Assembly: GCA_002269645.1 (NCBI GenBank)
Contig: NIVC01001777.1
Location: 91,429 to 155,428 of the forward strand
DNA: 64,000 nucleotides
Reading direction: 5' to 3'
Origin: Macrostomum lignano
Taxonomy: Eukaryota
Shown here: positions 1 to 64,000 of the stretch, piece by piece
Position numbering within the stretch: the stretch's first letter is position 1
Layout of the letters: each line of letters begins with the position of its first letter
Program-made: the position numbers and the translations under genes
The notes under the pieces: generated by a model
Told to the model about the DNA's origin: nothing
Databases searched by the model: none
Seen by the model: only the letters and a program-made list of their open reading frames with translations

Positions 1-447
1 AACTGAAAAGATGTTTCGGCACCCGCCACCAAGACTCGCAAATGAAAACAATGAAAATGCGCAAGACCGCAAACTGAAATAAGTTACCACTAAACATCAA
101 AAAATATAAAAATTTGCAACTCAGCTTAAACTCGCAATTTTAATAAAGTCGAAAATGGTTGACAGAAAAAACCCATCACCGTAACTTAACAGAAACTTCA
201 AACAGCTCAAACTCAAAGGAAAAACAAATGCGCCAACTGCGCTCCAAAAAAATCTGATCCCAAAAAAAACCATGAACAAAAACAGACACAACCAATAATC
301 AAAAAGGCAACGGCTTGAAAAGCCCAAAACTGGCAGAAAGCCTACTGAACGCACACGATACAGTACAAACAATTTGAAAACTCAGCGTAAACTCGGAAAA
401 GTCCGGAAAAGAAAACAAACAGTTCTTAAGCAAATGATCAACTCCTC

Positions 448-1983
448 TCACTCGAGATAGCACAGTTTGCTCACAGGCCGCACGAATACCGTCCCACCGA
501 CCTGGACCTTGGCCACCCGGACTCGATTGTCTGAACCTGGGTAGACTTCGACTACTCGTCCCAACGGCCAGTGTCCCCGCGGTGAGTCTGCTTTGATGAC
601 GAGAACGACATCACCTGGCTGTAAATCACGCTGCGGTCCCGCCCACTTGGCTCTCGGCTGCAACCCTGGCAGCCATTCGCGCATCCAGCGTCGCCAGACG
701 TGCCTCACGAGTTCTTGGACGCGCCGCCACCGCCGCCTCGGGTCAGCCGCGACGTCGTCGGGCACATCCGGCGCGAATTGTCCACCAGCTTGACCGTGCA
801 GGAAATGGTTTGGCGTTAGTGGCTCTTCGTCTCTCGGATTCGCCGATTGATAGGTGATGGGGCGCGAGTTGATAAGCGCCTCCGCTCCAGTGATCGCTGA
901 CTGAAGCTCCTCGTCGGTGACATCTGCGCTGCCCAGAATCGCGTGTAGCGCTCGCTTCGCAGCCCGAATCATCACCTCGTGGGCTCCACCAAAGTGCGGG
1001 GCGGCTGGCGGCTGGAAGTTCCACTTGACTCGCTGCTTGGATGTCTCGCGACTGATCCTTGTCCTGTCCAGCTCCTCCAGAAGTCGCAGTTCATCTGCAC
1101 CTTTTACAAAGTTGCCACCGTTGTCAGAATACATAGCCTTGGGTAAGCCACGCCTGTTCACCATTCGGTAGAAGGCGTTCAAGAAAGAGTCCGCGTCAAG
1201 GCTGTAGGTCATCTCGAGGTGTACCGCTCGCGTCTCGAGGCATGTGAACAGCGCCAAATAGCGTTTCTGCCTCTTCTTAAATCGGCCTTGAATAGTGACG
1301 AACGGCCCTCCCATGTCGACGGCTACGTTCGTGAAGGCTTTTAAGGATCCTGCGACACGGGCATCAGGCAGTGGCGCCATCTGTTGTACGATGGGACGAG
1401 CTTTCTCTCTCTTGCACACAGCGCATTCAACCTCCCACTCGCGAATAGCTTCCCGAGCACAGATAACCCAATACTTGGCTGACAGCGCCGCCAGAGTTTG
1501 GTTAGTCCCACCATGGCTCTGCTGCTCGTGATATTGTTTGATGATCAGCTTGGTGATCCAATGCTTCCGCGGCAAAATAGATGGATGTCTTGCTGCAAAT
1601 GGCGCCTGTGGCCTGAATTTCAACCGGCCATCCACTCGTAGGACTCCTGCTGCATCACGTACCGGCTGCAAGCACCGCAGCTTCTTCTCGTTCACTGTAT
1701 CCGTCTTGAACGCTTCCTCCTGAGCTAACCTTACCAAACGCTCCTCGACCTCCTCGAGCTCATCCACCAACAGCTCACCGCCGCTCCGCTGATACTTCTC
1801 CGTCTGACAGTTCCGAATGAACCGCAACACCCAAGCGAAGACGCGCTGCAGTCGATGGAAACTAGAGAATCGCTCTGGTTTGAGTCGCCAGCCTGTCTTG
1901 TCTTCTTCATCGGTGGTGACCAGACATACGGGCTCTGCACAACGCTTCTGGATGCTTGCTAGCCTCTTCGACGGGTATTCGCC
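448..1983 (-). CDS. BEL/Pao integrase (HHCC, DDE core, C-terminal DUF5641-type domain), after frameshift 2
   Basis: Frame open from 1983 (ERFSSFHRLQRVFAWVLRF). Motifs: HEQQSHGG...CAVC, VDMGGP, SDNGGNF, GGAHE, NSRPIT, WRRWMREWLPGL, WPLGRV. Confidence 0.95.
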   Translation of the reverse strand, partial: GEYPSKRLASIQKRCAEPVCLVTTDEEDKTGWRLKPERFSSFHRLQRVFAWVLRFIRNCQTEKYQRSGGELLVDELEEVEERLVRLAQEEAFKTDTVNEKKLRCLQPVRDAAGVLRVDGRLKFRPQAPFAARHPSILPRKHWITKLIIKQYHEQQSHGGTNQTLAALSAKYWVICAREAIREWEVECAVCKREKARPIVQQMAPLPDARVAGSLKAFTNVAVDMGGPFVTIQGRFKKRQKRYLALFTCLETRAVHLEMTYSLDADSFLNAFYRMVNRRGLPKAMYSDNGGNFVKGADELRLLEELDRTRISRETSKQRVKWNFQPPAAPHFGGAHEVMIRAAKRALHAILGSADVTDEELQSAITGAEALINSRPITYQSANPRDEEPLTPNHFLHGQAGGQFAPDVPDDVAADPRRRWRRVQELVRHVWRRWMREWLPGLQPRAKWAGPQRDLQPGDVVLVIKADSPRGHWPLGRVVEVYPGSDNRVRVAKVQVGGTVFVRPVSKLCYLE

Positions 1984-4826
1984 TCAGTAGTTTCTGGCGC
2001 AACTGGAATCGGCATTTCTGGCCAATCGTTTGAGCACCTCGCCAAGAATCCAGGGCCGTTCCACCACAGCTCGTTGTCCATCAGCTCTTGCACACTGCAG
2101 CCACGGGATGCCACATCCGCTGGATTCAGACCTGTTGGAACGTACCGCCATTGATTTGGCTGCACCTGCTGCTGGATGAAGGCGACTCGGTTCGCAACGA
2201 AAGGCTTGAACGCTCTACTCTGCCTGCGAATCCACCAAAGCACATTGTGACTGTCACTCCAAAACACCACAGACTCAATCGCGATCTCCAACGCCTCGGC
2301 CACTGCCCTTGCGAGCCGAAGTCCTAGGACTGCCGCCATCAACTCCAGTCGAGGGATGCTCACCGCCATCAATGGTGCTACCTTAGCCTTTGCAGCAACG
2401 AAACGGACCGTCGTCTTACTCATCGTTTCGCTCCGCAGATATACGACGGCTCCGTAGGCCTCTTGCGATGCGTCTACAAACGAGTGAAGTTCGATGGATC
2501 CGTTGTCTGGACGCAGACACCGAGGCACGGCTAGTCTCGTAGCTTTGGAGAGCTCACTGGTCCACTGAAACGCTTGATCAGCCAACTCAGGATCCAACGC
2601 TTCATCCCACCCAACACCTTGTTGCCATGCCAACTGCAGCATTATCTTTCCTGTGATAACTACCGGAGCTAGGAAGCCACAGGGGTCAAACACCTCGGCC
2701 ACACAGCGCAAAAGCAGTCTCTTTGTCATCATCTTGCCGCTAGCATTCGACTCGCTGATGGAAATTCCTAGGACGTCCTCTTTCGCATTCCAATTCACTC
2801 CAAGCGCCTTAGCGGTTCGGGCCTCACCTTTCAATAGCAACTCGGCGCGTTCTGCGCGGTCCTCGACTGGAACGTGTTGCAGCACTTCTAACGAATTCGA
2901 CATCCATTTGCAAGCTCGCATCCCTGCCTTGCTCCATAATTCTACGAGTTGTTGGAAGAGTTTCACCGCTTGGCCAACGGTTTCTACGGAGTCTAGACTG
3001 TCGTCCATATAAGTGGAATGCAGCACGGTGTTGGCCGCCAGCGGCAGCTGTTGCTGATAGTGTCGCGCATTCTCCTGTGCCACAAACTGAGCCAGAAACG
3101 GAGAGCAGTTTACGCCAAATACCACACTGCAGAACTCATAGCTCTTCGGCGTTTGCTTCAAGTCTAAGTCTCGCCACAGAAATCGGAAAAATCTTCTGTC
3201 CTCCGGCGCAATTCGAACTCTCAGATACATCTCCTCGATGTCGGCTGCTAGCGCCACGGGATGCTTCCGGAACCGTAGGAGCACCTTTAGCAAATCCTGC
3301 TGCAACTTCGGTCCCGTATGAATGGTGTCATTTAGGCAGACCCCATTGCTCCGAGCCGCTGCATCAAACACAATTCGAACTTTGGTCGTCTCCTTATCGG
3401 CCCGCACTATCGCGAAATGCGGCAAGAACCACTGGCCAGCCTGACTTGGCTCGCTGATGCCGACCTCCCGCACATAGCCTTTTGCCAGATGCTTGTCTAT
3501 CACAGCCTGGTACGCCTTCGCTAGCTCCGGGTTCTTCAGCAAGCGCTTTTCTGTGCTGACGAGACGCTGTAGGGCAGCTTCGTTGTTCATAGGTAGTTCT
3601 TCCGGATTCTTTTTCCAAGGAATCGCCACTTGAAACCTGCCGTTCTCCATCTTCAAGGATGCTCGTGTCGCTTCTACGATCTTTTGATCTTCAGCGGACA
3701 TTCTGGCCTGCTGTCCTCCATCTGGCACTTCATCGATCTCCCACATCTTCCGCAGAAGATCAGATGCCTCGTTCTCCGCCGTCACCGTAAAGAATGTCTG
3801 CTGCTGCTGCTCTTCTGCAGTTCCTACTTGATTCACTGGTCCAACGCAGGTCCACCCAATTGGCGTCAGTCTGGCAATCGGCTCTCCAGGTTGCCCACCT
3901 ACTTCGCGACAGGCAAAGTGCAAGTCTGCATTGTCCACACCAATGAGCATATCCACAGTCTGCTTCCCTTTAATTTTGTCGAACGGCACGCCCCTCAGAT
4001 GAGCCCAACGCTTTGCAAGCTGGCTCCAATCTACGGCTTCCATCCCACCGGTCACTTTCTCAGTTGTGTGGGCCGTAACTGTGGCACGAAAGGCGCCGTC
4101 CAGACTGCGGATGTCGACCTCAACCGGAACCGTCTGAAAGGTGCTCACCTGGCCGTTCAGAACCTTTACCGTCATCGGTTCGAGGTTGCCTTCCAAGCCG
4201 AGTTCCGCTGCAACGTCAGAGTTCAGGTACGACCGGGTGCTAGCGTCGTCCAGCAAGACATTCACTCGGACTTCCCGACCGCCGTTGGATAAAATCACGG
4301 GCACAGTCCTCAGCGCTATTGACGGCGATGTTCTGGCCAGTAAAGTGCATGCCTCTTGCGGCTCTTGAACTGTGCTCTTCTTCTCCTGGAAGGACTTTGG
4401 TCTTTCGATCGTTTTGGGCGACCCCCCTTCATGCGGATTCGCCGTTGTCGCCGCCGGCCCTCGTTGATGCAGCAGCCGATTATGGTTTGCTTTGCAGCCA
4501 TCAACACCGCACACTCTCGCTCGCTTGCACGCACCGGCTAGATGGTTTGCTCCCAAGCAGCAGAAGCACAGGCGCTTGTCACGAACCATCGCCCATCTGG
4601 CTCCAGGTTCCATTCGTTGAAACCTTGGGCAGCTCCAAACTCCGTGCTGTTCTCCGCAGAGACCACAACCTTTTCGCCCTTCCGCCTGTTCTTTGTTTTG
4701 GCTATTCGAATCATTCGTCTTCACAAAAAACGAGCGTGCTGTGGCTGCCCCTCGGGAAACAGTTTTCTTGGCTTTTACACTGTCGTGCCGTCCGGTCTCA
4801 CCGGAGAAGCCACGCCTCTTACCGCC
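1959..4826 (-). CDS. BEL/Pao Zn knuckles, aspartic protease, reverse transcriptase and RNase H
   Basis: Frame open from 4826. Motifs: CGLCGEQHGVWSC, CFCCLGANHLAGAC, CGVDGCKANH, LLDDASTRSY (protease), LAADIEEMY and YMDD (RT), HSFVDASQEAYG and IPRLELMAA (RNase H). Confidence 0.95.
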   Translation of the reverse strand, partial: GGKRRGFSGETGRHDSVKAKKTVSRGAATARSFFVKTNDSNSQNKEQAEGRKGCGLCGEQHGVWSCPRFQRMEPGARWAMVRDKRLCFCCLGANHLAGACKRARVCGVDGCKANHNRLLHQRGPAATTANPHEGGSPKTIERPKSFQEKKSTVQEPQEACTLLARTSPSIALRTVPVILSNGGREVRVNVLLDDASTRSYLNSDVAAELGLEGNLEPMTVKVLNGQVSTFQTVPVEVDIRSLDGAFRATVTAHTTEKVTGGMEAVDWSQLAKRWAHLRGVPFDKIKGKQTVDMLIGVDNADLHFACREVGGQPGEPIARLTPIGWTCVGPVNQVGTAEEQQQQTFFTVTAENEASDLLRKMWEIDEVPDGGQQARMSAEDQKIVEATRASLKMENGRFQVAIPWKKNPEELPMNNEAALQRLVSTEKRLLKNPELAKAYQAVIDKHLAKGYVREVGISEPSQAGQWFLPHFAIVRADKETTKVRIVFDAAARSNGVCLNDTIHTGPKLQQDLLKVLLRFRKHPVALAADIEEMYLRVRIAPEDRRFFRFLWRDLDLKQTPKSYEFCSVVFGVNCSPFLAQFVAQENARHYQQQLPLAANTVLHSTYMDDSLDSVETVGQAVKLFQQLVELWSKAGMRACKWMSNSLEVLQHVPVEDRAERAELLLKGEARTAKALGVNWNAKEDVLGISISESNASGKMMTKRLLLRCVAEVFDPCGFLAPVVITGKIMLQLAWQQGVGWDEALDPELADQAFQWTSELSKATRLAVPRCLRPDNGSIELHSFVDASQEAYGAVVYLRSETMSKTTVRFVAAKAKVAPLMAVSIPRLELMAAVLGLRLARAVAEALEIAIESVVFWSDSHNVLWWIRRQSRAFKPFVANRVAFIQQQVQPNQWRYVPTGLNPADVASRGCSVQELMDNELWWNGPGFLARCSNDWPEMPIPVAPETTEANTRRRG

Positions 4827-6271
4827 TCACACGCTACTGTCATGTACTCTGCCTCCGTCAGAAGCCATCGATGCAACGTTCTGAGCGAATCTTCTTTCCT
4901 AGCTTCTCCGATCCACCGATGAAAACGAGCTAGGGTTTCGGTTGGCAGCTTCTTTTGCACTCTCAAGTACATAAGTCCATTGTTGCTTAGCTCACTCTCT
5001 CGCCCTGCAGCCTGTAGATTAACTACCGTAACATCCAGCAAGTCGGCCAGCTTTTTTAATTGACTTGCATTCTCTATCTGAATAGGTTGGAAACTATCCA
5101 AGTCCTCCAGTGCCAGCATCAGTCTTCGTCTCTCTCCACCATACTCCCGCTCAAGCCTTTCCAGAGCCGCTTTGTAGGCGAACTCCGAGTAGCCAAGATT
5201 CGCAACAAGTTTTAATGCCTCTCCTCGCAGCGACTGGCGCAATTGCAACAACTTATAGGCTTCTGAAGATGGCGAGGCATGCACGCAGGCATAGAAAGCC
5301 GCCCGCCATCCTTCAAACTCCCGTTTGTCTCCACTAAACACCGGTATCGCAACTCTCTGCAACTGCCTCCACATATCCTGACCGATTCTTTCCTCAGCCC
5401 AAGCTTTCGCTGTACATTCTGCTGCGGCGGCCGGTGAAGCCCCAATTGGCGAATTAGCTCCACCGTACATAGCTTGGATACCTAGCTGTCCGCGGGGTTG
5501 GTTAGAATCAGCGTGGTCACACTTGCCGCCAGTTGGGGTGGGTGGTATTGATTTTTCTCCGGCCTTTACTCTCTCACCCCCTTGCTCAGCGCTCCTTAGT
5601 TGATCTGACACTCCCCCAATTAAGGGGTTGACTGAAGGGTCGGCTTGAACCATGGGGTTGGCGACTGGTACTGAGTACGCAGCTTGCGATTGGACGGCCG
5701 CTTCTACCCGTAGTTGAGAGGAGTACAATTGATCATTTGCACTCGCTGACGTCTCTGCCAGTCTTAGCGCATCCAATCTGACATCTAACTCGCGCTGCCT
5801 CTCTGCAAACTCCTGCTGCATTCTGCGCTCCTCCTCCTCCATCTCTATCCGCTGCCGCCTGACTGCCTCCAACTCCTTCTGTCGCATCTCTTTCTGCTCG
5901 ATCTCCCTCGACTCTAGTCGTACCTCTCGTTCCCTCTTGCGCAATTCTCTCAGCAAATTTACAATCTCACCGTACTCAGTCTCCAGCTTCTCCAACTCCT
6001 TTACTGTCTGGACTTGCACTGGTAGATTCCCGACGACCTCGGGCAGAATCGCTTGTAGCACCGCACTAACTCGCTCGTAGTGGTCATCCAGAGTGCCGGC
6101 CAGCGGTTCCACGTCCGCTAAAGTAGCTCCGTCCGAGCCCAATACCTTCAGTAGACGATTCCGTTGCTTCGTGAACGCGCACTTGTCGACCGCTTTTCTG
6201 GCCTTCAGCGAAATGAGACGGCTGTCTCCCTCCGGCACTTGTTCTTGCATCTCTGCTTCTTCATCAGACAT
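4775..6271 (-). CDS. BEL/Pao Gag (coiled-coil N-terminus plus DUF1759-type capsid region), ending at frameshift 1
   Basis: 498-aa ORF with IPVFSGDKREFEGWRAAF...KLLQLRQSLRGEALKLV...YKAALERLEREYG, typical of Pao gag. Confidence 0.9.
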   Translation of the reverse strand: MSDEEAEMQEQVPEGDSRLISLKARKAVDKCAFTKQRNRLLKVLGSDGATLADVEPLAGTLDDHYERVSAVLQAILPEVVGNLPVQVQTVKELEKLETEYGEIVNLLRELRKREREVRLESREIEQKEMRQKELEAVRRQRIEMEEEERRMQQEFAERQRELDVRLDALRLAETSASANDQLYSSQLRVEAAVQSQAAYSVPVANPMVQADPSVNPLIGGVSDQLRSAEQGGERVKAGEKSIPPTPTGGKCDHADSNQPRGQLGIQAMYGGANSPIGASPAAAAECTAKAWAEERIGQDMWRQLQRVAIPVFSGDKREFEGWRAAFYACVHASPSSEAYKLLQLRQSLRGEALKLVANLGYSEFAYKAALERLEREYGGERRRLMLALEDLDSFQPIQIENASQLKKLADLLDVTVVNLQAAGRESELSNNGLMYLRVQKKLPTETLARFHRWIGEARKEDSLRTLHRWLLTEAEYMTVACEAVRGVASPVRPDGTTV

Positions 6272-6325
6272 TTTTTACCAATGAAGTAGAACCACAAGTA
6301 GAACCACAAGTAGAACCACAAGTAG

Positions 6326-6343
6326 AACCACGCTCTGCTACCA
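6326..6343 (-). promoter_or_regulatory. Primer-binding site complementary to the 3' end of initiator tRNA-Met
   Basis: TGGTAGCAGAGCGTGGTT, 2 nt after the LTR-terminal CA. It matches the tRNA-iMet 3'-end pattern (...AACCnnnCTCTGCTACCA). Confidence 0.85.
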
Positions 6344-6345
6344 GA

Positions 6346-6615
6346 TGTTTTGATGGTTCATTCAATAAATTGAGTCTTCGCAGTAAGCGACTATTTTTCG
6401 GCTACTAGCCAACCGAACAAAACAACCAGCGTGCGCACTCTCTCTGGAGAGGCTGATAACTATATATTGCAATAATTTTAAATAAATGGGGTGGGTGCTG
6501 CTGAACATTATAAATGGGGGCTGGGGCTGAAACGTACGTATCAAAATCTCTGCTATGAAAGTTACGCGTAGGTGAATGAAAAGTACACTCGTACATGTAA
6601 GCCAACTCCTAAACA
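6346..6615 (-). repeat. 5' LTR (270 bp) of the BEL/Pao element
   Basis: Minus strand starts TGTTT and ends AAACA (inverted termini), followed by TC and the PBS. The outer edge abuts a 35-bp minisatellite at AATGT (candidate 5-bp TSD). TATATA at 6467-6462. The second LTR is not available to confirm the outer boundary. Confidence 0.75.
6359..6393 (-). other. Spliced-leader (SL) exon-like sequence embedded in the LTR
   Basis: Minus strand reads TAGTCGCTTACTGCGAAGACTCAATTTATTGAATG. The Macrostomum lignano SL as recalled is CGGTCTCTTACTGCGAAGACTCAATTTATTGCATG: 31/35 identical, 25 contiguous. No GT donor or SL-RNA intron part follows, so this is not an SL RNA gene. Confidence 0.85.
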
Positions 6616-7173
6616 AATGTGGTGTATTGGGGCAGGTTGTTGAGTAGCTTAATGAGGTGTATTGGGTCAGGTTGTTGAGTAGCTTAATGAGGTGTATTGG
6701 GTCAGGTTGTTGAGTAGCTTAATGTGGTGTATTGGGTCAGGTTGTTGAGTGGCTTAATGAGGTGTATTGGGTCAGGTTGTTGAGTAGCTTAATGTGGTGT
6801 ATTGGGTCAGGTTGTTGAGTAGCTTAATGTGGTGTATTGGGTCAGGTTGTTGAGTGGCTTAATGAGGTGTATTGGGTCAGGTTGTTGAGTAGCTTAATGA
6901 GGTGTATTGGGTCAGGTTGTTGAGTAGCTTAATGAGGTGTATTGGGTCAGGTTGTTGAGTAGCTTAATGAGGTGTATTGGGTCAGGTTGTTGAGTAGCTT
7001 AATGAGGTGTATTGGGTCAGGTTGTTGAGTAGCTTAATGAGGTGTATTGGGTCAGGTTGTTGAGTAGCTTAATGTGGTGTATTGGGTCAGGTTGTTGAGT
7101 AGCTTAATGTGGTGTATTGGGTCAGGTTGTTGAGTAGCTTAGTGTGGTGTATTGGGTCAGGTTGTTGAGTAGC
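6616..7173. repeat. 35-bp minisatellite, ~16 copies
   Basis: Unit AATGAGGTGTATTGGGTCAGGTTGTTGAGTAGCTT. Confidence 0.95.
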
Positions 7174-7841
7174 TGGATAGTGTTTAAGCCAGAAAAGATT
7201 TTCCATCAGGTCTCAGGGGCAATTTCAGATTGTTAATACAAGGACCACTAGAAGTTGCCGTTGAATCAGGACGCAACACTCGTAAATATTGCTAAATTAT
7301 TTGAAGGCGCGCTTGCTTACTTGTATTTAGCGATGCTTGCCTTCAAAAAAGCATTCTACTCGACTGTTTTAAAGAAGGCTGCTTTACATTTGAGGCTCAG
7401 AAGCTCCAGAATAGGTGTATTTATAATTTATTAAGGCTTTAATCTGTTAAACTTCTACTGGTCCTTGTGTCAATATTTCCAAGCAAGTTAGCAACAATCA
7501 GGCTTATTCAATATTCAGCTTATTAGAATGCGAGCAAGCAAAGCGAATTAATGTTTTTAGAAATCATGCACTTATAAAGTATACCTAGGCTTTTACTGGC
7601 GTTATGATTCTATTTGGTTAGCATCAGCAAAAAGCGTCTTTAGCAATAGCAAATGCAGCAAATTATCCATCAATGAGTAGGTAAGTTCCGGTTGTTGTGT
7701 TTGCTTTGCTGATTAGAACTACAAAGCAGGCCTTCATCTAACTCTGCGCACTTACAACATTCGACTCTTTCCATTAACGGATTCGCAAAGCCTGCAAATA
7801 TGATCGATTGTTTTAAATGCGCTCGTACTACTGGGTTTAAG

Positions 7842-8411
<570 letters not shown>

Positions 8412-8514
8412 CAGCACAGACATAGACACAGTGAAAAAAGTGTCAAGATGAAATTCTGTTGGAAACAATCGATGACGGGCTGAGTACTCAACAAACAGTA
8501 GATTGATAACTCAC

Positions 8515-8708
8515 AATGGGAATGCGATGTCGTTAATTGCCGACGAATGGCAGGTGTTAACCAGGGTGTGACTAAAATCGGCCAAGTTGAACTTGTATAT
8601 CTGGCTCTTCTCTGTTGATGCGTAGAACTCGTGACCTTTGCCGCGGAGGGACAGACTGGAGACACCGCTGTCCAGCTTCTGCTGCTGCCTGCGGACGGTG
8701 CGGTGCTG

Positions 8709-8761
<53 letters not shown>

Positions 8762-8788
8762 GCCTGTCCTAGTGTCTGTCTGTCCTTG

Positions 8789-8887
<99 letters not shown>

Positions 8888-8930
8888 GTGTCTGTCTTAG
8901 TGTCTGTCTGTCTGTGTGTCTGTCTTAGTT

Positions 8931-8961
<31 letters not shown>

Positions 8962-8993
8962 TAGTGTCTGTCTGTCTGTCTGTCTGTTCTTAG

Positions 8994-9058
<65 letters not shown>

Positions 9059-11080
9059 CCCTTAGTCCCTGTCTTCCAACCTGTTTCAGTGTACCTAGTT
9101 CTTTGATAAATAAACGGTCAGTGCATCCGTCTTCGCTCACTTGGTTTTAACAAACTTCACGACAGTCTTGCCGCGCCCGACAGTCTGCTCGCTGGCCCGC
9201 ATAATCTGCACCATGCCGTTGCCAGCGCCAATTAGGAAGTCGCCGGTCTCCAACAGGGCGAGCGCCGTGACGCCAAGAGAAAATTTCTCTTTCTCCGGGC
9301 CGATGCTCTGGAACAGTCGGCTCTCCATGTTGATGCCAAGCACGTCGCCAGTGGTAGTGCCGCAGAACAGGGTTCGGTCATCCGAGGTCAACGCCAAACA
9401 GGTGATGATTCGTTTGGTCTGGCCCGTGCCAACCTCCGTGGGACGAATTTTTCGATTCTCTACGTCCAGCTCCCAGACGCGGATGTTGTTTCTGGGTCAA
9501 AGGGAGATGGTCTGTTTAGTTATGTACGGCGGTGATGAGGTAGGGAGCGAGTGGTAAAGCGTTCAATTGTCCCGCGTTCCATTTCCAGAGTTAAAATAAA
9601 GTGGCGCCAAATTAAGTGTGTCTGAGTGGCGCAAAACTAAATGTGTCTCAGTGGCGCCAAACTAAATTCCTGGGTGGCGCCAAAATAAGTGTCTAAGTGG
9701 CGCCAAACTAAATGTGTCTGAGTGGCGCCAAACTAAATGTGTCTGAGTGGCGCCAAACTAAATTCCTGGGTGGCGCCAAAATAAGTGTCTGAGTGGCGCC
9801 AAACTAAATGTGTCTGAGTGGCACCAAACTAAATGTGTCTGAGTGGCACCAAACTAAACGTGTCTGAGTGGCGCCAAACTAAATGTCTCTGAGTGATGCC
9901 AACTCTGAGAGGGGGCAAAAGTTATAGTGTAAAAACGCTAGATTAAGCTTAAAAAGTACATGCAATATACGAGCTACATAAACCGGTAACAGTGCTAAGC
10001 AACTCACTCGCCAGCGGTGACAAACAGATAGTCGGAATTGTGAGCATACGCCAGGCAGCGGGTGTTGCCGGCGCTCTTACTCTGAGCAGGACTACCGCAG
10101 ATGGCCTCCTTCTTAGCCAGCGACCAGATTACAACGCTGCAGGTATGTTAGAGTTTTTCTGTGCTCAATTTCATAAATTTTGAAGGATCGAGAAAAACTT
10201 GTCTTTTTTACCTGCCATCGTCTTGACCACCAAGTGAGGCCAGAAATTTTTCGTTTGGCGAAAATGCCAAGCCTTGAATTTTCACTTTGTGTAGAACGAA
10301 TCGGGCGTACTCTTGGCGACTCTCGAAATCCCAGACTATGATGTCAGCCTGAATTGATTTTGCATTTTTGTTTGTATATTGTAATTATAGTCTTATTTGA
10401 TTTTAAACTATAACTCACAAAAAATAATGCATTTAAATATTCCAACCTTAAATCCCATGTGGGTGATCTGGCCGCTGGCAATAAATCGTCCACTTTTTGA
10501 GATTGTAATGCAAGCGATGTCGCTATGGTGCCCATGAAGAAAGCATTGCTTGCTTGACTGTATTTCTTCGATGACTAAAGTGGAGCCGATTGAGTACACC
10601 AGGTGTTGCTTGTCTGGATGTACATTAAAGCTGCCTTGAAAGCTGCCTGAAAATGAGATCAAAGCGGTTTATTCTTTTTTTCAATACAAACTATAACTGC
10701 GTAAGAAATGCTAAAGTATTTCCGTTTCTGTGACTTTTTGTATTGATTTTAATCGTATTTTTAGAATTTTAATTTTAGATCTTTATAACTTATAAGTCGC
10801 CTGAAGCTTAGTATTGTGATACTGATATAAGACTTGTATTGGAAATATTTAATTTGGCCAAATTTTACTACAGCTACTACAGAAAAAATTGCTGACTCTA
10901 AATTTACAAAGTATTATATGATATTTTTACAACTTCCAATAATAGCAGTAATGATGTAGCGTTTCAATTTAATTTGTCAATTTATGGGCCATACAGTTGT
11001 TGTTTACCATTAAAACCGATTATTCCTTGAACTTCAAGTCTCTCGAAGTCGGTATCCTCCTGTTGCTGCTCATGCGCCAT
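8515..11080 (-). CDS. CFAP52: Cilia- and flagella-associated protein 52 (WDR16), exons 1-6; 3' exons outside window
   Basis: GT-AG exons with consistent phases: 11080-11008, 10646-10447, 10348-10212, 10136-10008, 9491-9141, 8688-8515. Translation [25 protein letters not shown]...[12 protein letters not shown]...[17 protein letters not shown]...[13 protein letters not shown]...AICGSPA...NIRVWELD...GTTTGD...KFSLGV...LSLRGKGH...TCH...AFP follows the known WDR16/CFAP52 sequence collinearly. Confidence 0.93.
8708..9058 (+). repeat. (TGTC)n microsatellite with CTTAGTG interruptions (reverse complement of 7843-8410)
   Basis: Read directly; in the intron upstream of CFAP52 exon 6. Confidence 0.97.
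9600..9905. repeat. ~22-26-bp minisatellite (GTGGCGCCAAACTAAATGTGTCTGA)
   Basis: About 12 variant copies in CFAP52 intron 4. Confidence 0.9.
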
Positions 11081-12009
11081 TTCTATTCGACCACTATATT
11101 GTATTTTTTAGCATATATATAAAATCAGGCGACAGGCGTATTGTGGAAAAATATACACTAACGTTCTTTTTTGAAGCCACCATCTATAGTGTTGCTATGA
11201 AAACAAGATGTTAAAACAAATAAAAACTGTTATGAAAACAACCAACCACAGTTTCCTCAAAAAATGGTAAAACTTATTGTCATTTCTGTATAGTTACTTT
11301 TTAAAATTAGAATAAAAATAACACAGTATATAAGAAGGGCTTTTTGTTCATCAGCGAACAAAGTCATCGATTTACATCTTTAAGTCACAATAACACAGTG
11401 ATTAGTATAGGCCTAGCCGAACCTTACAGAGGCTCTATCCTCTATCTCTTCCAACAGTATTTTAGTGCATTGTGAAGTTTCGATTTTTCGATGGAATAAA
11501 GAAAGCTGCATATGTTGAGACTATGCTATACAGTCTGACTCACTGACTGCCAGACTCGTTGCTCATTTTCATTTGTGAATTTTACAACAGGTTATAGGAC
11601 AGTGTAGTTAGGGCCTAGTGTAGCACACTTTGACTTTGCAACATGCAAATATTTTACATTTAATACTGTGCCTACATTGTTTTTTATATTGATCCACTTC
11701 CAATTCAATTTTTTCATCACAAAAGTTACTTAATAGTAAATACTATACATGACATAGTCATTAGCCAGCATGACTGCCAAATAATATTGCTACATTTTAA
11801 ATCAAATGCAAATAGGCCTAAGGCTTAAAAAATTAGAAAAATTGATTATAAGACTACACTTAAACTGTATCCACTTTTTTAGCATAGATTTCAAAATTCA
11901 AGGTACATAGCAAGCATAGGATATAGGCTAGATATATTCTACATACAAAAAAACCTAGCTTTCTATATCTATAAAAATATTTTTATGTCTATTAAAATGT
12001 ATGTTTATA

Positions 12010-12550
12010 CAAATTTCCTATAGAAAAGTTTTCCTATTAAGGTTTGCTTGCATAAACTTTTTCCGCAATGAAGTTTTCTTGCATATGTTTTTCCTATATG
12101 CTATAGGCTATAGCCTAGCAAGGTTTTCCTAATAATATTATCTTACTAAGATTTCCTTGCTAAGATTTTTCCATAATGAGGTTTTTCTACAAAAGTTTTT
12201 CTATACATGAGGTTTTTACAAGGTTTTTCTAGTTAGAATTTTAAGTCAAATTCAATTTGATTTGAAATCTAGTCTAATCTAATTCTAATCTAGTCTAGGG
12301 CCTAGTTTATGTCTAATCTAGCCTATGCCCTAGCCTATTCTAGATTAGTGTAGGCTAGTTTTAATCTAGTCCAGCATTATTTAGACTAGATTTTACTTGA
12401 AATTCTAATTAGAAAAACCCTGCAAAAATCTTAGTAGGTAAGGCTTAGTAAGAAACCCTCCAGTGGAAAAACCTTGCTTTAAAAAAACCTCACTATAAGA
12501 AAAGCTTGTTTGGGCAAAACTTGGCAAGAAAACTTCCTGCAGGAAATCCT
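12010..12550. repeat. Degenerate foldback (inverted repeat with A/T-rich subrepeats)
   Basis: 12221-12278 (AGGTTTTTCTAGTTAGAATTTTAAGT...AAATCTAGTCTAAT) is the approximate reverse complement of 12379-12421. Outer arms are GGTTTTTC-type versus GAAAAACC-type subrepeats. Confidence 0.6.
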
Positions 12551-14129
12551 TGTGCTTCTAATAATATATTTATCATTTATATAATAGGTTGGCATATCAA
12601 TTTCAATTAGATTTTAGTATAGCCTATAAGTTTATAAAACAAGTTGAATATCTAATTCTATACCCTTTTTTATAGTGTAATACATCATTAACAAATCTAT
12701 TTTAAGGTATCATATAATAAAAACAAATTAATAATAATAGTGACTACAATATACAAATAACTAAGCAAAATAGCCAAAAGTCAATATTTTAAAATAATTA
12801 GAAACAAGTAAACATTTGACAAAGGCAAATATTTTTATTAACTATTGAAATATTCCTAAATAAAACATATATCATGTGTATAAACTCACATATGCAATTG
12901 ACTTGATTTATATTAGGCCTAGCCATGCAATTTACTTTTTGACCAAAAAAGAGAATTTAACTGAGAAAGGTAACAAACAAAGCTAATGGTAAAATTAACA
13001 ATTTTAGAATAATAATAAGAATTATAATAGTAAGAACTATATTATTGCAAGGCTAAAGCCTTTATATCTAGTTAGTACTATATCTATATTTTTTTCAATT
13101 AAGCCTTTTTATTTTATAATTAAAATGTTAATGTCAGATTTAACATTTCAAATGTTCTAAATATGAAAAAGTAATCAACAACGCTTGGTCTATTGTTGTG
13201 GAATAGCAAAGAGGCTTGCTAGCTTGCCCTAACTTTTCTAGACAATTGCCTAACAAAGGGCCTATTAAACATTTATAATAGTATGTCCTATAGACAAATA
13301 TTTGCCAAATCAAGATCCCTTGATAGTCCTAGAAGAAATAGCCCAAGATCTTGCCAGTTGACTCAGACTGCTTGAACTTGTAGGAGGGGACCTTCTCTAA
13401 GGCATTGTTACTCCATAATGAGTCTTATGTAGACTTAGGGTCATATAGTGATAGATCTAGCACTTAGCTATAGTTATGATTTGTTTCTTTAATCTATCCA
13501 AAGCAATCTGATTATAGAGCTAAAGTGTGAAGTAGCAAGAGCTAAGCTAGTTCTGCTTGTGATCTTATAAAGCATTTGGGATATTCTCTTATATGTCTTA
13601 TATCTCTTATATATCTCTCTTATTCACTGACCTATATGAGATATTCCACAGTGTATGCAATTATGGCCACTAGATTTAGCAATCCTTATCAAGGAGCTTA
13701 ACAACAATCAATTTTTTCTCCTATTTAGGGCCAATAGCCAGCTATCAATTGTGGGGTTATCCTGAAGGAAGATGTAGAATATACAGACTTGATCTCCTCT
13801 TTCATGACTATTGGCTCTAGCCTTTTTGGTGAAAATTTAATGTAGACTCAGTTTTCATATTTTTTCATTAGCTAATAATGCAAAAGGGGCTAAAATGCAA
13901 TTTGTGCAAAAATATACTTTAGGCTTACATTTCCATTATATACTGCCTAAAACTCTTGTTTTAAATGATTTTGAATTTCAGAGGAAAAACTCAACTAAAA
14001 TTTTGTTGATACAAGCATATTTTCATAGAAAAACTCCTTAATTGCTACTAATAAGGTACACAAGTAGCTAACCTAGAAGGTTAGCATCAATTCAGCCTTT
14101 GTCAGTCTCTGCTAAATCATAATTAATAT

Positions 14130-17100
14130 ATGGAACTACGCGTTGGCAACAGATACCGGCTGGGTAGAAAGATTGGCAGCGGCTCATTTGGCGACATCTA
14201 CTTGGGCACTGATATTACTAATGGGGAGGAGGTTGCTATTAAGCTGGAGTGCGTGCGCACTAAGCATCCTCAGCTGCATATTGAGAGCAAAATCTACAAG
14301 CTCATGCAAGGCGGAGTTGGCGTGCCCATTGTGAAATGGTGTGGCACAGAAGGTGACTACAATGTGATGGTGCTTGAGCTGCTAGGCCCCAGTCTTGAAG
14401 ATTTGTTTAACTTTTGTGGTAGAAAATTTAAACTGAAGACTGTACTGTTGTTGGCCGATCAGCTGTTGAATCGAATTGAATTTATTCACAGCAAGAACTT
14501 CATTCACAGGTGAGAAATTCTGCTAAGTGATGGTTTTCATTATTGATATTCTCTTTATGTTTGTTGAAGTTCCACAATTTGGGATCAGAATCCCAGGTTA
14601 GGATCAGAATCACAGTTTGGGATCAGAATCACAGTTTGGGATCAGAATTCCAGTTTAGGATCAGAATCCTAGTTTAGGATCAGAATCACAGTTTAGGATC
14701 CGAATCCCAGTTTAGGATCAGAATCCCAGGTTAGGTCTAGGATCAGAATCCCAGGTTAGGTCTAGGATCAGAATCCCAGTTTGGGATCAGAATCATAGGG
14801 AATCTTGGGATCAGAATCCTACTCAGTTCGGTATCAAAATCCTAGTTTGGGATCAGAGAATCCCTGTTTGGGATCAGAATTCCTTTGAGACGCCACTGTT
14901 TAGAAATGAATTCCAAGCTCCCTTAGGAATGAATTTCGTTTTACCTTTTTCTTGAGTTCAAATTCCTAGGTACCATATGTAGCTGATCTCGAGAATATAA
15001 AAATCAGACAATTTACTTATTTTGTCACTCGCAGAGACGTTAAGCCGGACAACTTCCTTATGGGCCTCGGTAAGAAAGGCAATCTGGTGTACATCATCGA
15101 CTTTGGTTTGGCCAAGAAGTACAGAGACGCCAGGACTCACCAGCACATTCCATACAGGGAGAATAAGAACCTCACTGGGACTGCCAGATATGCTAGCGTT
15201 AACACCCATCTTGGCATTGGTGAGTGTGTCCGATTAATTTCACTCCAAAATCTAGTAGTCTCACCCGAAATCTCACTCCAAAATCTAGTAGTCTCACCCG
15301 AAATCTCACTCCAAAATCTAGTAGTCCCACCCGAAATCTCACTCCAAAGTCTAGTAGTCTCACCCGAAATCTCACTTCAAAATCTAGTAGTCTCACCTGA
15401 AACCTCACTCCAAAATCTAGTAGTCTCACCCGAAATCTCACTCCAAAATCTAGTCTCTCACCCCAGAATCTAGTGGTCTCTCACTTGATATCTCACTCCA
15501 AAATCTAGTGGTCTCTCCCGAGGTCTCCTGAGGTAGTGGTCCCCCGAGGTCTCACCTACCATAATACAACAGTCTCACCCGGAATCTCAACCACCATAAT
15601 TCAACAGTCTCACCCGAGGTCTCACCTACCATAATACAACAGTCTCATCCGGAATCTCACCCACCATAATCCAACAGTCTCACCCGGAATCTCACCAACC
15701 ATAATCCAACAGTCTCATCCGGAATCTCACCCACCATAATCCAACAGTCTCACCCGGAATCTCACCCACCATAATCCAACAGTCTCACCCGGAATCTCAC
15801 CCACCATAATCCAACAGTCTCACCCGGAATCTCACCCACCATAATCCAACAGTCTCCCCCGGAATCTCACCCACCATAATCCAACAGTCTCACCCGGAAT
15901 CTCACCCACCATAATCCAACAGTCTCCCCCGGAATCTCACCCACCATAATCCAACAGTCTCATTCGGAATCTCACCCACCATAATCCAACAGTCTCATTC
16001 GGAATCTCACCCACCATAATACAACAGTCTCACCCGAGGTCTCACCCACCATAATACAACAGTCTCACCCGAAATCTCACCCCATTCACAGAGCAAGCCC
16101 GCCGAGACGACATGGAGTCCCTAGGCTACGTGTTCATGTACTTCCTGCGCGGTATCCTACCCTGGCAGGGTCTGAAAGCCGCTACAAAGCGTCAAAAGTA
16201 CGAGCGGATTAGCGAGAAAAAGATGCAAACCCCAGTTGAAACTCTGTGCCAGAATTATCAGGCAGAGTTTGCCACCTATTTGAATTATTGTCGATCTCTG
16301 CGATTCGAAGATAAGCCAGATTATAGCTACTCTAGACAGCTGTTTAGGAATCTGTTCCATCGAGAGGGATTCACTTACGATTACGTGTTCGATTGGAATA
16401 TGCTCAAGTTCGGACAGCCTGCGGCGGCGGCCATCGGAGGCCAAGGATCCGGTGCTCCAGGTGCAACAGCCAACTCTGCTCAGGCTGTAGGAGGTAAGTC
16501 AGAATTATTAAATGAGTCTGCTCAGTTTGTTTATCTTACTAAATTACTAAACTTTGTAATCTCATGTCTACTTGAGGATTTGTTTTAACAACATTTTGAT
16601 TGGGTCTCGCAGTGATCCACTGAAGAGCCATGACTCATAGGGGTAGTGGGGTGACCCACTGAAGGGTCATAGGGTAGTGGGGTGACCCACTGAAGGGTCA
16701 TGACTCATTGGGTTGGTGGGGTGACGCACTGAAAGACCATGACTAATGCGGTGACCCACTAAAGGGCCATGACTCATGGGGTGACCTACTAAAGGGCCAT
16801 GACTCATGGGGTGACCTACTAAAGGGCCATGACTCATGGGGTGACCTACTAAAGGGCCATGACTCATGGGGTGACCTACTAAAGGGCCATGACTCATGGG
16901 GTGACCTACTAAAGGGCCATGACTCATAGGGTAGCGGGCGACCCACAGAAACCCATGACTCATGAGGTAGCGGGTGACCCACTGAAGGGTCATGACTCAT
17001 GGGGTAATGGGGTGACCCACTGAAGGGTCATGACTCATGGGGTAATGGGGTGACCCACTGAAGGGTTATGACTCATGGTAATGGGGTGACCCACTGAAGG

Positions 17101-17711
17101 GTCATGACTCATGGGGTGACCCACTGAAGGGTTATGACTCAAGGAAGTGGTGACGTACTTAAAACTGCGAGCGTATTGTATTGAATTTAACCCGACTTAA
17201 AAGATTTGTTGAAATAAAACAATGCGACTACTTTTCGTTTAACTGCTTAATTCTATTCAAATCAATTAATGACTGATAAAATGCATATTTAAATAAAAGT
17301 TAGTTTCGTCAATCGCCTACTTCCAGTAGCGAAAACAGTACATGTAGTTAAATTTGAAAGTTACCAAAAGATTTCCATCTGCGATCTTCAATAGGCTTCT
17401 CTCCCCAGCAGCAGCAGCAGCAAGCTGCCCACCGCCACTCTTTAGCCGGTCCCTCTGCCGCTGCTGCTGCTACTGCTAATTTTTACTCCAACGCCGGCGG
17501 AGTAAGGAATGTTTATCGACCTTTGCCGCCGCTGCCGCTGCAGCAGCAGCAACAGTATGGTCAGAACTATCTCGACTACGAAGTCCGGCGCCAATTGCGC
17601 GCCAGCGCCGCGCCGCCGCCTCCGCTGTCAGGCGCGCTGGCGCCAGACTCGATCCCGCCTCCCGGCATGTACATGGCTGGCGGCGGCTTCGGTGGAACGC
17701 CAATCTCGTGA
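14130..17711 (+). CDS. CSNK1D: Casein kinase 1 delta/epsilon, isoform with proximal last exon
   Basis: Exons 14130-14509, 15035-15219, 16092-16493, 17395-17711, all GT-AG and in phase. Motifs [79 protein letters not shown] match CK1delta/epsilon. Delta versus epsilon cannot be resolved. Confidence 0.93.
14575..14880. repeat. 19-bp minisatellite in CK1 intron 1
   Basis: Unit ~TTGGGATCAGAATCACAGT. Confidence 0.9.
15237..16082. repeat. Adjacent 33-bp and 35-bp related minisatellites filling CK1 intron 2
   Basis: Units AATCTCACTCCAAAATCTAGTAGTCTCACCCGA and GTCTCACCCGGAATCTCACCCACCATAATCCAACA. Confidence 0.92.
16605..17150. repeat. ~30-bp minisatellite in CK1 intron 3
   Basis: Unit ~GGGCCATGACTCATGGGGTGACCTACTAAA. 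Confidence 0.9.
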
Positions 17712-17944
17712 CAGTTTTAAAAATCCTATAGACATCCAGCAGTTCGCCCGTCTTTCTTGGCATATATTGGCCGTTTTAATATCAAACACTTGAACAGTGT
17801 GATTTTCTATTATTATTGCTCGTTGCAATATCTCCGTATGTATGTATCCTGTGTTTTTTTAATTCCAAAAATTGAGCTTGCTAATGGTGCGTCAACAAGT
17901 CAGTAATATTTATTGATCTGAAACTTTTGTTCGCCTAATTTACA

Positions 17945-18385
17945 GATCAAAATCCCAGATTTCAAATCTCAAATCCCAGATCCTAATCCTGAATCCCATA
18001 TTCCAAATCCCAAATTTCAAATCCCAAATTTCGAATCCCAAATCCCAAATCCCAGATCCCAAATCCCAGATCCCAAATCCCAGATCCCAAATCTCAGATC
18101 ATAAATCCCAGATCCCAAATGCCAGATCCCAGATCCCAAATGCCAGATCCCAAATGCTAGATCCCAAATGCCAGATCCCAAATGCTAGATCCCAAATGCC
18201 AGATCCCAAATGCTAGATCCTAAATGCCAGATCCCAAATCCCAGATCACAAATCCCAGGTCCCAAATACCAGATCACAAATCCCAGGTCCCAAATACCAG
18301 ATCACAAATCCCAGGTCCCAAATACCAGATCACAAATCCCAAGTCCCAAATACCAGATCACAAATCCCAGGTCCCAAATACCAGA
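17945..18385. repeat. 7/14/28-bp minisatellite (AATCCCAGATCCCA family)
   Basis: Read directly. Confidence 0.9.
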
Positions 18386-18828
18386 CTCCAGATCTGCCAA
18401 CCAGACCGTTAAGATACTCATTGTTGATCCACAATCTCCAGTCGTAGCACAAACAGGGCAGTTATTGCAAATAAGCTGCAGTCAATAACAGAGTTAGCCG
18501 TGGCAGTAAATCGATTATAGTTGCACTTTAAACAATAACAAATCAATTGTTTGCTGTTCGGGACAATATGTTTGATTTTTAAAATAAGTTTTTTAAATCC
18601 CTCCGCCTGTGAATAGAAAATAATGCGACATGTGAGAACAGTGTGTTATTAGCAATAATAATAATATATTGTATTTAATATTGCTCTGACTAGAGCTGAG
18701 TGAAAGACAACCGATTGAATAATTATTTCCTAGTAAACTTTTTTACTGTTTCTAAATGTAGTCTATTTCTATAAATCATATAATATAATCGATTTATAAT
18801 GCAATCACTCAAAAACTTCATTATCCAG

Positions 18829-19073
18829 CATCCGCTCGACTATCGAAAGCGCATCATCGAGGCAACAGCTCGGCAGCTCAGGATCTCCAGCAGCCTCAGC
18901 CGCATCATCAGCTGCACTATAATAGTCCGCAGTATCAACCGAATCTTCAACAGCACAGGCCAATGATGATAGATGTCAGGTATCAGCAACAGCAGCAGCA
19001 GCCGCTTCTGCAACAAGCCAGCAGCAGAGGTCAGGGTCGAGCTATGGCGTCAACTCTGCCTAATAGAAAGTGA
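18829..19073 (+). CDS. Candidate alternative last exon of CK1 (Gln/His-rich tail)
   Basis: Acceptor TTATCCAG. Phase 1 matches the exon-3 donor at 16493. Stop-free 81 codons (ASARLSKAHHRGNSS...QQQQQQPLLQQ...LPNRK*) with CAG-rich composition inside AT-rich flanks. Confidence 0.6.
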
Positions 19074-19104
19074 AAAATAGAGACAGAGAGAACTTTGATA
19101 ATAA

Positions 19105-20133
19105 GATAATCGCCCTCCAATCCCTCTTTGAGAATCGCCCTCCAATCCCTCTTTGAGAATCGCCCTCCAATCCCTCTTTGAGAATCGCCCTCCAATCTCT
19201 CTGAGAATCGCCCTCCAATCCCTCTTTGAGAATCGCCCTCCAATCCCTCTTTGAAAATCGCCCTCCAATCTCTCTTTGAGAATCGCCCTCCAATCTCTCT
19301 GAGAATCGCCCTCCAATCTCTCTTTGAGAATCGCCCTCCAATCTCTCTTTGAGAATCGCCCTCCAATCTCTCTTTGAGAATCGCCGTCCAATCCCTCTGA
19401 GAATCGCCCTCCAATCCCTCTTTGAGAATCGCCCTCCAATCTCTCTTTGAGAATCGCCCTCCAATCCCTCTGAGAATCGCCCTCCAATCTCTCTTTGAGA
19501 ATCGCCCTCTAATCCCTCTGAGAATCGCCCTCCAATCTCTCTGAGAATCGCCCTCTAATCCCTCTGAGAATCGCCCTCCAATCTCTCTGAGAATCGCCCT
19601 CCAATCTCTCTTTGAGAATAGCCCTCTAATCCCTCTGAGAATCGCCCTCCAATCTCTCTTTGAGAATCGCCCTCCAATCCCTCTTTGAGAATCGCCCTCC
19701 AATCCCTCTGAGAGTCGGCCTCCAATCTCTCTGAGAATCGCCCTCCAATCTCTCTGAGAATCGCCCTCCAATCCCACTTTGAGAATCGCCCTCCAATCTC
19801 TTTGAGAATCGCCCTCCAATCTCTCTTTGAGAATCGCCCTCCAATCTCTCTTTGAGAATCGCCCTCCAATCTCTCTTTGAGAATCGCCCTCCAATCCCAC
19901 TTTGAGAATCGCCCTCCAATCTCTCTTTGAGAATCGCCCTCCAATCCCACTTTGAGAATCGCCCTCTAATCTCTCTTTGAGAATCGCCCTCCAATCTCTC
20001 TTTGAGAATCGCCCTCCAATCTCTCTTTGAGAATCGCCCTCCAATCTCTCTGAGAATCGCCCTCCAATCTCTCTTTGAGAATAGCCCTCTAATCCCTCTG
20101 AGAATCGCCCTCCAATCTCTCTTTGAGAATCGC
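19105..20133. repeat. 23-25-bp minisatellite
   Basis: Unit GAGAATCGCCCTCCAATCTCTCTTT, ~40 copies. Explains the ORFs called at 19031-20044. Confidence 0.95.
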
Positions 20134-21715
20134 CGTAAGCGAGTTAATGTTTTCAGAAAACTCGTGAAATTTTGCTACGATAGCAGATTACATCGTGTTA
20201 CTTACAGTAGTCAATGCACAGTTAATATTGTTGCTATTTGCAGTGTCAAATACTTGAATTGGGCACCGTTCGTGTGCCCTGATCTTTCTCATGCGCAGAA
20301 CTGCAGTCTTTCCGGTGTTTTTTCCTATCCTTTATTCTCTCTGCTGATACGGGCTTGTCACAGTGCGAAATAAAAATTTCATGAAGATGCAATTCAATAA
20401 AAAATCATTGCTGTTTACTTGTAAAAATTGTTTAGTTTATCATTTGTATCTCTTATTCTATTCTATTTCATGTCTTTTATGACATTAAACATTTTATCTA
20501 ACTCTATTATGTAACAGGTTTTTTTGGCGTCTGTGTGCACTTCTCTGTTGGCAAATAGTTTTACTATATTATCATGGTTAAACCAACACTTTTCTACAAA
20601 CTTGTGTACAGATTTTTCTGTGCAAGTATAAAAGTCTTAGTCCAGTTGCCTGACATACTACATACTACTACATACTCCATTTTTTTCCTTCAATTTGATC
20701 AATTGATCGCTTAATTGTTACAATACAATGCAATTTCAACTTCTTAACTGTGCGCATTTTGCTTTTTGTGTCCGTTAAAACCAAGAAGCAATTGGAATTG
20801 TATCTATTTATTTATTTGTTTATTGAAGAACAAACTATCCAGCTTTAATACGTTTTTGTTTGCGTACTTTTCTACTTATAGTAGCTTGTAACTGTTTTTG
20901 TTCCGGCACATATCTATCAAAAATAAAGGGGAATTTTTTGCCATGTTACGTTTTACACGTGCTTAGTATACTACTTTTTAGAGCAGTGGAGCATTGTGAC
21001 AGCGTACGTAACTAATTAATCCAAAAATCTGATTTGCAGAAGCTATTGCTATCTATTTGTTTACCGTGTTTAGCCTACCAAATATAATTTTTGTTTTGTT
21101 GTTTTCTGACAACTTATGCGTAAAGCGTTGTCGATTTTGATTTTGTTCGTCGTTATGATTGAAAAATGAAAACCAGCAGCTCTCTAAACTTCAAACTGTG
21201 CATCAACGAGGCGCAAAAAACTCAGTTAAATTGTATTATTTGCCTACCTAAAATTTTAATAATTTTAGAAAACAGTGGAACACGTTAGCCTGAGAATTTG
21301 CTGTGAGCATCGAACCAAGCGTATCATGCAGAGTTGATATTTTGAGGGGCTAAGATTTATAAGGCAGTGACGCAACCACTAGGGGGTGGCTGCCTCTCTT
21401 TAGGACTTACGTAGACTTAAGATTACGTATTAAAAATATTTCTTAAATTATTAAAAATATAAATTATTAAAATATTGAATCAAAAATATTCAATATTTAA
21501 ATTCAAGCGCGTATCAAGGTATCTTGCATGCAGTAGCGTACATGTACGTAGTAGCGTATTATATTCTTTGCATGGGGATACGAGCTGGGATATACTCCAT
21601 GTTTCGGTGTTTTTAATACTTTAATAAAGCAAGTTTCCGGGCATGTATGTCCCAGCCATAAGTCCAGGCTGTCATTTAAGTCAATTACACAAATCTCGTT
21701 AATTTCGTGTACCAT

Positions 21716-22015
21716 AAATATCTATTTATCGCGCGCACACTCGGGTTTTGTCGTTGGGGTGGCTTGGGTGGACTCGGTCCTATAGTAGCACCGTCCCTGA
21801 TTCCACTATGGGTTGGCGGTGTGTTAGTCCATAGGTTTGGGCTAGTAGCCCCAAGGTATTTCTACCAGGCCTTGTTCCTGGGGTCCCAATTTGGGCCGCT
21901 CGGGCTATATGCCTGGTAGATAGGGCCCCTGTTCTCTAGGGGCAGAGAGCCTTGGGCTGATCCGCGCGGGAGCCCCTATAGGCTACCCACCCTCATTAAC
22001 AACAAATATCTATTT
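21716..22015. mobile_element. ~276-bp GC-rich insertion with 12-bp target-site duplication (SINE or retro-element fragment?)
   Basis: AAATATCTATTT at 21716-21727 and 22004-22015 flanks a GC-rich insert ending in AACAAC. Family unknown. Confidence 0.55.
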
Positions 22016-25000
22016 CGCGCATCTTCAAATGTATTACTTGTAATAAAATGAATTGCCAAGGAGCCTCATTTGATTTCTTAGCCGAAAGTGCCAAATCAGA
22101 GCGGCGAACTCTTAAGAACAATCAATGATTATTTATCTATATTCATCCTATATTAATCATTTTGGTCATTAAACAAGCTACATTAAAACTATTATGCAAA
22201 ATAACATAAATACATACAGTAGAAAGTACAGTAAAAGATAAATACAATAGAAATATTATAATACAAATACAGCAGACATAAAGTAATACGAAATTGTTTA
22301 CTTTTAAATTACATACCTTACTGTATGTAATACTGTGGCGGGCGGGTTGCCACTGTTTTTTTATTACCTTCTGTTGGTAATATTTTACTGACAATTAATA
22401 TGTTCTACGAAATTATTAAGTACCCCAACCCCGGAAAGTTTTTACGAATTTGCAACCATTGTTCATAACGCCATTAACCCGTCCGTTGATCGTCCCAGTT
22501 TAATTTTGTTCTTGCTTTTTTCCCCTGATGAACCGTTGTCTTCCCACTGTTGATTTTACTACTCGTAATTTTGCCACTATTACGAGTCAATTTGTTTTTT
22601 CCCAACGATCCTCGTCCATGCCCTTGTCCACCTGTCCACCCCTCTGTCCAATCACCCGTCCCAGCCTGGCCCCATCTGTTGATAATTTGAGTTTTATTCA
22701 ATATTTAAAGTATTGCTTCAAGCGCTGCTGCCGTTTTGTTCCCTTCTCCGTCCCCTTCCCCTTTTTCCTTGGTTCTCCTTCTGCTTCGTTCACTTTCACC
22801 AATTTATTTTGCTCCTGCGTTTAGTTAGTAAATTCGTTCTATTAATTTGTTCCGTTAGTGTTACTTTTGGTGCCGCCACTAAAACTTCCGCTCAGTTTAG
22901 ACCGCATCCTAGCTAACCTTTAGTGCACCGCGGCTCTGCTCGCATTCAATTCGTTCGTCGCCAATAATATTTATTTGCCTGCTTAACTAACTTGCAATTT
23001 AATATCCAGCGGTCAATTTTAATAATAATAAACGTCAACCATATTTATTTCAATTTATTAATTAGTTAAGCACATAGCCTTGAGTTCTTTGCGCACGGGG
23101 CGTAAAACAATCCAGTTCTTATCTCAAAGAGAGCTCTGAGACTAATTCGTTCCGTAATACAAAAATTACAGTTGTGGCAGCTCTACCCTACTGATAGTAA
23201 CCAACTGAACAAATAAACGCATTAATTTACGGTTACCAAAAATCTCGGTGTCTACCATTTGAACGACCGTGCCTTTAAACGACCGCTCAGCTACGATCAC
23301 GCCTACCCTTCTCCCGGACTTGAGACCCCGGCAGTCAGAGTTAAAACAGGAGAAAATTTCGTTGTGATTCGTCTGCGCGAAGCTTCCGGATTTAATCGTG
23401 CGAACGCAACGCCAGCGGAAATTCAAAATTGATCAAAACTGCCCACTGAAGAAATCGAACCTTTTTCTTTTCTCCGCCCCCCACTGTTATACGACGTGCA
23501 CCACCGCCAGCCGGACAGGCCTCACCGGACAGCCTCGCACACGAGTGCACTGCTAGGCCATAAATCAATAACTTCATAGTCTGATTCTTTAAATTAAATC
23601 AGACTAGACATTAACTGATTAAGTCTTAGTCTTGCAACCCATTCCAAGATCTTTTGTAAAGCTATAGGAAAGTATTGCCTAGGCCGACTGAAGTGAAAAA
23701 TTGGAATTCAATCATAAAATTAGGGGAGGGGCTGTATTTTTTTAAAGCAGAAAGGGTAGGGGGCTACTGTGTACTACATACATAGTCCCACACAAAAGAT
23801 ATAAGCAAATGTATATTGTCAAATGTATATATTTGACAAGACAATGTATATTCGTAAAACAATTTTTAATTGTCAAGATTTACCTATGTTGAATTCTTGG
23901 TAGGGCCTATTGAATAGGCCTATTAGAGTTAGACAAATTTTAAACTTTCTTTAGGCTTAGGCCTAGCAGGTTTGCCAAGGGTATAGGCCCTACCTATAGC
24001 CATTGGAAAAATGGTTGTCTCTTTCCCCTTGGGCCTTGGCCTTGGCTTTGGCAGATACAATCAGATATCAAATTTATACCTAGGGCCTACCTAAAGTCCT
24101 AAATAAGTGTAATAAAATATATGTCCAACACCCATCTAAAATGGATAGATGAAATGGCTACCAGCCAAGGTAGGCCTAGGCCTAGGTCACAAAATTGAAA
24201 ATACAAAAAACAAAAAAATTAGGAGAAGAAAGAATGGAGTGGAGATAAAGAAAAAAGAAAAAGAAAGGAGGGAGGGAAGAAGAGATAGAAAGAGAAAGAG
24301 AAGAAAAGAAAAAAAGACAAGAAAAATTGTAGGGCTCTATAGTGTACAAAGTGAAAATTAAGTTGCAATCAAGGGAACTAAGTTGCAATTGAGAGGAAGT
24401 TGTCTCTTTCCACTCTATTCTCTCATCTTATCTTTCTTCTCTAATCTCTTCTCTTTTCTACTCTTTTCACTCTTCTCTTATATCTTCTTTATCTAAACTT
24501 ATCTATCTCTTATCTATTCTTTTCTCTCCTTTTTTCTTTTCTCTCTTCTTTCCTCTCTCCTCTCTTTTCTGGTCTCATCTATCATCTCATATCTTCTCTT
24601 TTCTTTTACCTCTTTCCTCACTTAGCTTTTCTTTCTTCTATCTTTTTTCTTCTATCACATTGCTCACCTTTCCTCTGTTTGCTCATCTCTAATTTTCTAT
24701 TTTATCTCATTTGAAGTCAGAAAATTTGCCCACATTTTTGCTGAAGATAAGAAGAGAAAAAAGGGCATTGAGGAGAAAGGGTAGATAAAAAAGTGTCAAG
24801 TTCCAATCTTTTTAAATCTAATATTAATAGTCTTGGAACTTTGTTATTATCTAGTGAATCAGTAATATTATTATAATTTTTTAAAAGTATTTAGATTTGT
24901 TAATACTATTTATAATATAAAGTTATTTATAAAATTATAGTATTTCTAAATTTGTCAAGTTTAAAAAGCTATAAAAACTTGCTGATATATTGTATATTCT

Positions 25001-25116
25001 GGGCATATCAATATAGTATAAAGATATAAATTATTGTAACCCAGGTCAGTTTGAATGCCTAGTCCTAGGTACAATAGGTTATACATAATCTAATAGGCAT
25101 AGTGACACTCTGTCTA

Positions 25117-25680
25117 TAGGGTGGGCGGAAAGTAACTCCCTATTTTGATTAATAAAACATAAACAATGAACATTATATTTATTTATTCTCAAAAAAATTA
25201 ATCATTTAAAAGGTAGGCATAAATGGTAAGTTATCTCTAAAATTCAATATGTGCCCTAGATCTTTCCACCAGCTGCTGCAAATGTTTAAGAATGGTATCC
25301 ACTGACTTTCTCAGAAACTCTGCTGGGATGGTAGACATGACTCCCCTTATTCAATCCTCCAGTTTTTTTAGGGTCGTTGGTTTAGAGCGGTAGACTTCTT
25401 TCTTTACCCAACCCCAAAGAAAAAAGTTGCAGGGTGTCAAATCTAGGCTCCTGGATGGCCATTTATGTGGACAACCCCTTCATATTGTGACACTAACTGG
25501 GAACGCTCCTGAAGTATTAACTGCTGAGCCATGTTACAGTTTTATCTGAAATCAAAAACAAAACTATCAATAAAATTGTACCATTTGAGAGAATTAATCA
25601 TAAAAATATGACAAAGCAATAACAAATTATATACAATTTATAAGTAATTTAAAATAGGGAGTTACTTTTCGCCCACCCTG
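25117..25680 (-). mobile_element. Internally deleted Tc1/mariner-superfamily element (564 bp)
   Basis: TIRs (T/C)AGGGTGGGCG(G/A)AAAGTAACTCCCTATTTT with TA on both sides. Minus-strand transposase C-terminus WPSRSLDLTPCNFFLWGWVKKEVY...RAHIEF*. Confidence 0.88.
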
Positions 25681-26238
25681 TAGTACTTATATAAATACAA
25701 GCAGGTGAGCCATAAAGGTTAGTCTATCTAATATTGTGACACTTAGAGTTCACGCTATAGCTCAAGATGTGGTAACATCCTTGAGTGCTTCTAGTTTTGA
25801 TACTGTAGGTTGTACACACTATATAAGGTAACCAATATAGTATTACAATAATTCGCAATGTACAACACTGCTGTATTGCAATGTTCATAGTTGCAAGTGT
25901 GATTATACTCTAGCTATGGAACCACTGCTATGGCAAGGCCTCAGAAAATTCTAAAAATTTTATCTTTTGCACTGATATTGTTCTTTAATTAACTTTGTTG
26001 TAACTTTTCAGTAGATGGTACAGTTCTAGCAACCATTGGCTCTTAGACTCTGTACTCTTAGATTCTTTGTCCATTTTTTGTTTGTTCCTTTAAAATCTTC
26101 CTTTTTGATTGTTTGAAGTTGGATATTTTATATAAATATTTAGGAGTATACTAGTCTATTGCACTAATCTGTTTAATATAAATAATTAAATTAATCCAAC
26201 TGTAAATGTACCAACTTTAAATTATGCTGACCATGTCA

Positions 26239-27487
26239 TTCGGTTGTTGAGAAAGTTCTCGCGGTTTCTAGAAAATTCGATCCTAGAACTTTATGGAACA
26301 TTCTAGAAGCTTACTGTGTGGGTATATATTGAGGGTGGGTGTGTGCAATCTTGACAGACTACTTCTCATGATTGTTGCTATCAAAGCCAGATCAACTACA
26401 TGGATCTCTCTCGACCCTATATTTGTGGTCTGTTACTCTATGACTTCAAATTTGGCATCAAAGCAGCCAAATCAAGCCGCTGCATTAACAGTGCATTTAG
26501 TGCTGGTACTGTGTCTGAACACACTGCGCAAGATTGATTTGCTCGCTTTCGCCAGATTTCAGCCTCGAAGATTTACCCCGGTCAGGGCGTCCTGAGGTGG
26601 ATGATGACCACCTGCGCACACTCATTGAGGCTGACCCCTGACAAACCACGCGTGAGTTGGCGCAAGTCCTTGGGGTAGACCGTCAAACGATCGCCACTCA
26701 CTTGCATCAACTGGGCAAAGTGCACAAGTTGACTCAATGGGTACCCCATGAATTGTCCGATCATGACTGCGAACGCAGGGCAGAGGCGGCCACTACTCTT
26801 CTCTCCTATCGGCGCACGCACAATGGGCTGAAGTCAATTGTTACTGGCGATGAAAAATGATGCTTATATGTGAACATCAAGCGTCAATGGTCGTGGGTGG
26901 ATGCTGACGCGACCCCTGAGCCACAGCCTAAAGCCGGACTCCACCCCCGCAAGGTCATGCTGTGCATTTGGTGGGACTGCAAAGGTGTGATCCTCCACGA
27001 GCTGCTGCCAACCAACACATCGATTACGGCCGACCTGTACTGCCAACAGCTGGACAGATTGGCCGCCGCCATCGCACAGAAGCGACCAAATCATGGCCCG
27101 GTCCGATTCCTGCACGATAATGCCCGCCCCCACACTGCCAAGATGACTCGCCAAAAGTTACTGGACCTTGGCTGTCGACTGGTGCCTCATCCTCCGTATT
27201 CCCCCGACCTGGTGCCTAGTGACTACCATACCATCTCTTCTTGGCCCTGACCAATGCCTCGACGAGCAAAACCGCTGATGAGGAAGCCTTGGATAACTGG
27301 CTCAACGAGTTTTTTGCCTCGAAACCTGAGAAATTCTAGGCTGATGGCATTATGTCTCTGCCTGAAAAATGGCAAAAGTGATTGATGCAGATGGCAATTA
27401 CTTCATTTCTTAAAGTCCTTCCATATTTAAAAAAACTCAGTTTGGAAGAAGGTTCGAGAAACCGCGAGAACTTTCTCGACAACCGAA
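26239..27487 (+). mobile_element. Full-length defective mariner (DD34D), 1249 bp
   Basis: ~31-bp TIRs TTCGGTTGT(T/C)GAGAAAGTTCTCGCGGTTTCT, flanked by CA (mutated TA) and TA. Confidence 0.93.
26400..27410 (+). pseudogene. Mariner transposase pseudogene
   Basis: MDLSRPYICGLLLYDFK...SLEDLPRSGRP...WVPHEL...IVTGDEK*CLY...FLHDNARPH...HPPYSPDLVPSDYH, with several stops and frameshifts. Confidence 0.92.
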
Positions 27488-28026
27488 TACTTAGTTATGT
27501 GATTACAAAAATCAAAGTAAAATTTCAGATATTCATCAATTTTTTAACTTGTAAAAGCACAATATACTAGCTGAATTGGTTAAGTTGGCCAGCAGTTTTA
27601 GATCTATGAATTCAACTTTTAAGGCATAGTCTTATGAGAAGTCAACACTTCATTAAGTAACATGATTTACTAGTGAAAACAAGAAGGAAAGGAGCATAGC
27701 TTATAAGTATACACGCCAAAGGGTGTCTTACATACTTTATTTGTAAATTTATTGGCTTTCACCCAAGCATGAGCCTAGCATAAAGTTACTGGCCTAATCA
27801 TCATTCAACATATGTGCCTATTTGTCTGCTGACTAAAAAACTTGTGTTAGACTCCTTGTCAGCCATATACTCATAGATAGACTGTATTCGTTTTGCTATA
27901 CTAGGCCTACCTTCATTTTTGTAAAGTAAACTATATATTTACACCCAGACATTGCAATTATCTATACAAATGATACAGTTTAGCTACATTGCCTTTATTC
28001 CAGACAGACCGTCTCATCATTGAATA

Positions 28027-28839
28027 ATGCGAGTCAAAAAGATTCACCAGTGTGATCAGTGTGGCAAGATTTATCTTAAAAAGTCTCGCTTAACTGAACA
28101 CCTGATCACTCACAGTAACAAAAGGCCATTTCAGTGCAATGTTTGTGGAATGAGATTCAAAACCGCGTTCAATGTTAAATCTCATCTGCGTGTTCACACA
28201 GATGAGAAACCATTTCACTGCAAGGTGTGTGACAAAGCCTTTCGTCAGTTACAGTATCTAAAAGTTCACATGAGAAGTCATACTGGTGAAAAGCCCTACT
28301 CGTGCAAATTTTGCGAGAAGAGTTTCTGCCATAACTCAGGTTTGGCTGAGCACACCCGAGTGCACACTGGCGAAAAACCATACCAGTGTCGAGTGTGCGG
28401 CAAGAGATTCTCAAAGTCTAGTAGCTTGTCTACTCATTTAAAAACGCACACAGGTGAAAAACCTCACCAATGCGAAGTGTGCGGCATGAAGTTCGCATTA
28501 CCTTACGTACTGAAACGTCATTCTCGATTGCACACTGGCGAAAAGCCATTCGAGTGCAATGTGTGCGGCAAAAAGTTCAACGAAGGCTCCAACCTAGCGA
28601 AGCACAATAGAACTCACACGGGTGAAAAACCCTACCAATGCAAGGTGTGCGGCAAAGCGTTCAGCGAGTCGACTAACCTGAACAAACACGCCAGGATGCA
28701 TACAGGTGAGAAGCCTTACGAGTGCAAAGTTTGCGGCAAGAAGTTTAGCCAATCTGGCCACCTCAAGGATCACTCCAAGGTGCACGCTGAAGTAGAGGAG
28801 CCTGGTCAGGATTCACTACAGGAGGATCTCTATGAATAA
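28027..28839 (+). CDS. C2H2 zinc-finger protein, 9 tandem fingers, 270 aa
   Basis: Nine CxxC-x12-HxxxH fingers, most with TGEKP linkers. Intact ORF. Acceptor TTCCAG 23 nt upstream with an in-frame TGA before the ATG. Confidence 0.92.
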   Translation: MRVKKIHQCDQCGKIYLKKSRLTEHLITHSNKRPFQCNVCGMRFKTAFNVKSHLRVHTDEKPFHCKVCDKAFRQLQYLKVHMRSHTGEKPYSCKFCEKSFCHNSGLAEHTRVHTGEKPYQCRVCGKRFSKSSSLSTHLKTHTGEKPHQCEVCGMKFALPYVLKRHSRLHTGEKPFECNVCGKKFNEGSNLAKHNRTHTGEKPYQCKVCGKAFSESTNLNKHARMHTGEKPYECKVCGKKFSQSGHLKDHSKVHAEVEEPGQDSLQEDLYE

Positions 28840-28889
28840 ATGTCTTCTTTAAGATAAATCTTTTTAACTCGTCTACAAGACACTGCAGA

Positions 28890-29041
28890 CAGGGGTCGAA
28901 AAGCGTACCTTTTTACATCAAGGGCCAGATAGAGAGCCTAGCGCATGACTGCGGGCCACAGAAGGGGCGAGAGAGGAGATGGAATAGAGAAAATATGAGA
29001 AATGAGAAAGGCCTTAGCGTGCCGGAGTTTGCCGACCCCTG
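28890..29041. mobile_element. hAT/Charlie-type MITE (~150 bp)
   Basis: Termini CAGGGGTCG...TTTGCCGACCCCTG and internal AAGGGCCAGATAG...GCGGGCCAC resemble Charlie MITE ends. An 8-bp TSD is not clean. Confidence 0.55.
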
Positions 29042-29384
29042 GTCTAAGAAGACCTTTGTATCTATCTTTAGTGCACTCGTCCGTGTTTAAATTTGCGTGT
29101 TCTATGCATTTCACTTATAATTTGTTTACACTTTTTCTATCCTGTTCGCGCATTTGGTAATTGCGTAAACTTTATTGTCTTCAGCTCAGAGTCAAGGCTA
29201 TGTACTCTGTAGTTGGCAGCTTTTATCGTCAGTAAAACTAGCATTTTTGCTCTGCTATTTTAACATATGAAATGTTGCACGCGCATTTAAGTATAAAAAT
29301 TAGTATTTTAGCTATACTTTGAATTTTTTACTTTTCCATCGCTCAGTTGTGAATTAAACCAGTTATTAATACGTGGATAAGATA

Positions 29385-30284
29385 CGAGGTGTATTCAAAA
29401 GCGAATGTCAATGACCTCATATCTCAGCTCCCTAAGCAGGTACGCAATTCTATTTTACACAGTTTTCAATATAGTCTCCCTCGAGTTCGATGCACTTTTC
29501 GCAGGGATCTATCCAATTCCAGAAGGCCAGGGCAAAGGCTTCTGCTGGGAGACCTCTCACAACCCGTTCCGACTCGTTCCTGACTGAGTTGTCAGCAAGC
29601 TGGATGACCGATAACTCTTTTTTTACTTTACGAAAGAGCTAGAAGCATGCGGGAGCCAAATCTGGCAAGTATAGTGGATGAGGAAGTACACAGATCAAGT
29701 ATCTCTCCTCAAACTCCACACGCTTTCTGCTGAACGGGCCTAACCATCGACGGACATTATCCCAATGAAAACCGCGTTGCTGTTTGGCCAGGTCAAGATC
29801 TTTGTGGAGGATCAAGTGGACAGGGCCGACAGAGAGGCTGAATTCGGCTGCGAATTCCTCCTCAATTTTTACACGACGGCTCGAATCCACTGCTGTCTGG
29901 ACAGGAGTGATTGTCTCACCGAGCGTTTGGTCTTCTTCGGGTTGAACTTCCGCTGGCCTTCGGTGTCAAATCCCTCTTTCCCCCTGTCAAATTAGGCGGT
30001 AGATCTGTCTCCGACAGTTGATCGTCTGGGTGGGCTTCGCGTGGACAGAGCCTCCTTGATTTCCTTCATTCCATAACCTGCTTTGGCCATGTCACACACA
30101 AATGCAACGCATATAGATAGAAGGGGAACAAACTTGAACAGCTCCTTGCGTTGAAATGCGTCAGTGATTTTTGCTGATTTTTACACATTATACTCATAAC
30201 ATACTGCTATATAAAGTGGTAAAAAAATCTGCCTGTCAAAGCTGAGATATGAGGTCACTGACATTTGTTTTTTAATACGCCTCA
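29385..30284 (-). mobile_element. Internally deleted mariner (900 bp)
   Basis: ~45-bp imperfect TIRs (CGAGGTGTATTCAAAAGCGAATGTCAATGACCTCATATCTCAGCT). Minus-strand remnants SRRVKIEEEFAAEFSLSVGPVHLILHKDL and LPHPLYLPDLAP. Confidence 0.85.
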
Positions 30285-31701
30285 TTAGTTGGGAATTCTA
30301 GCGGTGATCGCTTGTTCCGTGTGCATCTCGTTGCATTACGTTGCATCTCTTTTTAGGAATTTAACTTGCTAAGTCATTTAAGCCTCACTCAAGTCACTCA
30401 CTGCTTTGTGTATTTTGTGTCGCGCACAATACTGTAATGATTAAATGCATTCATAATCAATTTACTTGCACTTGCACGCATCTCAATACATTGGTCGTGT
30501 ACCAAACTGTCTATTTTATTCATTATCCATATTATTTTGTTAAATCGTGAATGGCCAAAATAAAAACGGGTGGTTTCTGCTATTAGCTTGCAGCTTATGT
30601 CATCGAAGAAAGTTGTAATCAAACTTTTGCGCGAATATTTTTTTACTATATAGCTATCTACTTTTTAGCGTTAGTTTTGCTAAGTTGCGCTAGCGTGGCT
30701 TTTCAGTAGATATTTCTCGTCAGTAGTGTAAAATAATTAAAAATCCTTCTACAAATACGAACTCATTATAGTTCTAAGTTCGCAACTGTGACTGAAGAAA
30801 ATTGAATAGTACACATTTTTCGCAAGCGCAGAACATCCTACTTTTTAAGTAGAGTGGCCTAGTTATGGACTCGTTTTCTGTTCACAAGAAGTCTAAACGC
30901 CTACACAAAATTAATACTCAAGTTCACGTTGCTTTATTACACGTGCATGTATCTACCAGGGACTACTCAAAAGAAGTTTTCAGTACAAAAATCCTTGTTG
31001 CTTTTGATAGCAGACTGACCCAATGTTCATATTTTGATATGCCTTTCTTATAGTTCTATTGATATTCATTGAGCTTTTCATTTAGAACATTAGGATTCTT
31101 ATGTTAATTTTATATCTTTTGAACATGTCCTGTGACACATTTTGTTATACAGTCATTAAGCTAAGAAAGATAAATTTATGATTTTTATGCTCAGCACATG
31201 TGCGATTGTACATATAGGATATAAAACTAACATAGAATCCAAATCTCCTAAACGAAAGGCTCTCTGAATATCGATGGAGCTATAAGAGACATATCATGTC
31301 TAAAGATGATCATTGGGTATGCCTCCTATCGAATGTAGTCAGAATTTTTGTACTAAAAAATGAAGACCTACCTTGCCAATGATTTTATCGTTAAAACCTG
31401 CTTCCTAAATTTTCCGAGAAATAGTTTCCTGTCCTACTTGAGTAGTCTTTGGTATCTACATTTTTGGTACACGAGTACAATATGCCCATGATAGGATCTC
31501 TTAAATAAATTCTTTTCTTGACAAAAATGGCAGCCATTACTAATGTCACAGCTATCGATCTGTCCACGATGGAAGTATCTTAGTTTAAACATGACGAAAG
31601 ACACAAAGTGATAAACAGTTAGCTAGGTGTATGTCACACTACCTCACTGAAGCAAAGGCTATTAACTCCTGAGTCGATAGCTAATAGTTATAAATAATTC
31701 T

Positions 31702-32430
31702 AATATAGCATTTTTCAAGCCAATTGAGCCTAGGAGCAAGCAATTTAATCCTTAGTGGGAAAATCAACCTATTGAAGACTTGATTTTCATTGTCTATAGC
31801 CCGAAAGGGGGTCTATGGAGCAACCAATTTGAGAATCTGGGCGCGAAATTAATCCTTTTCTCAGTGCTCGTATATCCTTCACGAATAACTTCACTGAAAA
31901 ACGTCTGCAAATAGATGGCATATCAAAAAACGATTGACATTAGCACTTTGATTTCAGAGAAACCAATCAAAACAGGCCCGTGATTTCATAGCGACGCCTG
32001 ATAGAATACACAGCTTTTCTCTTTACGTCCAGCCATCGCGAAATGTGCTCAGCACTATCACCTCTCTCGATGGCAGCGACAATCAGGTCGTACTTTTCGT
32101 TGCTTGTCTTGCGATAGGGTTCTTGCCCTGCAGGATTCTGCTCATCCACTGCATCTTGTGCTGTAGCAAAACTGTCGTCACTGCTCTGCTTGCTAAATAA
32201 TTCGTCTGCCATATCCATGTCTGTCTAATGAAATCTGCTGTTTTCTATGGTTTAAGGCTTGCACAACTATGAAAAGGATTGATTGCGCGCCCAGATTCTC
32301 AAATTGGTTGCTTCATAGACCCCCCTTTCGGGCCATAGACGATGAAGAGCAAGTCTTCAACAGCTTGATTTTCCCACTAAGGATTAAATTGCTTGCTCCT
32401 AGGCTCAATTGGCTTGAAAAAGGCTATATT
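31702..32430 (-). mobile_element. Non-autonomous DNA transposon with ~140-bp TIRs and an HTH-like ORF (IS630/Tc1-like)
   Basis: Long near-perfect inverted repeats at ~31702-31845 and ~32285-32430 with TA-rich ends. Internal ORF 32218-31967 contains YRKTSNEKYDLIVAAIERGDSAEHISRWLDVKRKAVYSIRRRYEITG (paired-like HTH pattern). Confidence 0.75.
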
Positions 32431-33847
32431 TATACGGAGTAAATGAAATCAAAATAATAATATCAATAACTGAATTCATTTACTATATTTGGTCGACATT
32501 TGTATTTTACGATCAGATTCTCTTAGAATTAAATATAAGCTTAACTACTTCTACTCTAATCCGCGTAGATAGCATAGTGGTGGTGCATTAAAAGTTACTT
32601 CTTGCATAAACCACATGATAAGTTAACAAGAAGCATAAATACGACGTTTAGGGACATGCAATAATACGTGAGTATACACGACAGGTGTAAACACAAACTG
32701 AAACATTTATAGTTTACTATTATCGGATCAAAATATTCGTTGAATTTATTAGCTAATACGAGCGTAAGAAGCGGAAGTGCAGAGTGAAAAGTAATCATAA
32801 ATGTTTTTTATCTAAACTGTGGGATTACAAACTTATCGCTACATAGCTTTTCATTTGACGAGAAAAGCTTCTCGTAGCAATTGCAATATGAGTAATATTA
32901 GGATGGATAAACAAAAAACTAGTTTCAGGTTGACAATAACAGGTAGCAGCACATTTATATGTATAAATTAGCAGGCATACACTCGGCATCGGCATACACT
33001 GTTAATGTTTCCGCTCCAAAACCAGTGGCAAACTTTTCTCAGATCTCCATCGGTTCTTGTCTCAACTGTGGGGGATGCAATTCACGTCACAATGCCCCAG
33101 CTTAGGTTTGTGAGGAGAGAGTGGATCGAAGTTGTGGCTGGAGTTGGATTAAAACTGCCACTTGTGTTGTTGACCACTGGTTTCTGGATTGAATGATAAA
33201 TTCAATAGTAGCAATTATAGGACTATTTAATTTATGATATTTAAACTGATAATTATTAGCGGGTCGATTTATCCCGACAGCCATATTATTCACTTGTACG
33301 CAGTTTAAACAATATTTAACTACAGTAAATTATTACTCAACAAACTGTTATAACGTGTGCTAACAAGTGACACTGGGGGGTAGGTGAATTACAAACGGTT
33401 GTTAGTCAGTAGCTTAGTAGAGACTTTTTAAACACAAATATAGACCATTTAGACAAACTTTACTAAAGTTTGAATTCAGACTATAAAAAGCCTATAGCTA
33501 GTTTTGGAATCTTAAGCAACAGGGATCAAATGTATAGAAGCGACAAGTGAAAACTAGTATCTAGAATTTGAATTAAACAATCACCAAGAAAAATCTACAA
33601 AAGTACATGTGTCCTCTCATTCAAGACAAAAAACTATTAAATACAATAGCTATATTTTGGTTTCTCTAATCTTGGATTCTCTTTTTTCAACCTAGAAATA
33701 TTTCTTAGTTCGGTTTTTTTCTTTAAAACATATCTAATCTATTAAACACTGAGAGGAATCTAAAACGGAAAGATATATATTTATAAAGTCATAACTGTAT
33801 GGCTTAGTATCTATCAAAGCTGGTCAATGAGGATTCCATCCTGAATG

Positions 33848-34884
33848 TCACACTTCTCCATTCGAATCGCGAGTCTGCACTTCGATGCAAGCCACAGTTT
33901 CAACAGCTGGCGTAGATCCTGTTCTAGTTGATTCCTTCAGCTCCACTGCTTCTACTTGCTCTTGGCAGAGCGGTTGTGCGTCCTGTTGTTGCTCGAGTTT
34001 GCGTTTGTTTTGCGGGTGGCGCTGCTGCTGCTGCTGCTGCTGCCGTCGCCGTCCAAGCCAAGAGCAGCAGTGGAAAATTGAAGAAAAAGTTTGCCGAAAC
34101 TGGCTTGACATCATCGAATAGATGAAGAAGTTCACTGGATAAGTGACCAATATGGTGAAGTTGATGATTGGCACCGCGTAGCCCATGAACTCGCGAGATG
34201 TTAGGCTCAACGCGTACAATGACATCACCACCGTCATCGGAAGTTCCACAATCATAAAAATACCAACCACCAGCGTTAGCATTGCCGTCGTATTATTCTG
34301 CTCCTCCCGACGTCTTGTACCACCGCCGCCGTGGTTGTCGTGTTGCTGGTTCTGCTGCTGTCGAGCTTTCGGACTTAGCAGATTTCTGCGACGTCTGGCT
34401 GCCTTGCGTAATCCGTTAATGAGCAGCGAAGTGAACACGATCAACAGAATAGACGGGACCAGATTTACCAGAAGGATTCGAGCATAGATTATCACCATGA
34501 AGATTGGCTGCTCAGACAGAAGATTGCACGAAATCAGTAGTTGCGGTCCGTCAGTTCCTTGGGCCGGACTAGCAATATGGTAGGGTCCATCTATGTAGAA
34601 CCAGGCGCACATGAAGGCCGTCACTAAGACTAGAAGAATTATCACGGACGCGACCGAGATTCTGTTTGTACACAGTCGTTGAACAGACATCGGAAAGGTG
34701 ATGTAAATCCAGCGTTGAATGGCTAGGATCACGGTGAGCCAGATTGACACGGTGTGGAAGATAGTCGGCAAAGTAGAGCTCATTAGGCTGAGCAGGTTGG
34801 CGGCGGCTGGACTGTCACAGAGGTGAATTACGGTCCATTCGTGCGCGAATTCGGATAGCAGGTACCATGGCAACGGGAAGATTC
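33848..34884 (-). CDS. Rhodopsin-class peptide GPCR (sex-peptide/MIP-receptor, DMSR/Srw-like), last coding exon (TM2 end to C-terminus)
   Basis: Acceptor CCGCAG at 34885. Motifs GIFPLPW, LPTIFHTVSIWLTVILAIQRWIYI, NLVPSILLIVFTSLL, TTAMLTLVVGIFMIVELP, TYPVNFFIYSMMSSQFR. Joins the 51786-52146 exon in phase (about 465 aa in total). Confidence 0.9.
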
Positions 34885-36760
34885 CTGCGGAGGTGATGAT
34901 GGCTGCTGGATTTGGTTGGCTGGTCGAGACTCAAGCTAAATCGTCAAGAGTTATTCGTGGTCTTTTTAAGAATATATTTCGACGCATATTGCTTGCTGAA
35001 TGTTTAAACAGTATAGTGAAATTGTGACAAAAATTTCCTAGAATTCTACTTCTAAGTCATCGATAATTTCGAAATCATTCCTAGAAAGCTCCTAGTTTTT
35101 GCAGTTAAACTAAAACGATTTCTATGTTTTGAAAGTGACCAAACAGCAACAATAATTTTCGATTAGAAAACTTTTGCTCGCGTCAACATCGCGAGGAATG
35201 AGAACCGCGTATTCATATTCGGCTCATGCTACGCGAAAATCATTAACAGGATCCTTTTTAAGTCAAAATTGACTTTATTGAAATATAAAAAAGGAAAAAA
35301 ACTTGGATGGAAAACGCCAAAATTTGACTATAGTGAAGAAATAAACAGAGAGTAGCAGCATATAAAAAATCGACAAAAGAAACTGGATACGAATACAAAG
35401 AAAATTGCTAACGGAAGTGCCATTAAAGCGCCGCCTTTTATCTCTCTTTCTCCTTTTATCCTTGCTGCATTTTCCTTTTTCCCGTTAGCTAACTGTGGAG
35501 GAGGGGGCAGAAAAAAACGTAAATCCTCTTATAAAAATCCCAATTCTAAATCCCCGGTTATCTAAAAATGCCCCCCTCCCCCTCGCAGACCAGAAGCGCC
35601 GCGCCTGCGAGTACTGTATGCCAATATATGGTTAAGCTAGAAAGAAGATTGGGGCAGACAGAAATGAAGAATTAAGCCAAAAAAACATTGCGCCCTGCTC
35701 CCCTGCAACCATCGGCGAATGCGAGGGGTGTCTAATAGAAATATGTGTATATAGCTACGAGTATATAGAAGAATTGTTTTCGTCCTTGACATGCTGCTGC
35801 AGGCAGTTGCGGCCCCTCTTAGGCTGGTGCATGGTTCGTTTTTTGCGCGATTTTCAAACCACCCCCTCCCCCCAAAGACTTAGGCAACGCGGTCTCTCTG
35901 GTGGAGAGCGTGCCGGAGCTGTGGCCACTGCTGTGCACTACTGTGTGTGTGTGTGTGCCAGGCCGATAGAGAAAGAGACGAAGATAGAGAGTGAAGGGAT
36001 AAAACTGAGCCTCGGATTGCTGCGTCACGCCGATTTATCGATTTTTAATCCAGTTGCGTGTCAGCTTATTTTCGGCTAGGGCTTACGGCATGAGGCTATA
36101 TGTTAATGGATATAAGCTAGATTGCTACTCTAGTGCTGCTTGGGTCAAGCAAATTAATGAATATCTGCATCGGGACTGCGGACTACAGCTCTGCTCTTGC
36201 CATGAAAAGATAGATTGGAGCTTAGCTTGGACCAAACGACTGCTTGTCCGCAGCACTGCAGGTACTTCCATAATTTTCGTGTGGTTTTGTGAGCTTCTGC
36301 AATCAAAAGTTGTTGTTCCACTTCGAGACGATTAGGGTCAGTCCACCAGCTTCAATACACAACGAGCGACGCTTAAATTCAAGACACCCTGGTTTTAAAT
36401 AAACTTCTAGCGCAGCTTCCTCTCCTCTGTTTGAGTGACCAGTACTGTGTTGGATCTTTATACTCAAGTATAAAAGAGCTTTACCTATACGGCATGCAGA
36501 GCAGTACTTTAGGAAATTCACAGGTTGGACATCGGAGAAAACTTATTGTCCCTCCAAGGCATTGATGAGTTGTCGTAGCAAAAAAATGAGAAAAAAATCG
36601 ACAATCAATGCAAAAGTTATCGAACCGACATGGAGCAGCGAGTTTCTGTTTTATCCAATGGTGGGCCACCGCTCTTAGCTGATCCCGACTCGACCTGATC
36701 CCCTCGCGCGATCTCTCACAACACTCTCAAGGGAAAGAGCCTGCCAGTTAACATCGCAAG

Positions 36761-36794
<34 letters not shown>

Positions 36795-36797
36795 ACG

Positions 36798-39700
36798 CAC
36801 CGGGCACTTGTTGGTACGGTATACAATGGTGGGCACTTATTTTGCAATTTTTTTTGACACACGAAAACACACACATACACACAGTGCAATGACCTATTAA
36901 GTATTTTTTGCATTTAAATGATGAAAAAAAGCATGCATTGAAACAAAAAAGCACGCCCCATACTAATAGTATGATCTATTGAAAGTGAAGGAATAGCATA
37001 TCATCGTGTAACTATATTGTCCTCAGTCCAGCGAATTCAGCATTACTTGAAATACAAAAGGTTTCGTTAAAGCCAATCCACATGAAGGAAAAACTAGTTA
37101 TAAGCAGTCTATTTACCTTTACCTTTACTAATACGCTATAATGCTGTACGCAATATGCCTGACTAATATGAATAAAAAATTCAATTACACTTGCGCTTAG
37201 GAAAAAACCTAAAATTGACAGTGAAACTGAAAAACTGAAACGCAGAGATTAGTTAAGCAGATTAAACAACAAATTCCGGTCGAGTGAGAAAACAGGAGTC
37301 TCGTTATTTAGAGCACTCTGGCATCTAGCATTACTCTCGTAGACTATTAGCTGCTCTCCTGAGTTCGAAGCTGACAGGTCCGTTGCAGTCGGCATCGATT
37401 GAGTCGACTGCCAATTTAGTCAATGGGTTTCGTTTCTTCTTTTCACTGGAACCTGTGGTGGGATTAGCAAAAGATCGATTTCGCATATCTATTTAGTGAT
37501 TTCAAGGACGACAAAATCATTCTTCTCTGCATGTCAGCTCCAGAAGATGCTAGTTTGCTTGCAGCTTTCTGTAGGAGCATTCTACTTTAGTAAAGTGTAC
37601 CCATTCTAAAATAAGCTGTTTTTAATATGTCCCAACAAGTCTCTGTGCAGTGTGTCATCCGTTTGCCCATCAATTTGTTCTGGAGCCCTTTATTAATTGA
37701 GTTCTTTAGGTGACTTAACAAATGCGGAAAAAACTAGACACACACACACACAGTGGCCCAACACTTCGTGTCCCAATAATTGCTAGGAAAAATGCACTGC
37801 AGTGTTTAAGCATCTCCTCTGAGGGGCCCTTGCAAGCATAGCTATAGAATCTGCTAAGACCCGATCTGAGAGTTAAAAGTACAAAAAGTTATAACGCTTC
37901 TAGACACGAAAACGAATGCAGCCACAGCATGAACTAACCTTTCATTGAAGCTTCTGCTTTAAAGACTTTGATGCTGTGAAGCATTCTGGCATCTAGCATT
38001 ACTCTCGTAGACTATTAGCTGCTCTCCTGAGTTCGAAGCTGACAGGTCCGTTGCAGTCGGCATCGATTGAGTCGACTGCCAATTTAGTCAATGGGTTTCG
38101 TTTCTTCTTTTCACTGGAACCTGTGGTGGGATTAGCAAAAGATCGATTTCGCATATCTATTTAGTGATTTCAAGGACGACAAAATCATTCTTCTCTGCAT
38201 GTCAGCTCCAGAAGATGCTAGTTTGCTTGCAGCTTTCTGTAGGAGCATTCTACTTTAGTAAAGTGTACCCATTCTAAAATAAGCTGTTTTTAATATGTCC
38301 CAACAAGTCTCTGTGCAGTGTGTCATCCGTTTGCCCATCAATTTGTTCTGGAGCCCTTTATTAATTGAGTTCTTTAGGTGACTTAACAAATGCGGAAAAA
38401 ACTAGACACACACACACAGTGGCCCAACACTTCGTGTCCCAATAATTGCTAGGAAAAATGCACTGCAGTGTTTAAGCATCTCCTCTGAGGGGCCCTTGCA
38501 TGCATAGCTATAGAATCTGCTAAGACCCGATCTGAGAGTTAAAAGTACAAAAAGTTATAACGCTTCTAGACACGAAAACGAATGCAGCCACAGCATGAAC
38601 TAACCTTTCATTGAAGCTTCTGCTTTAAAGACTTTGATGCTGTGAAGCATTCTGGCATCTAGCATTACTCTCGTAGACTATTAGCTGCTCTCCTGAGTTC
38701 GAAGCTGACAGGTCCGTTGCAGTCGGCATCGATTGAGTCGACTGCCAATTTAGTCAATGGGTTTCGTTTCTTCTTTTCACTGGAACCTGTGGTGGGATTA
38801 GCAAAAGATCGATTTCGCATATCTATTTAGTGATTTCAAGGACGACAAAATCATTCTTCTCTGCATGTCAGCTCCAGAAGATGCTAGTTTGCTTGCAGCT
38901 TTCTGTAGGAGCATTCTACTTTAGTAAAGTGTACCCATTCTAAAATAAGCTGTTTTTAATATGTCCCAACAAGTCTCTGTGCAGTGTGTCATCCATTTGC
39001 CCATCAATTTGTTTTGGAGCCCTTTATTAATTGAGTTCTTTAGGTGACTTAACAAATGCGGAAAAAACTAACACACACACACAGTGGCCCAACACTTCGT
39101 GTCCCAATAATTGCTAGGAAAAATGCACTGCAGTGTTTAAGCATCTCCTCTGAGGGGCCCTTGCAAGCATAGCTATAGAATCTGCTAAGACCCGATCTGA
39201 GAGTTAAAAGTACAAAAAGTTATAACGCTTCTAGACACGAAAACGAATGCAGCCACAGCATGAACTAACCTTTCATTGAAGCTTCTGCTTTAAAGACTTT
39301 GATGCTGTGAAGCATTCTGGCATCTAGCATTACTCTCGTAGACTATTAGCTGCTCTCCTGAGTTCGAAGCTGACAGGTCCGTTGCAGTCGGCATCGATTG
39401 AGTCGACTGCCAATTTAGTCAATGGGTTTCGTTTCTTCTTTTCACTGGAACCTGTGTGGGATTAGCAAAAGATCGATTTCGCATATCTATTTAGTGATTT
39501 CAAGGACGACAAAATCATTCTTCTCTGCATGTCAGCTCCAGAAGATGCTAGTTTGCTTGCAGCTTTCTGTAGGAGCATTCTACTTTAGTAAAGTGTACCC
39601 ATTCTAAAATAAGCTGTTTTTAATATGTCCCAACAAGTCTCTGTGCAGTGTGTCATCCGTTTGCCCATCAATTTGTTCTGGAGCCCTTTATTAATTGAGT

Positions 39701-41736
39701 TCTTTAGGTGACTTAACAAATGCGGAAAAAACTAGACACACACACACAGTGGCCCAACACTTCGTGTCCCAATAATTGCTAGGAAAAATGCACTGCAGTG
39801 TTTAAGCATCTCCTCTGAGGGGCCCTTGCATGCATAGCTATAGAATCTGCTAAGACCCGATCTGAGAGTTAAAAGTACAAAAAGTTATAACGCTTCTAGA
39901 CACGAAAACGAATGCAGCCACAGCATGAACTAACCTTTCATTGAAGCTTCTGCTTTAAAGACTTTGATGCTGTGAAGCATTCTGGCATCTAGCATTACTC
40001 TCGTAGACTATTAGCTGCTCTCCTGAGTTCGAAGCTGACAGGTCCGTTGCAGTCGGCATCGATTGAGTCGACTGCCAATTTAGTCAATGGGTTTCGTTTC
40101 TTCTTTTCACTGGAACCTGTGGTGGGATTAGCAAAAGATCGATTTCGCATATCTATTTAGTGATTTCAAGGACGACAAAATCATTCTTCTCTGCATGTCA
40201 GCTCCAGAAGATGCTAGTTTGCTTGCAGCTTTCTGTAGGAGCATTCTACTTTAGTAAAGTGTACCCATTCTAAAATAAGCTGTTTTTAATATGTCCCAAC
40301 AAGTCTCTGTGCAGTGTGTCATCCATTTGCCCATCAATTTGTTCTGGAGCCCTTTATTAATTGAGTTCTTTAGGTGACTTAACAAATGCGGAAAAAACTA
40401 GACACACACACACAGTGGCCCAACACTTCGTGTCCCAATAATTGCTAGGAAAAATGCACTGCAGTGTTTAAGCATCTCCTCTGAGGGGCCCTTGCATGCA
40501 TAGCTATAGAATCTGCTAAGACCCGATCTGAGAGTTAAAAGTAAAAAACTTATAATTTTTGTGGTTGGACACGTAGGCTATTGAATGTCAATGGATTCAG
40601 ACGAAATGTCAAGTTTTACTCAAAGCTTTTACAGCCTACCGGTTAAAGTCGACGGATCCTTTGGCAATTGCGCCACATGACAGTTGAGCAAAGATGATAT
40701 CCCTGAAGTAGAGATAGAGATAAGTAGGAGCAGTATTTTTTATAGCATTTAAATATAAATGCTTCTTGTTTCCGACAATTTCTTTTAATACCACTTACAT
40801 TTTTATCGCTGTGCCATTCCATGCTGTTCTTTCCATACCATGGTGACTCGGGTGCCATGGCAGAGGCAGAGTTGACCATTGATTTCAGCATAGCGAGTAC
40901 ATGCCAATTTTGTTTACCGTAAGTTTGCGGGGTGGCGTCAATAATAGACCAAAATAAATGTACACTTAACTAGCAAGGGGACTCTGGTAAATTGGAGCCA
41001 TGTACACAGGGGGGTAGGGCTTAGTCCTAACATGTACGGGGTAAGTCCTAATAGAAGTGGGCTATTGTAAACGACACTGTAGCACACAGTCCCAACAATT
41101 TATAGAATATCGAATGCACGCAGCAGTCAATAGCAAGTCCTAACAAGAGTAGGCTGTTGTATTAAACTGCAACACTGTCCTAACAATTTAGTTCGTGTAG
41201 AGTACTACTGATGCCCATCACAGTCAGAAGTACATGTAAGCCCTTGTCATTTCTTTAGGTTTATCTCCATCCAGAACCATCCTTTGACAATAAAATACCC
41301 TTAAAAGTGTTTTGCTATGCTTTGCTTTGTATGTATTTAATGTATGCTATGTATATAAGTCTTGAAATAAAGACTGCAGCAAATGAATGCGCTTGAAATC
41401 TACTATTAGTAAAAATATGAGAAAAAACCAATAAAAATATACGGGAGCAGATTAGCCATTTCAGTGTCCCAATAGTGATTTGGTCGAATTTTGTATCATT
41501 TTTCATTATTGGGACGCCAGTTTTTGCTTAATTATGGACTCAGAAAGTAAAATTATTAGAAATGAGTTGCACCATCAAAAAGAGGCTGTCGAGCTGAATC
41601 CATAGAGTATTTTTTTGAGCTGCTATTGTAAGTTTTTTGGAAGTGTTGGACGGACTTGATGGGACAGTCCCAACATTTTTTTTGGCCCAACAGCGCGGGT
41701 CCCGTTGTATGCGTATGGCCCAACAAATGCCCCGTG
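36798..41736. mobile_element. 4.9-kb non-autonomous DNA transposon with CAC...GTG termini (CMC/EnSpm-like) in the GPCR intron
   Basis: Left end CACCGGGCACTTGTTGG; right end reverse complement CACGGGGCATTTGTTGG (15/17). 2-bp CG duplication. (CA)n tracts on both outer sides. Many GTCC(C/T)AA(C/T)A subterminal motifs. Confidence 0.6.
37311..40545. repeat. Tandem array of ~665-668-bp units (4 full plus 1 partial)
   Basis: CTGGCATCTAGCATTAC recurs at 37318, 37986, 38652, 39317 and 39982. Copies differ by only a few SNPs and CA-tract length. Confidence 0.97.
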
Positions 41737-41999
41737 CGCAAACACACACACACACACACACACTCTGCAGCGGTTCCGTGAAGTGCACAACCATAGGAAT
41801 TGCCTTGATTCACTCCCTCCCGCTCACCCGTTTCTCCTTGTAATCTCGTTCGATTTCTTTCTCACTGCTGCGCAGTAATGAATGCTAGAGCAAGATTGCT
41901 TAAATCTACAAGCATACGCTCGTATGCGGAGTTATTGAATGAATGAAAAGAAAATCATCCAATTTGTTTGCGCGTAGTGTCGGTCATCAATTCTGTAGC

Positions 42000-42260
42000 T
42001 CAAATATGATTTAATACAATACATTCTTTAATTTGTATAGTACCCGCGGGTCAGCTCAGGGCGATGTACTCGTAGTGAGCTCGTTTGGACATTTAGGTTA
42101 GGCTGTTTTAGTTGGACCGAAGTATACGCATAAAAAGTGCCCGCACACTAGGCCTATAGGTCAATCTCTGTACACGAATATCAAATTTGTGTGTCCAGTC
42201 GCGGAATCGAACTCAGGGATTAAAGAGTCACGATGATATGCTTACTCAAGCTCAAAGGTG
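42000..42260 (-). mobile_element. Possible tRNA-derived SINE relic
   Basis: Minus strand has an A-box-like TGAGCTTGAGTAAGC, GACTCTTTAATC (like the tRNA-Lys anticodon arm), B-box GAGTTCGATTCC, and a TGTATTGTATT tail ~200 nt later. Degenerate. Confidence 0.3.
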
Positions 42261-42329
42261 ATACATGTACGTGTGTCAGGGCTTATGATGTTTGGTAGAC
42301 GGTAGCTTACTAGCCACAAGCATCCGCGT

Positions 42330-43000
42330 TGCAAGCATCCTTAGTAGCAGACATTCGGATAGCAAAGACCTGAGTAAGCAGACATCCGGATAGCAAACAT
42401 CTGGATAGCAAACATCTGGGTAGCAAACATCTGGGTAGCAAAACAGCTGGGTAGCAAGCATCCGGGTAGCAAGACATCTGGGTAGCAAATATCCGGGTAG
42501 CAAACATCTGGGTAGAAAACATCCGGGTAGCAAACATCTGGTTAGCTAACATCCGGATAGCAAACACCTGGGTAGCAAACATCCGGGTAGCAAACATCCG
42601 GATAGCAGACATCTGGGTAGCAAACATCTGGTAGCAAACACCTGGGTAGCAAACACCTGGGTAGCAAACACCTGGGTAGCAAACACCTGGGTAGCAAACA
42701 CCTGGGTAGCAAACACCTGGGTAGCAAACATCTGGTAGCAAAACAGCTGGGTAGCAAACATCTGGTAGCAAAACATCTGGGTAGCAGACATCTGGGTGTG
42801 CAAACATCTGGGTAGCAAACACCTGGGTAGCAAACATCTGGTAGCAAAACAGCTGGGAAGCAAACATCCGGATAGCAGACACCTGGATAGCAGACACCTG
42901 GATAGCAGACACCTGGGTAGCAAACACCTGGGTAGCAAACATCCGGATGGCAGACATCTGGGTAGCAAATATCCGTGTAAAAATATCCGGGTAGCATACG
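42330..43000. repeat. 15-16-bp minisatellite (GGGTAGCAAACATCT family)
   Basis: Read directly. Confidence 0.93.
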
Positions 43001-44189
43001 GGGTCTCTCGTGATGTTATTAAGAGGGGTTAACCCGTTCCCAAGGTCATTTTCACATTTTTTCTTTTAGTTGCACTATTACCTATAATTAGCTATAAAGT
43101 AAACATAACCTCGCTTACGACAGCCTAGCTGTCTTAGTCACTGCATGCTCATATTATAAATAGCTTGTTATAAAGAGTCAATATCGCTACTTAATGTGCT
43201 CGGATGTTCAATCAATTGGAATTGTTTATTATGTGCGATTGGCTGCCGAGAGGCGCTATATGGCGGGACAGAGACTGCCTGGCCACACTCTGCCGTCTCA
43301 AACACTTCCCCTCGCTGATCCCTACACTCGACCTTCACCCTCCGGCTCGCTCTCTCTGGACTTGCCATCGCCTAAAGCTAAACTAAATCCACAAAAAATA
43401 AGGGTTAGAGGAGAAGGGACAGGCTGCTTGCATGCTGGGCATCTGGCATTCATGGAACGCGGTCGCGACTAAAGAGGAATCTGCGCGGTAATCCAGTCAG
43501 TGTTTACAGCCGACCCCCAGCCCCGCCCCGATTTATTCCCAGACTGTGGGGAGGGAGAAAGCTAAGCTAAGAGCCTATGCGCAGCTAGCTGTGCCAGAAT
43601 TCTGGCTCCTGTTGCACGCCTAGCATTGGGGTAAGAGCCTTTTGTCCTGGGCAGTGATGGAGACTGATGCTTGTAGCGCGTGTTGGTCAGCGTCCTGAGT
43701 ACACACATTAAACAGGGCATAATTCCAGACTTGGGGAGAGTTGGCCAACCGCGGAGTCCCTTTGAGGCAATTTTCTAGTCTGCAGTCTAGCTGTGTTTAC
43801 AATCTAATTCCTATTGAGCCGCTGTGAGTTCTGCTCAATCTCCCAATCTGCCAGTATCTCTTCTCGCTAAATCTCTATCTCTGTCTCTCTGTGCCCTTAA
43901 TTTTTCCCGACTCTCAGGCTGCCCTCGTCAGCTTACTTAAACTGTCGTCATCTTTCTCCACGGTTTCTTTCTATATCGAATCAACTTTTTACTTACTATT
44001 TAGCTGTCTTTCTACATTGTCTACCAGAATATGCTAAGAGGATGGATTGAGATGGAGAAGGGAGAGAGGTAGAGAGGAGAAGGGATCTGCTCTGTCTTAT
44101 TATTGTTTTCATTGCAATATAGTTATTTAAATTTTCAATATATACATTTGGTATTCTTAACCAAATCCAAAAATAGATACAAAACATTT

Positions 44190-44925
44190 TATGAGATCTC
44201 AATGAAATCTTGTGAGATTTGAATGCAATCTAGTGAGATTTGAATGAAATTTAGTGAGATTGGAATGAAATCTAGTGAGATTGGAATGAAATCTAGTGAG
44301 ATTTGAATGAAATTTAGTGAGATTGGAATGAAATCTAGTGAGATTTGAATGAAATCTTGTGAGATTTGAATGAAATCTACTGAGATTTGAATGAAATCTA
44401 GTGAGATTTGAATGAAATATAGTGAGATTTGAATAAATATAGTGAGATTTGAATGAAATATAGTGAGATTTGAATGAAATTTAGTGAGATTGGAATGAAA
44501 TCTAGTGAGATTGGAATGAAATCTAGTGAGATTTGAATGAAATCTTGTGAGATTTGAATGAAATCTACTGAGATTTGAATGAAATCTAGTGAGATTTGAA
44601 TGAAATATAGTGAGATTTGAATAAATATAGTGAGATTTGAATGAAATATAGTGAGATTTGAATGAAATTTAGTGAGATTGGAATGAAATCTAGTGAGATT
44701 GGAATGAAATCTAGTGAGATTTGAATGAAATCTAGTGAGATTTGAATGAAATCTAGTGAGATTTGAATGAAATTTAGTGAGATTGGAATGAAATCTAGTG
44801 AGATTTGAATGAAATCTTGTGAGATTTGAATGAAATCTACTGAGATTTGAATGAAATCTAGTGAGATTTGAATGCAATCTACTGAGATTTCAATTAAATC
44901 CAGTGAGATTTCAATGAGATCTATT
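44190..44925. repeat. 21-bp minisatellite (TAGTGAGATTTGAATGAAATC)
   Basis: About 34 copies with higher-order variant repetition. Confidence 0.95.
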
Positions 44926-45469
44926 TTAGATCTAAACGGGATCTCTTAAGTGTTAGAGAGATGACTTCAAAGCAACAACCTCTGCGCTCTTAACCTCTCG
45001 TACTTCGAAGTAAAAGTAATGTGTGGATTTCAAAGGGACAACCAGTACTTGTATGGTAAATAGAGGTCTTGTGCTAAGACTACTCTGATTTCAAGTTATC
45101 CTCAACCCCTAAAGTCCTTGATTTCATTATCTTGTTTTTTTACTAATTAAGAAATTGTCATCCCAGCTCCATCAGCGGTGCCGGCCCAGCCGATCCAAAT
45201 CCTTGTTGGAGTCAGACTATATAAATTCAATTACGTCAATTATGACGAAGCCAGGAAGTTGCAAGCCAAGCAGTTGTTAAATACTCGTAGCGACTGCGAA
45301 GCATAAAATATATATAATTACGCTGAAACCGCTATGCAATGTTTGTCACTAAGATTACTGTAACATTATCGATAATCCTTCCCTCTTGCGACTCTGCTGC
45401 TCTTCGGACTCTTGCGTCGGGATTTGGCTAATTTGATTCTGTGAGACTGTAGCATGATCTGTCCTTTCC

Positions 45470-45489
45470 CCCCCTCTCTCTCTCTCTCT

Positions 45490-45530
<41 letters not shown>

Positions 45531-45870
45531 TCTCTCTCTCTACTCTCTCTGACTACTCTCCCATCTGCCTTTCTCCTTCTCCCATCTGCCTCTCTCCTTC
45601 TCCCGTCTGCCTCTCTCCTTCTCCCATCTGCCTCTCTCCTTCTCCCATCTGCCTCTCTCCTTCTCCCATCTGCCTCTCTCCTTCTCCCATCTGCCTCTCT
45701 CCTTCTCCCATCTGCCTCTCTCCTTCTCCCATCTGCCTCTCTCCTCCCATCTGCCTCTCTCCTTCTCCCATCTGCCTCTCCTTCTCCTATCTGCATTTCT
45801 CCTTCTCCCATCTGCCTCTCTACTTCTCCCATCTGCCTCTCTTCTACTTGCCTTTCTCCTGCTTGCCTTC
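45470..45870. repeat. (TC)n followed by a 21-bp minisatellite (CCCATCTGCCTCTCTCCTTCT)
   Basis: Read directly. Confidence 0.93.
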
Positions 45871-46349
45871 AACTCCTCTCTACTGTCCTTCTGTACTCGT
45901 ACTCTCCATTAAACTGATACTCAGCGCTTAGAAGCGTAGGTGTGAGCTCAGTGCTGAGGCGACTCCATGTTTGTTAAAAACAGACGCATTATCCACCCGC
46001 TACTCCACTACCCCTTTCCCCTATTTATTTATTAGCTACAGGAGGTTTTCACATTTCATTGAGTGTAGCTTCTTAATTTTGCATTCCTTATTTAGCTAAC
46101 TGGGATTTAAACGACATTTTGAGATTTCTTGACACTTTCAAACAACGTTTTGCAATTCCTGATTGCCAGAAGCAGTCACTTAATACCATGTCGTGCTTTG
46201 AAGCCTTGAACGTAATCTTCAGCGATTTGCTGATGCCATTAATCGGCTCAGCTGATTTGATCAAGAGGCGCATATTTAGAACAGAAAATTAATCCTGTCA
46301 GATTGGCAATCGGACACTCAAGCTGGAACAGGCGAAAGGCTGACATTTC

Positions 46350-49300
46350 AGAAGAAGAGAGACGGACAAGAGAAGAAAGGCAGAGAGGGAAGAAGATGGA
46401 GGCAGAGAAGCGAGGACAGGACAGATGAAAGAAGGAGACGAAGGTATATAGAGATAGAAAAGGGAAAGTATACGGGGAGAGTAGGCATGAAAATTAGAAA
46501 GAGGGAAGGGAGGAAGAGAGAAAAATAGGAGGGAAACAGACAGGAGGAGAGAGGCAGACAGGTAAGGAGAGAGGCAGACAGGTAAGGAGAGATGCAGATA
46601 GATGAAGGAGAGGCAGACAGGTAAGGAGAGATGCAGATAGATGAAGGAGAGGCAGACAGGTAAGGAGAGATGCAGATAGATGAAGGAGAGGCAGACAGGT
46701 AAGGAGAGATGCAGATAGATGAAGGAGAGGCAGACAGGTAAGGAGAGATGCAGATAGATGAAGGAGAGGCAGACAGGTAAGGAGAGATGCAGATAGATGA
46801 AGGAGAGGCAGACAGGTAAGGAGAGATGCAGATAGATGAAGGAGAGGCAGACAGGTAAGGAGAGATGCAGATAGATGAAGGAGAGGCAGACAGGTAAGGA
46901 GAGATGCAGATAGATGAAGGAGAGGCAGACAGGTAAGGAGAGATGCAGATAGATGAAGGAGAGGCAGACAGGTAAGGAGAGATGCAGATAGATGAAGGAG
47001 AGGCAGACAGGTAAGGAGAGATGCAGATAGATGAAGGAGAGGCAGACAGGTAAGGAGAGATGCAGATAGATGAAGGAGAGGCAGACAGGTAAGGAGAGAT
47101 GCAGATAGATGAAGGAGAGGCAGACAGGTAAGGAGAGATGCAGATAGATGAAGGAGAGGCAGACAGGTAAGGAGAGATGCAGATAGATGAAGGAGAGGCA
47201 GACAGGTAAGGAGAGATGCAGATAGATGAAGGAGAGGCAGACAGGTAAGGAGAGATGCAGATAGATGAAGGAGAGGCAGACAGGTAAGGAGAGAGGCAGG
47301 CAGGAGAAGGAGAGAGGCAGACAGGAGAAGGAGAGATGCAGATAGATGAAGGAGAGGCAGACAGGTAAGGAGAGATGCAGATAGATGAAGGAGAGGCAGA
47401 CAGGTAAGGAGAGATGCAGATAGATGAAGGAGAGGCAGACAGGTAAGGAGAGATGCAGATAGATGAAGGAGAGGCAGACAGGTAAGGAGAGATGCAGATA
47501 GATGAAGGAGAGGCAGACAGGTAAGGAGAGATGCAGATAGATGAAGGAGAGGCAGACAGGTAAGGAGAGAGGCAGGCAGGAGAAGGAGAGAGGCAGACAG
47601 GAGAAGGAGAGATGCAGATAGATGAAGGAGAGGCAGACAGGTAAGGAGAGATGCAGATAGATGAAGGAGAGGCAGACAGGTAAGGAGAGATGCAGATAGA
47701 TGAAGGAGAGGCAGACAGGTAAGGAGAGATGCAGATAGATGAAGGAGAGGCAGACAGGTAAGGAGAGATGCAGATAGATGAAGGAGAGGCAGACAGGTAA
47801 GGAGAGATGCAGATAGATGAAGGAGAGGCAGACAGGTAAGGAGAGATGCAGATAGATGAAGGAGAGGCAGACAGGTAAGGAGAGATGCAGATAGATGAAG
47901 GAGAGGCAGACAGGTAAGGAGAGATGCAGATAGATGAAGGAGAGGCAGACAGGTAAGGAGAGATGCAGATAGATGAAGGAGAGGCAGACAGGTAAGGAGA
48001 GATGCAGATAGATGAAGGAGAGGCAGACAGGTAAGGAGAGATGCAGATAGATGAAGGAGAGGCAGACAGGTAAGGAGAGATGCAGATAGATGAAGGAGAG
48101 GCAGACAGGTAAGGAGAGATGCAGATAGATGAAGGAGAGGCAGACAGGTAAGGAGAGATGCAGACAGGTAAGGAGAGATGCAGATAGATGAAGGAGAGGC
48201 AGACAGGTAAGGAGAGATGCAGACAGGTAAGGAGAGAGGCAGACAGGTAAGGAGAGATGCAGACAGGTAAGGAGAGATGCACACAGGAGAAGGAGAGAGG
48301 CAGACAGATGAATGAGAGAGGCAGACAGGAGAAGGAGAGAGGCAGACAGGAGAAGGAGAGAGGCAGGCAGGAGAAGGAGAGATGCAGACAGGAGAAGGAG
48401 AGAGGCAGGCAGGAGAAGGAGAGAGGCAGACAGGAGAAGGAGAGATGCAGATAGATGAAGGAGAGGCAGACAGGTAAGGAGAGATGCAGATAGATGAAGG
48501 AGAGGCAGACAGGTAAGGAGAGATGCACACAGGAGAAGGAGAGAGGCAGACAGAAGAAGGAGAGATGCACACAGGAGAAGGAGAGAGGCAGACAGGAGAA
48601 GGAGAGAGGCAGACAGGAGAAGGAGAGAGGCAGACAGGAGAAGGAGAGAGGCAGACAGGAGAAGGAGAGAGGCAGGCAGGAGAAGGAGAGAGGCAGACAG
48701 GAGAAGGAGAGATGCAGATAGATGAAGGAGAGGCAGACAGGTAAGGAGAGATGCAGATAGATGAAGGAGAGGCAGACAGGTAAGGAGAGAGGCAGACAGG
48801 AGAAGGAGAGAGGCAGGCAGGAGAAGGAGAGAGGCAGACAGGAGAAGGAGAGATGCAGATAGATGAAGGAGAGGCAGACAGGTAAGGAGAGATGCAGATA
48901 GATGAAGGAGAGGCAGACAGGTAAGGAGAGAGGCAGACAGGTAAGGAGAGATGCAGATAGATGAAGGAGAGGCAGACAGGTAAGGAGAGATGCAGACAGG
49001 TAAGGAGAGATGCAGATAGATGAAGGAGAGGCAGACAGGTAAGGAGAGATGCAGACAGGTAAGGAGAGATGCAGATAGATGAAGGAGAGGCAGACAGGTA
49101 AGGAGAGATGCAGACAGGTAAGGAGAGATGCACACAGGAGAAGGAGAGAGGCAGACAGATGAAGGAGAGAGGCAGACAGGTAAGGAGGGAGGCAGATAGA
49201 TGAAGGAGAGAGGCAGACAGAAAAAGGAGAGATGCAGACAGGTAAGGAGAGATGCAGATAGATGAAGGAGAGGCAGACAGGTAAGGAGAGATGCAGACAG

Positions 49301-49640
49301 GTAAGGAGAGATGCAGATAGATGAAGGAGAGGCAGACAGGTAAGGAGAGATGCAGACAGGTAAGGAGAGATGCACACAGGAGAAGGAGAGAGGCAGACAG
49401 ATGAAGGAGAGAGGCAGACAGGTAAGGAGGGAGGCAGATAGATGAAGGAGAGAGGCAGACAGAAAAAGGAGAGAGGCAGACAGGAGAAGGAGAGATGCAC
49501 ACAGGAGAAGGAGAGAGGCAGACAGATGAAGGAGAGAGGCAGACAGGTAAGGAGGGAGGCAGATAGATGAAGGAGAGAGGCAGACAGAAAAAGGAGAGAG
49601 GCAGGCAGGAGGACAGGTAGGAGAAGGAGAGAGGCAGACA
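46350..49640. repeat. 3.3-kb composite 39-bp/21-bp purine-rich minisatellite
   Basis: 39-bp unit GAGAGGCAGACAGGTAAGGAGAGATGCAGATAGATGAAG and 21-bp unit AGAAGGAGAGAGGCAGACAGG. Explains the three >1000-aa ORFs. Confidence 0.97.
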
Positions 49641-50379
49641 GTAGGGGAGAGGCAGACAGGAGAAGTAGAGACGTGTAGGTGTGATAAAGAGACAGGGCAG
49701 TGAGGCAACTCTGCAGTGAGTTATGCAGAGCCCAAGTCCTGAGAGGAAAAGGCAGCAACGGCTTTAATTTTCTTCTCCAGTTGATGCTTTTAGCAGAAGC
49801 CGTAAAAATAAAATTCGAAGAGCGCGGACTCCGCCCAGCCTCTGAATTATCTTTGACAAGTCAGATTGAAAAATCACTTTTTCTGGTTAACTCTGACCCT
49901 ATAATCCCACACGTGTCAGTTGTCCGTTAGTCACGAACCAAGGCTTGATTGACATTTGCCCTGTAGCTACATGTATCGAAGAAATGAGTCCATGGGCTTT
50001 TATATAATCCATCACGCAATATGCCATATTTGCTGCAGGTAACTGAAATCCCTTGACAAATGAAATTGAAATTATATTTTTCAATTTTGAGTTCAATTCT
50101 TATAAGTTTATTAGTTACCGCTCCGCAAGATAACAGCCATTTGTTATAATTTTCTAATTAAACTATCCGAGGTAAATGACTTTAATTAATAGTAGATTGA
50201 AAACAGAGTTGCTATTATATGATTTTTCGCGGTCTGCTACATTAAGCTCCAGAATTTTGTCTCCATTTCCTGTCTTTGTCTTAACACTTTCTGCTTTTGT
50301 AGATATTAATCACAATATACTAAATCTCTTAGGTTTGACCGGTATTTTAGTCTTATGTTCCTATGTACCTTCCTTAGTG

Positions 50380-50760
50380 ACCGGTGTCTGTCCCTTTTAC
50401 CTAGGCAGATATCCTTTTTACCTGTGTGTCTGTACCTTTTATCTGTGTGCCTGTGTCCTTTTTCCTGTGTGTCTGTACCTTTTACCTGTGTGCCTGTGTC
50501 CTTTTTCCTGTGTGTCTGTCCCTTTTACCTGTGTGCCTGTCTCTTACCCCTGTGTGTCTGTCTCTTACCCCTGTGTGTCTGTCTCTTACCCCTGTGTGTC
50601 TGTCTCTTACCCTTGTGTGTCTGTCTCTTACCCCTGTGTGTCTGTCTCTTACCCCTGTGTGTCTGTCTCTTACCCCTGTGTGTCTGTCTCTTACCCCTGT
50701 GTGTCTGTCTCTTACCCCTGTGTGTCTGTCCCCCTTTACCTGTGCACTTATCCCTTTTAC
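50380..50760. repeat. 21-bp minisatellite (GTGTGTCTGTCTCTTACCCCT)
   Basis: Read directly. Confidence 0.9.
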
Positions 50761-51124
50761 CCGTGTCTTTGTCTCAGCTGTCTTTATCTCTTTATCTGTC
50801 CCATCTGTGTCTCGCTCTATCTCACATTATTTCCTTTTAGCCTATTCGTACCTTCATAACCTTGCCATGAAACATTTATCACTCTTGCACCTGGCCTCCG
50901 CAGCTTCTGTTCGTGTTTATCGCGAACCCAAATTCGTGAGCAGCCATCCATGCCCGCCATCTGTCAGCTGTTGATGCAGCGATAATTTCGGAGCACGTTT
51001 TATTTTGTCAACCCGTAATCTACTCAAGAAAGCAGTTGATTTTTTGGGAAATCTTCCACATCAGCAATCGTATCCAGCATTTGGTTTTGTGCATTTAATT
51101 GTCTGGTGTGCGAGAATGCAAATG

Positions 51125-51748
51125 CAATCTACTATCAATCTACTATCAATCCACCATCAATCTACCGTCAATATATCATCAATCTACTATCAATCTACTA
51201 TCAATCTACTATCAATCTACCAGCAATCTACCAACAATCCACCATCAATCTACCAGCAATCTACCAACAATCCACCATCAATCTACCATCAATCCACCAT
51301 CAATCTACCATCAATCTACCATCAATCTACTATCAATCTACTATCAATCTACCATCAATCTACCATCAATCTACTATCAATCTACTATCAATCTACTATC
51401 AATCTACCATCAATCTACCACTAATCTACTATCAATCTACCATCAATCTACTATCAATCTACTATCAATCTACCATCAATCTACCACTAATCTACTATCA
51501 ATCTACCATCAATCTACCACTAATCTACTATCAATCTACCATCAATCTACCACTAATCTACTATCAATCTACCATCAATCTACTATCAATCTACTATCAA
51601 TCTACTATCAATCTACTATCAACCTACCAACAATCCACCATCAATCTACCATCAATCTATCATCAATCTACCATCAATCTACCATCCATCTACCATTAAT
51701 CTACCACTAATCTACTATCAATCTACCATCAATCTACTATCAATCTAC
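51125..51748. repeat. 11-bp minisatellite (ATCAATCTAC(C/T))
   Basis: Read directly; abuts the GPCR exon donor. Confidence 0.95.
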
Positions 51749-51785
51749 CAACCCCACCCCAGCGCTGCCGCATACGAGTACTCAC

Positions 51786-52146
51786 CCGTCAGCATATCAG
51801 CCAGGGCCATTGACAGCAGAATAATGTTAGTAGGGCTGACCATGTGCTTCCTGGTGAGCACAATGCAGATGAGCAGATTGGTTACCAGGGTGATAACAAT
51901 CACCGGCGGAGCCATATAGGTGCTTAGCAACACCTTGACAACATCCTGGTTAGTCCGGTCTTGCCAAGAGGTGTTGGCCGGAATCTCGTGTCCGAGAGTG
52001 CAGGCCGAGTCAGAGGTGGAAAAGTTCACCAGACGGTTTTCGCCGCGAAATGTCAGCTGGTAGGGAGCGGAGAGGCCTGCTGGCAGGCGGAGCTCGCAGG
52101 CGCACGGGGTGTTGCAGCGCATGCTTGGAGGCTCTGCGGTGGACAT
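51786..52146 (-). CDS. Same GPCR, first coding exon (N-terminus, TM1, TM2 start); intron 34885-51785 (16.9 kb)
   Basis: YMAPPVIVITLVTNLLICIVLTRKHMVSPTNIILLSMALADMLT-G then GTGAGT. The phase-1 donor matches the acceptor at 34884. An upstream acceptor at 52165 gives an open 18-nt extension, so the true start could lie further 5'. Confidence 0.88.
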
Positions 52147-52214
52147 TGCGCCGATCGGTGTGTCCTGCGGGATTCGATAGCGGCTTATGTATGTAAGGCT
52201 CTGCTCGTCTCTGT

Positions 52215-52620
52215 GGTATCTAGTTGGGACTCTGTGGGCTTTTGTGTGATTTTTATGGGATTCTGTGGGATTTTTATGGGATTCTGTGGGATTTTTATGG
52301 GATTCTGTGGGATTTTTAGGGATTCTACGGGATTCTGTGGGATTTTTAGAGATTCAACGAGATTCTGTGGGTTTTTTATGGGATTTTTTTGGGATTCGTA
52401 TGGTCTATGGGATTCGTATGGTCTATGAGATTCGTATGGTCTATGGGATTCGTATGGTCTATGGGATTCGTATGGTCTATGGAATTCGTATGGTCTATGG
52501 GATTCGTATGGTATATGGGATTCGTATGGTCTATGGAATTTGTATTGAGATTCTATGGGTTTTGTTTGCGATGCAATGAAGTTTTTATTAAGATATGATA
52601 AAATTTTTATGGGATTCTAT
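52215..52620. repeat. 21-bp and 18-bp minisatellites (GGGATTCTGTGGGATTTTTAT; GGGATTCGTATGGTCTAT)
   Basis: Read directly. Confidence 0.88.
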
Positions 52621-52869
52621 GTGATTTGTTTCCGCAGTTATTAGCACATTATCCCACAAACCGCAGTTGCCATAGCACCAGAAAACGAGACCAGTAACTC
52701 GACCCCATCAGCAATCAAGTATTTCAAGGGAAATTCAACACCGAACTTTGATGAGGAACTTTAAAGGCCGGGGAAAAACTAGGAATTTAAATGGGAATGA
52801 AAGGTGGAGGGCTTTCTTGTGCCGAATTTTTCAGCTCCCTTTTGAGTATGGCCTCATTACTGCTGGCCT

Positions 52870-53690
52870 CTGACTCCGTCTCAGTCTCAGTCTCAGTCTC
52901 AGTCTCAGTCTTCTCACTCTCAGTCCCACTTTCAGTCCACTCTCTCAGTCTCACTCTCTCAATCTCACTTGGTCTCACTCTCAGTCTCACTCTTTCAGTC
53001 TCACTCTCAGTCTCATTCTCAGTCTCGCTCTCTCACTCTCACTCTCAGTCTCAGTCTCGCTCTCTCAATCTTACTCAGTCTCACTCTTAGTCTCACTCTC
53101 AGTCTCACTCTCTCAGTCTCACTCTCTCAATCTCACTTGGTCTCACTCCCAGTCTCACTCTTTCAGTCTCACTCTCAGTCTCACTCTTTCAGTCTCACTC
53201 TCAGTCTCACTCTCTCAGTCTCACTCTCAGTCTCATTCTCAGTCTCACTCTCTCAGTCTCACTCTCAGTCTCATTCTCAGTCTCGCTCTCTCACTCTCAC
53301 TCTCAGTCTCGCTCTCTCAATCTCACTCAGTCTCACTCTTAGTCTCACTCTCTCAGTCTCACTCTCAGTCTCACTCTCTCAATCTCACTTGGTCTCACTC
53401 TCAGTCTCGCTCTCTCACTCTCACTCTCAGTCTCACTCTCTCAGTCTCACTCTCAGTCTCACTCTCTCAATCTCACTTGGTCTCACTCTCAGTCTCGCTC
53501 TCTCACTCTCACTCTCAGTCTCACTCTCTCAGTCTCACTCTCACTCTCACTCTCTCGATCTCACTCAGTCTCACTCCTAGCCTCATTTTCAGTCTTTCAC
53601 TCTCACTCTTAGTCTCCCTCTCAATTTCTCACTCTCTCACTGCCAATCTATCTCCCAGTCTCAGTCTCACTTTCTCATTCCCACTCTCAT
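52870..53690. repeat. 6/12-bp-based simple repeat (CTCAGTCTCACT)
   Basis: Read directly. Confidence 0.92.
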
Positions 53691-54104
53691 CGTCTAAGTC
53701 TGTCTATATCATTGTCCGCTTCATTTCTAACCCATTGTTCATAGATAGCAGACCCACTATTTTATAGTTTAAAGACGTGTGCATATTTCTACTTATTATT
53801 GAGCCATAAATCCACAGCCCTAACAGCGACAGGTGCTACCTGTTAACAAAAATGCAGGTCGTGGCCCTCATGCAAGTTTAAACACAATAAGCCAAATGAA
53901 TGCGAACATTCTCGGGCTGTCCCAGGAGTGGAGACAGCCAAGGTGTTAAGAGGGGAGGGCTGCTGGAGATGTACCGGCAGCGACTGAGTGGGGGGCATTC
54001 AGTTGCGATAATGATCCAGCCTATTGTGTTGGCTCGCAAAATGTCAATAAAACTTTAGGCAGAAAGCTTCCGTCAGGAGGAAAGCGGGAGTCTTAAAGTT
54101 AGAC

Positions 54105-55070
54105 TAGTGCTGAGACAGGGAGTGAGATTAGGGGTGAGACAGGGACTGAGATTAGGGGTGAGACAGGGAGTGAGATTAGGGGTGAGACAGAGAGTGAGAT
54201 TAGTGGTGAGACAGGGAGTGAAATTAGTGCTGAGACAGAGAGTGAGATTAGTGGTGAGACAGGGAGTGAGATTAGGGGTGAGACAGGGACTGAGATTAGG
54301 GGTGAGACAGGGAGTGAGATTAGGGGTGAGACAGAGAGTGAGATTAGTGGTGAGACAGGGAGTGAGATTAGTGGTGAGACAGGGAGTGAGATTAGGGGTG
54401 AGACAGGGACTGAGATTAGGGGTGAGACAGGGAGTAAGATTAGGGGTGAGACAGAGAGTGAGATTAGTGGTGAGACAGGGGTGAGATTAGTGGTGAGACA
54501 GGGAGTGAGATTAGGGGTGAGACAGGGAGTGAGATTAGGGGTGAGACAGGGAATGAGATTAGGGATGAGACAGAGAGTGAGATTAGGAATGAGAAAGGGA
54601 CTGAGATTAGGAATGAGACAGGAAGTTTTAGATTAGGAATGAGACAGGGAGTGAGATTAGGAACGAGACAGGGAGTGAGATTAGGGGTGAGACAGGAAGT
54701 TAGATTAGGAACGAGACAGGGAGTGAGATTAAGAATGAGACAGGAAGTTAGATTAGGAATGAGACAAGGAGTGAGATTACGGATGAGACAGGGAGTGAGA
54801 TTAGGGGTGAGACAGGGAGTAAGATTAGGAACGAGACAGGGAGTAAGATTAGGAACGAGACAGGGAGTGAGATTAGGAACGAGACAGGGAGTGAGATTAG
54901 GAATGAGACAGGAAGTGAGATTAGGAACGAGACAGGGAGTGAGATTAGGAATGAGACAGGGAGTGAGATTAGTGGTGAGACAGGGAGTGAGATTAGGGGT
55001 GAGACAGCGAGTGAGATAATGGATGAGACATTGAGTGCGATTTTGGATGAGACAGAGAGGGGAGATTAGG
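54105..55070. repeat. 24-bp minisatellite (GTGAGATTAGGGGTGAGACAGGGA)
   Basis: About 40 copies. Confidence 0.95.
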
Positions 55071-55589
55071 AATTCGAATTAGATGTATGACTTAGAAGAG
55101 CCTCGTGACTGCAGACACGCAGGTCTTGAATATTTCAGGAGCGCCGCGTCCGTCTCAGTGATCGTGTTTTGAATTTCAATAATAGGCAAAATCCTCTCTG
55201 TGTTTCCCTTCATCAAAGCGCTGATCTGTGCATATTGCGCCAGGCGCCAATGTCGCTGAAAATTTGGGCAGAAAAATCGACTGCCCATCTTTTAGGCCAC
55301 CGCATCTGCTATTTTGTCAGATGGGCAACAGCCATGCTCTGATGCTAATGCGGATTCCTCCCTACTGAACTGTCCATAGAAACCTGGCTTTAAATTCTTG
55401 TTACTTCAAGATAAAAGCCTATCAGTCTGTGTTGCGTCTCGTATCCTAAAAGATCATTCTTGACTCTTAGGCATTAACTTTATGGCCGCGTTCATTGGCT
55501 TGTAGTTTGCTGCTGCTTTTGATGCAGAATAGACTGGGTTTAATGCCCCCCCGCGCTTTGACTCTGGACATTTCACTGCGTTCTCGCCA

Positions 55590-56370
55590 CCTCCCTGCTT
55601 TTCCAGCTCCCCTTTCTTCCCTTATCTCTCCCCTCTCTCCCCTGTGTGACCTCTCTTCCCACTATACCCCCTCTCTCCTCTGTCCCCTCTTTACCCTCTA
55701 ATCCCTTACCTTTTTTCCCCTCTTTACCCTCTTTCCCATCTGTCCCCTCTTTACCCTCTAATCCCTTACCTTTTTCCCCTCTTTACCCTCTTTCCCATCT
55801 GTCCCCCCTTTACCCTATTTCCCATCTGTCCCCCCTTTACCCTCTTTCCCATCTGTCCCCCCTTTACCCTATTTCCCATCTGTCCCCCCTTTACCCTCTT
55901 TCCCATCTGTCCCCTCTTCACCCTCTACCCATCTTTCCCCTCTTTACCCTCTAATCCCTTACCTTTTTCCCCTCTTTACCCTCTTTCCCATCTGTCCCCT
56001 CTTTACCCTCTAATCCCTCACCTTTTTCCCCTCTTTACCCTCTTTCCCATCTTTCCCCTCTTTACCCTCTAATCCCTTACCTTTTTCCCCTCTTTACCCT
56101 CTTTCCCATCTGTCCCCTCTTTACCTTCTAATCCCTTACCTTTTTTCCCCTCTTTACCCTCTTTCCCATCTGTCCCCCCTTTACCCTCTTTCCCATCTGT
56201 CCCCTCTTTACCCTCTACCCATCTTTCCCCTCTTTCCCCTCTAACCCATCTGTCCCCTCTCTCCCCTCTGTGCCCTCTCTCTTCCCTCTTTCTCCTATTC
56301 ACCCTCCCCTCCCTTCTCTCTCTCTTCCCTCTGTTCCCTCTTTACCCTCTGTCCCCTCTCTCCCTCTGTC
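55590..56370. repeat. Pyrimidine-rich minisatellite (CCCTCTTTACC / TTCCCATCTGTC)
   Basis: Read directly. Confidence 0.9.
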
Positions 56371-56974
56371 CTAGTCCTCGGTAAAGCAGTTTTTCAACTT
56401 CTATTTTCCCTCTTAACCAGCTGGAACATCTGTTTTGAGCATTGTTAACAGAAAATTTCTCTCATCTCAACTTCATGATTATGCCCTTTATCCCCTACAA
56501 TTTTAAGTACATTTACCATTTAATTATGTGTCTGTTTCCACCAGATTTATAGATTTCCTAATTCCCCTCAGATGGAGTTGAGTGTTGATAATTTGTTTAC
56601 TATATTATTAGGTCAAACTCAGTTATAAAAGCTAAAAAATTGCTTTAACAGAAAAAACAAGTTCCTGTGCCTGAGACAGCTTGGCGTTTTCATTAGAAAT
56701 AAGATGAAAGTCGAATAATCAAATTATATTGCAACATGAATTTTTGTCTCGACAGCAAATTATAGCTGGTCTTGCAATCATCAACTGTCAAGTTCAATAA
56801 ATCAATTTGAATGGCAATAAGAGGCGCCCTTGCTCTCGAAAGCATGCAGTTTTACTCATACTTGCAAAAAGCAGAAAAGTTGACACGAAACAAAGTTGAA
56901 AATATTTTGCTGCAACTTTTTTATTCTAATGCTCGTTTCCCAATTGGACAGCTATGACTATGGCACTCTCTACT

Positions 56975-58045
56975 GCCTTTCTCTGCCTCTCTTTCTCCGC
57001 CTCTTTCTCTGCCTCTCTCTTTCTCCGCCTCTCTTTCTCCGCCTCTCTTTCTCCGCCTCTCTTTCTCCGCCTCTCTCTCTCCGCCTCTTTCTCTGCCTCT
57101 CTCTTTCTCCGCCTCTCTTTCTCTGCCTCTCTCTTTCTCCGCCTCTCTTTCTCCGCCTCTCTTTCTCCGCCTCTCTTTCTCCGCCTCTCTTTCTCTACCT
57201 CTCTTTCTCTGCCTCTCTTTCTCTGCCTCTCTTTCTCTGCCTCTCTTTCTCCGCCTCTCTTTCTCCGCCTCTCTTTCTCTACCTCTCTTTCTCTGCCTCT
57301 CTTTCTCTGCCTCTCTTTCTCTGCCTCTCTTTCTCCGCCTCTTTCTCTGCCTCTCTCTTTCTCCGCCTCTCTTTCTCCGCCTCTCTTTCTCCGCCTCTCT
57401 TTCTCTGCCTCTCTCTTTCTCCGCCTCTCTTTCTCTGCCTCTCTCTTTCTCCGCCTCTCTTTTTCCGCCTCTCTTTCTCCGCTTCTCTTTCTCCGCCTCT
57501 CTTTCTCCGCCTCTCTTTCTCCTCCTCTCTTTCTCCTCCTCTCTTTCTCCGCCTCTCTTTCTCCTCCTCTCTTTCTCCGCCTCTCTTTCTCCGCCTCTCT
57601 TTCTCCGCCTCTCTTTCTCCTCCTCTCTTTCTCCTCCTCTCTTTCTCCGCCTCTTTCTCTGCCTCTCTTTCTCCGCCTCTCTCTTTCTCCGCCTCTCTCT
57701 TTCTCCGCCTCTCTCTTTCTCCGCCTCTCTTTCTCCGCCTCTCTTTCTCCTCCTCTCTTTCTCCTCCTCTCTTTCTCTGCCTCTCTTTCTCCGCCTCTCT
57801 TTCTCCTCCTCTCTTTCTCCTCCTCTCTTTCTCCGCCTCTCTCTTTCTCCCCCTCTCTTTCTCCTCCTCTCTTTCTCCCCCTCTCCTTCTCCCCCTCTCT
57901 TTCTCCCCCTCTCTTTCTCCCCCTCTCTTTCTCCCCTCTCTTTCTCCGCCTCTCTCTCTCTCCCTCTCTTTCTCCCCCTCTCTTTCTCCCCCTCTCTTTC
58001 CCCCCTCTCTTTTTCCCCTCTCTTTCTCCCCCTCTCTTTTTCCCC
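56975..58045. repeat. Pyrimidine-rich 14-16-bp minisatellite (CTCTTTCTCCGCCT)
   Basis: Read directly; explains the ORFs at 56896-58134. Confidence 0.93.
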
Positions 58046-58679
58046 CTCTTCTTTCGTTTCCAGTTCGCACTCTCTCTGCTCTGAGAAGCAGCCGACAGCA
58101 CAGTCAAGCGTGAGAAACTCACCCGTGAAACCAAGTATTTATCAGATTAATGGGATATCTTAAACAATAAAACCAAAACGAGATTTTCCAGTGGTTGGTT
58201 CGACTTTTATTTATCAAAGCTGTCGTTAGTCTGGCGTTATCGCACAGTGGTGTTCTCGAAGGTGCTGCCGCGTCTGGGGTTCTGCATGCATGCGCCCGAT
58301 ATTCAAGCAGTTATATCTCTCTCCCCCTTCCCCATAAGCGAAACGGTTGCTATGGGGTGGGGAGGTCGAGATTTGGGGAAGAGGGTCTTATCCAATAGAA
58401 GGCATCGGATTGAACTAATGGTCTGTAGGCCTTGAAGGAGTCAGCCGTGTATAGGCGATAAGATCAGGGGCACTCGAGTCCGGCGCAAAAACTTTGCGAT
58501 GAAATTTGCGGAGATTTTGTTGGAAATTTATGGCCGAATTTTTTGATAAAAAATTACTTGCGAGTAGCAAGCAGTGGTGCCTATAGAGAGAAAAGCAGAT
58601 AATAGTAGAAAGAGATGAGAGTAAGAGAGAGTAGATAAAATATGGTACTGCAAACAATTGTAGAGCTAAGGTAGAAGGA

Positions 58680-59400
58680 GTGAGCAGAGCAGATGGTAGA
58701 CCAAAAACGGAGGAGAGCAGAGTAGATGGTAGAGTAGAGACGGAGGAGGGTAGAGTAGATGGTAGAGTAGAGACGGAGGAGGGTAGAGTAGATGGTAGAG
58801 TAGAGACGGAGGAGGGTAGAGTAGATTGTAGAGTAGAGACGGAGGAGGGTAGAGTAGATGGTAGAGTAGAGACGGAGGAGGGTAGAGTAGATTGTAGAGT
58901 AGAGACGGAGGAGGGTAGAGTAGATTGTAGAGTAGAGACGGAGGAGGGTAGAGTAGATTGTAGAGTAGAGACGGAGGAGGGTAGAGTAGATTGTAGAGTA
59001 GAGACGGAGGAGGGTAGAGTAGAGACGGAGGAGGGTAGAGTAGATTGTAGAGTAGAGACGGAGGAGGGTAGAGTAGATTGTAGAGTAGAGACGGAGGAGG
59101 GTAGAGTAGAGACGGAGGAGGGTAGAGTAGAGTTGGAGGAGGGTAGGCTAGATGGTAGAGTAGAGACGGAGGAGGGTAGAGTAGATTGTAGAGTAGAGAC
59201 GGAGGAGGGTAGAGTAGATTGTAGAGTAGAGACGGAGGAGGGTAGAGTAGATTGTAGAGTAGAGACGGAGGAGGGTAGAGTAGAGTTGGAGGAGGGTAGG
59301 CTAGATGGTAGAGTAGAGACGGAGGAGGGTAGAGTATATGGTAGAGTAGAGACGCAGAAAAGAGTAGACTAGATGGTAGAGTAGAGTACACTAGAGCAGA
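58680..59400. repeat. 33-bp minisatellite (GGTAGAGTAGAGACGGAGGAGGGTAGAGTAGAT)
   Basis: Read directly. Confidence 0.93.
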
Positions 59401-60049
59401 GTGCAGTGGAAGAAGCAGAGCAGTTATAGGAGCAGAGTTAGAGTTCAGGAGCCAAGAGGCTCTGAAAATAACAAAATACACGTACCGCAGTCCTCACGGG
59501 TCGCTGACGAGTTGCGAGCTGATAAGAATTAGATAAAGTGCAACCCAGAAATATTGTAAATAAATAAGTAATTCGCGTCAAGGCAGATTCACAAGTCACC
59601 CAGCCACAGATACTAAATATGCATTTGCCAATCAAGGCAGCCCAACTAAGTTCTTTTTATCGATAAATGGATGCCTAATTGATTCTAATAGCCAGTAAGG
59701 TGCCATTAGTAAGTGGCATTAACAGCAACTTCATCTACTGTTTACCAATGTGCGCTTGGTAAACAGTAATTTTTTTAACTATGTCGGATTCCAGTTATCC
59801 AGCTCATTAGTTGCTTAGAGTATTTGCAAGTAGCCTATAGATTCCCGAAGTGTAATGCGATCCAGAAAAAAGATTGCTATAGAAACAAATTGCAGAAAAA
59901 TATTTTGCGAATTAATGCAAATATTTGCTTGGGTGATAGTCTGGTAATTTTTTAAATTTATTACAGGTATGCTGTTTCAATTTAAAAGAAAGCAAAGCCT
60001 TGTGTTATATAATTCTTTGAGAAATTGTGTAAACTGAAAGGCTAATTGC

Positions 60050-60795
60050 AGAGACAGGCGCCCACCACGAGACAAAGGCGCCCACCAAGAGACAGGGGCC
60101 TATCAAGAGACAGGGCGCCCACCAAGAGACAGGGGCGCCCACCAAGAGACAGGGGCGCCCACCAAGAGACAGGGGCGCCCACCAAGAGACAGGGACGCCC
60201 ACCAAGAGACAGGGGCGCCCACCAATAGACAGGGCGCCCACCAAGAGACAGGGGCGCCCACCAAGAGACAGGGGCGCCCACCAAGAGACAGGGGCGCCCA
60301 CCAAGAGACAGGGGCCCACCAAGAGACAAAGGCGCCCACCAAGAGACAAAGGCGCCCACCAAGAGACAGGGGCCGCCCACCAAGAGACAGGGGCCGCCCA
60401 CCAAGAGACAGGGGCGCCCACCAAGAGACGGGGGCGCCCACCAAGAGACAGGGACGCCCACCAAGAGACAGGGGCGCCCACCAAGAGACAGGGACGCCCA
60501 CCAAGAGACAAGGGACGCCCACCAAGAGACAGGGACGCCCACCAAGAGACAGGGACGCCCACCAAGAGACGGGGGCGCCCACCAAGAGACAGGGACGCCC
60601 ACCAAGAGACGGGGGCGCCCACCAAGAGACAGGGACGCCCACCAAGAGACGGGGGCGCCCACCAAGAGACGGGGGCGCCCACCAAGAGACGGGGGCGCCC
60701 ACCAAGAGACGGGGGCGCCCACCAAGAGACGGGGGCGCCCACCAAAAGACGGGGGCGCCCACCAAGAGACAGGGGCCGCCAACTCGGAGACAGAG
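60050..60795. repeat. 20-bp GC-rich minisatellite (CACCAAGAGACAGGGGCGCC)
   Basis: About 36 copies. Confidence 0.95.
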
Positions 60796-61495
60796 GCGCC
60801 CACCCAAATATCTCAACTTCGGAGTTCCGAATTTCAAATAAAACAAGCATGCGTTCCCCTCGAGCGGGCGCTCACAAGTTTATCAAGCAATATTTTCACT
60901 GAAATTCTGCACAAGACAGGCAGGCAAGCAACGCTCCGGGTTATCTCGACCGGATTTGTCTATGGCCAAACTCCATTTAGCGCTAAGGTAAAACAACTCT
61001 GCGAACTCTCTGCGTTCGTGATTTCAAGTTTGACAAAAAATCAAAATTTGTTTCCCTAGATAACTTTAAAAATCTTGGGGGTAAAGTTCGGGTTCGAGCT
61101 CCTGGAATGCTTCCCCAAGCCCCGAAAAACCCGAAAACCTCTACAAGAACCTGATCCATCCGTTACAAAGCAGATTCAGTGTGCAACTCCCAGACGTGCC
61201 CATCGCACAATCCGCGCCACGTCACGACTCCGACGGATCCGCGGGCGTGAAAAGTGCAGCAGACGAATAGGAAATTTCCACGGTGGAACAGAAACCTGCC
61301 CCAGGGCATGGCGCAGGAAAGAAAGAAATGCTCCTAGAAAGTCTTTACGATCCGCAGTTGGTCAGAGGGAGCATTATTTGAACGAGAATTCGGAATGGCA
61401 ATAATTTCTTGGGGGCACTAATTATAAGGCTGTTCAGTTAGCGCATCAATGATGTTTTATACTATATTTTTACTACGGTTTTCGTAACTCAGGGA

Positions 61496-63190
61496 CACCA
61501 AGGGGCTTTAGCACCAAGGGGCTTTAGCACCAAGGGGCTTTAGCACCAAGGGGCTTTAGCACCAAGGGGCTTTAGCACCAAGGGGCTTTAGCACCAAGGG
61601 GCTTTAGCACCAAGGGGCTTTAGCACCAAGGGGCTTTAGCACCAAGGGGCTTTAGCACCAAGGGGCTTTAGCACCAAGGGGCTTTAGCACCAAGGGGCTT
61701 TAGCACCAAGGGGCTTTAGCACCAAGGGGCTTTAGCACCAAGGGGCTTTAGCACCAAGGGGCTTTAGCACCAAGGGGCTTTAGCACCAAGGGGCTTTAGC
61801 ACCAAGGGGCTTTAGCACCAAGGGGCTTTAGCACCAAGGGGCTTTAGCACCAAGGGGCTTTAGCACCAAGGGGCTTTAGCACCAAGGGGCTTTAGCACCA
61901 AGGGGCTTTAGCACCAAGGGGCTTTAGCACCAAGGGCTTTAGCACCAAGGGGCTTTAGCACCAAGGGGCTTTAGCACCAAGGGGCTTTAGCACCAAGGGG
62001 CTTTAGCACCAAGGGGCTTTAGCACCAAGGGGCTTTAGCACCAAGGGGCTTTAGCACCAAGGGGCTTTAGCACCAAGGGGCTTTAGCACCAAGGGGCTTT
62101 AGCACCAAGGGGCTTTAGCACCAAGGGGCTTTAGCACCAAGGGGCTTTAGCACCAAGGGGCTTTAGCACCAAGGGGCTTTAGCACCAAGGGGCTTTAGCA
62201 CCAAGGGGCTTTAGCACCAAGGGGCTTTAGCACCAAGGGGCTTTAGCACCAAGGGGCTTTAGCACCAAGGGGCTTTAGCACCAAGGGGCTTTAGCACCAA
62301 GGGGCTTTAGCACCAAGGGGCTTTAGCACCAAGGGGCTTTAGCACCAAGGGGCTTTAGCACCAAGGGGCTTTAGCACCAAGGGGCTTTAGCACCAAGGGG
62401 CTTTAGCACCAAGGGGCTTTAGCACCAAGGGGCTTTAGCACCAAGGGGCTTTAGCACCAAGGGGCTTTAGCACCAAGGGGCTTTAGCACCAAGGGGCTTT
62501 AGCACCAAGGGGCTTTAGCACCAAGGGGCTTTAGCACCAAGGGGCTTTAGCACCAAGGGGCTTTAGCACCAAGGGGCTTTAGCACCAAGGGGCTTTAGCA
62601 CCAAGGGGCTTTAGCACCAAGGGGCTTTAGCACCAAGGGGCTTTAGCACCAAGGGGCTTTAGCACCAAGGGGCTTTAGCACCAAGGGGCTTTAGCACCAA
62701 GGGGCTTTAGCACCAAGGGGCTTTAGCACCAAGGGGCTTTAGCACCAAGGGGCTTTAGCACCAAGGGGCTTTAGCACCAAGGGGCTTTAGCACCAAGGGG
62801 CTTTAGCACCAAGGGGCTTTAGCACCAAGGGGCTTTAGCACCAAGGGGCTTTAGCACCAAGGGGCTTTAGCACCAAGGGGCTTTAGCACCAAGGGGCTTT
62901 AGCACCAAGGGGCTTTAGCACCAAGGGGCTTTAGCACCAAGGGGCTTTAGCACCAAGGGGCTTTAGCACCAAGGGGCTTTAGCACCAAGGGGCTTTAGCA
63001 CCAAGGGGCTTTAGCACCAAGGGGCTTTAGCACCAAGGGGCTTTAGCACCAAGGGGCTTTAGCACCAAGGGGCTTTAGCACCAAGGGGCTTTAGCACCAA
63101 GGGGCTTTAGCACCAGGGGCTTTATCACCAAGAAATACTATGTTAGGAGCTTTAGCACAAAGGGGCTTTAGCACCAGGAGCTTTAGCGCC
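61496..63190. repeat. 16-bp satellite (CACCAAGGGGCTTTAG), ~100 nearly identical copies
   Basis: Read directly; one 15-bp variant near 61931 and a degenerate right end. Confidence 0.98.
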
Positions 63191-64000
63191 AGAGGCGCCA
63201 GCATGATATCCAATTTGATATATATACACAGTGCATTCTTCGAAGGGTAATTTTGTTTTTTTAAACCTGCTAATAAGCTTCTACGAGTATATAGCTCGCA
63301 AACTGGATTACAGCATAGGAACTAGGTAATTGTTATTTACAACAGGTGTTCTAAGGCTCGGAGGATGGTCATTGAAAAAACGCAGGCTGTAGAGAGAGCT
63401 ACCTGCAGACAGCTTATTTATCCTACTGGCTTTTTTATCCGCTGTGGCCAAATTTGGCAAACGCGTTCAAAATGCAGTTATTTGGTTTCATCGGGTGTGT
63501 AGCTACGTGCTCGACTCCACAAGGACCACACAAGCCAAGTATATGTAGTTTGCTAGCTGCCGGACTGCCTTTATATCGTGCACTTTTAAGTTTTGCTGGT
63601 ACAGATTTTCTGATTTTCGTTGCTTTTTTAGTCAAAAAAGCTACACTTTAATTCAGTTTTAACAGTTCAACGCATCAACTTAGCCTGAAGATAGGAAAGT
63701 CAGGACCGCTGTACACCCCGCGTGAGCGTGGTCGGGGAATATCGGAATTGGCCTGACTGCTTTTGCTTGCCTCCTTGCTGTGCTGGCGGTCGACCGTCCT
63801 CTTGAGTTGGTACATCACACGCATTAACCAAAAGCTACAATTTGCTGGCTTCGTTGGCACGAGCTGCTAGTAGTATCGATATTTTCTGCTTTTTCTAGAG
63901 TGCAATAACGTGTTTTCTTTCGTGTTTCCTGCATGCTTTTGGCAGCTTTCGAAGTGATACAATTTGTAGCCTATATCACTGCTGCTGATGCCCGGTTCCT

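Follow-up and report, generated by a model that had tools for sequence, protein, structure and literature searches.

The left part of the window (the whole 64-kb stretch of DNA analysed here) carries on its minus strand a nearly intact element that, by its domain content, is a BEL/Pao LTR retrotransposon. Its gag ORF (4775..6271, 498 aa) contains a DUF1759 domain and has the N-terminus MSDEE... in common with the gag protein of a related element on contig L008. The first part of pol (1959..4724, 921 aa) comprises the protease, the reverse transcriptase (RT) and the Pao peptidase_A17 region and lies in a frame different from that of gag; the second part (448..1830, 460 aa), separated from the first by a single frameshift (near 1960-1990, past the RNase H region), is the integrase with its H2C2 zinc finger and DUF5641. 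Pfam matches were obtained for DUF1759 (2.7e-13), Peptidase_A17 (1.7e-48), RVT_1 (2.5e-9), Integrase_H2C2 (2.2e-8) and DUF5641 (2e-28). At E <= 1e-20 the integrase has 1,187 homologues, and the closest matches, 65-73% identical and derived from JGI sample 3300040801, provided two outgroup contigs, L008 and L009. The best match of gag is an M. lignano UniProt entry with 66% identity over the DUF1759 part only, and no exact protein match for the window gag is on record.

The sequence that follows the integrase stop (447..1) has no similarity to 6346-6700 and contains no PPT; the 3' LTR would lie beyond the left edge of the window, and the readings given below concern one LTR of one copy. This tail is T-rich and ORF-less and extends over more than 447 nt, versus 160-200 nt in L008 and L009; a long 3' UTR, an insertion and a rearrangement of the 3' end are all conceivable. 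The 64-kb window contains no solo LTR, its self-matches coming from a 35-bp satellite only, and searches by gag and integrase homology found no sister copy in the collections covered.

Minisatellite arrays with periods of 9-40 bp and from tens to more than 100 copies fill the window (e.g. 15550-16082, 19108-20134, 46537-49598 and 61496-63132) and yield long spurious ORFs; the element stands at the edge of one such array (6616-7174). A casein kinase 1 gene was recognized by translation motifs in three exons on the plus strand (14130-14513, 15060-15230 and 16112-16420), and its introns are filled by 33-35-bp satellites. Further along the plus strand are an ORF (26870-27250) in which a mariner/Tc1-like transposase C-terminal motif (...HDNARPHTA...PYSPDL.PSDYH) was identified by eye, probably a transposon fragment, and a single-exon C2H2 zinc-finger gene with at least eight fingers (28027-28839). 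The minus strand encodes a rhodopsin-type or Srw-like GPCR (33848-34873), the closest relatives of which, from a trematode, a copepod and an oyster, are 37-41% identical.

Upstream of gag the element has a 5' LTR of 270 bp (6346..6615, minus strand), which reads TGTTTAGGAG...CATCAAAACA and is bounded by 5-nt terminal inverted repeats, TGTTT/AAACA. Its first bases, TGTTT, mark the exact point where the adjoining satellite (6616..7174, 16 copies of a 35-bp unit) stops in the middle of its last unit, and its final AAACA is followed by TC, the primer binding site (PBS) and gag. The same architecture was observed in both outgroup contigs. L008, the integrase of which is 65% identical at the amino acid level to that of the window element, has the order integrase, 3' UTR, purine tract GAAGGGGGGAGA, LTR of 254 bp (TGTTCGGAAG...GAACA), TAAAT, TGGTAGCAGAGCGTGGTTCTAC and the gag start ATG-MSDEE..., so that its LTR ends are TGTTC...GAACA versus TGTTT...AAACA in the window; in L009, AAGGGGGGAA is followed by TGTTCAGAAG at the LTR start. 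The homologous order in L008 and L009, together with the exact break of the satellite, identifies 6346-6615 as the 5' LTR, as the preliminary description of this DNA had assumed, and the satellite as flanking DNA. The region of L008 that holds the integrase, PPT, one LTR, PBS and gag (349-2763) is a circular permutation of an LTR element, which could represent a one-LTR circle, a tandem pair or the joining of both ends through the LTR by the assembler.

The PBS (TGGTAGCAGAGCGTGG, 6328..6343, minus strand) is separated from the LTR by a 2-nt spacer, TC (6344-6345), and a stretch of 22 nt beginning with it (6343-6322) is identical to positions 2364-2385 of L008, located 6 nt after the L008 LTR. 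The complement of the PBS, ...CTCTGCTACCA, appears similar to the 3' terminus of initiator tRNA-Met, the putative primer; the 64-kb window itself contains no tRNA gene. Next comes a tandem array (6284..6331) of a 12-nt unit, TGGTTCTACTTG as read on the element strand, which is repeated four times without mismatch and begins within the PBS; in L008 only the first 9 nt of the unit occur, in one copy (TGGTTCTAC). On the other side of the spacer, the terminal 13 nt of the LTR (AACCATCAAAACA, 6346..6358, minus strand) are native to the element and represent the presumed integrase recognition end. Comparison of the last 11 nt of this LTR with the LTR end of L008 revealed seven matching positions, the terminal AACA included. 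The role of such terminal bases in integration follows from the general biology of LTR elements.

Directly joined to these 13 bases is a sequence of a different kind. Examination of the minus strand from 6393 to 6346 gave TAGTCGCTTACTGCGAAGACTCAATTTATTGAATGAACCATCAAAACA, followed by TC (6345-6344) and TGGTAGCAGAGCGTGG (6343-6328), letter for letter as in the preliminary description, which had recognized here the spliced leader (SL) of M. lignano. The leader quoted there agrees with the published 35-nt M. lignano SL, CGGTCTCTTACTGCGAAGACTCAATTTATTGCATG (PMC8629364), and the match of 31 of 35 positions with a perfect 25-nt core (6387-6363) holds against the published sequence. The copy is in sense orientation, also as proposed. 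With up to 3 mismatches allowed, its core occurs nowhere else in the 64-kb window (0 expected from 100 shuffles); blastn-short gives the SL match an E value of 2e-9 and detects no second significant SL-like stretch over the 64 kb.

The similarity extends beyond the segment originally described. The SL assembled from transcripts of M. cliftonense and M. hystrix is 45 nt long, with additional sequence at its 5' end (GCCGTAAAGACGGTCTC...GCATG; PMC10468722 supplement), and the window sequence follows it for 9 nt further 5', to position 6402, beginning with GCCG. Here GCCGAAAAATAG of the window aligns with GCCGTAAAGACGG, the start of the 45-nt exon both in these transcripts and in two SL RNA genes described below, and of 12-mers drawn at random from the window, just 0.2% show an equally good match to the SL 5' end. 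The SL relic as a whole (GCCGAAAAATAGTCGCTTACTGCGAAGACTCAATTTATTGAATG, 6359..6402, minus strand) is thus 44 nt long, is 39/45 identical to the true exon with one gap, contains no intron and falls within the last 57 bases of the 5' LTR, 15 nt before the PBS. It differs from the 45-nt exon by five substitutions and one indel, and five of these six differences are located in the first 16 nt; among the 30 3'-most positions of the SL, 29 are intact.

For comparison with genuine SL RNA genes, metagenome and GTDB collections were scanned for the SL core, which yielded five contigs starting with the SL and two with an internal SL (L005 and L007); a scan of a viral contig collection for the SL core, the PBS and the SL-plus-PBS pattern gave zero matches. 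The five SL-initial contigs are trans-spliced mRNAs from a metatranscriptome, and one of them (L001), read past the leader, looks like an mRNA for the voltage-dependent anion channel VDAC. L005 and L007 contain genuine SL RNA genes, in which ...ctttGCCG marks the upstream border and the 45-nt exon is followed by GTAAGACACCG..., a stem-loop, ATTTTTAG and a second stem-loop; the border between exon and donor is ATG|GTAAG, and the intron has an Sm-like site. The two genes (L005, 615-720; L007, 1589-1700) have identical 45-nt exons and different introns and flanks. The exon is likewise identical across three Macrostomum species, the two environmental SL genes and the five SL-capped transcripts. 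Since the gene-encoded exon is 45 nt long, the published 35-nt M. lignano SL looks truncated by 10 nt at its 5' end. L007 (JAGQZA010000190.1) was assigned to a Flavobacteriaceae MAG, a binning error that placed flatworm DNA in a bacterial genome: the contig carries a eukaryotic U1 snRNA gene (1121-1283, 151.7 bits) about 300 bp upstream of its Macrostomum-type SL RNA gene, a linkage of U1 and SL genes.

The window copy has the exon alone in common with these genes, the similarity starting at the first base of the exon and ending at the last. Its upstream flank is tagta, versus cttt in the genes, and downstream the terminal ATG runs into AACCATC, in agreement with the earlier remark that no GT donor follows the SL. 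The other features of an SL gene (intron, Sm site and gene-type upstream flank) are equally absent around it, and an Rfam scan of the 64-kb window gave no match. A copy with neither the intron nor the upstream flank of the gene derives from a mature, spliced SL; on sequence grounds, such exon-only boundaries are the signature of the spliced leader and not of an SL gene or pseudogene. No SL-like sequence was found in the LTR of L008, so the SL is a gain in the lineage of the window element. In L008 a T-rich tract followed by CAG occurs 16 nt before the LTR end, close to the position equivalent to the junction in the window, and lends weak support to an acceptor at that place in the clade.

The relic is embedded in a leader with several recognizable features. 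A TATA-like box (TATATAG, 6460..6466, minus strand) is located 58 nt upstream of it, and a similar box occurs at a similar distance in L008. The box suggests a transcription start near 6436, in which case the SL relic would be internal to the 5' UTR; it is from this box only that we infer the assignment of R and U5 within the LTR. The ATG of the SL opens a uORF of seven codons (MNHQNIW*, 6338..6361, minus strand) in frame with gag. As previously noted, it reads ATG AAC CAT CAA AAC ATC TGG TAG (6361-6338) and terminates within the PBS. Native LTR sequence is also predicted to pair with the cap-proximal 15 nt of the relic in an RNA hairpin of 16 bp (6389..6427, minus strand; dG -11.2 kcal/mol; z -3.49), and one of 200 shuffles folds as well. 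This local hairpin alone stands out, the folding of the whole leader being ordinary (z -1.13). The true SL, put in place of the relic, pairs just as well, and therefore the substitutions in the relic are not compensatory. The upstream arm of the hairpin resembles a transition-rich inverted copy of the SL 5' end, which could be due to chance or be a snap-back relic.

The divergence of the relic can be compared with that of the element that carries it. The three ORFs make up 1,879 codons without an in-frame stop; as 4.4% of random substitutions create stops, the divergence accumulated after insertion lies below approximately 1.2%. At this bound, five substitutions and one indel in 45 nt have a probability of about 2e-4. 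The differences are too many for 1.2% divergence, which suggests that the relic is older than the present insertion and was inherited through replication; it probably diverged while being passed on in this way. As the relic lies 5' of the PBS, inheritance through replication means residence in the LTR. The age argument loses strength if native sequence or strand-transfer scars make up the first 12 nt, since two differences in 32 nt (P ~0.06) are then left, and should the host have an SL that deviates from the Macrostomum consensus, the relic might be an exact and recent copy of it. The clustering of the differences in the 5' third is not predicted by uniform neutral decay and could reflect constraint on the 3' part.

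In our view the SL segment is most likely the fossil trace of an element RNA that acquired an SL by trans-splicing and was then reverse-transcribed. This origin was already put forward in the preliminary description, and it remains the best reading of an exon-only SL that lies within a true LTR and is joined to its native end. The direct junction to 13 native bases resembling the LTR end of L008 points to an acceptor in the U5 of the element itself and not in a host mRNA. A precedent for trans-splicing of the RNA of an LTR element is known from Cer1 of C. elegans (PMC3315495). In the proposed scheme, an acceptor located some 13 nt before the 3' end of the LTR would have received the SL in an ancestral BEL/Pao transcript, giving an RNA that read SL, 13 nt, TC and PBS and continued into the remainder of the element. 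Starting from the PBS, the reverse transcriptase of the element would then have copied this leader to the cap end of the SL, or near it, to form the minus-strand strong-stop DNA. With no homology between the SL end and the R region of the 3' LTR, first-strand transfer would have been non-homologous, either illegitimate or based on microhomology, and would have landed in that R region. On completion of reverse transcription, both LTRs of the new copy would have contained U3, a partial R, the SL and the 13 terminal nucleotides. The requirement for these 13 bases in integration and for the PBS in priming accounts for their survival, and only an RNA whose splice site lay 5' of both the integrase-recognition end and the PBS could yield viable progeny, which explains the position of the relic. 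The order of events, the transfer point and the neutrality of the relic we infer from the established replication of LTR elements. Today the relic is most likely a passenger in the R-U5 leader that is transcribed inside the 5' UTR, where it gives a uORF and one arm of a hairpin.

Several other explanations have to be weighed against this one. The SL could have been captured in the very replication cycle that made the present copy, as a one-off event and not a family trait, with the differences due to a variant host SL gene, to errors of reverse transcriptase near the cap or to later mutation. Such an event is compatible with the lack of a sister copy in the collections searched and of an SL in the relative L008, and the differences are indeed concentrated at the cap-proximal end, where strand transfer takes place. 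However, six differences in 45 nt are too many beside 1,879 stop-free codons, and a variant donor has to be reconciled with the invariance of the exon in every Macrostomum species, environmental SL gene and SL-capped transcript compared above; we therefore hold a one-off capture to be rather unlikely. An SL RNA gene or pseudogene lying beside the element or interrupted by it (as with SLACS, CZAR or NeSL-1), a chance match, or a cDNA or assembly chimera would be in keeping with a core that is exact over 25 nt and are, taken together, hardly credible. The gene is contradicted by its missing donor, intron, Sm site and upstream flank and by the empty Rfam scan, a targeting insertion by the Pfam assignment of the element to the LTR type and not the non-LTR type, and chance by the shuffles and blastn-short; a cDNA chimera would show a perfect SL with no LTR upstream.

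Very improbable, too, is the possibility that 6403-6615 is not LTR sequence and that the locus is a LINE-mediated processed retrocopy of a trans-spliced element mRNA, starting at the SL and preceded by unrelated DNA. This would fit the model of relict SLs in dinoflagellates (PMC5585692, PMC6050394), and the 3' end of the element lies outside the window. The upstream block, however, opens with TGTTTAGGAG at the satellite boundary, the inverted complement of the AAACA end; this start matches the PPT-adjacent LTR starts of L008 and L009, and the TATA-like box is similarly placed in the window element and L008. A copy dead on arrival also predicts equal decay of the SL and the ORFs, and the decay is unequal.

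A further question is whether the SL segment has become a selected, family-wide module of the LTR that provides R-like homology for the replication of trans-spliced genomic RNA, mimics host SL mRNAs in translation, or shields the element from piRNAs. The intactness of 29 of the 30 3'-most SL positions beside a decayed 5' part would be consistent with selection, as would the retention of the ATG with its uORF, the participation of the relic in a hairpin whose stability 199 of 200 shuffles do not reach and the apparent age of the relic relative to the copy. The structure of the junction speaks against it. Terminal redundancy, which had been suggested as one function, presupposes an acceptor placed exactly where the relic ends on its 3' side; the border there is ATG|AAC and contains no AG, so a new SL cannot replace the relic exactly, and this function is structurally disfavoured. 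The two AGs that had been named as possible acceptors just upstream are present (6406-6405 and 6403-6402 in plus-strand numbering), but as acceptors on the minus strand both read TAG, unlike the M. lignano trans-splice acceptor motif [T/C]TNCAG. Their use would give an SL in tandem with the relic SL, as envisaged earlier; no tandem was seen, blastn-short finding one SL in the window. Mimicry of an SL in translation finds no support, as a trimethylguanosine cap cannot come from a genome-encoded SL, and neither does shielding from small RNAs, as 44 nt cannot protect a 6-kb RNA. A selected module therefore appears distinctly unlikely. If it were nevertheless real, the segment could allow this BEL/Pao lineage to live with, or even profit from, SL trans-splicing of its genomic RNA, the SL acting as R-like homology during strand transfer, or else gag translation could be tuned via the SL-derived uORF and hairpin; either role would be the first case of a retrotransposon domesticating a host spliced leader.

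As a likely fossil of trans-splicing, the locus offers a clean, base-resolved case of SL trans-splicing colliding with the replication of an LTR element, in which the SL replaced most of U5 and spared the 13 terminal bases and the PBS needed for integration and priming. It makes a passing remark of the flatworm literature testable, namely whether trans-spliced retroelement RNAs are reverse-transcribed and fixed, and adds the testable question of first-strand transfer without R homology. Macrostomum is well suited for such tests because transgenesis and genome resources exist. In practical terms, SL-based read trapping and SL-gene finders will falsely take LTRs of this kind for SL sites or genes.

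Physical association of retroelements with SL sequences is known in several forms. SLACS, CZAR, CRE and NeSL-1 are SL-gene-specific non-LTR retrotransposons that insert into SL RNA genes. Like the window element they are joined to SL sequence, but their insertion interrupts the exon and leaves intron and promoter in place, whereas the window LTR element carries a spliced SL without gene context. Retroviruses capture cellular sequence by non-homologous strand transfer or recombination, so that host RNA sequence taken up by template switching is then inherited with the element, as proposed here; in contrast, the piece captured in the window is a 44-nt non-coding leader that would have been spliced on before reverse transcription and lies in the LTR. 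Cer1, a Ty3/gypsy element of C. elegans, is another LTR retrotransposon whose RNA is SL1 trans-spliced in an animal; however, SL1 is found on its 2.4-kb subgenomic RNA only and not on the 8-kb genomic RNA, and no SL copy in its LTR has been reported (PMC3315495).

Relict SLs are also known in retroposed genes of dinoflagellates (Slamovits and Keeling 2008, as cited in PMC12582326; PMC5585692; PMC6050394). There, too, an exon-only SL became fixed in the genome via reverse transcription of trans-spliced RNA. Those loci are retrocopies of host genes, often tandem-recycled, in which the SL marks the 5' boundary and unrelated DNA lies upstream; the window SL, in contrast, is preceded by LTR sequence, lies within the LTR, and copying would place it at both ends of a mobile element. 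The closest parallels come from the same phylum. In parasitic flatworms, 597 SL-like loci with a partial leader, mainly associated with LTR and LINE elements, were discarded and the same origin was proposed for them (PMC12582326), and in S. mansoni six exonic SLs merged to transposable elements led to the suggestion of trans-spliced, retro-transcribed elements (PMC5832876). The earlier statement that no described SL-bearing LTR family was known does not stand in view of these SL fragments in flatworm LTR and LINE elements. In these loci, as in the window, the leader is the sole part of the SL RNA and occurs in or next to a retroelement; they were singled out by having the leader only, within an LTR/LINE or at most 500 bp from one, and the window copy consists of the leader only and lies inside an LTR. 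They were, however, filtered as noise, with a partial SL and an undescribed anatomy, whereas the window SL is full length and has a hairpin in the R region on one side and the terminal 13 nt of the LTR on the other, in a free-living Macrostomum-like worm. The phenomenon itself has thus already been reported, and what is new here is its resolved anatomy in a nearly intact element of a free-living Macrostomum-like flatworm.
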